45,262 nt of DNA from the NCBI GenBank assembly GCA_031362565.1, contig JANLSU010000033.1, forward strand, positions 1-45,262, read 5' to 3'. Both the position numbers and the translations under genes were made by a program. This DNA is from a bacterium. GTDB taxonomy: Bacteria; Krumholzibacteriota; Krumholzibacteriia; G020349025. Position 1 is the first letter of the stretch. Every line of letters begins with the position of its first letter. A model generated the notes under the pieces. That model had not been told where the DNA came from. It was given only the letters and a program-made list of their open reading frames with translations, and made no database searches. Of the stretch, positions 1 through 45,262 are shown piece by piece.

Positions 1-1118
1 TGAACAACGGTGCTGCGAAGATCATAACAGGCCCTGGTTCGATGGTAGATGGATTCTCGCTCGGTCGCATTGCGACCGAGCAGTATCGCGAGGCGCTGTG
101 AGATTCGATGGCGCAGTTCCTCTCTCTCGCCAAGGAGGGCCTCCAGCGCCATCATGAGTTCAAGCAGCTGGTCGTCCGCGGTGCGCTCTTCGTGAGCGCG
201 CAAATAGCGCCGCATCGCCAGTTGAATGTCACGGGGTGCGTTCAGGAAGAATTCAAAGTACTCGGCGAAGAGAGACCTCAGAAATGGCTCAGCGTTCGGA
301 TTGAGCCCCCAGTCATCCAGTTCCCAGTAGCCTTCGTGACCAGCGGCGAGGGGATGCGGTATTGACGGGCTCCCGGTGAAGGGCATCCAGGTAATCGCGT
401 TATACGACCAACTACGAATCACGATTGGCTGCTCGAATGCCATCAGCAGGATGTGGATCGCTGCCATCGTTCTCGCATAGAGGTCCCCCGCATTCGGAGG
501 CACATCCTTCGGAACCGAGTGCTTCACGCTCAAATAGACATCGGTCGGTCGGACCGGCATTCCGACGGATCGGCCGTAAGGCAATAGTTCCCATTGAATA
601 TGAGCAGCCCCGGGCCCGACCGCGCCCAGGGTCATGTCCGGCATAAGGGCGATCGGTTCACCTGAGTAGGACACGTTCGCAAGGAGCGTGCTCACTTGCC
701 AAACCGCATGATCAGCGGTCAAGTACTCAAGGATTGGAGTGGCGCACTTGAGGGCTTTCTCCTCGTCCCAGGTCGGAGGCTCCGGCGCGGCGAGCAGACA
801 CTCCAATGGCCCGAAGAGGTAGAAGAACAGCACGTTCTCCGGCGTGTCGAGGTATCCGTGAAGTCCGTTGTTGAAAGTTTCTTGGAGATGCTGCGTCAAC
901 GCTTGCGTCTCAGGAAGGGCCGCCAGGTCACGCATTGCACTCTTCAGGACCAGCGTCCAATTGACTACCCGTACGGCGTCTTCTGCGTATCCTCCGTTGC
1001 CATCCCACCGCACGACGTACTGCGACCGCATAGGGACGTCTTTGCCCTGACCCCGCTCAAGGGCGATCGGGAACCCTTTCGCGAGATAATCGAGGAACAG
1101 CTTCTCGGCCGTGGTCAT
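1..1118 (-). CDS. Apea-like HEPN domain protein (3' end outside window)
   Basis: Hand translation of the minus strand from ATG 1118 is open to base 1: MTTAEKLFLDY...DIQLAMRRYLRAHEERTADDQLLELMMALEALLGEREELRHRISQRLAILLGRNATERESIYHRTRACYDLRSTVV(H). The ALEAL...R-A-LLG...YxxRSxxVH pattern is typical of Apea-type HEPN. The last codon is truncated (CA), so the His is inferred. The ORF track omits it because there is no stop in the window. Confidence 0.8.
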   Translation of the reverse strand, partial: MTTAEKLFLDYLAKGFPIALERGQGKDVPMRSQYVVRWDGNGGYAEDAVRVVNWTLVLKSAMRDLAALPETQALTQHLQETFNNGLHGYLDTPENVLFFYLFGPLECLLAAPEPPTWDEEKALKCATPILEYLTADHAVWQVSTLLANVSYSGEPIALMPDMTLGAVGPGAAHIQWELLPYGRSVGMPVRPTDVYLSVKHSVPKDVPPNAGDLYARTMAAIHILLMAFEQPIVIRSWSYNAITWMPFTGSPSIPHPLAAGHEGYWELDDWGLNPNAEPFLRSLFAEYFEFFLNAPRDIQLAMRRYLRAHEERTADDQLLELMMALEALLGEREELRHRISQRLAILLGRNATERESIYHRTRACYDLRSTVV

Positions 1119-1175
1119 TCGTCCGCCTGCCTCGACTCGAGCCTCACGTTGCACGGATCACACGGATTCCGCCGC

Positions 1176-1209
1176 CTGCTACCGTTTTGCTACCGTTTCA
1201 GCGCGGAAA
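1176..1209. repeat. 34-bp direct repeat copy A, with tandem TGCTACCG (putative integrase arm-type sites)
   Basis: CTGCTACCGTTTTGCTACCGTTTCAGCGCGGAAA; 32/34 identical to 2233-2266; the TGCTACCG units are 11 bp apart. Confidence 0.8.
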
Positions 1210-1349
1210 TGCGCTCCCAAGTGCTCCCTGCTGTTCCCTCTGACGCGACCATCGATTCGCACGCAACTCGTTGACCGATCTCGTACTTCGTTCTCGCGAC
1301 ATCACTTCGGTGGCTCGGCGCTAATCCATGTGAAAAGTGCTCGACCGAG

Positions 1350-1388
1350 TTAGAAGTCCGCTGCTCTATCCAACTGAGCTACAGCCGC
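1350..1388 (-). tRNA. tRNA-Arg(TCT) 5' half only (positions 1-38); probable att-site fragment
   Basis: GCGGCTGTAGCTCAGTTGGATAGAGCAGCGGACTTCTAA gives the acceptor 5' strand, D-arm with A20, anticodon stem 5' strand and the loop CT-TCT-AA. It is followed by CTCGG rather than the expected TCCGC, and no T-arm follows. Confidence 0.88.
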
Positions 1389-1460
1389 GCCTATAGCGAT
1401 CGGGACGTCGGGACCAACACGCGCAATCGCGCTCGTTTGCGTGACCCAGGGTATGCCGGA

Positions 1461-1781
1461 TCAGCTTCTCGCGCCAGCCTTGCGCTTGGCTCGCGAAACG
1501 ATTGTGACCTCCAGATGACCGTCCAGAGCTGCGGCAATACGTTGCAACATCCGTAGCGAATGACCTTCGTAATCGGCGTCCTCGAGCCTCGCGATCACGG
1601 ACTGGGTCGTACCAACAAGCTTCGCGAGTTGGGCTTGCGTTAGTCCCGCCGCGCAGCGCTTCTCATGGATCATCTGAGCCATGCGGAAGTTGAGACGATC
1701 CCGCGCAATCGTATCGCGGAGAGATGAATCGCGACCCGTCACCCCGTCGAGGATTTTGAGCGCATCCTTCGTTCTAGCCAT
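1461..1781 (-). CDS. XRE-family HTH antitoxin (HigA-like)
   Basis: GLTQAQLAKLVGTTQSVIARLE HTH; overlaps the end of the upstream toxin gene. Confidence 0.88.
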   Translation of the reverse strand: MARTKDALKILDGVTGRDSSLRDTIARDRLNFRMAQMIHEKRCAAGLTQAQLAKLVGTTQSVIARLEDADYEGHSLRMLQRIAAALDGHLEVTIVSRAKRKAGARS

Positions 1782-2163
1782 TTAGCAACTCCTCCTCGTA
1801 GGTGTGCGCCGCAGGATCCGCCTCGAAAGTCACTTTCCGGTCCAGCGCACGTGTCAAATCGCTCTTTGGGATAGCGGCTTCCTTGGTCAAGGCGTGAGTG
1901 AGAATCGCGATGTTTCGTCCGTGGAAGAAGTACAAGACTCGATAGTTCTCGCGCCCCACTCTCGCGCGAAGCTCATACACCCCATCCTGCAGGTAGTCGG
2001 CCAAGGGACGGCGAAGTTCGTGCCCTTGAGCGCCGAGCTCTTGGACCGCGGCGACGCACCGTGTGTAGGCTCTCCGGTTGGTTCTCCGGAGGTCGCGAAG
2101 CCAGGTAAGCACCGGTACCTCGCCGTTGGCAGCCTTGTAGAAATACAGCGCAGTCCGCGGCAT
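1774..2163 (-). CDS. RelE/ParE-superfamily toxin (Gp49/DUF891, HigB-like)
   Basis: G-x-ELRRPLADYLQDGVYELRARVGRENYRVLYFF...LTHALTK signature; toxin-first gene order. Confidence 0.88.
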   Translation of the reverse strand: MPRTALYFYKAANGEVPVLTWLRDLRRTNRRAYTRCVAAVQELGAQGHELRRPLADYLQDGVYELRARVGRENYRVLYFFHGRNIAILTHALTKEAAIPKSDLTRALDRKVTFEADPAAHTYEEELLNG

Positions 2164-2174
2164 TCCATGTTCTC

Positions 2175-2203
2175 AATATAGCATGTTTGCGATAACCTCG
2201 CAA
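2175..2203 (-). promoter_or_regulatory. sigma70-like promoter of the TA operon with overlapping inverted-repeat operator
   Basis: TTGCGA-N17-TATATT on the minus strand. The inverted repeat TTGCGA-GGTTA-TCGCAA (2187-2203) covers the -35. The ATG lies about 5 nt past the predicted TSS. Confidence 0.6.
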
Positions 2204-2232
2204 GCCGGTACAAACCGGCGCGGTGAAAACGG

Positions 2233-2266
2233 CTGCTACCGTCTTGCTACCGATTCAGCGCGGAAA
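2233..2266. repeat. 34-bp direct repeat copy B
   Basis: CTGCTACCGTCTTGCTACCGATTCAGCGCGGAAA; see copy A. Confidence 0.8.
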
Positions 2267-2535
2267 CGCACACCCTTCCGTTCTCTCGCGCTCCCATGAG
2301 GACGATTCGAGGTCCGGAGGATACCGCATTCGGGCACGCGCTTCGAGCGCTCGAAATTCGGAGCCTGCGACCGTGGTCGACCGCACATAGGACGATCGCG
2401 AAACCGGTTCGCCGCCGATGTGTGGATTGCTTCCTCCGCGGGATCACGGCACTGAAGGCGGCCCTCCTCGCGGAGAAGAGGACCGCCTCCGCCGACACTC
2501 CACGACCCGCCGCGTGGCGGCGAGCGCCCGTCCTC

Positions 2536-4585
2536 CTACCGCACCGCCAGCGCCTGCTGCAACGCCCGGATCTGCTCCGCCCCCTCGCGCACCTCGAGGC
2601 TCGCCCCCTTGAGGCATCACCAATCGGCTCCGCTCTCCCGCCCAGGTGATCCTTCAAGAACTGCTCGACCACCGCGTAGCACGAGATGTTGTTCTGCGGA
2701 TGGAAGAAGGTCAGGTGCCCCTCGTCCGGGTAGACCATGAACGTCACCGGGATTTTCCGTTCCTTCATCTTCGCAACGAGTTGCTCCCACTCAGGCAACG
2801 TGACGCGAACGTCGTTCGCCCCGTGGACGATCAAGAGCGGCTTCTTGATGTTCTCGACGTAGGTGATCGGTGAGCGGCTCAACAGGAACTTCTTCCCCTC
2901 CGACGTGCGTGGGTCGCCGATCCGCTGGTACATGATGTCCATCGCCGGACCCCAATATGCGGGGAACGACGCCAACATCGTCACCAAGCTCGAGACCCCG
3001 AAGATGTCGACGCCGCATGCGAAGGTGTCCGGCGTGCGCGCCAGCCCCCAGAGGGTTGCGTAGCCGCCGTAACTCCCGCCCATGATCGCGATCTTATCCT
3101 GCTGGGCGATGCCCGACTTCACGGCCCAAGCGACCGCATCCATCAGGTCGTCGTGCATTGTCCCGCCCCACTGTCCGTTCGAGGCGTTAATGAAAGCCTT
3201 GCCGAAGCCGGTCGAGCCCCGGAACTCGGGCATCAGCACCGCGTAGCCACGGTTTGCAGCCCATTGGTGCCACGCACTGAGCCCCAGTTGTCGCGGTACC
3301 ACGGACCACCGTGTGGCATGAGGACCATGGGAAGAGGTTGATCGGGGATGCCATCGCCGTTCGCGTCGCTCCCGACCGGCAGCGTCAAGTAGCAGACCAT
3401 GTCGAGGCCGTCGCGGGTCTTCAGGATGGGTGAATGCATCTTCGCGAGCTGGAGCGACTGGAGCGCCTTGCGGTTCGTGAACAGGAGCGAGGCGCGCTTC
3501 GACGGCCGATCGTAGAGGTAGAAGCGATACGGGCCGTCGTCCATCGAATAGCCGACCACCCACCGCTTGTCGTCGAGCGACGTCGAGAGGACCGGCACTT
3601 CCCCAGCGGCCACGGTCTTCAGATAGTCGAGATCGCCGGTGATCGCCGCATCGACGACCTTCCAGCTCCGGCGGTCGTAGTTGAAACTGACCGCCCGCAC
3701 CCGCCCCGTCGTGGGTTGCGTGAAGATGTTCTCGGCATCGGCACGCGGGTCCTCCGCGAGGACCACCCTCTTGCCGCTCGCGAGATCGATCGCGGTGACA
3801 ACCGAGGTGTTCCGCTCCCGGCTATCGAACATGTAGAGGATCCTGCCGTCGGCATCGAGCCCGATGGGACCGGTGTTGAAATTGTCCGTCGCCGAGATGT
3901 GGGTGTAGTTCACGTACTTCCCGTCGTCACCTCTGCGGAGCACTTCCTGGCTCCCATCTGGATTGGCCGTGGTAGCGAACCGGAGGTTGTAGTCATCGTC
4001 CACGAGGTAGCCCAAGTAACCCGGGTTTTCTTCGACCAGCGTGTCCTTGCCGGTCGTGAGGTCGATCCGATACGTGTCGTAGAGATGTTTGTCCCGATTG
4101 TTCAAGCCGACGAGAACCACGTTTGGCAGTCGCGAACTCACCCCCATGACCTCCGCCCTGACTCCGTCGTAGGGGGTGAGGTCCTTGATCTCCCGGCTCG
4201 CGAGATCGATGCGGTAGAGATGATGGTTCTCATCGCCGTCCTTGTCCTTGAGATAGAGGATGTGGCGGTTGTCGTACGCCCAGAAGTACTGGAGAACCCC
4301 GCTGCCTTTGTCGGCGGTAATCGCTTTCGCAGCCAAAGGATCGGTGGCCGGGCCGACCCAGATGTTGAGCACGCCGTCCATCGGTGCGAGGTAGGCGAGC
4401 TGTGTCCCGTCGGGTGAGATGCGGGGAGCGGCGCGGTCGGGGCTGCCAAAGAGCACGGTGCGGGGGATGAGCGGGACCTCCGCCGCATGGGCCGCGGCAG
4501 CCATCGCGCCGGCACCAATTCCGGCTCCGGCTGCGACCATGGCAACGAGCACAAGCAGTTCGTAGCGTCTCCTGAAAGGATTCAT
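2536..4585 (-). pseudogene. S9 family peptidase (dipeptidyl/acylaminoacyl peptidase), two apparent 1-nt deletions (or sequencing errors)
   Basis: Signal peptide plus beta-propeller (PLIPRTVLFGSPDR) up to HGGPWYRDNWG, then a frame switch near 3280 to WHQWAANRGYAV...GGSYGGY...ANDVRV...DEGH. A second switch near 2612 gives KGASLEVREGAEQIRALQQALAVR*. Confidence 0.82.
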
Positions 4586-4740
4586 CGGATCACTCCTGTG
4601 GTTTCCGTCCTTCATGCGCACGACGACGCCGGTCCGATTTTCGGATCGGACCGGACTGGACAGGTCTGGTGGACGAGGCGAAGCCGGGCGAGGTCGGGGC
4701 CGCCAAGAGACCGCGGCATCGTTGCGCCGCGGCCCGTTTA

Positions 4741-4770
4741 CAATTACATCATTATGTGAATTAATGTCAA
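4741..4770 (-). promoter_or_regulatory. AT-rich promoter/operator upstream of the S9 gene
   Basis: Perfect TTGACA, N16, TGTAAT, with the imperfect inverted repeat AATT(C)ACAT-AATG-ATGTAATT, set in GC-rich DNA. Confidence 0.45.
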
Positions 4771-4967
4771 GGCTGTGGCAAATCCCGCGTTGCTGTAGCT
4801 TTCAGGATTGAAACGCGCTGGCGAGGGCCACTCACCGCGTCCCCAACCGCTGCCGCCATCCCATGCGCACGCAAAGCGGCTGGGGATTCGACTGCAGCTC
4901 GGACTCGCCCAAGTCACTCGAAATCGCCCACCGTGATCGGACGCCGATTCGCGGGTCACGCCTGGAG

Positions 4968-5888
4968 TCAGTGGGGCTGTTGGTTGGCCGCTGGGCGGAT
5001 CCGGCCTGTGGCGCCTGGACTGCTCGCGCCGCTCGCGCGCAAATGGCCGACGAGGACCCGCAGGCATTCGCGCGGTACGCCACGGCCGGCAACCTTCCAT
5101 CCGAGTTCTTGGTCGGTAAGGCGCGCCAGGTCCTGAAGAGTCGGCGATTCGAGACGCGATCCCAGGGACGCGTCTGCCTGACAAGGCATTTGGTCGCCAT
5201 GGCCGCTGTGCCGCATGGCGAGCACATAGAAAGCGATATCCCACCGCTCCGCTGGCGACAAGGTGTCGAATGCCGGCATCGCAGTACCAGGCACTCCAAA
5301 CGTCATTCGATTGAACACCTGATAGGGCGACAAGGTTGTGTCGAGTTCCTCCGCCGTCAGATCGGGTGGCGGTGATGCAAGACGAACAGCAATGCGCTGC
5401 GCACGTCCGTCGCCTGCGTGACACGCGGCACATGCCTCCATGTAGAATTGCCGGCCGCGAACGAGGTCCGGTGCCTCATCGGGCCACAATTGCAAATCAT
5501 GGACCTGCACCAGCTCGCGCTGTAGTGCGTGCACGATCGTGACCACCGCCTGCGGTGGCGCCTGCTCGGTGACAAGGCGTTCAAGTTCACGGAGTTGCAC
5601 CACGAGCGAATCCGGAGGTGACGCATCGTTGTCCACGGTGAGGGCAGCGTGAACGTCGTCGACGAACCCGAGCTGTTCCGCGTATTCATCCGCATTGAGA
5701 ACCGTGCCGCTCCCACTCACTGCGCGCGAATAGTCGCCGCCAACATACTGGAGCAAGCCAAGGGCTCGATGGATGGAAGTATGGCTTGGGGATGGGCGAT
5801 GGAGAGTTCTGAGTCCACACGCCGCACCGAATGCGGCTACGAGTAGCGGGAGTACGACAGCGGGGACCAGTATCTTCGCCTTTTTCAT
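4968..5888 (-). CDS. Cytochrome c protein resembling the PbrT/FTR1 N-terminal region, no permease domain
   Basis: LLQYVGGDYSRAV...ADEYAEQLGF, CAACH heme motif, GVPGTAMPAF...ERWDIAFYV; GAGGA RBS before ATG 5888. Confidence 0.7.
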   Translation of the reverse strand: MKKAKILVPAVVLPLLVAAFGAACGLRTLHRPSPSHTSIHRALGLLQYVGGDYSRAVSGSGTVLNADEYAEQLGFVDDVHAALTVDNDASPPDSLVVQLRELERLVTEQAPPQAVVTIVHALQRELVQVHDLQLWPDEAPDLVRGRQFYMEACAACHAGDGRAQRIAVRLASPPPDLTAEELDTTLSPYQVFNRMTFGVPGTAMPAFDTLSPAERWDIAFYVLAMRHSGHGDQMPCQADASLGSRLESPTLQDLARLTDQELGWKVAGRGVPRECLRVLVGHLRASGASSPGATGRIRPAANQQPH

Positions 5889-5994
5889 TGTCATTCCTCG
5901 CAAAGGCGCAATGAGGAGTCCGTGGACAGAAGTGCGTCCTGTGCCTTGGAGGCATCGACCCGTACGGGAGGCCGACCCCTGCCACGGACCCCAA

Positions 5995-6501
5995 TCACTC
6001 GAGCGGTCGCCTGGAGCCGAGATGCGCGCGCCAGCCAACAACCTGGCCGTCGGGCAACTTCACCCAGTGACTCTCATCGCTCCGTGGAAGGGATCGACTC
6101 GATTGCCACTGGAGATGAACCACGGTCAGACGGCCGTCCTCGATGACCACGGGCACCTTCACCACGGGAAACTTCTCCGCTCTCGCTTCCACGAGATACG
6201 TCCCCTCCGGCAGCATGACCGCCGTTGGCTCCTCGCTCGCGATACTGATGCGGCCATTCGTCCTGACGTTCTTGAACAGGCTGCCATCACTTGAATAGAT
6301 GCGGTAGCCCGTGAAGCACACCGGCCCCTCATTTCCGAGTTCTTCGGTGGGCGTATAGATCTTCAGAATGCCGTTCGCGGTCGCCTTGCCCTGCGGCGTG
6401 GGTCCGACAGGCTCGAGCACCACAGGTGGACCCGGTGCACAGCAGACAGTCATGAGGGAAAGAACACCGAGCACACTGGAAAGACTTGCCTTCATTTTCA
6501 T
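5995..6501 (-). CDS. Hypothetical lipoprotein (beta-sandwich, LPEGTYLVEA)
   Basis: Basic N-terminus, hydrophobic stretch, Cys at the signal end; co-oriented with neighbours. Confidence 0.6.
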   Translation of the reverse strand: MKMKASLSSVLGVLSLMTVCCAPGPPVVLEPVGPTPQGKATANGILKIYTPTEELGNEGPVCFTGYRIYSSDGSLFKNVRTNGRISIASEEPTAVMLPEGTYLVEARAEKFPVVKVPVVIEDGRLTVVHLQWQSSRSLPRSDESHWVKLPDGQVVGWRAHLGSRRPLE

Positions 6502-6730
6502 GACAGTCCCACTTCCACCGGCGACAGAATCGAGGCGAGCAGGGTCGGTGTTCCGACCCGCGGCGCGGACACCAAGGCCGCGTCACTCTGCTCGTTCGTT
6601 CCTTGTCATTCTAGCGGGGTGGACCACGGCGGATGTCATTCCTGGGTCCTGGGAGTGTACCGGCGCCGTAACAATTTGTTGGCTGCAGCGTGGCACGCCG
6701 GCCGTGACCGTCAGGGCAGCTCGATGAGGA

Positions 6731-7675
6731 TCAACGGAACAGCGTCTTGAGAACTCCCCACGACGTCGCCGTCACGCCGAGCGGGCAATCCTCCGTGCAT
6801 GCGCTGCTCTCGTCGTCATAGAAGGGGCCTGGTTCGTCGGCCGTCTTCTGGATCTCGGTCGCGCCCATCTTGCCGATATACAGCATCTTGGCGATTGCCC
6901 GGCTGCCGGTGCCATCCGGCGCAACGGCGGCGTCGAGCCGTTGTTGGAGAGTCTTCCATTTGTTCTTGAAGTCCGTACCGACAAGCGTCGTCCCGATCGC
7001 CGCGCTCGCCGCCGCGGAGTCGGCGGCGCTCATCGTGGCGCCGGCGCGCTTGCGCCAGGCGCGACGCGCGATGGTCACGGCGTTGACGTTCGTCGAGTTG
7101 ATCGTCGAGACCGAACCACCGAGGGCGACGATTGCGTCGCGCAGCGTCGTCGCTACAGATGTGACTCCGCCGCCGGATGCGCCGGCCTGACAGACAACGA
7201 GATGGATCGTCATGTTCGTCTTGGCGGGCTCGCCGTCGAGCGGGTAGGCGTCGGGGATACAAGCGTCCGTGACGCCAGTGCCGGTCCCGAATCCCTTGTA
7301 CTTCGTTGCGCCGATCGCGATGACGCCCGTACGCCCGTGCAACAGGACGACGAGCACTCCACCATCGGCCTTCAAGAGATCGAAGCCGCCGGCGAAGGTG
7401 TCGCCGGCACCGATATCGACTGCCCGCTTGAGGCCGTCCGCTGACACGAGCGGCGGTAGCACGTTGGTCGCACCCGGATCGGGATTCCCGAAAGCGTCGA
7501 GGAGCCCAAGCCTTTGGCGGGCGAGCCCCTCGTCCTGATTGTCCTGGTTGCGCGTCGTGTCGTAGATGATGACTTCCTCGAGATGATCCGCCCGCAGCGT
7601 GCGTGGAGCCATCGCCAAGCTCGAGAGCACCAGACCGAACGTCGCGACGACGAGCCTTCGAGTGTGTGAGAGCAT
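6731..7675 (-). CDS. Secreted hypothetical protein with C-terminal SWGxxKxLFR motif
   Basis: GGAGG RBS, signal peptide MLSHTRRLVVATFGLVLSSLAMAPRTLRA, ends CPLGVTATSWGVLKTLFR*. Confidence 0.75.
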   Translation of the reverse strand: MLSHTRRLVVATFGLVLSSLAMAPRTLRADHLEEVIIYDTTRNQDNQDEGLARQRLGLLDAFGNPDPGATNVLPPLVSADGLKRAVDIGAGDTFAGGFDLLKADGGVLVVLLHGRTGVIAIGATKYKGFGTGTGVTDACIPDAYPLDGEPAKTNMTIHLVVCQAGASGGGVTSVATTLRDAIVALGGSVSTINSTNVNAVTIARRAWRKRAGATMSAADSAAASAAIGTTLVGTDFKNKWKTLQQRLDAAVAPDGTGSRAIAKMLYIGKMGATEIQKTADEPGPFYDDESSACTEDCPLGVTATSWGVLKTLFR

Positions 7676-7900
7676 GTGAATCCTCCAGATGAAAACTCCA
7701 GCGCCCAGTCGACGGCACGCAAGGCGTGCGGCCCCCCTGGAGCGCGATGGCAGTCTCTCGAGGACGATAGTTTGCAGCGTGCGGCAAGAGTGTGTCAACT
7801 GGCGCCAGGTTGCCAAGTTCGAAGTACGGCGCCACGCCATGGCCGGCGTTTGCCGCCGTTTTCAGGCTGGAGGCGGACCCGCGCTTCGCGGGGTGTACAG

Positions 7901-9229
7901 TCAACGAATCAACGTGACCTTCTGCGCAAATGAGCGCGTCCCCGCCTGCGCCCGCAGGAAGTAGACGCCCGACGGCAGCCGCCGGCCGTTGTCGCCCCGT
8001 CCATCCCAGGTGACCCCGTGCGCACCCGCCGGACGCATTGCCTGCGCGAGGCGCGCCACAACCAGCCCGCGCAAGTCGTACACGGAAATATCCACGTTGG
8101 ACGGCGTCTCGAGGCGGTACTGCAGCGTACTGGTACCGCGTAGCGGTGTGCGCAGCGGCGTCACCCACGCCGACGAGGCCGCGGCGTCGGGGACATCCAC
8201 CGGCATGCAGGGAGCTCCGGTGCACAGTCCGGTCTTGGTGGCGATGTTGCGCCAGTCGTACGCGTGTACGGCACGATCGTCGTGCGCCGCGAACAGGACT
8301 CCCTGTGGGAAATTCGGCAACGGCGTTTGCACGAGCACAATCCCGTCGGTGGCTTCCGCTGACCCTGAGAAATTCCTCAGGAAATGGAAGTCTTGGCGAT
8401 CGAACACTTCCCATTCGACCGGCGACGCCATTTGGTCGGTTACGATCACATACCCGGTGCCGTTGCCGGTGTCGTAGATCGCCATGCCTTCGGTGTCTTC
8501 GACGAAATGCCCGGCGCCGAAGCGATTGATCAACGTCCCTTGGAGATTGAACACCATGACGTCCGAGGCGTTCTCGTCGCAGACAAGAGCCCGCGCGTTG
8601 ACGGCGTCTACCATGATCGTTTCCAAGATCGCGCCCGCCGGAACCGCAAACGTGAGAGACTGGGTGCCAACGACGCCCTGCGGACCGGGGCCGACGTCGA
8701 ACACATAGACCTTTTGTATTGCGGGACCCGTGTCGGTGATCCAAATCCGCAGTTGCGGGCCGTCCCACTGCAACGCGATGCCCATCGGCTTATCCAAGAC
8801 AGCGCTACCGATGGATCCGAGATAGAAGCCGAACGGCATTGCGAAGACCGACACGCGGTGATTGTCGCGTTCGACGACGAACGCAACGTCCTTGAGCCCG
8901 CCGCCGGTCTGTACTCCGTAGGCTACCGACACGGCGTTCGGCCGGGCGAGGTATCCTGGAGTGGAACCAGTCCCACCCAGGCGTCCCAGGTACACGTTGT
9001 TGATCGCATCGTGAATCTCGATGAAGTTCTGCGTCTTGTCCGTCACGAGCAGGTAGGTGGACTGCGGATTCGGCGCGATCCAAACCGCCGGCGAGTCCAG
9101 GTCACCGTGGCCGCCCGGTGGGACAGTGGTTTCGTAGGACAGCGGGACTGAGACCGCGAGTGCTGGGATCAAACTGGCACTGCGGAGACGGCGCCCCAAA
9201 CGAGCAATGGAATTCGACGCGAACAGCAT
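7901..9229 (-). CDS. Beta-propeller phytase-like protein with C-terminal FlgD-Ig domain
   Basis: DSPAVW...LLVTDK, DTEGMAIY..GNGTGYVIVTDQ, TDGIVLVQTPLPNFPQG motifs. C-terminus VYDLRGLVVARL...WDGRGDNGRRLPSGVYFLR. Confidence 0.75.
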   Translation of the reverse strand: MLFASNSIARLGRRLRSASLIPALAVSVPLSYETTVPPGGHGDLDSPAVWIAPNPQSTYLLVTDKTQNFIEIHDAINNVYLGRLGGTGSTPGYLARPNAVSVAYGVQTGGGLKDVAFVVERDNHRVSVFAMPFGFYLGSIGSAVLDKPMGIALQWDGPQLRIWITDTGPAIQKVYVFDVGPGPQGVVGTQSLTFAVPAGAILETIMVDAVNARALVCDENASDVMVFNLQGTLINRFGAGHFVEDTEGMAIYDTGNGTGYVIVTDQMASPVEWEVFDRQDFHFLRNFSGSAEATDGIVLVQTPLPNFPQGVLFAAHDDRAVHAYDWRNIATKTGLCTGAPCMPVDVPDAAASSAWVTPLRTPLRGTSTLQYRLETPSNVDISVYDLRGLVVARLAQAMRPAGAHGVTWDGRGDNGRRLPSGVYFLRAQAGTRSFAQKVTLIR

Positions 9230-9512
9230 CGCGCTTCTCCAAGAAAAGGATGTGGGGGGGCGCCGACCGGCCCGGCGCACGCAGATGCCGCGCCCGAACC
9301 GGAGTCCATCATACCACGAACAGCGCGGGATGTTCAGCGCCCAAGAGTCAGCTTGCGCGTCGCGCGAGCGGACCAAGCGGCCGCGAATGCCCGTTCCCCG
9401 CGCCTGACCGCGGATCGCAACTCTGTTTGCTCACCGCCCGAGCCCATCGCTATACTGTGCGCCCGGCGCGCGGCGCTACGGCGCGCAGGTCGATTTCTCG
9501 GAAGGAGCACCT

Positions 9513-9893
9513 GTGCGAAGATTTCTGATTGCAGCAGTAGTTGCCGGTTGCCTGCCCGCTTCCAGTGCTTGCGCCGCCCGAATCTTCGGCGATATCCGCC
9601 TGGACGGGAAACCGGTTCCTGAAGGCCTGCTGATCATGGTGACGCGGGTCGTAGCGCCGCCCGCAGGCGACGCGAAAAACAAGCTCGAGGCCACCCCCGG
9701 GCCGACCGACTCGACGGTCACCGACAAGGTGGGGTCGTACAAAGTGACGGTCAAGGACGAGGGCAAGTGCAAACTCACCCTCGTGTACGAGAAGAAGCCG
9801 GTGTCGCTCGAAGTGTTCTCGTACGCGGAGGCAACCCGCTACGACCTGATTCTCGAGAAGAAAGCCGACAAACTGACGTTGCGGCGGAAGTGA
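9513..9893 (+). CDS. Small secreted hypothetical protein
   Basis: AAGGAG RBS, GTG start, signal peptide, high-GC3 codon usage. Confidence 0.7.
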   Translation: MRRFLIAAVVAGCLPASSACAARIFGDIRLDGKPVPEGLLIMVTRVVAPPAGDAKNKLEATPGPTDSTVTDKVGSYKVTVKDEGKCKLTLVYEKKPVSLEVFSYAEATRYDLILEKKADKLTLRRK

Positions 9894-9894
9894 C

Positions 9895-10788
9895 GTGGAG
9901 CCCGCCCATCGGAAGGATTCTTGGGACCGGCTGCAGATTGTCCTGCAACCGCTCGGCGGCTTACTGACGGCCGGGGCGATCGCCATCTTCGGCTTCGTGA
10001 CGTCGAGCAAACTCGATCAGCGGCAGACGCTCGAAAACAATACCCGGCTGTACTCGGAGCTGATGAGCCGGCGGGAGGAATCAGAGAGCGCCCTGCGCAA
10101 GGACATGTTCGTCTCGATCATCAGCTCGTTCTTGAATCACGGCGGCTCGGACCTGAACTCCGACGTGCTCAATCTCGAATTGCTCGCCTACAACTTTCAT
10201 GAGTCGCTCAACTTGAAGCCGCTTTTCCTGGACCTCAAGCGGCGGATCAGCAAGGACATTGCGACCGCGAAAACGCCCGAGACACGCACCGAGGATCAAG
10301 ACTACCTGGCGCGGCTCGAGCGGGTGTCGCGCGAGATCACCCGCAAACAGATGATCGTTCTCGAAGGCGTGGGGAGAAAGTTCGACCGCACCGTCGATCT
10401 GAGCGGCGACCCTGAAGGCACCTCGCTCGATGCCGCGACAATGACGCTCGATTCGGTGCAAACCACGTTCGGGATCGACGTCTTGCAGGTGGACCGCGCC
10501 AACCGCGAGATCAAGCTGGCGCTCAATATCGAAACCCCGGACCCCGAACAGGGCCGGCAGACCAAGGTCGCGACCTTTGTGGTCAGCTACTTCGACTTCC
10601 CGATGATCGACAACGTCCGGCTGGTGCGCGGCCAGCGCTGTGCGGTCGTTCTCAACAACTTCTCCGATCAATCGGCCGATCTGACCGTCGTGCTCTTCCC
10701 GGGCGCATACGCGAGCCTCAAGGAAAAGCCGTACTACAACGAGGTCATCGAGAACGTCTTGAGCGCGAGCAAGAGGCTGTCACGTTAA
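9895..10788 (+). CDS. Hypothetical protein with single N-terminal TM segment
   Basis: KDSWDRLQIVLQPLGGLLTAGAIAIFGF TM followed by a helical and then a beta-rich region; 1 nt after the upstream stop. Confidence 0.75.
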   Translation: MEPAHRKDSWDRLQIVLQPLGGLLTAGAIAIFGFVTSSKLDQRQTLENNTRLYSELMSRREESESALRKDMFVSIISSFLNHGGSDLNSDVLNLELLAYNFHESLNLKPLFLDLKRRISKDIATAKTPETRTEDQDYLARLERVSREITRKQMIVLEGVGRKFDRTVDLSGDPEGTSLDAATMTLDSVQTTFGIDVLQVDRANREIKLALNIETPDPEQGRQTKVATFVVSYFDFPMIDNVRLVRGQRCAVVLNNFSDQSADLTVVLFPGAYASLKEKPYYNEVIENVLSASKRLSR

Positions 10789-10931
10789 CTCGGCTCGCGG
10801 CCGTGGCTTTCCCTGGCCCAAGTGCGCGAGCGGTACGCGATCCCGCCCCGGTAGGGCGGTGCGATCGCACGGCGAGGTTGCCGGCGAATGGGCCCGAGTG
10901 TTATCGTCATGTTGCTCCACTGGAGAACAAT

Positions 10932-12953
10932 GTGTTCGGCATCATCGAGTCGCTTCGGCGGGGTCGGCGTCACCGGCCACCCCTGGCGTCGCGCGGGTCC
11001 AGTCTGGTTCTCCTCTCAATCCTCGCGCTCGGGACTGGGCCGGCGGCTGCGGTCGGCAGCCAGATGTTCGCGACCGTCCCAGCGAGCACGGGAGAAAAGC
11101 CCCAGTCGAAGCTCTGGTACCACGACGGATCCTATTGGGCGATTCTGCAGGGGCCGAGCGGCGTCGCGTTCTACGAGAAGGTCGCTAGCACCTGGCAGCT
11201 CAAGACGTTCGCCAACGCGATCCTGGCGTCCACCGGCAATGCCGACGTGAAGTGGAACGGCACGAATCTCTTCGTGCTGAACTACGCGAACCCGCCCCGA
11301 CTCTTCAAGTACAGCTATAACCCCGCCACCCGCGCCTGGGTCCTGATTGCGGGCTTCCCGGTGACCGTCCCGAATCCGACCAATTCCGAGACCATGGTGT
11401 TGGAGCAAGACTCGACGGGACGCCTGTGGACCACCGCCGAGGGTGGCGGCAACATCAACGTGTACTATTCGACGAGCGCCGACCACCTCACTTGGACGAC
11501 GACTCCGGTCGTCCTGCAAACCGGCGTCAACGCCGACGACATCTGCTCCATTGTCGCTTTCGGCCTTCACGGGTGCCGTGTTAGCAACAGGTTCGTATTG
11601 TTACCAGGTGACGGCGATCAACGTTCAAGGACTGAAAGGCGCGCCGTCGGCAACGGCTTGCGTGACCGTGCTGCCGCCGATCCCGGCGCCACCGCAGGGG
11701 CTCGTGGCGCAGCTCGTCGCAGTCCCTGGTGCGCCGCTGCCAGGTGCGGCGGCGTATACTTGCGACGCCGGCTCGGGCCAGTCGATCGCCGACGTCCTCG
11801 GCAACACTCACACAGGCCAGCTCGGAATTTCCGCAAGCGTCGACCCACTCGACCCTCATTGGGCGGCGGGACTCTTCGGCACGTGCCTGCGCTTCGACCC
11901 CATCGGCACGCGCGCCTCGGTTCCCGATGCAGCGGACCTGCGCTTCGTGGCGAGTTTCACTCTGGAGGCGTGGATCGCCCGGGATGTTGCGAACGGGACC
12001 CGATGCATCGTGGCCAAGGGACTCGAGGGATCGCTCAACTACGCGCTCGTGGTGGAGGCGAGCGGCGTGTTGCGACTACGCTGGCATGAGCCGGATGGCG
12101 CCGAACATGGCACCACGTCCGCGTCCACCGTTCCAACCGGTGACTGGCACCACATCGCGGCAGTTCACGATGCCGTGGCGCACGAAAGCCGCGTCTATAT
12201 CGGTGGAGCGCTCGTCGGTTCGGCACCGGATAGTGGCGTGCCGGCGACCGACGCTGCGCCGCTCGTGATCGGCGCGCTACAGACTGCGGGTGGCTACAGA
12301 CTGCGGGTGGCTACACACAGCACTTCGGCGGCTCGATCGATCTCGTGCGAGTTGCGCCTGCCGCTCTGTACTCGGGTGAGTTCTCGCCACCGCAATCGTT
12401 CGACGCGCCATCCGGCCACCGCGTGGACCTTACTTGGACGCCGGCCCCGGGCGCGATTGTCGCGGGATACAACGTCTACCGGCAGGTCAACGGCAGTTCA
12501 CCGGTTCTTTTGAACAATGCGCTCGTCGCCAACGCGCTGTTCACCGACTCGACGCCTCCCAACAGCGCACCCTGCTACAGCGTTGCGACGGTCGACACCC
12601 TGGGGCGCGAAAGCGCCAGGACGGCGCCGCAGTGCATCCAAGTGCAACCGACCGACACCGCAATCGCGCCGTTGACCCCCGACTTCGGGCTCGCAGCGTC
12701 GCCCAACCCGTTCAATCCGATGACGACCCTGGTGTTCGACCTACCGGCTCCGGCACACGCGCGAATCGTCGTGTACGACGCCCGCGGCCGGCGCGTGGCG
12801 ACGCTGCTCGATGCGGAGCGCGCCCGCGGACAGCACCGCGTGCGCTGGCACGGGCTGACGGATGGTGGCATCGCGGCGCCGTCCGGGGCGTATTTCGCTG
12901 TCTTGTTTGCTGGCAACGCCCGCGCCCAGTGCCGGTTGGTGCTGCTCAAATAG
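10932..12953 (+). pseudogene. Disrupted secreted multidomain protein (TGEKPQSKLW domain, Fn3, LamG-like, Fn3, FlgD-Ig)
   Basis: Three track ORFs (10803, 11443, 12345) form one domain string. An abrupt out-of-frame junction lies near 11563 and a 17-bp tandem duplication at 12276-12309. GGAG RBS before GTG 10932. Confidence 0.8.
12276..12309. repeat. 17-bp tandem duplication GCTACAGACTGCGGGTG x2
   Basis: Directly visible; followed by a partial third copy GCTACA. Confidence 0.95.
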
Positions 12954-13102
12954 GGCCGCGGACGCTGGGCGACGATCGCAATCGGCGCCCGACGGTCTCT
13001 TTTCAAACGAGGACACCGCGCGGCGCCTTGGTCGCTTGGAGCCGGCGCATGCGCTATGGTGCGAGCAGCGCATTTGGGCTTCGATCGAATCCGGAGGGGT
13101 CG

Positions 13103-13882
13103 ATGATGAAGCACCGCTTTTTGATCGGGCTCCACGTCGCGCTGGCCACGACGTGGGCTTGCGTGTCCGTCTCACACGCGGTCGAAATCATGGTCTACGG
13201 CGCCGTCAGCTTGACCGAAGCGTTGCGCGAGAATGCCGCCGCTTACACCAAGGCCACCGGCGACCAAATCATTTTCAACTTGGGTGCCTCGAGCATGCTG
13301 GGACTGCAGATTCAGGCGGGCGCGCCGGCCGATGTCTTCTTTTCGGCCGATGAGGCGACGATGGACAAGCTCGAGAAGAAGGGCCTGCTGCGGCCGGGAA
13401 CTCGGCGCAGTGTGCTCTCCAACACGCTAGCAGTCGTCGTCGAAGCCGGGAGCGCTCTCGAGCTGCAGGCCACACAGGACCTCGCGCGTCCCGGAATCCG
13501 GCACCTGGCGATTGCGGAGCCCACGACCGTACCGGCCGGGGTCTACGCCAAGCAGTATCTGAAGGACGCGGGGCTCTGGAACGCCGTGATCGACAAGGTT
13601 GTACCCACCGAGAATGTCCGCGCGGCACTGGCGGCCGTCGAGTCGGGAAGCTGCGAAGCCGGCATCGTCTACCGGACCGACGCCCTGATCTCGAAGCGGG
13701 TGCAAATCGCCTTCGAAGTGCCGCGCGAACAGGGTCCGAGCATCTCGTATCCGATCGCGATTCCGACTGCCGCCAAGCAACCGGACGCGGCGCGGCGATT
13801 CCTCGCGTTTCTCGCCTCGGACGCCGCACGCCAGGCCTTCGTCGCGCACGGCTTCTTGGTCTTGGACGCTCCAAAGCCCTGA
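13103..13882 (+). CDS. modA: Molybdate ABC transporter substrate-binding protein
   Basis: GAVSLTEAL, GASSMLGLQIQAGAPADVFFSAD, VPAGVYAKQ, NVRAALAAVESG, GIVYRTDA; GGAGG RBS. Confidence 0.9.
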   Translation: MMKHRFLIGLHVALATTWACVSVSHAVEIMVYGAVSLTEALRENAAAYTKATGDQIIFNLGASSMLGLQIQAGAPADVFFSADEATMDKLEKKGLLRPGTRRSVLSNTLAVVVEAGSALELQATQDLARPGIRHLAIAEPTTVPAGVYAKQYLKDAGLWNAVIDKVVPTENVRAALAAVESGSCEAGIVYRTDALISKRVQIAFEVPREQGPSISYPIAIPTAAKQPDAARRFLAFLASDAARQAFVAHGFLVLDAPKP

Positions 13883-13917
13883 CAGGAGAACGCGTCGCGC
13901 CCGCCGCTCGTACCAGC

Positions 13918-14997
13918 CTAGCCGTGCGTCCAGTCCGTCCACGCCATATTCTTGCCCGAGCTGACGCGACCGCCGTTCCAAAGCGACGTGTGATAGACGT
14001 GGTCGATGAGCGGCACCATCCATGTGTCGTCCCCACCCGCCGGGTAGTCCGCCATGGCGTACAGCCAACCAAACGCACGAAGCAGCGCCTTGTCGGACCA
14101 GTTCCACACGTCGTAACCGGCGCGCGACAAGATCACGGCTTGGACGGTGGCGCCTTGGAGCGCCTCGTAGACGTAGTTCTCTTTTGGCGGCGGCCAGAGG
14201 AAGTCGCCCGAACGCCGCTGATCGTCGGGAAGGACGCCGTCGATGGGGTGCCCGAACTTCGATGCACCGCTCGGATTGATTCCAACCGGGTGCGCGCCGT
14301 CGCTTTGCCAAGACACACTTGCGTATTGAAAACCCGCATACGACGCGCGGTCGCCGAGCCAGCCGTGGAATATTTTAGCGGTGCGCTCTAACTCCACACG
14401 ATCTCCCAAGTACGCAGCGACGGCGGCGCGGCTGGCGCCGGCATGCGTCCCCCAATTGTTGGGGCGCTTTTCGTGTGTCGATCGCAACGACGCGCCGTCC
14501 AGATTCTCGCTCAGGCATGCGCGCAGCCAAGTGCGGAAGATCTGATCCTCGCTGGGCTCCAGGCCCACAAGATCGGCAGCGATCACATAGGCGGCAAGTT
14601 CACGCCCGAGCGCCAAGGTGCGGCCCCCGACTTCCGTGCCGATCGCCGCCATGCACTGGGCGCGCACTTCGTCGCGATATCCCGCCTGCCCAGTACGAGC
14701 GTAAACCAGTGCCTTCGCCAACACGTTGACGTTGTTCTCCTGGTCCTGGTCTTTGAGATTCGGAACCCCCGCCGGGGCATCGGCGTGCTGCTTCAACCGC
14801 TTCCAAGCAGGGCCGGACATCGGCAGGGCCGCGAGTTCATCGGGTGAGATCCAAATACCTTTTGAAGCCGCCGGTTTCCCGGCGTGCGCTTCCAATCGGA
14901 GCGTGGAGCCTTCGACTACTTGCTCCGGCACACCAGTCAAACGGTCGCAACCGCAATACGCCAGCGCAGCCACGGCTACGACGATGACTCGCCTCAC
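13918..14997 (-). CDS. Alginate lyase family (alpha/alpha-toroid) protein, probably exported
   Basis: Signal/lipobox-like N-terminus; AAYVIAADL and NNWGTHAGASRAAVAAYLGD motifs. Confidence 0.6.
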   Translation of the reverse strand: MRRVIVVAVAALAYCGCDRLTGVPEQVVEGSTLRLEAHAGKPAASKGIWISPDELAALPMSGPAWKRLKQHADAPAGVPNLKDQDQENNVNVLAKALVYARTGQAGYRDEVRAQCMAAIGTEVGGRTLALGRELAAYVIAADLVGLEPSEDQIFRTWLRACLSENLDGASLRSTHEKRPNNWGTHAGASRAAVAAYLGDRVELERTAKIFHGWLGDRASYAGFQYASVSWQSDGAHPVGINPSGASKFGHPIDGVLPDDQRRSGDFLWPPPKENYVYEALQGATVQAVILSRAGYDVWNWSDKALLRAFGWLYAMADYPAGGDDTWMVPLIDHVYHTSLWNGGRVSSGKNMAWTDWTHG

Positions 14998-15382
14998 GGA
15001 GTCGCCTCCCTCTCGATGAAATCAGGTCGAAAAGACCGCGCCCGTCACCAAGGTGAAGCGGTTTGATCGGGGTACCGCTCGACGGCGCAGCAATCGCGGC
15101 GGAAGGTTCGGCAAGCCCTTCAGCCTTGGTCGAAAGTAAAGCGAAGGCGTTGACTACGCAATCGTAATGCGCCACTTCGAAGATTCTCGCGGGAGTGGAA
15201 TCGACTACCGGCTATCCGCCGGTTTTGCGCCACAATTCGCGCGATACAGTGTGTCAAATATTTGACGCGCCATCTCCGGCGAAGCGATCCGGCCGGTTGG
15301 CGGGAGACGCGCGGGTTCGCGCCAAAGCGGTGCGGCGGCATATCTCTTGCCCTGCCCGTGTTCCGGAGGTAGTCTTCTGCCC

Positions 15383-15718
15383 ATGAGCCGTGTCCTTTGG
15401 TTCCTCATGGTCCTCGTGGCGCTGATGATGGCGCCGGCCCTCTGCCAGAGCGGCGTGCTGGCGCACGATTGCGCTTGTACTGCCGGCGTGTCGGATTGCG
15501 GTCACGAGGCCGCGTGCTCCGAAGATCCATGCGGATGGCCTGCGACTGTGAGTTTCCGCGCGGCTCCCCAGACGCCCGCGCCGGTTGTTGCGCGGATGCC
15601 ACTGTTCTTTGCCCCACAAGCCATGGCCCGCCCGGCTCACCTCGTGAACCAGCGCGCCGATCGCTTCGACCTCGTCCGTCGCGACGTCGAAGCGGCGACG
15701 ATCGTTCTCCTCGTCTGA
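15383..15718 (+). CDS. Small exported Cys/His-rich protein heading the czc operon (CzcI/DUF2946-like position)
   Basis: MSRVLWFLMVLVALMMAPALC...HDCAC...CGHEAACSEDPC; preceded by TTGCCC-N17-TAGTCT. Confidence 0.6.
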   Translation: MSRVLWFLMVLVALMMAPALCQSGVLAHDCACTAGVSDCGHEAACSEDPCGWPATVSFRAAPQTPAPVVARMPLFFAPQAMARPAHLVNQRADRFDLVRRDVEAATIVLLV

Positions 15719-15813
15719 TTTCCTAGTACCACATTCGCAGTTGCCCTCGGTCTCGTTGGCTTTCGCCATGCGAGCCAGGCAGCGTATTTCCTTTCTAGAC
15801 AAGGAACGAATCG

Positions 15814-17109
15814 ATGGCGCGACGATTTCAGCAACTGTTTTGCGTGCTGCTGGTGGCCGGAACATCGGCCGGAACCGGGATCCTTGCGTACGCGCAATCA
15901 CCATCCGAAGCAATGGCAAACCCCATCGCAGAGCCGGAGCGTCCGACCCTTCGAGTCGCTCTCGCACTCGCCTTGGCAGGTAATCCGTCGCTTCTGTCCT
16001 GGCCCTGGGAACTTCGGGCCCTGGAAGCGGATTCACGGCAAGCCTCGCGCCGGCCGAATCCACAGGCTGAAGCCTTGGTCGAGAACATTGCCACCGACGC
16101 TCTCGAGAGCACCCTCCAGATCTCGCAGCTCGTGGAACTCGGGGGCAAACGAGCCCGGCGCGTGGCGCTGGCTCGAGCCGAGCACGCTGTAGCGGCTTGG
16201 GAGTTTGAAGCCGCCCGGGCGGACGTCATCACGTTCACCGCACAGCGGTTCGTCGAGGCGCTCGCCGCTCAAGAGCGTGTTGCCATTCACCGAGAGATCG
16301 CTCGGGTCGCACAGGAAAGCTTTGCGGCCGTTTCGGCCCGCGTGCGTGCCGGCGGCGCCTCGTCGGTAGAAGAAACTCGCGCGGATTTGGCGCTCGAGAC
16401 GGCCCGCGTCGAGCTCGCGTCGATGGAACGGGAGCACGCGATCGCTTGCCGGCTTCTCGCCGGCGCTTGGGGCAACGACACACCACGATTCAGTGCGGTC
16501 GCCGGCAATCTTGCGTTGGTCACCGTTCCAATGCCAACCGACTCGCTCCTCGCGAAGATCGATCGCAATCCAGATGTCGCCCGATGGGCCGCCGAGATTT
16601 CACAGCGTGAGACCACCCGGGCCGCGGCACGCGGGTTGCGAGTACCCAATGTCACCTTGGACGCCGGCGTTCGAAGGCTGAGCGCCACCAACGAGACCGG
16701 ATTCCTCATCGGGGCAGGAATCCCGGTGCCGATCTTCGACCGGGGCCAGGACGCGGTGATTGCTGCCGAGCGTCGGATTCAGAGCGTCACCACGCGGCGC
16801 CAGTCGGCGCGAGTGGAAACAGCCGTGCGACTCGGCATCGCGCACGAGGAAATGGCATCGGGGCTCGCCGAGTACCGCCAGCTGGAAGACTTCCTCCTTC
16901 CGAAGGCACGGAGCGCTCACGAGGCCGCACATTCTGCCTATCGCACCGGCCTGCTTCGCCTGACCGATGTACTTGACGTACAGCGGGCTTTTTTCGACGT
17001 GCGGATGCGCACCGTCGATGCCCTCGTTCGATACCACACTGCGGAGTTCGAGATCGAGCGCCTGACGGGTTCGCCTGTCTCCGCGTCGAACACCAAGGAG
17101 CAAGAATGA
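15814..17109 (+). CDS. czcC: TolC-family outer membrane factor, CzcC-like
   Basis: QASRRPNP, SQLVELGGKRARR, IPVPIFDRGQ, YRTG...LTDVLDVQR; first gene of a CBA operon. Confidence 0.85.
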   Translation: MARRFQQLFCVLLVAGTSAGTGILAYAQSPSEAMANPIAEPERPTLRVALALALAGNPSLLSWPWELRALEADSRQASRRPNPQAEALVENIATDALESTLQISQLVELGGKRARRVALARAEHAVAAWEFEAARADVITFTAQRFVEALAAQERVAIHREIARVAQESFAAVSARVRAGGASSVEETRADLALETARVELASMEREHAIACRLLAGAWGNDTPRFSAVAGNLALVTVPMPTDSLLAKIDRNPDVARWAAEISQRETTRAAARGLRVPNVTLDAGVRRLSATNETGFLIGAGIPVPIFDRGQDAVIAAERRIQSVTTRRQSARVETAVRLGIAHEEMASGLAEYRQLEDFLLPKARSAHEAAHSAYRTGLLRLTDVLDVQRAFFDVRMRTVDALVRYHTAEFEIERLTGSPVSASNTKEQE

Positions 17110-18392
17110 TCCTTCGGCTCACACACCTACGTGACGGAGTCGCCGCGGCGGTGCTCATCCTAGTCACCGGCTGCTCGAAGGAACCCGAACATGGCGCTCC
17201 CGGCGCTGGCCATGGGGTCGAGGGCAGTGCCGCTGACCAAGCACACGAGGCGAAGGCACCCCGGGGACCGAACGGCGGTTGGCTCTTCGAGACGGATGGC
17301 ATCCGGTTCGAACTGGACATCGAAGAAGCAACCGGCCCGCCGGAGTTTGTCGGCCGCGTGTACGACACCGCCGGCAAGAGCCTTCCCGTGGGCGCGAGCA
17401 CACTATCCGTCGCGCTGGAGCGGTTCGGGGGACGGCACGAATCCATTCGGTTCACCACCGAGGGCGACCACTTCCGAAGCACTGCGGAGGTAGCGGAGCC
17501 CCATTCATTCACCGTCGCCATCACGCTGCAGCGTGATGGACGAACATACCAGTGGAATCATGAGCAGGCCGAGTTCCGCGTCGCGTTGACACCGGATGCG
17601 ATGCAAGCGGCGGGCATCACCACGGGACTGGCGTCGGCACGAACGATCGCCGTAAAGGTGAACGCTCCCGGTGAGGTGCACCTGAACGGCGAGCGCGTCC
17701 TTCAGGTCCGTCCGCGCTTTCCCGGGGTCGTGGCGCGGCTCGAGAAGCGGCTGGGGGATGGCGTCGCCGTCGGCGACCTGCTTGGCGTCATTCAGAGCAA
17801 TGAAAGCCTGAGCGATTATGAGATCCGCGCCGCGATGGCGGGCACCATCGTCGCCCGCGATGTCGCGCCCGGTGCGTCGGTCGATCGCCAAGACGTCCTC
17901 TTTACGATTGCAGACTTGCGGTCGGTATGGATCGACTTTGCGATCTATCCACAGCATATCGGCCGAGTCAAGCGCGGACAGGCCGTACACCTGCGCTCCC
18001 GGTCGGGCCCCGAACTGAACGCGTCCGGCACCGTGAGCTACGTCGGGCCATTGCTCGAGCAAGACACTCGCGTCTCGTACGGCAGGGTCGTCCTCCAAAA
18101 CGGCGATGGCCGGTGGCAACCGGGTGTTTACGTCACGGCATCCATCACCGTGGACGCTGCACAGGTTCCGGTCGCCGTCCCCGAAGTCGCCATCGTGCGC
18201 TCGAAGTTCGGGCCAGCAGTCTTTCGCGCTTCCGGTTCGACCTTCGAGATCCAGCCGATCCAGCCGGGCCGCTCCGATGGCCTCTTTACCGAAGTGCTTG
18301 CGGGTCTCGAGCCTGGATCGGAGATCGTCATCGAGAACGCGTTCCTCTTGAAGGCGGAACTTGGCAAGTCGGAGGCGACACATGATCACTGA
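17106..18392 (+). CDS. czcB: RND periplasmic adaptor, CzcB-like, lacking the alpha-hairpin
   Basis: Lipobox VTGC, CzcB-type N-domain (GPNGG...PPEF), lipoyl and beta-barrel motifs, C-terminal FLLKAELGKSEATHDH. Confidence 0.85.
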   Translation: MILRLTHLRDGVAAAVLILVTGCSKEPEHGAPGAGHGVEGSAADQAHEAKAPRGPNGGWLFETDGIRFELDIEEATGPPEFVGRVYDTAGKSLPVGASTLSVALERFGGRHESIRFTTEGDHFRSTAEVAEPHSFTVAITLQRDGRTYQWNHEQAEFRVALTPDAMQAAGITTGLASARTIAVKVNAPGEVHLNGERVLQVRPRFPGVVARLEKRLGDGVAVGDLLGVIQSNESLSDYEIRAAMAGTIVARDVAPGASVDRQDVLFTIADLRSVWIDFAIYPQHIGRVKRGQAVHLRSRSGPELNASGTVSYVGPLLEQDTRVSYGRVVLQNGDGRWQPGVYVTASITVDAAQVPVAVPEVAIVRSKFGPAVFRASGSTFEIQPIQPGRSDGLFTEVLAGLEPGSEIVIENAFLLKAELGKSEATHDH

Positions 18393-21300
18393 CCAGGCAA
18401 GCACCGGCGGCGGTACCCTGCTCGAACGGATCATTCGTTTCGCCGTTCGGCAGCGCTGGCTCGTAGTGATCGCGGCGTCTGCCATCGCCGCTCTCGGAAT
18501 ATTCAACTTCACGCGTCTGCCGATCGATGCCGTGCCCGACATCACGAACGTTCAAGTGCAGATCAACACCGAAGCCGAGGGTTTGTCGCCGATCGAGGTC
18601 GAACAGCGCATCACGTTCCCGATCGAGACCGCCATGGCGGGGCTCCCGCGGCTCGACTACACCCGCTCCCTGTCGCGTTATGCACTGTCCCAGGTCACGG
18701 TCGCATTCGAGGACGGCACCGACATCTATTTCGCTCGCCAGCTCGTGAACGAGCGGGTCCAAGAAGTGCGTGCGTCCTTGCCACCGAATAGTGGTGAGCC
18801 TTCGATGGGGCCAATCGCCACCGGACTCGGCGAGATTTTCATGTGGACGGTCGAATCGCGGCCTGGGGCGCGTAAGCCCGACGGAACGCCGTATACCCCG
18901 ATGGATCTCCGGGAGATTCAGGACTGGGTCATCAAGCCGCAGGTGCGGACCGTACCCGGTGTCACCGAGGTCAACGCCATCGGCGGTTATCGGAAAGAGT
19001 ATCTAGTGACTCCGGACCCGGCGCGTCTGATGGCCTATGGGCTGACGCTGAAGGACATTCTTCAAGCTCTGGAAAACAATAACAGCACAGTCGGTGGCGG
19101 GTTCATCGCCCACAAGGGTGAGCAGTACCTCGTTCAAACCACGGGCCGCCTCAAGAACATAGAGGAGATTGGCGAAGTCGTGATCGCGGCGCGGCGTGGA
19201 GTTCCAATCCACGTTCACGATGTCGCCAGCGTTGGCATTGGCAAGGAACTTCGCACCGGAGCCGCGACGGAAAATGGCGAAGAGGTGGTTCTGGGTACCG
19301 CCTTCATGCTCGTCGGACAGAACAGCCGCACCGTCGCGAAGGCCGTCGCCCAGAAGATGGAGGAAGTCAACCGCAACCTACCCGCCGGCATCGTTGCGAA
19401 GACGGTCTATGACCGGACCAAGCTGGTCGATGCGACGCTCGAGACCGTGCGGAACAACCTGCTCGAAGGCGCCGTGCTGGTCATCGCCGTTCTCTTTTTG
19501 CTGCTCGGGAACTTCGTCGCGGCCCTCATCGTGGCGTTGATCATCCCTCTCTCCATGCTCTTCGCGGTGAGCGGCATGGTTCAAGGGAAAATCAGCGCCA
19601 ATCTCCTCAGCCTTGGCGCCATCGATTTCGGGATCATCGTCGATGGCGCGGTCGTGATGGCGGAAAACATCGTCCGCCGGTTCGCCCATCGCCAGGGCTC
19701 GCTGGGCCGCCGGCTCAACGTGCACGAGCGGCTCCAGGAAGCCTACCTCGCGGCTTCCGAAGTCGCGCGCCCAACGCTTTTTGGCGTCGCCATCATCATG
19801 ATCGTCTACCTCCCGATCCTCACCCTGTCCGGGATCGAGGGGAAGATGTTCCGGCCCATGGCTCAGGTGGTATTGCTCGCCCTACTCGGGTCGTTGATTT
19901 TCGCGTTTACCATCGTCCCGGCCCTCGTTGCGATCCTACTGCGCCGGCCGGTGTCCGAAACCCAGAGCCCGGTGCTCAAAGCGGCCCGCCACGTGTACCT
20001 GCCGATGCTTCGCTTTAGCCTGCGGCGTCGCCGCATGGTGGTGATGGCGGCATTGGCCGGGCTCGTCGCGTGCCTCCTCCCCGCGTCCCGCCTCGGCAGC
20101 GAATTCGTCCCAACCCTGGACGAGCGCGACATTGCCGTGCATGCGCTCCGCATTCCCGGCACCAGCCTCGAGCAGGCGGTCGAAATGCAACGCCAGGTGG
20201 AGAACACCATCGAGAGCTTCCCCGAGGTCGCGTACGTCTATGCGAAGATCGGCACGGCCGAGATCGCGACGGACCCGATGCCGCCGAGTGTGGCCGATGT
20301 CATCGTGATCATGAAGCCGCGCTCCGAGTGGCCGGACCCGAAGCGCCCGAAGGCGGCCGTCGTGCAATCCATGGCCGACAAACTGGGGACGATCCCCGGC
20401 AACATGTACGAGTACACCCAACCCATTCAGATGCGATTCAACGAGCTGATCGCCGGAGTGCGGAGCGATGTGGCCGTGAAGGTGTTCGGCGACGACCTCG
20501 ATGCGCTCCGCGCCACCGCGAGCGAGATTGCGGAGGTGCTCGAGTCCGTACCGGGATCGGCGGACGTCAAGGCCGAACAAGTCAGCGGGTTGCCCGTCCT
20601 TGCAATCGACATCGATCGCACCGCGGTTTCCCGGTATGGGCTCAGCATCGCCGACGTGCAGGCCGTGATTCGAACTGCTCTCGCCGGCAGTGTCGCCGGC
20701 CAGATTTTCGAGGGCGACCGCCGTTTCGATATCACGGTACGGCTCCCGGACGATGTCCGCAACGATCTCCAAGCATTGGAGCTGTTGCCGATCCCGGTCC
20801 TTGCAAAGCCGCGTTCGGCGTTACCCGCAGCGCTCCCGACCCTCCACGACGACGAGCGCACCGAGTTCGTTCCGCTCGGTGCAATTGCCACGATTACCCT
20901 CTCGGAGGGGCCGAATCAGGTGACTCGAGAAAACGGCAAACGGCGTGTGGTGGTGCAGGCGAATGTGCGGGGGCGCGATCTGGGCGGGTTCGTTCAGGAG
21001 GCGGAAAAACGGCTGCTCGAATCGGTGGACATTCCGCCCGGTTGTTGGGTGACCTGGGGAGGGCAGTTCGAAAACCTGATTGCAGCCCGGACCCGCCTGG
21101 CGATCGTCGTTCCGCTGGCCCTGCTCCTCATCTTCGTCCTGCTGCTCGTAGCGTTCGGCTCCGCCAAGGATGCACTTTTGGTGTTCAGCGGCGTGCCACT
21201 CGCGCTGACTGGCGGGGTGCTCGCGCTCGCCATGCGCGGGATGCCGTTCTCGATCACAGCCGGAGTCGGCTTCATTGCGCTTTCCGGTGTCGCCGTGTTG

Positions 21301-21597
21301 AACGGCGTCGTCATGGTGTCTTTCATCCGGAGCTTGCGGGAGTCCGGCAAGGATCTCGACACCGCGATCCTGCAAGGCTGCGACACCCGGCTGCGCCCGA
21401 TCCTCATGACCGCGTTTGTGGCTTCGCTCGGATTCGTACCGATGGCCATCGCGACCGGCACCGGTGCGGAGGTCCAACGTCCTCTCGCGACGGTCGTCAT
21501 CGGCGGCATCCTGTCATCCACCTTCTTGACGTTGGTCGTTCTTCCCGCATTGTATCGATTGGCGCATCGCCAGCAGGAGGCGACCCCGGAACCCTGA
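18382..21597 (+). CDS. czcA: Heavy-metal efflux RND permease, CzcA-like
   Basis: LPIDAVPDITNVQVQ, TM4 SLGAIDFGIIVDGAVVMAEN, GAEVQRPLATVVIGG. Confidence 0.93.
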   Translation: MITDQASTGGGTLLERIIRFAVRQRWLVVIAASAIAALGIFNFTRLPIDAVPDITNVQVQINTEAEGLSPIEVEQRITFPIETAMAGLPRLDYTRSLSRYALSQVTVAFEDGTDIYFARQLVNERVQEVRASLPPNSGEPSMGPIATGLGEIFMWTVESRPGARKPDGTPYTPMDLREIQDWVIKPQVRTVPGVTEVNAIGGYRKEYLVTPDPARLMAYGLTLKDILQALENNNSTVGGGFIAHKGEQYLVQTTGRLKNIEEIGEVVIAARRGVPIHVHDVASVGIGKELRTGAATENGEEVVLGTAFMLVGQNSRTVAKAVAQKMEEVNRNLPAGIVAKTVYDRTKLVDATLETVRNNLLEGAVLVIAVLFLLLGNFVAALIVALIIPLSMLFAVSGMVQGKISANLLSLGAIDFGIIVDGAVVMAENIVRRFAHRQGSLGRRLNVHERLQEAYLAASEVARPTLFGVAIIMIVYLPILTLSGIEGKMFRPMAQVVLLALLGSLIFAFTIVPALVAILLRRPVSETQSPVLKAARHVYLPMLRFSLRRRRMVVMAALAGLVACLLPASRLGSEFVPTLDERDIAVHALRIPGTSLEQAVEMQRQVENTIESFPEVAYVYAKIGTAEIATDPMPPSVADVIVIMKPRSEWPDPKRPKAAVVQSMADKLGTIPGNMYEYTQPIQMRFNELIAGVRSDVAVKVFGDDLDALRATASEIAEVLESVPGSADVKAEQVSGLPVLAIDIDRTAVSRYGLSIADVQAVIRTALAGSVAGQIFEGDRRFDITVRLPDDVRNDLQALELLPIPVLAKPRSALPAALPTLHDDERTEFVPLGAIATITLSEGPNQVTRENGKRRVVVQANVRGRDLGGFVQEAEKRLLESVDIPPGCWVTWGGQFENLIAARTRLAIVVPLALLLIFVLLLVAFGSAKDALLVFSGVPLALTGGVLALAMRGMPFSITAGVGFIALSGVAVLNGVVMVSFIRSLRESGKDLDTAILQGCDTRLRPILMTAFVASLGFVPMAIATGTGAEVQRPLATVVIGGILSSTFLTLVVLPALYRLAHRQQEATPEP

Positions 21598-21630
21598 ACG
21601 CGCGACGTGCGTGCAGCGAACGGTCACATG

Positions 21631-22953
21631 TCATCGGTTCGGCTCGTCATCCAACGAGTAGCCGGAAAGCACCGGCAGGCCCGTTGCGACCTCGAGTTGC
21701 TGAAGGGCGTCGATGTAGGCACCGAGTGCGGCGCCGAAGGACCTCTCCGCATCGCGGTAACGTTGTTCGGAGAGCAGCACGGTCGTTAGGTCGATCTGGC
21801 CGGCTGCATAGGCCCCCTGATACCTCTGCCGGGCCTCCTGGATCTCCGGAAGGATCTCGTGCAAGAACAGCGAGACTTGCTGGAACGCGAGGGTTGCACT
21901 GATCTGCGTGACTTTGACCGCCGCATACGCGTCCCGGTTTGCCGCGTCCAGATTGGCTTCGACGCGACGCTTTTGTGCCGAGACCGCCGCACGTTCCGCG
22001 AGCGGGGGTCCCAGAAAAGGCACCGAGAGCCCGAGGCGTAGACCGCTCACATCGCCCCCCTCCTCTTGGCCACTAAATGCGGACACCGCGGCCCGCGGTA
22101 GAAGCTCGGCGTTTGCGAGTCGCGCCTCCGCCCTCGCCTGATCGAGCGTGGCTCGCACAGCGAGCAACTGTGGACGGTGCACCTGGGCGCGATCGAGGAG
22201 CGCCACGGTGTCCGGAAACGCCGGCACGAGCTCGAGGCTGTCGGGCTCCGGAAGCGACGTCTGGGTCGGCCAGCCGATCTCCGCCGCCAACACTTCGTGT
22301 GCCTCGCGCATGTCACGTTCGGATTCGAGAACACGCCGGCGCGCCTCGGCCGCCTCGACACGCGCCAGATCCATCTCGAGCTGGCTCGCGTCCCCGGACT
22401 CGAACCGCTTCCGAACGACATCCGCGAGCCGCTGGGCGATGTTCGACTGGCGCACGGTGCGGTCGTGGATCCACAACCGGCGCAGCCGCTCGCAATAGCT
22501 CCATCCAACCTCGGCGGCCCAGGCTCGCGCCTGCACATCAACTTCCGAAAGACCGGTGCGGCGCGCCGCGCTCGCAGCTCGCGCCCGGAACACACCAGCG
22601 CCGAACGGCTCGACCGCAACCGTGCCTTCAACGACTCGGTCCTGATGCTTCCCCTCACCCGGCCGTTGCCGCGTCGCCCATTCGACACTCAGCGAAGGCG
22701 ACTCGGGCAGCCAGAAGCCGCGTACGCGAGCCTCCGCCCGCACTCGGTCACGCTCGGCCCCGCGGGCCTCGGCTCGCGCCGCATGCTCGCGTGCATAGAC
22801 GAGCGCTTGACGCAACGTTTGTGGATCCGCCGCCGCCGCGATCGGAATCTCGAGGATGCAAAAAACGACACCGAGCGCGACCTTTATTTTCCAGGCGTGC
22901 AACCTCACTTCTCCGCTCTCCAATCGACGTCGTGCCACCACAATCCTCCACAT
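21631..22953 (-). CDS. TolC-family outer membrane factor (second HME operon)
   Basis: KRFESGDASQLE, YAAGQIDLTTVL, LEVATG; last gene of the operon; exact start uncertain. Confidence 0.8.
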   Translation of the reverse strand: MWRIVVARRRLESGEVRLHAWKIKVALGVVFCILEIPIAAAADPQTLRQALVYAREHAARAEARGAERDRVRAEARVRGFWLPESPSLSVEWATRQRPGEGKHQDRVVEGTVAVEPFGAGVFRARAASAARRTGLSEVDVQARAWAAEVGWSYCERLRRLWIHDRTVRQSNIAQRLADVVRKRFESGDASQLEMDLARVEAAEARRRVLESERDMREAHEVLAAEIGWPTQTSLPEPDSLELVPAFPDTVALLDRAQVHRPQLLAVRATLDQARAEARLANAELLPRAAVSAFSGQEEGGDVSGLRLGLSVPFLGPPLAERAAVSAQKRRVEANLDAANRDAYAAVKVTQISATLAFQQVSLFLHEILPEIQEARQRYQGAYAAGQIDLTTVLLSEQRYRDAERSFGAALGAYIDALQQLEVATGLPVLSGYSLDDEPNR

Positions 22954-22955
22954 CG

Positions 22956-23516
22956 CTAGAACAGGCGCGCCAACAGTTCGCGAGATTCGCGACTCCGCCA
23001 GTCCCGTGCGCCGCCGAAGCGAACCCTTAGTTGCCCGGTTGCGCTCACGAGATACGTGTCGGGCAGGAGCGATACTTCGTACTTTCGGTAGCCGTTCATG
23101 GTTCGATCTCTGACAACCCCGGGTGGCACCTCGCCACAAAAAAACTCGCGCACCGGCGCCCAGTCCGGATCGACGCTCACCGCCAAGACCTCGACCTTGC
23201 GGACACGAGCGACATCGCGTACACACGCCAGCAGCGTCGGCAGCTCGGTGCGGCACGGCGGACACCATGTGGCCCAGAAGTGCAGCAACACCGGAGTGCC
23301 GCGAAGTTCCGCAAGCCGAACGACCGAACCGTCGGGCTTCTCGAGTTCCAGGTCCGGTGCTTCGGCACCGCTTTGGAGTTCCTCGTAGGACGGCAGTGCC
23401 GGGCCCACACTGCGCCGTCGCGCGTCGACGTATCGGTACGCAAGCAACACGAGTGCTTGACCCACGACCAGTAGGCCCACAACCGCTCCGACTCGCACAA
23501 GTCGCTTACGTCTCAA
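22956..23516 (-). CDS. Membrane-anchored TlpA/ResA-like thiol:disulfide oxidoreductase
   Basis: N-terminal TM, LLHFWATWCPPCRTELP, cis-Pro LPDTYLV; 4-nt overlap with the RND gene. Confidence 0.88.
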   Translation of the reverse strand: MRRKRLVRVGAVVGLLVVGQALVLLAYRYVDARRRSVGPALPSYEELQSGAEAPDLELEKPDGSVVRLAELRGTPVLLHFWATWCPPCRTELPTLLACVRDVARVRKVEVLAVSVDPDWAPVREFFCGEVPPGVVRDRTMNGYRKYEVSLLPDTYLVSATGQLRVRFGGARDWRSRESRELLARLF

Positions 23517-26500
23517 CCGAGCCCCCCGACTCCAGCGGATCCGCGCTCCATGTGGCGGCCCCGCGGCCCCGTCCGGCCCAGCGTGTAGAGCACCGGCAGA
23601 ACCAGCAATGTCAGCAGCGTCGACGACACCACACCGCCGATGACCACGGTCGCCAGGGGACGCTGCACCTCAGCACCGACCCCGGTGTTGAGTGCCATCG
23701 GCACGAACCCGAGACTCGCCACGAGGGCCGTCATCAGGACGGGACGCAGGCGCGCCAGGCTGCCCTGCTCGACTGCGTCCTCGACCGTCGACCCTTCCGC
23801 CTGCAAGTGCTGAAACAGAGTCACCATCACCAGCCCATTCAGAACGGCGACCCCGGACAGTGCGATGAACCCGACTCCGGCTGAAATGCTGAACGGGATG
23901 TGGCGCAGCCAAAGCGCTACGATGCCGCCGACAGCGGCGAAGGGCACGGCGGCGAAAAGACGCACCGCATCCAGCAACCGTCCGTAGGTGAAATAGAGCA
24001 ACGCAAAGATCAGGATCAGGGCCATCGGCACCACCAACATCAGACGCTGCTTGCCGCGCTCCAGATGCTCGAACTGGCCCCCGAATCGCACAAAGTACCC
24101 TGCTGGGAGTTGAACTTGCCGGTCGATCGCGCGCTTCGCGTCAGCGACATAACCGCCCACATCGCGGTCGCGCACGTTGACTTGCACTACCACCCGCCGC
24201 TTCGCCCACTCGCGGCTGATCGTCGACGGCCCTTCGACGGTGCGGATGTGGGTGAGCGCCGCGAGCGGCAGCCGGTCGCCGCTGGCGGACGCGACGAGGA
24301 CTTGGCCCATCGCCACGGGGTCCTCCCGATACCGATCATCGAGCCGGACAGCAATCGGGAAGCGCCGGTTACCTTCTTGCATCTGCCCGACCTCGCGAGT
24401 TCCGAGTGCTTCGACCACGGCGAGCACCTCACGCGCCGGAATGCCGTAGCGTGCGATGGCGTCGCGATCGATCTCGACCTGGATCGTCGGCTGCCCGGTC
24501 AACTGTTCCGTCACTACGTCGGCGGCACCAGGAATGATCTTCAGCGCCGCCTCGATTTCCTTCGCCTTGGCCTTCAAGATGTCGAAGTCGTCGCCGAAGA
24601 GCTTGACCCCGACGTCGGAACGGATTCCGGCAACCATCTCGTTGACCCGCATTTCGATAGGCTGTGTAAAAACCATCCTCATCCCCGGCATCGAGGCGAG
24701 TTCTGCTTCCATTTCAAGCACGAGCTCGTCCTGAGTCTTGGCGCGCTTCCACTGCTTTGTAGGCGTCAGCGTGATGAAGACGTCCGAGAGTTCCAACCCC
24801 ATCGGGTCGGTCGCGACTTCGGCCGTGCCCGTGCGGGTCCAAACGCGCTCGATTTCATGGGGGAACTCGTCTAGTAGAACTTGTTCGATGCGGGAACCAT
24901 AGCGTACCGACTCGTCGACGGAAACGCCTGCCAGCCGGATCGTATTGATGACGATCGAGCCCTCGCGGAGGCGGGGGACGAATTCCGACCCGAGGCGGGT
25001 CGCGAGAAAGGCAGCATTCGCGACAATGATGGCCACGATCCCGAGGACCAAGCCACGCCGGCGCATCGCAAACCGCAGCATCGGACGATAGACGCGCTTC
25101 AGCGCCCGGACGATCGCGTTCTCGCCTTCCTTCATGTGGCGCGGCAGAATCAGGCTCGTGAGAACGGGCATGAGGGTGAGCGAGAGCGCCATCGAGCCGA
25201 GCAGCGCGAAAATAACCGTCATTGCCATGGGCCGGAAGAGTTTGCCCTCGACGCCTTCCAGCGCGAGAATCGGCAAATAGACGATCATGATGATGAGTTC
25301 GCCGAACATGGTCGGCTTGCGCACTTCGATCACCGCATCCCGGACGACATCGATCCGGCGGCGCGAACTTCGATCCTCTGCTAGTCGCCGCACCGCGTTC
25401 TCGACCTGGATGACCGAACTGTCGACCACGAGGCCGAAGTCGAGCGCTCCCAAGCTCATGAGACTGCCGGCAATGCCGGCCCGCAGCATGAGGTCGAAGG
25501 CGAAGAGCATTGAGAGCGGAATGGCCGCAGCCACAATGAGCCCAGCGCGCAGGTTGCCCAGAAACACGAACAACACCGCAATGACGAGCAATGCACCTTC
25601 GAAGAGGTTCTTCTTCACGGTGTGAAGGACGCGGTCGACCAGCGCCGTGCGGTCGTAAACGTTCGTCACCTCGATGCCCACCGGGAGGCTCTTCTTGATC
25701 TCGTCGAGACGCACCCGGAGCTGGTTCGCAACCTTGTGGCTGTTTTCACCCATGAGCATGAAACCAAGCCCGAGGACGACCTCGCCCTTACCATCGGCCG
25801 TCACCGCGCCACGCCGGATCTCGCGTCCCTCGACGATCTTGCCAATGTCATGGATGTGGATCGGGACGCCCTGACGCGCCGTGATCACGATTTGCCCCAC
25901 GTCCTCGGGCCGGGTCACGATGCCGATCCCCTGGATGAGGCTCGATTCGCCGGCTTGATCGAGGGTGCCACCGCCGACGTTGGCGTTGTTCTGTTCCAGC
26001 GCCTCGATGACCTCTGAGAAGCTCAGGTCGTGCTTCTGGAGTTCGAGCGGATCGAGAACAACCTGAATCTGCCGCTCGTCGCCGCCCCAGGTGTTGACCT
26101 CCGCCACCCCGGGGACCGTGCGGAGCTGTGGCTTGATGATCCAATCCTGGACCGTGCGCAATTCCGCGAGCGACTTGTCCTTACCTGTGACGAGGTAATG
26201 AAAGATCTCTCCGAGGCCGGTCGCGACCGGGCCCAACTGCGGCCGCTCGATCCCGGCCGCGAGTTGCACCGTTTGCAAACGTTCCATGGCGACTTGGCGC
26301 GCGAAGTAGATGTCCGTGCCATCGTCGAAGAGGACGGTCACCTGTGACAGCCCAAACTTCGAGATCGAACGAACCTCGTGTAAGTACGGCAAGCCGGAAA
26401 TCGCCTGCTCGACTGGCGAGGTAATTTGCCGCTCGATCTCGAGCGGTGAGAGTGCGGGTGCGACGGTATTGATTTGCACCTGCACCGGCGTCGTATCGGG

Positions 26501-26617
26501 GAAGGCGTCGAGCGGCAACCGTTTGAAGGCGACGAGCCCGGCCAGAATGATCCCGCCCCAGGCGACGAGCACGACGAGCCGGTGCTCGAGCGACCACGTG
26601 ATGATGCGGTTCAGCAT
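23513..26617 (-). CDS. Heavy-metal efflux RND permease, CusA/CzcA family (second copy)
   Basis: LPLDAFPDTTPVQVQ, TM4 SLGALDFGLVVDSSVIQVEN, GAEVQRPLATVVIGG. Confidence 0.93.
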   Translation of the reverse strand: MLNRIITWSLEHRLVVLVAWGGIILAGLVAFKRLPLDAFPDTTPVQVQINTVAPALSPLEIERQITSPVEQAISGLPYLHEVRSISKFGLSQVTVLFDDGTDIYFARQVAMERLQTVQLAAGIERPQLGPVATGLGEIFHYLVTGKDKSLAELRTVQDWIIKPQLRTVPGVAEVNTWGGDERQIQVVLDPLELQKHDLSFSEVIEALEQNNANVGGGTLDQAGESSLIQGIGIVTRPEDVGQIVITARQGVPIHIHDIGKIVEGREIRRGAVTADGKGEVVLGLGFMLMGENSHKVANQLRVRLDEIKKSLPVGIEVTNVYDRTALVDRVLHTVKKNLFEGALLVIAVLFVFLGNLRAGLIVAAAIPLSMLFAFDLMLRAGIAGSLMSLGALDFGLVVDSSVIQVENAVRRLAEDRSSRRRIDVVRDAVIEVRKPTMFGELIIMIVYLPILALEGVEGKLFRPMAMTVIFALLGSMALSLTLMPVLTSLILPRHMKEGENAIVRALKRVYRPMLRFAMRRRGLVLGIVAIIVANAAFLATRLGSEFVPRLREGSIVINTIRLAGVSVDESVRYGSRIEQVLLDEFPHEIERVWTRTGTAEVATDPMGLELSDVFITLTPTKQWKRAKTQDELVLEMEAELASMPGMRMVFTQPIEMRVNEMVAGIRSDVGVKLFGDDFDILKAKAKEIEAALKIIPGAADVVTEQLTGQPTIQVEIDRDAIARYGIPAREVLAVVEALGTREVGQMQEGNRRFPIAVRLDDRYREDPVAMGQVLVASASGDRLPLAALTHIRTVEGPSTISREWAKRRVVVQVNVRDRDVGGYVADAKRAIDRQVQLPAGYFVRFGGQFEHLERGKQRLMLVVPMALILIFALLYFTYGRLLDAVRLFAAVPFAAVGGIVALWLRHIPFSISAGVGFIALSGVAVLNGLVMVTLFQHLQAEGSTVEDAVEQGSLARLRPVLMTALVASLGFVPMALNTGVGAEVQRPLATVVIGGVVSSTLLTLLVLPVLYTLGRTGPRGRHMERGSAGVGGLG

Positions 26618-26620
26618 CGT

Positions 26621-27994
26621 CTATTTCTTCGTCTCGACATCGCAGCAGCCGGCACCGATGCTTTCCTTGAGCGTCTCGGTCTTGAGCAAGAAGCTGCCTT
26701 CCGTCACGACGAGTTCCCCAGGTCGAATGCCTTGGGCCAGTTCGATCAAATCCCCGCTCCCCGGGCTCACTTGGACCCGGCGTGTTTCATATACGTCACT
26801 CGCCAGTTGAACGAAGACCAGCGAAATCCCCTTGGCTCGCTGTAAGGCGCTCCTGGGGATCGCAACCGAGGTGCGGGTTTCGCCGACCGCGATCATGGCC
26901 CGGCCATACATGTTTGCCCGGAGTACGCCGTCGGGGTTCTTGAGACGAGCGCGTGCCAGTGCCGTGCGAGTTTTGGGATCGATTGCCGGCGCGATGTAGT
27001 CGATCTTTCCGGTGAATTCGCGCTCGCCCAATCCATCGACGCTCACGACGACCGCCTGGCCGACCTGGACTGCAGACAGCTCGGCCTCGGGAAGGTCGAT
27101 CTCGGCCCACATGGACGAAGGATCGACGATCTCGAACAGCGTTTCCTCGACATCGACCAACGTCCCGATGCTGCTGTTGCGCTGGGTGATGATGCCGTCG
27201 AGGGGAGCCAAGAGGGTATACGCCCCGTCTCCGCCGGTCGTACCAACGATTCGAAGCGCCTTGAGCGTCCCTTCCTCCTCGGCTTTGGCGGCTTCGAGTT
27301 CCTGCTGCGACAGCATCGCATCCTTCGCGGGCACGATCCCCTTCTCGAGAAGATCTTTCGTGCGGCGGTAGTTTGCGTCGGCGACCTCGCGTCGCGCATG
27401 GGCAGCGAGAAGTTTCGATTGGTCGGCGCCCACGCTGGCACTCTCGATCTCGACCAGCGGCCTCCCGCGCCGCACCTTGGTTCCGACATCGACGTACATG
27501 GCCCGGACAACACCGGAGGCCCGCGCGTTGACGTGCGCAACGCGGGTCCCGTCGTAGGCGATCCGGACAACCGCTACGACCCCGGTCTGGTTCGGCCGCT
27601 CCACGGCTGCGACAGTCTCGATCCCAGCGCGTCGCGCCGTTTCCTTGGTCTTGAAGCGGATCTTCGTGCCGTTCGTGGGCGCGCCATCGTCCGTGACGTC
27701 GGCCGATGGTTTGCCGCCGCGATCCGGATGGCAGATGGGGCAGAAGGACTCTGGGAACCCGTGTGCCGCGCACCAGTCACCCTTGGCTTGAAACACCGGG
27801 ACGAGCTTCGGATTGCATTTCGTGCAAACCGCTTCGAGAATGTGGTGCTCGCTGCAAATGCCGGCAGCATCGGCGGCCGCCATCGCCAACGGCGCCGTCC
27901 CGCTGGCGACAGGCGCCTTCGCATCCGCATGGCGCTGCCCGCAAGACGTAACGAGCGTCAAAGCCGCGACGGCGAAGAGATGAGTCCAGCGCAT
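26621..27994 (-). CDS. RND periplasmic adaptor with N-terminal tandem Cys/His domain
   Basis: Lipobox VTSC; CSEHHILEAVCTKCNP...WCAAHGFPESFCPICHP; normal hairpin/lipoyl core; ends GAGCCDVETKK. Confidence 0.88.
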   Translation of the reverse strand: MRWTHLFAVAALTLVTSCGQRHADAKAPVASGTAPLAMAAADAAGICSEHHILEAVCTKCNPKLVPVFQAKGDWCAAHGFPESFCPICHPDRGGKPSADVTDDGAPTNGTKIRFKTKETARRAGIETVAAVERPNQTGVVAVVRIAYDGTRVAHVNARASGVVRAMYVDVGTKVRRGRPLVEIESASVGADQSKLLAAHARREVADANYRRTKDLLEKGIVPAKDAMLSQQELEAAKAEEEGTLKALRIVGTTGGDGAYTLLAPLDGIITQRNSSIGTLVDVEETLFEIVDPSSMWAEIDLPEAELSAVQVGQAVVVSVDGLGEREFTGKIDYIAPAIDPKTRTALARARLKNPDGVLRANMYGRAMIAVGETRTSVAIPRSALQRAKGISLVFVQLASDVYETRRVQVSPGSGDLIELAQGIRPGELVVTEGSFLLKTETLKESIGAGCCDVETKK

Positions 27995-27996
27995 CC

Positions 27997-28356
27997 CTAC
28001 TTCACCTCCGCCTTCGCCGGCCGTACGATCTTCAGGTCCGGATTGCACTGCAGGCACTGACTCTCCGGCAGTCCGTGCTCGCCGCACCAATCGCCGGTTG
28101 CCTTGAAAGCCGCGACGAGCGTCGGATTACAGCGCGTGCAAAGCGACTCCTGGACCCCGTGCTTTGCGCACCAATCCTCGTACGATCCAGGTGTGACGCT
28201 GGCGTCGGCATGAATCGCGTCGCCCTTGGCGGGCGCCGGGACCGCGTCCGAGGCCTCAGGCGGGGTCTTCTTCCCCGGCTCCGAGCGCTCCCCACCGCAT
28301 CCGATCAGGACGGCCAGTGTCACGAACACCAACCGGCTTCCATACTTCGTTCGCAT
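27997..28356 (-). CDS. Small lipoprotein consisting of the tandem Cys/His domain
   Basis: Lipobox LIGC; WCAKHGVQESLCTRCNP...WCGEHGLPESQCLQCNP; GAGAGGA RBS. Confidence 0.82.
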   Translation of the reverse strand: MRTKYGSRLVFVTLAVLIGCGGERSEPGKKTPPEASDAVPAPAKGDAIHADASVTPGSYEDWCAKHGVQESLCTRCNPTLVAAFKATGDWCGEHGLPESQCLQCNPDLKIVRPAKAEVK

Positions 28357-28475
28357 GATCACATTCCTCTCACGCATGAGTCGCGACGTCCGGTACCACC
28401 GGACGACGTTGACAGACGCACTTCCTCCCGAGAGCGATGTGCCCAAGGGAGCGCGTGCGCTAGGCCGAATCGGAG

Positions 28476-28775
28476 TTATGCGATCGAAGATCGTGGAACG
28501 TGGAAGATGTCGAACGATGTGGGCAGCGTGCGATCCGTGTCGCGAGACACAAACACCGGGACGGCGAAGCGGGGGGAATCGAGGCTCGTTACGGCCGCCG
28601 GCATGAACACCTGCGACGCAAAGCAGCAATGGCACGAAGCGCACGGCGGTGGCATGAGACCGGAATCCGTCGAGGCGCATTCCTGAGCGCAATCGTCGCC
28701 ACAGGCGAACCCCTGGATGCCCAGGACTTGGGTGGCGAAAAGGGCCAGGAAGAGTATGGCGAGGACCTTCATCAT
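28476..28775 (-). CDS. Small exported Cys-rich protein heading the second HME operon (CzcI/DUF2946-like)
   Basis: MMKVLAILFLALFATQVLG...CGDDCAQEC...CASCHCC...DIFHVPR. Confidence 0.7.
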   Translation of the reverse strand: MMKVLAILFLALFATQVLGIQGFACGDDCAQECASTDSGLMPPPCASCHCCFASQVFMPAAVTSLDSPRFAVPVFVSRDTDRTLPTSFDIFHVPRSSIA

Positions 28776-28992
28776 TCCGGCCTGCTTCTCCGAGCGTCGG
28801 GATATTCCTCGAAACCACGCGGCGATGATCGGTGGCGCCACCTTCGACCCAGTATAGCCTGCGGCCCCACGAACGACTACCCCAAAGAGACCCTCAGTGG
28901 ACATGGCGATGATGCGCGTCGGGGAGCCCCACGGCTCTTTCTTGGACGGGCCTGACAGGCTCCGGCCGATGTCGATGGCTGGCCGCCCGCGC

Positions 28993-30240
28993 TCAAGCGT
29001 GGCCGCCGCGTTCGACGATCAACCCCAGCGCCGCTTCGTTCACCCATTCGCGGTCGTGGAAGCTTTGGCCCCACATGACCGGGGTGACCTCGGGATATTC
29101 GTGCACCGACTCGTCCGCGACGAAGCGCAGGCGCTTGCGCAACGAGGCACGCGCGTTCGGATCGGCGCCGTGGTCCAAGAAGATCCGTGCGAAGCCATCA
29201 TCCGTCCGCAACGCCGTCCGGTAGGTCTGCGAGACCACGCACCCGAATAGCGGTGTGTGGCCGCCAAACCCATCCGCATCCACGGCGCCCTTGGCATTCA
29301 CGTCGGCGCCGCGCGCCATCAGCCAGCGCGCGATTTCGATCTCCTCGTAGTCAGCGCACAGGTGCAGCAAGGTCCCGCCCGCAACCGGCGTTCCGTGCAA
29401 GGCCAAGGACTCGTCGGCATGACAGCCGAGTTCCGGCGGGAAGATGTCGTGATGCGAAAACGTGCGGCCGAGGAGCGCCGGATCACGGCGCAGATGGGCC
29501 TCGAGAAGATCGATGCGCCCGCGGTGGACGGCCATGGGTGGCGTGTCCGGGAGCGCGATGCCGTTGGCGTCGCACAGTTCGAGACACTCATGTTTGCCCT
29601 GTGGATCGCGGCTGTATGTTTCAAGAAGCATCGCCACCGGAGCCACCCGGCTGCCCTCGGCATCACGCAATTCGGCGCCGAGTTCGAGAACAAGCGCCAG
29701 TCCGGCAGAATTCTGTGTCTCGCATGGACCCATAGCGGCATCCGGCCCGGGCCGCGCGCCCATGGCGTACAGAGAGCGTGCCGTCTCGAGCTGGCCCTGC
29801 AAACACGCCCGGTCGAACGCTGGCTGCAGATCAGTTGCACCCCGCTCGCGGAGCATGGCGATGATGCGATCCCGCCCGAGGTTCGCCGCGTACGACATCG
29901 GCGGACCCCAGTTGCTCGGACAACCACGCGCGTCCTCGTGCAGCAGCTGCGGGTGCTTCACTACGAGATCGCGCACCGCCTGCAGGTCGTCGCGCCAGAG
30001 GGCGTCGGTCATGCGGCACGCCAGCACGAGACGCGGCCACGTTGTGATGCCGTACAAACGCGCCAAGACGAGCTGCGCGTCGGCAAGCTTCGCCTGGCTG
30101 GCCTCGATTCGTGCCGGATGATGCTTGGCGAGCGCCGCAATGGCGGTCGCATCCTGGCTCTGCAGCGCGCGGAGGAGCTCTTTCGCTTGGTGCTTGAGCT
30201 GTTCCAAATCGGGCCGGACAGGAAAGTGACGATCGGCCAT
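28993..30240 (-). CDS. Ankyrin-repeat protein with N-terminal P-x-LEQLKHQAK helical domain
   Basis: FPVRPDLEQLKHQAKELL...AQLVLARLYGITTWPRL; GGTLLHLCADY...GADVNA, GHTPLF, GADPNA; GAAGGAGG RBS. Confidence 0.85.
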   Translation of the reverse strand: MADRHFPVRPDLEQLKHQAKELLRALQSQDATAIAALAKHHPARIEASQAKLADAQLVLARLYGITTWPRLVLACRMTDALWRDDLQAVRDLVVKHPQLLHEDARGCPSNWGPPMSYAANLGRDRIIAMLRERGATDLQPAFDRACLQGQLETARSLYAMGARPGPDAAMGPCETQNSAGLALVLELGAELRDAEGSRVAPVAMLLETYSRDPQGKHECLELCDANGIALPDTPPMAVHRGRIDLLEAHLRRDPALLGRTFSHHDIFPPELGCHADESLALHGTPVAGGTLLHLCADYEEIEIARWLMARGADVNAKGAVDADGFGGHTPLFGCVVSQTYRTALRTDDGFARIFLDHGADPNARASLRKRLRFVADESVHEYPEVTPVMWGQSFHDREWVNEAALGLIVERGGHA

Positions 30241-30372
30241 GACGGACCTCCTTCGTCGGGTGCCCGCGGTCCGCTCGCGTCGGGCGCAAAGGAGGTTCGT
30301 GTGAACCCTGCGACTTGTCTGCAGATCAGGTGGACTCAGTCCTGTCCGCGGACCGGAGGCGTCCTGCACGCC
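30241..30372 (-). ncRNA. Candidate structured cis-regulatory 5' leader
   Basis: Several hairpins, a long-range GGTCCGC/GCGGACC stem, and an anti-SD ACCTCCTT complementary to the SD AAGGAGGT. Starts at the predicted TSS of TTGCTC-N18-TACGCT. Confidence 0.5.
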
Positions 30373-30505
30373 GCCACGAGCGTAGCGCGGCCGCCGCGCC
30401 GCGAGCAACCCCAACCTTGCCCCGCCGACGGTCGACGCGACTTGCGTCAACGCGCGCCGGCGAGTATTCTTCGGCCAGCCAGCCGGAACCCGGAAGCCCT
30501 TTTTG

Positions 30506-31132
30506 ATGCGACAGGCTTGGATCGTCTCCTTGCTGCTTGCCAGCCCCGTGGCCGCTGCGGCGGCAGATCCCCTCTACGAAATTGGCGCCGCTTTAGGAGC
30601 GTTCTCCGAAAATGAAGTCCAACAGGCCTACCCGCGCGACTTTGGGTTGTCCGGGTCGATTGGCGCGCGGGGCCGGTTCCAAGTCTTGACGGGCTTCGTG
30701 GAGGCCGGTTTTGCCACCGCATCCACCGATCACTACCGCGATCCGACGTTCGATTTCGGCCCCACCCGTTACTGGATCATGCCGGTGCTGTGCGGATTTC
30801 GCGCCAACCTGGAGGCCCCGAACCGCCCGGGAATCAGCCGGTTCGACCTTGGAATGGCGGCGGTCATCGCACTCACACACTGGGACGATGTCTTCGGCAC
30901 GAACCACTCCGAAAGCACGTGGGGGTTCGCATTCGACGCCGGCCCGGGATGGGCGGTCAATGAACGCTGGGGCGTTTGGCTCCGGGCCCGCGTGATGCTG
31001 CTCGCACCAACGAGTTACGGCGACGCAGTGGGGAGCGTCAATCATTCGCGCGCCGAGTTGCGCCTGGGGACCTGGTTCGGACGCGGTGGCACGGTGCGTC
31101 CGGATCCTCTCGCAGATCGGAGCGCACCGTGA
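30506..31132 (+). CDS. Outer-membrane beta-barrel-like hypothetical protein
   Basis: Signal peptide, alternating amphipathic strands, late ELRLGTWF. Confidence 0.6.
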   Translation: MRQAWIVSLLLASPVAAAAADPLYEIGAALGAFSENEVQQAYPRDFGLSGSIGARGRFQVLTGFVEAGFATASTDHYRDPTFDFGPTRYWIMPVLCGFRANLEAPNRPGISRFDLGMAAVIALTHWDDVFGTNHSESTWGFAFDAGPGWAVNERWGVWLRARVMLLAPTSYGDAVGSVNHSRAELRLGTWFGRGGTVRPDPLADRSAP

Positions 31133-32307
31133 AGATGCAACTTTGGCTGGTGTTGGCGATCGTCCTCGGCGCCGCGTCTCCTGCCGCTGCCCTCGCTCCC
31201 GTGCCATGCTACGGTTGCGACCTGCGATGGGATTCGCAATTCACGCTCGCGGTCCTGGACCACGCCGCGGGTCGAATGCGCTTGGTGCCAAACATCCAGT
31301 TCAGAGGCCAGTCGCGCGACTTTGCGCTCGTCATTCCGACTCCGGCGCTACCGGCATTTTCATTGGCTCCGCCGACGGTGTGGACCGAAGTCCTGAACGC
31401 GACGAGTCCGGTCTCGACCAACTCCACGAACTTTGGCTGCAACCAGCAGGTTGGGATCTCATCCCCGATACCGGCCGGCGGTGTCACGATCCATGCACAG
31501 CAGAATATTGGTGGACTCCGAACAACGGTCATTTCTTCGGGTGATCCGCAGAGTCTCGTCGATTGGCTCGGCGCCAACGGCTACGGCCTGCCGCCCGGTG
31601 ATGCGGCGCGTTTTGCGCCGTACGTCAGTCGTCATTGGTTCTTCACCGCGATGCAGCCCGATACGACGACGGCGTCGGGGCAGATGCCGCCCGAAGGCTG
31701 GAATGCGCAGATCCAGCCTATCGTGTTGACCTATGCGGCCGATACGTTCGAGGTGCCGCTCGATTTGTTGACCATCGAGACCGGATACCAAGCTCCCATC
31801 GCGGTATTTGCCATCGACGATCATCGCATGACGTTGGATGGTTTCACGACCGAATACGCGAATCGATTGAGCGCCGCGGAGTTCAGCGCCATGCAGCGCC
31901 TCTATCCCGGCCTCGCGACGTTCCTCGCACCCGGCCGCTTTCTGACCCGGCTGCAATACGTTGTCTACGGATCGGACCCACCACGTGGGTCAGTGCGACT
32001 CCACCAAGCCCCCACCGACGCGGAATTCCGGCGTACGGGGAGTTATTACGGGCTGCGGTACGCGGGTGTGGGCCCGCTGCTGCTCGTCGTCGCACTTCTC
32101 GCCGCGCGCCGCCGCGCCCGGCGCACTGGGTTGGGACGGCAGTATTCCTCATCTCGCCGAGTCGTGCCCTGGCGCACTCTTGATTCGTGCCAGTCCCTCG
32201 GTCGCGAGTTCGACCTGGGGATTCAACTCGAGCGCCCGTTGGTAGTGCAGACGAGCGCCCGGTTGGTCAGCGAGGTTCTCCAACACCAAACCCAGAAGCG
32301 CGTGTGA
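31129..32307 (+). CDS. DUF2330-like protein with C-terminal TM and basic tail
   Basis: IQFRGQSRDFALVIPTP, DPQSLVDWLGANGY, PYVSRHWFFTAM, IQPIVLTY; GTGA overlap with the upstream gene. Confidence 0.7.
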   Translation: MKMQLWLVLAIVLGAASPAAALAPVPCYGCDLRWDSQFTLAVLDHAAGRMRLVPNIQFRGQSRDFALVIPTPALPAFSLAPPTVWTEVLNATSPVSTNSTNFGCNQQVGISSPIPAGGVTIHAQQNIGGLRTTVISSGDPQSLVDWLGANGYGLPPGDAARFAPYVSRHWFFTAMQPDTTTASGQMPPEGWNAQIQPIVLTYAADTFEVPLDLLTIETGYQAPIAVFAIDDHRMTLDGFTTEYANRLSAAEFSAMQRLYPGLATFLAPGRFLTRLQYVVYGSDPPRGSVRLHQAPTDAEFRRTGSYYGLRYAGVGPLLLVVALLAARRRARRTGLGRQYSSSRRVVPWRTLDSCQSLGREFDLGIQLERPLVVQTSARLVSEVLQHQTQKRV

Positions 32308-34221
32308 ACGCGCGTCGTTGGGCGTCAATTGCACCGCTTGAACGAGGTGTTCGCGCGCCTCGGGAAACGCATTGCGGGATGCCAGCACCGAACCGAGCCG
32401 GTAGTGGGCCCCCGCCAGAGACGGCTGCAGGGAGAGCGCCAGGCGGTACTTCTCGACCGCCTCATCCGGATGTCCCTGTGAGAACAGAATGTCGCCAAGC
32501 TTCATGTGGGCTTCGGCGAACTTTGGCCGCCAGGCGAGAGCGGCAGTGATATGTTGGGCGGCTGCCTCGATCTCGCCACGCTGCGTGAGGAGCACGGCGA
32601 GGTCGTATTGCGAATCGACCATCGAAGGTTTGAGGGCGACCGCCTGGCGATACGCCTCGATCGCGCGCTCGCTCTCACCCTTCTGCTGGTAGAGGGCACC
32701 CAGGTTGGCGTGCGCCTCCGGAATCTTCGAGTTGTATTTCAACGCCTCCAGGAACGCCAGAGCGGCCTCCGCCTTGCGCCCTTGCCGCATGAAGACCACA
32801 CCCAGATTGTTGTGCGCGATCCAGGCGGCGGGATTCTTCGTCACGGTGTCCTGCCACAGTGTTTCCTCGGTGCGGTAGGCGTGCGCGCGGCTCCAGGTCA
32901 GTGCGCCGAGGGCCAGAAGCACGACCGCCGGCGCAACGCGCGTCAGAACGAGTTGCACGGTGCCAATTCCCTGGCGCCGCGCCCACAACGCCGCCGGCCC
33001 GACCGCCAGTGCGATGAGGCCAATGCAGGCGAAGTACTGGAAATGATCGCCGACAAAGGAGAAGAGCTGAAAATAGAAGCGCAGGACGCCCGACACCGGC
33101 GCCAACGTTACAACAAAGAAGAGCACCGCAACCAGCGGACCCTTGCCGAGGCGTTGGCGCCCGCGCCACAACCTGACAACGTTGTAGACGACGATGACTG
33201 GGTAAAGGAGCTGCCACCAGCTCCGCGGGTCGACGCTCCAGCGCGGATAGATGAAGTTGAGGCCGAACGGCACCAAGAGTTTGGCGGCATAGAACACTGC
33301 GACCCTGCAAGGCAGCAGGAGCCGTTCCCAGACGGAGAGCGTCAATACGTTCTCGGACCCCACATGGTATGTCTCGAGCCACCAGGTGCAGGCCCCGGAC
33401 ACGGCGGCCAACAGAAACATCGGCACGAGTGGCAGGAGATCTCGCCGCCGGAGCGCGGCGGATTTCCACCACGTCAGCAACAACAACACGACCGGCAACG
33501 TGACGGCGGTCGTCTTGCTGAGAAGCGCCAAAACGAAAAGAGCAAGTGAAAGCGCATAGAACAATCGCGGCTGCCCCACGCCGTCCGAACGTTGCGCGTC
33601 GCGCGATCGGCGCGCCGCGGTGGCCACTTCACCTGCACGCGCTTCCTGAAACCGCAAATACGCCCCGACCGACAAGAGATAGAAGAAGGCGGAAAGCAGA
33701 TTCTTGATCTCGGTGATCCACGCCACCGACTCCACCTGCAGTGGGTGGAGGCCGAAAATCGCCGCAATGAGCCACGCTCCTGGCACGGCGAGGCGCAGGA
33801 GAACCATCCAGAGCAGAATGGCGTTCGCCGCATGCAGCAGGACGTTCACCAAGTGATAGCCGTACGGACGCAGCTGCCACAGGCGGTACTCGAGCCACAG
33901 CGCCGTATGCACGAGCGGATAGTATTGCACCGTCTTGTGGGGCTCGAACCAGATACGCTGCAAGCCATCGGGGCGTACCAGGTTCGTATTCCCGACGACG
34001 TAGTCCTGATCGTCCCAGAGATATCCGGCCTGAAGTGCGGGGAGATACGCGACCACAATCATCACGGCGAGCGCCAGAATCCAAGGAATGCCGATCTTGG
34101 CCGTACGCAAGCCATCCCCCTCCCGGCGACTCGGGGACGCCCCGACTTCGCGCCTTCGTGAAGGCGCCAGGGTATCACGGTTCGAGAGTTCGATTTGGGG
34201 GTCGGGCGGGCGCGGCGCCAA
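32149..34221 (-). CDS. TMTC-like GT-C membrane protein with C-terminal TPRs
   Basis: GYLWDDQDYV, YYPL, GYHLVNVLLH, HPLQVESVAWI, LALLSK, LWQDTV..NP..W.AHNNLG, then TPRs; start uncertain. Confidence 0.8.
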   Translation of the reverse strand: MAPRPPDPQIELSNRDTLAPSRRREVGASPSRREGDGLRTAKIGIPWILALAVMIVVAYLPALQAGYLWDDQDYVVGNTNLVRPDGLQRIWFEPHKTVQYYPLVHTALWLEYRLWQLRPYGYHLVNVLLHAANAILLWMVLLRLAVPGAWLIAAIFGLHPLQVESVAWITEIKNLLSAFFYLLSVGAYLRFQEARAGEVATAARRSRDAQRSDGVGQPRLFYALSLALFVLALLSKTTAVTLPVVLLLLTWWKSAALRRRDLLPLVPMFLLAAVSGACTWWLETYHVGSENVLTLSVWERLLLPCRVAVFYAAKLLVPFGLNFIYPRWSVDPRSWWQLLYPVIVVYNVVRLWRGRQRLGKGPLVAVLFFVVTLAPVSGVLRFYFQLFSFVGDHFQYFACIGLIALAVGPAALWARRQGIGTVQLVLTRVAPAVVLLALGALTWSRAHAYRTEETLWQDTVTKNPAAWIAHNNLGVVFMRQGRKAEAALAFLEALKYNSKIPEAHANLGALYQQKGESERAIEAYRQAVALKPSMVDSQYDLAVLLTQRGEIEAAAQHITAALAWRPKFAEAHMKLGDILFSQGHPDEAVEKYRLALSLQPSLAGAHYRLGSVLASRNAFPEAREHLVQAVQLTPNDARSHALLGLVLENLADQPGARLHYQRALELNPQVELATEGLARIKSAPGHDSAR

Positions 34222-34249
34222 TGACCACCGCGCCCGCGGACAATGGATG

Positions 34250-37200
34250 TCAGGCCTCGGCTGGGTCCACGGCGGGTTCGCGGCGTGGCCGCCATGCGAT
34301 GCGCCGTACAGGCGATGTCACGAAGCGCCCGAGCCAGCCGGCGGCGCGCGCCATCGCGACACTCGAGTCCTCGACGATGGTCACGGCACTCGGCAGGAGT
34401 ACCAGCGTCAGGAACGTCGACAACGCCAGTCCACCCATCATGACGAGCGCCATCGAGTAGTAGTAAACGCCCGCCAACGTCGGTTTTTGCACCACGATCG
34501 GTACCAGCGACAGGAGCGTCGTGAGCGCCGTCATGACGATGGGGCGCAAGCGCTCGCGGCCACCTTGCATGAGCGCCTCGTGGCGCGGCATACCGGCGCG
34601 CCGGTAATTGTTGATGTGGGCGATCATGACGATGCCGTTGTTGACGACAATGCCGATGAGGAGCAGCAATCCAACTGCCGCCGGCTGGTCGAAGTCGCAA
34701 TGCGACAAGTAAAGCGTCCAGGCGGCACCCGCCAGTGCGAACGGCAAGGCAATCGTCAGTGCGATCGCCTGCCGCACCGACTCGAAGATGCTCGCCATCA
34801 GCATGAACACCAGCATGAGAGCCAGCCCGAGATTGATCAGGAATTCGTTGGCGCTCTCCTTGCGGCCGCGTTCGAACTGCCCGAAGCTACAGGAGTACCC
34901 GTACGGCAGGTCCATCCCCTGCATCGAGTCGGTCACCTTCTTGACCCAGTCTTGGCGGTTGCCTTCTTCGTAGCGTCCGCCCACCCAGACGCTCGTCATG
35001 CGGTTGTCGCGCTGAATCCGCTCGGCGCCTTTGACGACCCGGAACCGCGCGATGCTGGCGAGCGGAATGGTGGTGCCATTCGGAAGCTGCATCGGCAGGT
35101 TGTGCAATTGCGCCAGGCTTTCGCCCTGGCGCTCGTCCAATGTCAGCCGCATTTCCACTTCACCGGAGTCGGTGCGGAATTTGCGCAAGCGGCGGCCGCG
35201 GAATGTCAGACCGACGACCTGGCCGGCTTGTTCGACGGGGATTCCGTAGCGATGCGCCAGGCTGCGGTCGATGCTGACGTGCACCTCTTGCGATCCCTGC
35301 TCGTTGCTCGAGAACGAGTCATGCAGGCCCTTGATGTTGTCCAGCCGGTCGCGCGCATCCTGTGCCAGGCGCGCCAGCACGTCGGAGTCCTCGCCGCTCA
35401 ATTGGAAGGCGATCTGCTTGCCGCGATCCGGCCGTTGGAATCCGCCGCGATCCATGACCTCCAACCTGACGCCGGCCACTTGCGGCAGCGCCTTGCGAAG
35501 CCCGCCGCGAATACGGTTCATTTCGCCCTCGGTGGCTTTGCCTTCCTTGGGATAGAGACGCGTCATCGAGAACTGATCGCTCCAGAAACTGTAGATCGAA
35601 CGCAGATCGAATTCCTTGCGGAGCGGTTCGAGTGCCGCCTCGACCTGGGCCACCAGTTGTCCCTTGCGCTCCAGGCTCTGTTCCTCGCTGGCGTTGTAGT
35701 TGACCTGCACGAACATTTCGCTCTGGTTGGTGTCGAAGTTCTTGTCGATCTTCATGAACGGCCACACGGCCGAAGCCGTGATGACCAGCCCGACGACCGG
35801 CGTCAGCCAGCGGCGGCGCAGGAAGAACGCCAGCATGGCGACATAGGCCCGTTCGGTGGCGCGCATCACGCGGCCTGGCTCGACGGCCTTGGCCTTGATG
35901 AGGCGCGCGGTCGCGAGCGGAATGAACGTCTGCGTCACCAGGAGCGAGGCCACGAGCGTCACACACACCGTGAGCCCGAGCTCCTTCAGGAAGATATTCA
36001 TCTCGCTCGGCTTATTGAAAATGAGCGGCAGGAAGACGATGACCGAAGTACAGGTCGCCGCCGTAACCGCGAGCGACACTTCGGAAGCGCCGCGGCGGGC
36101 TGCTTCCCGCGCTCCAACACCCTTGCTCTGCCAGCGGAAGATGTTCTCCATCATGACGACGGCATTGTCCACCAGCATGCCGATGCCGACGATGAGCGCT
36201 AAAAGCGACAAGGTATTCAGGCTCTTGCCCTGCAGGAAGATGACCGCACACGTTGCGACGAGCGAGAACGGGATGCACACGACCGCCACCAGTGTCGTGC
36301 TGACCCGGCGCAGGAACGCGAACAAAACGAGGGACGCCAAGAGCGCCCCGATGATGCCCGTATCGCGCAGATCATGCAGCGTGCGCCGGATCTCGCGGCC
36401 CTGATTGTCCCAGACCAGAAAATTGATCCCCTGCAATTCCGGGTCATCGTGCATGGCATCGACACGCTTCACGACTTCGTCGCAGATGGCGACGGTGTTG
36501 GCGCTCGCTTCCTTGTTGACGCTGATACCGATCGCGAACTGGCCGTCCAAATGCCGGCCGTATTCGAGCGGCGGTTCCGTGTACGTGACATCGGCGACAT
36601 CGCTTAGGTGCAGGCCGCCCGGCCCGATCGGCAGAGCGCTGATCTCGGCGACCGAGCGAAACGTGCCGACGGTGCGGAGAGTGTAGCGGGTGTCGGTATT
36701 CCGCAGCAGGCCCAGCGACTGCTCGAAGTTGTTGGACTGCAGCATGCGGACGACGTCACGCACGTCGATGTGGTGCAGTTGGAGCGCCGCCAGACGCAGA
36801 TTGACCCGCACCTCGGGCGGATTGACTCCGTCCAAGCGGACCGAAGCCACGCCCGGAATGCGTTCCAGCGGCCGCTTGAACTTGCGGTCCAGCAATTCAT
36901 AACTGTGGCTCAGGTCCTTGGGCGACGCCACCCGGCCCTCGAGCACCGTCTCGGCGTTCTCGCGCGCATCCCAACCGCTCGAAACGGAGACATCACCGAT
37001 GTCATCCGGCAAGTCGCGTTTGACGCGGTCGACCTTGTCGCGCACCTCGACGCGCGTCAGGCTCATGTCCGCAGCCCAGTCGAACTGCAACTGCACCATG
37101 CCGCCCTCGGCGTCGCAGTTCGACCACATCGAGCGCAGGCCTTTGACGGATCCCAGCGACTCTTCGAGCGGGCGCACGATGGCGCGCTCGATCTGCTCAG

Positions 37201-37366
37201 GCGTCGAGTTGGGATACGGCACGCGGACGAACAGTACCGGTTGCTGGACTTCCGGCAGGAAGGCGACCGGCATCTTCCACACGGCGATGGCGCCTACAAC
37301 GGCGACCGACACCAACAGCATCAGAGTGGCCACCGGCCGCCGGATCGAAAACTCTGGCAGCGTCAC
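34250..37366 (-). CDS. AcrB/AcrD/AcrF-family RND permease (subunit 2)
   Basis: FSIRRPVAT, GIGMLVDNAVVMMENI, RLRPIVMTALTT; AGGAGG RBS before GTG. Confidence 0.9.
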   Translation of the reverse strand: MTLPEFSIRRPVATLMLLVSVAVVGAIAVWKMPVAFLPEVQQPVLFVRVPYPNSTPEQIERAIVRPLEESLGSVKGLRSMWSNCDAEGGMVQLQFDWAADMSLTRVEVRDKVDRVKRDLPDDIGDVSVSSGWDARENAETVLEGRVASPKDLSHSYELLDRKFKRPLERIPGVASVRLDGVNPPEVRVNLRLAALQLHHIDVRDVVRMLQSNNFEQSLGLLRNTDTRYTLRTVGTFRSVAEISALPIGPGGLHLSDVADVTYTEPPLEYGRHLDGQFAIGISVNKEASANTVAICDEVVKRVDAMHDDPELQGINFLVWDNQGREIRRTLHDLRDTGIIGALLASLVLFAFLRRVSTTLVAVVCIPFSLVATCAVIFLQGKSLNTLSLLALIVGIGMLVDNAVVMMENIFRWQSKGVGAREAARRGASEVSLAVTAATCTSVIVFLPLIFNKPSEMNIFLKELGLTVCVTLVASLLVTQTFIPLATARLIKAKAVEPGRVMRATERAYVAMLAFFLRRRWLTPVVGLVITASAVWPFMKIDKNFDTNQSEMFVQVNYNASEEQSLERKGQLVAQVEAALEPLRKEFDLRSIYSFWSDQFSMTRLYPKEGKATEGEMNRIRGGLRKALPQVAGVRLEVMDRGGFQRPDRGKQIAFQLSGEDSDVLARLAQDARDRLDNIKGLHDSFSSNEQGSQEVHVSIDRSLAHRYGIPVEQAGQVVGLTFRGRRLRKFRTDSGEVEMRLTLDERQGESLAQLHNLPMQLPNGTTIPLASIARFRVVKGAERIQRDNRMTSVWVGGRYEEGNRQDWVKKVTDSMQGMDLPYGYSCSFGQFERGRKESANEFLINLGLALMLVFMLMASIFESVRQAIALTIALPFALAGAAWTLYLSHCDFDQPAAVGLLLLIGIVVNNGIVMIAHINNYRRAGMPRHEALMQGGRERLRPIVMTALTTLLSLVPIVVQKPTLAGVYYYSMALVMMGGLALSTFLTLVLLPSAVTIVEDSSVAMARAAGWLGRFVTSPVRRIAWRPRREPAVDPAEA

Positions 37367-37379
37367 GACGTTCGCCTCC

Positions 37380-40300
37380 TCAGGCCGGTTCGGGCAGCGC
37401 CGCTCCCGCGGGCATTGCCTCTTCGACCGTGGATTCCACTTCAATGCGAGATGGTACGAGCAGGTACACCGCCGGAATGATGACCAGCGTCAAGAGCGTC
37501 GAGATCGTCAACCCGAAGGCGACCGTGATGGCGAGCGGCGCGCGCAATTCTGCGCCCTCCCCCGTCGCAATCGCCATGGGCACGAGGCCGAGGACGCTCG
37601 TCAGCGTCGTCATGACAATCGGCCGCAGCCGAATGTGCCCGCCGAGCAGCACCGCTTCGGCCTTGCCGAGTCCCGCCCGCCGCTGCTGATTCACGCAGTC
37701 GATGAGCACGATGGCATTGTTGACGACAATTCCGGCCAGCAGAATGACGCCCATGAACACGATGACGCTGATCGGCCAGCCGGTGATGAACAGGCCGAGC
37801 ACGACGCCCACCATCGCCATCGGGATCGTAAAGAGAATGATGAGCGGATGGATGAGCGATTCGAACGTTGCCGCCATGACGAGATAGACGAGGAACACCG
37901 CCAGCAAGAGCGCGAACTTGAGGCTCCGGAACGAGACCTGCATTTCCTCGTTCTGGCCGCCGATCTCGGCCGATACGCCGCGCGGCGGCGGATTCTCGCG
38001 CAAGAGCCGCTGGATGTCTTGCACCGCTTCACCCAGGCCGCGCGCCGCCAAGTTGCCGGTGATGACCGCGGCGCGCTGTTGCTCGAGCCGGTGGATCTCC
38101 GCCGGACCGCGTGCCAGTTCCACGGTGGCAACCGACGTCAAACGCACCGGCACGCCGTTGCGCTGGGTGATGACCAAATTGCGCACGTCTTCCTGGGTCT
38201 TGCGGTCGTCGACGCGGTTCCGCACCCGGATATCGATCTGCCGGTCCTCTTCCTTGAAGTGGGTCGGTACGGCGCCCTGCACCCGGTCGCGCAGGATGGC
38301 CGACATCTGCGCCATGTCGAGCCCCAGTGCCGCCAGGCGCTCGCGATCGAAGACAACGCGCAGCTCCGGGTTGCCGGCCTCGAGTGACGTCCGCAAGTCC
38401 ACGAAGCCGGGCAGCTCGCGCAACTTGCCGACGATCTTGTCGGAATACTCGCGGAGCGGCTCCAAGCTCTCGCCGTAGAGATCCACCTCGATGGGCGTCT
38501 TGAGTGTGAAGTAGGACGGCGCTCCGAGCTTCGAGTGCAGATCCGGAATGGCTTCGAATTTGCGGCGCAGATTGCCGAGCGATGCCTGGCGTTGCTCGAG
38601 GTTCGTACCCGGCTTGAAGACGACATTCAGCTGTCCCAAGTTCTCGTCACGGGTCCGAAGCGACATGCCTCCTGACGACGGCCGGCTGCCGACACTCGCG
38701 TCATAGCGAATGAGCAGCGGCTCAGCGGCCGCCGCGGCCTCCATCTGCTGCAGCACGCGGTCCGTCGCCGTAACCGCCGTCCCTTCCGGCATCGTCACTT
38801 CGAAGAAGTACTCGCCGTGATCGAGCGCCGGGATGAGTTCGGTCTGCAAGCGCGGCACCAAGGCCATCGAGGCCGCGAATACCGCCGTGCCGAGTCCCAC
38901 CGTGGTCCACGGGCGGCGGAGCGCGGCACGCACGACACGATCATAGAGACGCGAGAACCAACCCAGCGTCATCTCCGGCGAACCACTCGTGGATGGCTGC
39001 GTCACCTTGAGGAAGCGTTTGCGGCCCATGGCCGCCAGCATCGGGGTCAGGGTGAGCGACACGACCAGCGACGCGAGCCGGCTGATGCTGACCGCGAGCG
39101 CCTGATCCTTGAAGAGCTGCCCCGCCACACCCTCGACGAAAAGAATGGGTAGGAACACCGCCGCCGTCGTCAGCGTCGAAGCAATGACCGCGGCGCCGAC
39201 TTCGGTCGTGCCGTCGATCGCGGCGCGGATCATGGTCATGCCTTGGTGGCGCTTGCGGTGAATGGCTTCCAGCACCACGATCGAGTCGTCGACCAACATC
39301 CCGACGCCCAGCGTCAGGCCGCCCATCGACATGACATTCAGCGACACGCCCATGCGGTACATGAAGATGAACGTCGCGACAACCGACAGCGGAATCGCCA
39401 GGGCCACGATCATGGCGCTGCGGAAATCGCGTAGGAAGAATACCAGCACCGCGATCGCCAGCAACCCCCCTTCGAGCGCCGCCGTCCGCACGTCATCGAT
39501 GGATTGTTGAATGAATGCCGACTGGTCGAAGAGCACGGTCAGGTTGGTGTCGCGCGGCAGGGCTGCCTGCAGCTCGGCGAGTTTGGCGCGCACGGCCTTG
39601 GCGACCGCGACCGTATTGGCGTCACCCTCTTTGTGAATCTCGATCTCGACGCATTCGGTGCCACGGACACGAGCGATCTCGGTGCGCTCACGGAACCCGC
39701 GCTGCACGGTTGCGACATCGCGCAGGTAGACCGGGATGTCGCGATTCGTGCCGACGACGAGCCCGCCGATGTCGGCGACGTTCTCGTACTCGTTCAATGT
39801 CCGCACCAGATACTGCGTGTCCCGATCGCGGAGCGCGCCACCCGGCTGATTCACATTGGAGGCTTGCACCAGAGTGACGATGCTCTCCATGGGGATCCCG
39901 AGTGCCGCCAGCTTGCCCTGATCGACATCAATCTGGATCTCTTCCTCGAGTCCACCCTGCACCTGTGCCGACGCCACGCCTTTGACGGTCTCGAACTCTT
40001 GCTTCAAGCGCTTGTCGGCGATGTGCCGCAACTGCACGAGATCCCCGGTGCCATAGAGTGCCACCCGGATGATGGGGTCGAGCGAGGGGTCGAAGCGCAG
40101 AACGAGGGGGCTTTCGGCGCCCTGTGGCAGGACGAGCCGGTCGAGGCGTTCGCGCACATCCATGGACAGGGCGTCCATGTTCGAATCCCAGTCGAATTCG
40201 AGCGTCACTTCCGAAGTACCGCTCCGCGACACCGAATGAATCGACTTGAGGCCGCGCAAGACGCCGACCGCTTCCTCGACCGGCCGCGTGACCAAGTTCT

Positions 40301-40484
40301 CGACTTCGGCGGGTGCTGCGTCTGGAAGCTCGGTTTGCACCGTCAGCGATGGGTAGTGAATATCAGGCAAAAGGTCGACGGCGAGGCGGCTGTAGCCCAC
40401 CGCCCCGAACGCGATGACGGCCATCGACAGCATGAGGATGGTGACCCGCCGGTGAACGGCGAATTGGACGAGGGCGCGCAGCAT
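37380..40484 (-). CDS. AcrB/AcrD/AcrF-family RND permease (subunit 1)
   Basis: LAVDLLPDIHYP, GVGMLVDDSIVVLEAI, RLRPIVMTTLT, GAELRAPLAI. Confidence 0.92.
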   Translation of the reverse strand: MLRALVQFAVHRRVTILMLSMAVIAFGAVGYSRLAVDLLPDIHYPSLTVQTELPDAAPAEVENLVTRPVEEAVGVLRGLKSIHSVSRSGTSEVTLEFDWDSNMDALSMDVRERLDRLVLPQGAESPLVLRFDPSLDPIIRVALYGTGDLVQLRHIADKRLKQEFETVKGVASAQVQGGLEEEIQIDVDQGKLAALGIPMESIVTLVQASNVNQPGGALRDRDTQYLVRTLNEYENVADIGGLVVGTNRDIPVYLRDVATVQRGFRERTEIARVRGTECVEIEIHKEGDANTVAVAKAVRAKLAELQAALPRDTNLTVLFDQSAFIQQSIDDVRTAALEGGLLAIAVLVFFLRDFRSAMIVALAIPLSVVATFIFMYRMGVSLNVMSMGGLTLGVGMLVDDSIVVLEAIHRKRHQGMTMIRAAIDGTTEVGAAVIASTLTTAAVFLPILFVEGVAGQLFKDQALAVSISRLASLVVSLTLTPMLAAMGRKRFLKVTQPSTSGSPEMTLGWFSRLYDRVVRAALRRPWTTVGLGTAVFAASMALVPRLQTELIPALDHGEYFFEVTMPEGTAVTATDRVLQQMEAAAAAEPLLIRYDASVGSRPSSGGMSLRTRDENLGQLNVVFKPGTNLEQRQASLGNLRRKFEAIPDLHSKLGAPSYFTLKTPIEVDLYGESLEPLREYSDKIVGKLRELPGFVDLRTSLEAGNPELRVVFDRERLAALGLDMAQMSAILRDRVQGAVPTHFKEEDRQIDIRVRNRVDDRKTQEDVRNLVITQRNGVPVRLTSVATVELARGPAEIHRLEQQRAAVITGNLAARGLGEAVQDIQRLLRENPPPRGVSAEIGGQNEEMQVSFRSLKFALLLAVFLVYLVMAATFESLIHPLIILFTIPMAMVGVVLGLFITGWPISVIVFMGVILLAGIVVNNAIVLIDCVNQQRRAGLGKAEAVLLGGHIRLRPIVMTTLTSVLGLVPMAIATGEGAELRAPLAITVAFGLTISTLLTLVIIPAVYLLVPSRIEVESTVEEAMPAGAALPEPA

Positions 40485-41668
40485 CACGAACCCCGCCGGT
40501 CAGCCACCGCCGCGGGGTTGGCGTCGGCTGTGGTGTCCAGGATTTTGATCTTGGCGCCGTCCTTCAGCGAACGCTGGCCCTTCACGACGACCCGCTCACC
40601 CGCGTCGAGTCCTTGGAGGATCTCGGTGTGCGTGTCGTCCATGAATCCCACCTGCACCGGTTTGCGCGTTGCGACCGTGTCGCGCGCCACGTAGACGACG
40701 CGCTCGCCGCGATCCTCGAACACCGCCAGGTTCGGAACGCGAACGACGTTGTCGTGCCGTGCCGTAACGACGCTCACGTGCGCGAAGTCGCCGGGACGCG
40801 TGCCGGGCGGGTAGTCCTTGACGTCCACCGTCACCTTGACGGTGCCGGTATTGGGATCGGCAACGGGGCTCACCAGGCGCACCACACCGCGGAGTGCGGC
40901 GCCATTGCTGTCGAGCGTCAAGTCGGCCTCCTGGCCGTTCTGCAGGGTGCCGAGTTCCTTGGCCGGAACGAAAATATGCGCCAGAAGCGGCCGGAAGTTG
41001 GCGATCTCGAAGAGCGGTGTGCCGACGTTCACCGTCTGGCCGATGTTGACGGTCCGGCTGACGATGGTGCCGGAGAACGGCGCCGGCACCACCGTGTAGG
41101 AAAGTTGATGCTGGGCAAGATCGAGGTCTGCCTGGGCGGCATCGAGGTTGGTCCTGGCCACATCATAGTCGGCCTGCGAGATGACCTGTTGGTCGAGGCT
41201 CGACTTCTGCCGGTCGTGGATGCTCTTCATCTTGGCGACCGTGACCTCGGCCTGGCGGACGCGCAGTTTCAGTTCCGAATCGTCGAGCTGCAGCAACGCT
41301 TGCCCGGTGCGCACCGCAGTGCCCTCGTCGACCAGCAGCTTGGCTACGACGCCACTCGTCCGCGCCAGAAGCTGCGCCCGGTTCTCGGCCTCCAAAGTAG
41401 CCGTCGTCGTATAGCGCTGCTGGGCGGTGCCACGCGCCGCGGGATCCACCGCCACGTTGATCGGCGGCTCCGCCGGTGGTCCGCCCTCGCCCGGCTTACC
41501 GCCCGGAGCCGCGGCGTGGGCGCCACCCGCCGGTGGTGTCTTGCCATCTGCCTTTTTGCCGCAACCCGTTAGGACGGCACCGAATAGAAACGCGACGCCG
41601 AGCCCGGCCGCGAGCCCCGTGACCAAGCCACGGACGCGACGGGAGCGGCGGGATCCAAGACGATTCAT
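40484..41668 (-). CDS. RND periplasmic adaptor (MFP)
   Basis: Lipobox LTGC, lipoyl halves flanking a hairpin, VVVKGQRSLKDG. Confidence 0.9.
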   Translation of the reverse strand: MNRLGSRRSRRVRGLVTGLAAGLGVAFLFGAVLTGCGKKADGKTPPAGGAHAAAPGGKPGEGGPPAEPPINVAVDPAARGTAQQRYTTTATLEAENRAQLLARTSGVVAKLLVDEGTAVRTGQALLQLDDSELKLRVRQAEVTVAKMKSIHDRQKSSLDQQVISQADYDVARTNLDAAQADLDLAQHQLSYTVVPAPFSGTIVSRTVNIGQTVNVGTPLFEIANFRPLLAHIFVPAKELGTLQNGQEADLTLDSNGAALRGVVRLVSPVADPNTGTVKVTVDVKDYPPGTRPGDFAHVSVVTARHDNVVRVPNLAVFEDRGERVVYVARDTVATRKPVQVGFMDDTHTEILQGLDAGERVVVKGQRSLKDGAKIKILDTTADANPAAVADRRGS

Positions 41669-41811
41669 GGAAATCCCATCCGGAACGGGTGACAAGGCAT
41701 TTGGGCGAGGTTGGCTAAAACACATTCTAGTACGGTCGTCCGGAAGCGAAGGTTCCCGAAAAAGGGACCACCCGCTTCCTCAAAGGGTGGAACTGCACCC
41801 TTGCATGGCGT

Positions 41812-41960
41812 ATGGGTGAGGTGCGGCTCCAAACCGGCGGGGGCGAAATCCGCGTTACGGATGCGGATGCGACCGGCATGATCTCGACCGGCGGAGGTGG
41901 GGTCCAGTTGTCGCGGGTCCGCGGCGACCTGCGCGGCGCCAGGGGCGGTAGCCGGACGTT
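41812..41960 (+). pseudogene. Remnant of a DUF4097-type beta-strand repeat gene
   Basis: GEVRLQTGGGEIRVTDADATGMISTGGGGVQLSRVRGDL repeats; the rest of the ORF is antisense to GH9. Confidence 0.45.
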
Positions 41961-41994
41961 CGGACCGGATTGCACGGCGCTTCGCGCCGCGCGA

Positions 41995-43992
41995 CTAGCG
42001 CAAGCGCACAATCCTGCCGCGCGTCTCGCCGCGCGTCGAAAGAAAATAAATCCCGTTGGGCGCCTGCCGCCCGGTGCGATCCAATCCATCCCAGGTCACT
42101 TCGCGTGCCGCCGCGTCGCCCCCCGGCAGCCGGAGCCGCCTGCAAAGCCGCCCATGCACATCATGAATATCGAGCCACTCCGGCACCGCTGCCGCCGCCG
42201 ACGCCACTCCCACCGCCGGCTCGCCTCCACGCAACACAATCCGCGTCGACTCCCCGAACGGATTCGGATACGCGGCAATCGTCCGCACACTCACCGCCGG
42301 TGGCGGACCGCCCTCCTCCACCGCCGTCGGCGCACCGCGGCTCGCAAACAGCGCCAGCATGAAGATCGTCGGCGCATTGCTCGCGATCCCAGGCTCGTTC
42401 GTCACATAGTTCGCGCCATCGTCCTGATACGTACCGCGTGAGGCTTGGAATTCCGCGTATTCGTCGGGGTGGTTGAGCACGATCCCCTGGTCCTGAATTT
42501 CCTGCGCGGTCGCCGGCCCTTCCGCAACGGCCCCCGGCATGGCACCGTTGTGCTTGATGGCGGCCACCTGATGATGGAAGTCCTGGGTCGAAACCGCACC
42601 GACGCCGCCGATAAAGCACACACCCCACGGATTCGTGCCCATCAGGAAATCGCGCTGGGCGAATGCCATGCCGTTGTAAGTCGTCTGCCCAGTCAATCGC
42701 TCATACAGCAAGGCCTCGGCCGCCATCTGCGTGATCACCAGATTGATGCCCCAAAGTTCGGTGCCGGCCATGCCGAAGGGATGGGCGATCGAATCGTCGC
42801 GAAACTGGCTCACATCGGTAAGGAGATTGGCGAGTGCCGGAGCATGGTAGGGCGCGATCAGTGCGTCGGCCAATCCATTCATCGTGCCCCATCCCGACCA
42901 GTAGCCGGGGCCGGCGAGATCGGACTGCGACTTGGCGTCGTTGAGATACGACACCTGGCCGGTCGTGAGGTACATCTCGATGGCGCCCAGTGCAACCTTG
43001 TCGCGATAGGTGTTGTCGTCATAGAACGAACTGTGGACGATGTTAGGTGCCGATCCCATGGCCGCATACGCATCCAGGGCCGCTATGCGGCAGGAATCCG
43101 CCAGTCCCGGCGCAGTGACCGCGTAGGCGCGCGCGGCGCGGGCTAATGCGGCGATGTACCGGCCGTAGTGATTCTTCCCGGGTCCGTAGTACGCCGGCCG
43201 CAGCGCCGTGAGTGCATCGTTCTCCGGCAAACGGAAACCCTCATTGTGATCGGCGTCGTCCGAGACCTGCCAGAGGAAACGGCCCGCCTGATAGCGCAGC
43301 TTCAGCAGGAAGCGCACGCCAATCTTGGCTTCGTCGAGTAAATCCGAAACGCCGTTGCCGTTCGTGTCACCGGCCAGATTGGGTCGCAATTCATTGGCCC
43401 ACAGAAGCAGATGCGTGCTGTACGCGACCGTGCTTGCGAACTTGATGTAATCGCCGGCATCGTGCCAGCCGCCCTGCACGTTCACCGCCAGGCCATTGTT
43501 GGGCCCACCGACGATGTTGTGTGCATCCAGCAAATGGCAGACGCCATGGTCGGCGGGTTTCGTCGGTCCGCAGCGTTCCACCGCGAAGAAGCTGAGCGCG
43601 GTCTTCGCCAGCGCCTTGTAGCCGGGCGCGACCCAGGTGGGACTGCCGATTGCGAAGGGCAAGGAATTCTCGCCCGTCGTGACCAACGTCAGCCGGAACT
43701 GGCCGGTCTCGGTCAGGCCGCTGAAGTCGAGGGCGTGCGTAAAGCCGAAGGTGCCCCATGCCCCGAGTGAGGCCGGCACCGTACCCGTGAAAGCGATCGT
43801 TCCCGCCGGTACGCGCAGAACCCGAAACGTTTGGCCGTTGAGATTGGTCTTCGAGAGGACGCGCGCGACCTTGACATCGCTCGTGCCGTAGCCGACTTGG
43901 CTCGGGCGCAAATAGCGATTTGCGGCGTGGCAGGCCGGCGCGCCAAGCGCGAGAGCCACGACCACCAACAACGTCGCGCGTAAAATCCGCAT
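41995..43992 (-). CDS. Glycoside hydrolase family 9 with N-terminal Ig and C-terminal FlgD-Ig domains
   Basis: SQVGY, GGWHDAGDYIKF, GTNPWG, HHQ, YQDDGANYVTNE; C-terminal YPNPF...WDGLDRTG...GIYF. Confidence 0.9.
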   Translation of the reverse strand: MRILRATLLVVVALALGAPACHAANRYLRPSQVGYGTSDVKVARVLSKTNLNGQTFRVLRVPAGTIAFTGTVPASLGAWGTFGFTHALDFSGLTETGQFRLTLVTTGENSLPFAIGSPTWVAPGYKALAKTALSFFAVERCGPTKPADHGVCHLLDAHNIVGGPNNGLAVNVQGGWHDAGDYIKFASTVAYSTHLLLWANELRPNLAGDTNGNGVSDLLDEAKIGVRFLLKLRYQAGRFLWQVSDDADHNEGFRLPENDALTALRPAYYGPGKNHYGRYIAALARAARAYAVTAPGLADSCRIAALDAYAAMGSAPNIVHSSFYDDNTYRDKVALGAIEMYLTTGQVSYLNDAKSQSDLAGPGYWSGWGTMNGLADALIAPYHAPALANLLTDVSQFRDDSIAHPFGMAGTELWGINLVITQMAAEALLYERLTGQTTYNGMAFAQRDFLMGTNPWGVCFIGGVGAVSTQDFHHQVAAIKHNGAMPGAVAEGPATAQEIQDQGIVLNHPDEYAEFQASRGTYQDDGANYVTNEPGIASNAPTIFMLALFASRGAPTAVEEGGPPPAVSVRTIAAYPNPFGESTRIVLRGGEPAVGVASAAAAVPEWLDIHDVHGRLCRRLRLPGGDAAAREVTWDGLDRTGRQAPNGIYFLSTRGETRGRIVRLR

Positions 43993-43993
43993 C

Positions 43994-44437
43994 CTAGCCT
44001 CGCTTTTTTGCCGCCGCCTGGGCGCGGCGGCGCATCTCGTCCGGTGACACGTCCTCGATATGCGTTCCAATGGACCAGACGTTGCCCCAAGCGTCCCGAA
44101 CGCTGCCGTTGCGATCGCCGTAGAACTGGTCGGCGACTTCCTTCAACGACGTGGCCCCGGCGCCGAGCGCGCGGGCGTATGTCGCGTCGGCGTCGGTCAC
44201 GTACACGTAGAGCGCCGCCGGCATCGGCTTCCACTCGCCCTGCGATTCGCCCAACATGAGGATCGAGTCCCCGATGCGGATTTCGGCGTGCATGACCGTG
44301 CCGTCGGGCGCCGCCAGGCGCTCGATCTCCTCGGCACCGAAGGCTTGCTTGATGAAGTCGATGAGCTTTGCGGTGCCTTCTGCGACGATGAACGGGGTGA
44401 CCGTGTGGTACCCCTCGGGAATGGGTTGGACGGCCAT
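43994..44437 (-). CDS. VOC/glyoxalase family protein (PhnB-like)
   Basis: PIPEGYHTVTP, HAEIRIGDS, DQFYGDRNGSVRDAWGNVW. Confidence 0.9.
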   Translation of the reverse strand: MAVQPIPEGYHTVTPFIVAEGTAKLIDFIKQAFGAEEIERLAAPDGTVMHAEIRIGDSILMLGESQGEWKPMPAALYVYVTDADATYARALGAGATSLKEVADQFYGDRNGSVRDAWGNVWSIGTHIEDVSPDEMRRRAQAAAKKRG

Positions 44438-44517
44438 TGCCGGCTCCTTTCGTGCGAGTGATTGAGCGTGACGCACACCGGGGTCCGGCCGCAAGCCCCA
44501 AGCGGGCCCGGCAACGG

Positions 44518-45126
44518 TCACTGGCTTGCGGGCTCCGGCTGCGCGCCGCGCAACAGCGCGGTTGCGGCACTGACCGCGTCGCGGGTCCCGGTAAGAGCCA
44601 GAATGTCTCCCGTTTGCAACACCTCACGGGCGGTTGGAACCACACCCAGGTCACCACGCGTGATGGCCAGGACGGTGGCGCCGGTCAAGCCGCGCACATT
44701 GAGCTGGGCCAGAGTCTTGCCGACGGCCGCGTGGTCCGATTCGAGGCGCAGCATCGCGGGGGCGCCCAAACCAGGCAGGAATTCGGCGACCCGCGCCAGG
44801 GCGTCGTCCGTCGAGCGATTCGAGTGCGTGCGCGCCTGGGAGGTGAGCACGTCGACGATCATCGCGGCGCCGGCCTTTACGTGGCCGTGGAGATTCGTCG
44901 CACTGCGCCAAAACGCAACACCCAAAATCGTCAGCAACACGAGCAGCGCGATCGCCCCCTGCAGGACGCTCACGAACGGTTGGGTCACGGCCAGAAGCGG
45001 CAGGCCGACGAGGAGGGCGATGGCGAGTTGCAGGGTGACGACAAACGCCCGCCGCGGTGCATCGGCCAAATCGGTCTTCCCCTCCCGAAGCCGCGGCAAT
45101 GTCGCTTCCGCCAGTATTTCGCCTAG
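44518..45126 (-). pseudogene. 3' part of a cation:proton antiporter (CPA2) with TrkA-C domain, interrupted by an IS
   Basis: Two TMs then GKTLAQLNVRGLTGATVLAITR...GDILALTG. The frame stays open upstream to CTAG 45123-45126 with no credible start. Confidence 0.72.
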
Positions 45127-45262
45127 GAGCCTGTCCGAGTAATCCCCGATTTCAGGGTAGACAGACCGGCTGAATTGCGGTTTTTATGCAGCATGTCGAA
45201 AACCTTCCGCCCCTGGAACATCGAGCAGGTCATGCTGCTCCCACCCTCGGTCCGAGACTTCG
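45127..45262 (+). mobile_element. IS1182-family insertion sequence, left end
   Basis: Starts GAGCCTGTCCGAGTAAT directly after CTAG; transposase N-terminus follows. Confidence 0.78.
45193..45262 (+). CDS. IS1182-family transposase (5' fragment)
   Basis: MSKTFRPWNIEQVMLLPPSVRDF matches the F(R/K)PY..Q..LLPPS..D pattern of IS1182 transposases. Confidence 0.78.
   Translation, partial: MSKTFRPWNIEQVMLLPPSVRDF

Follow-up and report, generated by a model that had tools for sequence, protein, structure and literature searches.

To our knowledge, the single worked-out example of how RND pumps handle metal in the periplasm is CusF-CusB-CusA, which relies on oxidation-resistant methionines. The locus described here belongs to a widely distributed system in which three questions can be tested: whether RND pumps for divalent metals rely on a chaperone relay, whether thiolate sites can function in the periplasm, and by what means such thiolates stay reduced. 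Within the window (the whole analysed stretch of 45,262 nucleotides), a run of six minus-strand genes (21631-28775) encodes a leader, a small lipoprotein, an adaptor, an RND pump, a TlpA-like protein, and an outer-membrane factor (Table 1). Checks of the ORFs, translations, and junctions returned the same order and strand as the original prediction, as well as the tight coupling that it had described for the last five genes. The lipoprotein stop is followed after 2 nt by the adaptor ATG and the adaptor stop after 3 nt by the RND ATG, the RND stop and the TTG start of the TlpA-like gene overlap by 4 nt, and 2 nt separate the TlpA-like stop from the ATG of the outer-membrane factor; the gap between leader and lipoprotein is 119 nt. 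The last gene encodes an outer membrane factor with two OEP (PF02321) stretches above the cut-off. Scans of 21400-29200 for promoters (one promoter-like site, 0.8 expected) and terminators (seven terminator-like sites, 5.5 expected) stayed at chance level, and no regulator gene adjoining the operon was found in the window.

Table 1. Positions of the operon's genes and motifs in the window, with the basis of each assignment
Feature	Position	Strand	Basis
Leader, Cys-rich secreted protein, 99 aa	28476..28775	minus	signal peptide, translation
Small predicted lipoprotein, 119 aa, two Cys3His modules	27997..28356	minus	lipobox LIGC, Cys20; translation, alignment
Lipoprotein module 1 CAKHGVQESLCTRCNP (C63-P78)	28123..28170	minus	motif search
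Lipoprotein module 2 CGEHGLPESQCLQCNP (C91-P106)	28039..28086	minus	motif search
Periplasmic adaptor, 457 aa, two N-terminal Cys3His modules	26621..27994	minus	lipobox TSC, Cys18; HlyD_D23 E 1.8e-45
Adaptor module 1 CSEHHILEAVCTKCNP (C47-P62)	27809..27856	minus	motif search
Adaptor module 2 CAAHGFPESFCPICHP (C75-P90)	27725..27772	minus	motif search
Adaptor Cys450-Cys451 within SIGAGCC	26642..26647	minus	sequence; conserved in relatives
HME-RND inner-membrane pump, 1034 aa	23513..26617	minus	TIGR00914 1221.2 bits vs cut-off 701.45
Membrane-anchored TlpA/ResA-like thiol:disulfide oxidoreductase, 186 aa	22956..23516	minus	WCPPC at residues 84-88
Outer-membrane factor	21631..22953	minus	~440 aa from ATG at 22953; OEP PF02321 79.8 bits vs cut-off 22

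The Cys3His module shared by the lipoprotein and the adaptor is a real, conserved, and unnamed domain family. A six-frame search located the full unit C-x2-H-x3-E-x2-C-x2-C-[NH]-P where it had been reported, twice in the lipoprotein (starts 28170 and 28086) and twice in the adaptor (starts 27856 and 27772), and nowhere else in the window. Relaxing the pattern to C-x2-H-x6-C-x2-C added one match, interrupted by a stop codon, and 200 codon shuffles yielded a mean of 0.035 matches (maximum 2). At E<=0.001, 1102 small homologues were recovered among 1105 candidates (65-209 aa), and a profile search of 1.84 billion proteins returned 798 cluster representatives at E<=0.001, of which 484 reached E<=1e-10 and 74 reached E<=1e-30. 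By length, the family divides three ways, into free proteins of about 100-140 aa, proteins with multiple repeats, and adaptor fusions of 450-850 aa; among 37 longer members scanned, 25 carried HlyD_D23, 12 matched no family, and no other fusion partner was detected, in agreement with the claim that one domain is common to the free lipoprotein and the adaptor N-terminus. As to the reservation that the domain might already be characterised, no family, structure, or paper describing it was found: the module had no Pfam, NCBIfam, or PDB match, a PDB sequence search with its profile returned only a THAP zinc finger at chance level (E 0.29), and full-text searches of the literature outside subscription journals yielded no paper on the module, on an adaptor tail with Cys-Cys, or on HME-RND operons that include a TlpA gene. 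The family, left 'hypothetical' by current genome annotation, belongs to a system present in Myxococcota (48 of 80 loci), Eisenbacteria, Gemmatimonadota, Planctomycetota, and others.

Conservation within the module was assessed across the loci and the window in 364 repeats (198 from adaptors and 166 from lipoproteins). The His is invariant (364/364), and the tetrad reads C-H-C-C in 324 repeats, with the remainder being C-H-C-H (10), a C-x1-H spacing variant (22, plus one such ending in H), C-H-D-C (3), and single cases of D-H-C-C, D-H-C-H, C-H-C-R, and a gapped tetrad. Since the replacements at ligand positions are His or Asp, metal ligands are favoured and disulfides disfavoured. Moreover, with three Cys per module and one, three, or five modules in 25 of 77 adaptors, the Cys counts are odd, and complete pairing into disulfides is impossible. 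The module thus seems to behave like a metal site, as had been anticipated, and we infer from these patterns both that it binds metal and, together with the pump sequence, which metal it binds.

For the free protein, the N-terminal LAVLIGC and a lipobox Cys20 kept in 48/48 sequences (alignment A1) predict a lipoprotein, and the residues invariant in this alignment comprise Cys20, H49, the first tetrad (C63, H66, C73, and C76), and the second (C91, H94, C101, and C104). Its only Pfam hit at E<=0.1 was a sub-threshold DUF5363 (13.6 bits, cut-off 25.8), NCBIfam gave no match, and neither scan assigned it to the CusF family. An initial AlphaFold2 model built on 48 close homologues was poor (pLDDT 54.6) and was replaced by a run on a diverse 65-sequence alignment, in which residues 50-119 reached pLDDT 90-97 and the module was confidently modelled as a compact unit with little secondary structure. 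This model gave 0 matches against the PDB with Foldseek (E<=10) and 0 against 48,161 chains with VIA-align (Z>=2), results that settle neither a new nor a known fold. In the 80 related loci, an adaptor gene follows the lipoprotein gene in 75 of the 76 with room, and many genomes of the window's phylum have the adaptor-fused copy only, without a free lipoprotein.

The predicted complex of lipoprotein and adaptor with four Zn lends weak support to a contact between them, with an ipSAE of 0.38 (runs 0.36, 0.38, and 0.43) against 0.00 for the best of three controls, at least 66% of contacts shared among runs, and a partner pLDDT of at least 72. The mark is reached by 116/157 solved complexes and 2/215 mismatched pairs, and the range up to 0.60 holds only 18 of the 157 solved complexes plus both passing mismatches. 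By this calibration, unless the guess was already likely, a score of this size is wrong in the majority of cases. The relay from lipoprotein to adaptor that had been proposed thus gains weak support as a contact, whereas the transfer of metal along it we infer.

The adaptor has a CusB/HlyD barrel-sandwich core and scores as an RND periplasmic adaptor (TIGR01730, 166.3 bits vs 94.9; HlyD_D23, 155.3 vs 30), outside the CzcB/NccB subfamily (TIGR00999, 167.1 bits, cut-off 319.3). It is also a predicted lipoprotein, with LVTSC and a Cys18 nearly invariant in alignment A3, and adaptors of the related loci carry zero to five modules by the strict pattern. The original prediction let this protein end in GCC; the motif SIGAGCC is indeed present near the C-terminus, but DVETKK follows it, so that the two cysteines are residues 450 and 451 of 457. 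A GAGCC or SIGAGCC tail occurs in 72 of 76 linked adaptors and in none of the 16 other HME adaptors in the same loci. Truncation or a frameshift of the ORF accounts for three of the four exceptions, and the remaining one has GDGCTDD; of the 16 others, 11 have tails of the H-x-H type and one is a mis-assigned overlapping frame, and the window's own second adaptor has the tail SEATHDH. The Cys-Cys tail stands in for the His tail of ordinary adaptors of this class.

The pump belongs to the CusA/CzcA heavy-metal efflux RND family (TIGR00914; ACR_tran, E 1e-286). It lacks cysteine, as do 33 of its 58 linked RND relatives, the others having one (22), two (2), or three (1). Its TM4 motif is DFG-x3-DSS-x3-VEN, and residue-by-residue alignment to ZneA (4k0e) revealed that the TM4 Asp, Asp, and Glu are kept (DFG-x3-D-x6-EN), a pattern that assigns the pump to the divalent-cation (Zne/Czc) type. 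ZneA is also the closest solved structure (706.1 bits, compared with 632.5 for CusA), which points to a divalent metal of the Zn/Cd type as the likeliest substrate. The 'thiophilic metals' assumed at the outset become uncertain in view of the cysteine-free pump, the retained Asp-Asp-Glu, and the proximity to ZneA. An RND gene follows the lipoprotein and adaptor in 64/64 loci, and the linked RNDs (59 including that of the window) form one group apart from 15 control HME-RNDs (tree support 100), so that the expected tie between module and pump holds for one HME-RND clade. This clade is set apart from the controls by 33 columns, including Ser400 in TM4, where the pump has Ser-Ser and the control HME-RNDs have Gly-Ala, and by the conserved Met646 and Met661, at which the controls have other residues.

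The fifth gene encodes a thioredoxin-fold protein (AhpC-TSA, 60.1 bits vs 26; Redoxin, 46.5 vs 26.6) with WCPPC and a hydrophobic N-terminus, falling below the cut-offs of both the TlpA equivalog (NF047696, 60.8 bits vs 230) and ResA (NF002854, 74.8 bits vs 170). The operon has a statistical link to a TlpA-like clade of its own: the gene lies directly after the pump in 35/61 loci (36 if an over-extended ORF in locus L026 is included) and after 0/14 control pumps (Fisher p = 4.6e-5), and 38 of the 39 rows labelled linked, including that of the window, fall on one side of a branch (SH-aLRT 85) with the six TlpA-like paralogues of the window's own genome on the other. The best of these paralogues matches at E 5e-14 with 34% identity, linked copies in other phyla reach 4e-55, and W-C-x-x-C is kept in 39/39 linked reductases. 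The gene is, however, missing from 26/61 loci, having been lost repeatedly, and its presence changes at least 11 times on the RND tree, 8-9 of these changes being forced by well-supported branches. The reductase is therefore an accessory rather than an obligate part, and many organisms run the system with no reductase gene in the operon. The notion of a 'dedicated' TlpA accordingly stands for the separate clade and its linkage but not for constancy, and the co-occurrence expected in homologous operons is complete for the HME-RND and partial for the TlpA-like gene. In addition, the window's genome, rated 100% complete, has no match to DSBA, DsbB, or VKOR and only one weak Thioredoxin_4 match, which makes the need for a dedicated reductant less obvious here.

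On balance, we lean towards a sulphur-ligand variant of Czc/Zne-type RND efflux in which the modules would capture metal and the reductase would keep their thiols reduced. Each ~16-residue C-x2-H-x6-C-x2-C module would bind a single metal ion with three thiolates and an imidazole as ligands, two modules being placed on the membrane-tethered free lipoprotein and two on the flexible adaptor N-terminus (none to five in relatives). In the periplasm, the modules may pick up a divalent metal, with Zn(II) or Cd(II) the likeliest, and then hand it on to the pump, which is Cys-free and carboxylate-based, or use it to switch the pump on, roles that are modelled on CusF and the CusB N-terminus for Cu(I). 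The reductase, fed by the genome's single DsbD/CcdA-type protein, would keep the exposed thiols ready for metal binding, the role of TlpA toward ScoI and CoxB, with the module cysteines as its presumed targets. Against this reading, Cys3His is as a rule the ligand set of structural zinc sites that bind very tightly, so handover to the carboxylate site of the pump would run uphill unless a release mechanism exists; likewise, adaptor modules vary from zero to five and there is thus no fixed donor-acceptor stoichiometry, and many genomes of the window's phylum have no free lipoprotein.

A rather doubtful alternative is that the modules are structural zinc knuckles holding a permanent Zn(II) for protein-protein contact, for example of a lipoprotein module with an adaptor module or the pump. 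The lipoprotein would then be an extra structural subunit, not a chaperone, and TlpA would act only in maturation, keeping the cysteines reduced until zinc is inserted. Cys3His and Cys2His2 are classic ligand sets of structural zinc sites, and the confident, compact module model, the weakly predicted lipoprotein-adaptor contact (with the calibration given above), and the near-constant presence of the lipoprotein beside a varying number of adaptor modules would fit this role. Against it, the Cys-Cys replacing a His-x-His adaptor tail suggests metal handling by the whole system, beyond fold stability, up to five modules on flexible N-termini suit capture better than a defined interface, and the module is associated exclusively with metal pumps.

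It is unlikely that Cu(I), Ag(I), Au(I), or Hg(II) is the metal handled by the modules and the Cys-Cys tail, with a pump substrate unlike that of Zne/Czc. Thiolate-rich sites and vicinal Cys-Cys favour soft metals, and the 33 distinguishing columns of the linked RND clade, its two conserved Met residues, and the operon-linked periplasmic reductase are consistent with such a substrate. According to PMC7060636, however, TM4 signatures separate divalent from monovalent HME classes, and the pump has the Asp-Asp-Glu of ZneA. ZneA also outscores CusA, and the invariant module His is not needed by bis- or tris-thiolate sites for Hg(II) or Cu(I).

Less likely again is a redox-gated relay, in which oxidation of the thiols by oxygen, metal stress, or a partner would eject the tightly bound Zn/Cd-type metal at the pump and the reductase would re-arm the module with electrons from the cytoplasm; if true, thiol redox chemistry would be coupled to periplasmic metal export. 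Structural disulfides, or haem c at the CxxCH of the second adaptor module, with no free metal ion handled, are highly improbable: periplasmic cysteines are usually oxidised, C-x2-C-H, the haem c attachment motif, occurs in 66/198 adaptor repeats, and the reductase scores best, albeit below the cut-off, against the apocytochrome reductase ResA, but these points are outweighed by the odd Cys counts, the His or Asp substitutions (including His for the second Cys of the would-be CxxCH in loci such as L012, L018, and L026), the C-x2-C-N or C-x2-C-D of 164/166 lipoprotein repeats, an enzyme of the reductase rather than the oxidase type, and the lack of DsbA, DsbB, and VKOR matches in the genome.

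In the favoured reading of metal capture by reduced thiols, the system looks like a sulphur-based version of the copper relay CusF-CusB, given that one module occurs on both adaptor and lipoprotein, often with a reductase. CusF is a small periplasmic metal-binding protein serving the HME-RND CusCFBA of E. coli, as described in PMC8277102. As in CusF/CusB, and also SilF/SilB, the gene for a small metal-binding protein adjoins that of the adaptor, whose flexible N-terminus has the same kind of ligands. In contrast to the Met/His/Trp ligands of CusF/CusB, those here are Cys3His, the free protein and the adaptor N-terminus share one repeated domain, the free protein is a predicted lipoprotein, and the pump is Zne-like rather than CusA-like. 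With ZneCAB/CzcCBA, the system shares the tripartite arrangement with adaptor and outer-membrane factor, the closest pump, and the TM4 acidic residues, while differing in the Cys-Cys that replaces the C-terminal His tail and in the added N-terminal modules, free lipoprotein, and reductase. The pump clade, the shared thiolate-histidine module, the Cys-Cys for the His tail, and frequently a private reductase have been exchanged together.

For the reductase, the nearest counterpart is TlpA of Bradyrhizobium, which, according to PMC6669012, maintains the cysteines that ligate Cu in CoxB and ScoI in the reduced state until they are metallated. Both would be membrane-anchored periplasmic thioredoxin-like reductases protecting metal-ligand cysteines, by analogy in the present case, but the gene of the present reductase is part of a metal efflux operon, and the enzyme falls into a clade of its own. 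Similarly, PmcY (PA3962) of Pseudomonas aeruginosa is a proposed periplasmic Zn(II) chaperone tied to zinc efflux and sensing, a role comparable to the one suggested here alongside efflux. Unlike the module, PmcY uses aspartates (D40, D47, and D65) without cysteines, is encoded in a CDF operon, and sends its signal to CzcS, with no sequence relation to the module noted.

The module also resembles HMBD (PF19335; C-P-M-H ... C-P-x-C-G-M on metal ATPases and some adaptors) in its ligand order, C-x2-H then C-x2-C, and in its place at the N-termini of metal transport proteins. Its loop has 6 residues where HMBD has 10, and its flanks are D-W-C-x-E-H and C-N-P instead of Y-T-C-P-M-H-P and C-G-M. Membership in HMBD was rejected, as PF19335 gave no match to the module and the hhalign profile-profile probability was 1.5% over 12 columns. 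One HMBD is carried by a control adaptor (locus L070), and the PF19335 profile identified five HMBD sites elsewhere in the window's genome. An HMBD cluster ranked 18 (score 0.80) in a protein atlas, which we treat as a lead only.

The leader carries an acidic Cys cluster (PPPCASCHCC) and the C-terminal motif FHVPR. It had no Pfam or NCBIfam match, and a word-based homologue search returned only the leader itself. Three rounds of HMM search across the 80 loci detected 53 leader-related ORFs, a family visible only via iterated profiles within the fetched loci. These relatives head the operon in 44 of the 68 loci with enough upstream DNA; they also head HME operons without the Cys3His motif, and the leader is therefore not specific to the Cys3His system.

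The operon comprised six co-directional genes, and its gene order and the tight coupling of its last five genes, both part of the original observation, were borne out, with gaps of 2, 3, -4, and 2 nt from the lipoprotein to the outer-membrane factor (OMF), while the leader was located 119 nt upstream of the lipoprotein gene. The pump belonged to the CusA/CzcA-family HME-RNDs (1221 bits vs a cut-off of 701), the adaptor was an RND adaptor with a CusB/HlyD barrel-sandwich domain that did not reach the CzcB/NccB subfamily cut-off, the reductase was an AhpC-TSA/Redoxin-type thioredoxin-fold protein scoring below the curated TlpA and ResA cut-offs, and the OMF had two OEP repeats. Pfam and NCBIfam yielded zero family matches for the lipoprotein and zero for the leader. 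No metal-responsive regulator or two-component system was detected near the operon in the window, and its upstream flank encoded DUF2330 and ankyrin-repeat proteins. On the other side, a classical Czc-type operon converged on the studied one, ending 34 nt from its OMF gene; the pump of this neighbor had three cysteines and the TM4 motif DFG-x3-DGA. A third efflux cluster, in which an adaptor was followed by two consecutive RND genes, recalls the two-pump MdtABC-type systems.

Features of the studied operon and its surroundings in the window
Feature	Position	Strand	Description
Leader	28476-28775	-	99 aa; signal peptide; Cys-rich
Lipoprotein	27997-28356	-	119 aa; lipobox LIGC
Adaptor	26621-27994	-	457 aa; likewise a lipoprotein
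C-P-x-C-H-P module of adaptor	27725-27772	-	
RND pump	23513-26617	-	1034 aa; no cysteine
TlpA/ResA-like oxidoreductase	22956-23516	-	186 aa; N-terminal anchor; WCPPC
OMF	21631-22953	-	about 440 aa
Convergent Czc-type operon	15814-21597	+	OMF-adaptor-RND
Ankyrin-repeat protein	28993-30450	-	
DUF2330 protein	30976-32307	+	
Third efflux cluster	34250-41725	-	
Adaptor of third cluster	40484-41725	-	
First RND gene of third cluster	37380-40487	-	
Second RND gene of third cluster	34250-37444	-	

The repeat unit C-x2-H-x3-E-x2-C-x2-C-[NH]-P was present at exactly the four sites originally named and nowhere else in the six frames of the window, and a looser pattern had a chance expectation of 0.035 per shuffled window. 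A word-seeded search identified 1102 of 1105 candidates of 65-209 aa as homologues at E ≤ 0.001, nearly all of them annotated as "hypothetical" where a name was given, and in an alignment of 48 homologues the invariant positions included all six cysteines and both histidines of the modules, together with H49 and the cysteine of the lipobox. Moreover, when 1.84 billion cluster representatives were searched with a profile, 798 matched at E ≤ 0.001; by length, these were free proteins, proteins with multiple repeats (as many as five matched stretches), or fusions of adaptor size. A Pfam scan of 37 longer members found HlyD_D23 in 25, nothing in 12, and no other fusion partner. By these homology searches, the module is a real, unnamed domain family. 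One representative, P0239 (576 aa), carried the module at residues 354-401, C-terminal rather than N-terminal to the HlyD core; this may be a distinct architecture or the result of two genes called as one. The lipoprotein and the adaptor were the only two module carriers in the window's genome, and 34 of 208 species genomes of its phylum (22 of the 125 high-quality ones) had a match at E ≤ 1e-5; in most of these 34 the module was confined to open frames of adaptor size, so its fusion to the adaptor seems to be commoner than its occurrence in a free lipoprotein. In the full-text literature searched, neither the module, the Cys-Cys tail of the adaptor, nor an HME-RND-linked TlpA was described.

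Whether the module cysteines form metal sites or structural disulfides was addressed with 364 repeats from the related loci and the window, aligned to a single-module profile. The tetrad was C-H-C-C in 324 repeats, a C-x1-H spacing (gap in the first column) occurred in 22 and in one more ending in H, and the others read C-H-C-H (10), C-H-D-C (3), D-H-C-C (1), D-H-C-H (1), C-H-C-R (1), or contained a gap (1), with the histidine retained in all 364. Such exchanges of Cys for His or Asp are tolerated by metal sites but not by disulfides. Furthermore, each module has three cysteines, many adaptors had an odd number of modules, and the adaptors of loci L012, L018, and L026, in which the strict pattern counted zero modules, held Cys2His2-type variants. 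Predicted metal binding by the module is thus well supported by this comparative evidence. The last module in many adaptors read C-P-x-C-H-P and resembled the CxxCH motif for haem c attachment (66 of 198 adaptor repeats), its second Cys being His in some relatives (C-P-V-H-H-P), and the lipoprotein modules read C-x2-C-N or C-x2-C-D. No solved structure matched the module in sequence. The first AlphaFold2 model of the lipoprotein was poor, and with 65 more diverse sequences residues 50-119 folded at pLDDT 90-97; this good model had zero PDB matches with Foldseek and VIA-align, an outcome often seen with small domains poor in secondary structure, from which nothing follows about fold novelty.

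A second set of cysteines was found at the adaptor tail. The adaptor had been described as ending in GCC, and the motif is present (SIGAGCC), but it sits seven residues before the C-terminus. SIGAGCC plus a few acidic residues formed the end of 72 of 76 linked adaptors, the other four being three truncated or frameshifted ORFs and one ending in GDGCTDD, whereas it occurred in 0 of 16 other HME adaptors of the same loci, one of which was a mis-assigned overlapping frame and 11 of the remaining 15 of which had H-x-H-type tails. The window's second adaptor, in the convergent operon, likewise ended in a His tail, SEATHDH. Since linked adaptors end in SIGAGCC and the others mostly in H-x-H, the system swaps histidine for thiolate chemistry at another site, independent of the first, which we take as the strongest single argument for metal handling by these cysteines.

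The 80 related loci, drawn from species genomes of several phyla, belonged to Myxococcota (48), Eisenbacteria (5), Pseudomonadota-labelled MAGs (5), Gemmatimonadota (2), Planctomycetota (2), Rokubacteria (1), Krumholzibacteria (1), and Zixibacteria (1), with 15 lacking a phylum label. An adaptor gene came after the lipoprotein gene in 75 of the 76 loci that had room for it, and an RND gene did so in 64 of 64. The module co-occurred with HME-RNDs of one pump clade: the linked RNDs formed one group split from 15 control HME-RNDs (FastTree, support 100), and 33 well-conserved columns, Ser400 in TM4 among them, set the two apart. The tie of the module to this clade is well supported by comparative evidence. 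Cysteines were rare in the linked pumps (zero or one in 55 of 58). The closest solved pump was the Zn(II) exporter ZneA (706 bits; CusA, 632 bits), the TM4 Asp, Asp, and Glu of which are retained in the window pump, and a divalent Zn/Cd-type substrate is accordingly favoured as a prediction, although the substrate could also be Pb, Co, Ni, or Hg.

A TlpA-like gene was the next one downstream of the pump in 35 of the 61 loci that had room (36 when an over-extended ORF in L026 is counted) and adjoined 0 of 14 control pumps (Fisher p = 4.6e-5, a value overstating independence as the loci are related to one another). In the TlpA tree, a branch (SH-aLRT 85) separated 38 of 39 linked-labelled rows, the window among them, from six paralogues of the window's genome, the odd row being a second, non-adjacent gene in L070; W-C-x-x-C was kept in all 39. 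The preferential link of the module operon to a private reductase is well supported by these comparisons, but the gene was missing in the remaining loci, one Sorangium strain lacking it although its sister strains have it, and at least 11 changes in its presence were required on the RND tree; TlpA is therefore an often-lost accessory. The window's genome encoded eight further TlpA-like paralogues and a single DsbD/CcdA-type (DsbD_TM) membrane protein, proposed here as the electron supply. This genome (100% complete by marker genes) had no DSBA, DsbB, or VKOR match and only one weak Thioredoxin_4 match, a result that argues against enzyme-made structural disulfides but also leaves it less clear why a reductant would be needed here; the organism may be without a classical oxidative disulfide pathway. 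A precedent for the proposed role is Bradyrhizobium TlpA, which, as described in PMC6669012, maintains the cysteines that serve CoxB and ScoI as copper ligands in the reduced state ahead of metallation.

For the contact between lipoprotein and adaptor, one complex of adaptor residues 19-457 with lipoprotein residues 45-119 as partner was predicted with four Zn. The score was 0.38 (three runs: 0.36, 0.38, and 0.43) and the highest-scoring of three controls gave 0.00; the runs shared at least 66% of contacts, and partner pLDDT was at least 72. Of the 157 solved complexes used to calibrate the tool, 116 reached the mark, as did 2 of the 215 mismatches, and scores ≤ 0.60 comprised just 18 of the 157 plus both mismatches that passed. 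The verdict of weak support nudges up the odds of this modelled contact but does not establish it. The original reading of a Cys3His metallochaperone relay kept reduced by TlpA is partly supported: metal binding by the module, the pump-clade tie, and the reductase link have good comparative support, whereas the relay itself, the metal, and the reductase substrate are inferred. In its proposed way of working, the system resembles CusF with the CusB N-terminus, but there is no common sequence family and both the ligands and the pump class differ. The ligands of HMBD (PF19335) come in the same order and its location is similar; membership of the module in that family was rejected (no Pfam match; hhalign probability 1.5%). 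The recently described Zn chaperone PmcY uses aspartates, unlike the Cys3His module.

The leader had no word-sharing relative, and iterated profile searches within the 80 loci expanded its relatives from 10 to 39 and then 53 ORFs. These secreted, fast-evolving proteins carry a signal peptide, an acidic Cys cluster (C-P-D-D ... C-P-P-x-C-x-x-C-x-C), and the motif F/L-H/R-V/P-P-R/K, conserved at the C-terminus. Among the 68 loci whose upstream DNA was long enough, 44 had the leader as first gene of the operon; in 28 cases it lay immediately 5' of the lipoprotein, and in 21 the OMF was interposed. Because at least three more leaders head motif-less HME operons (loci L007, L046, and L065), the leader generally accompanies HME-RND operons of these phyla and is not specific to the thiolate system.
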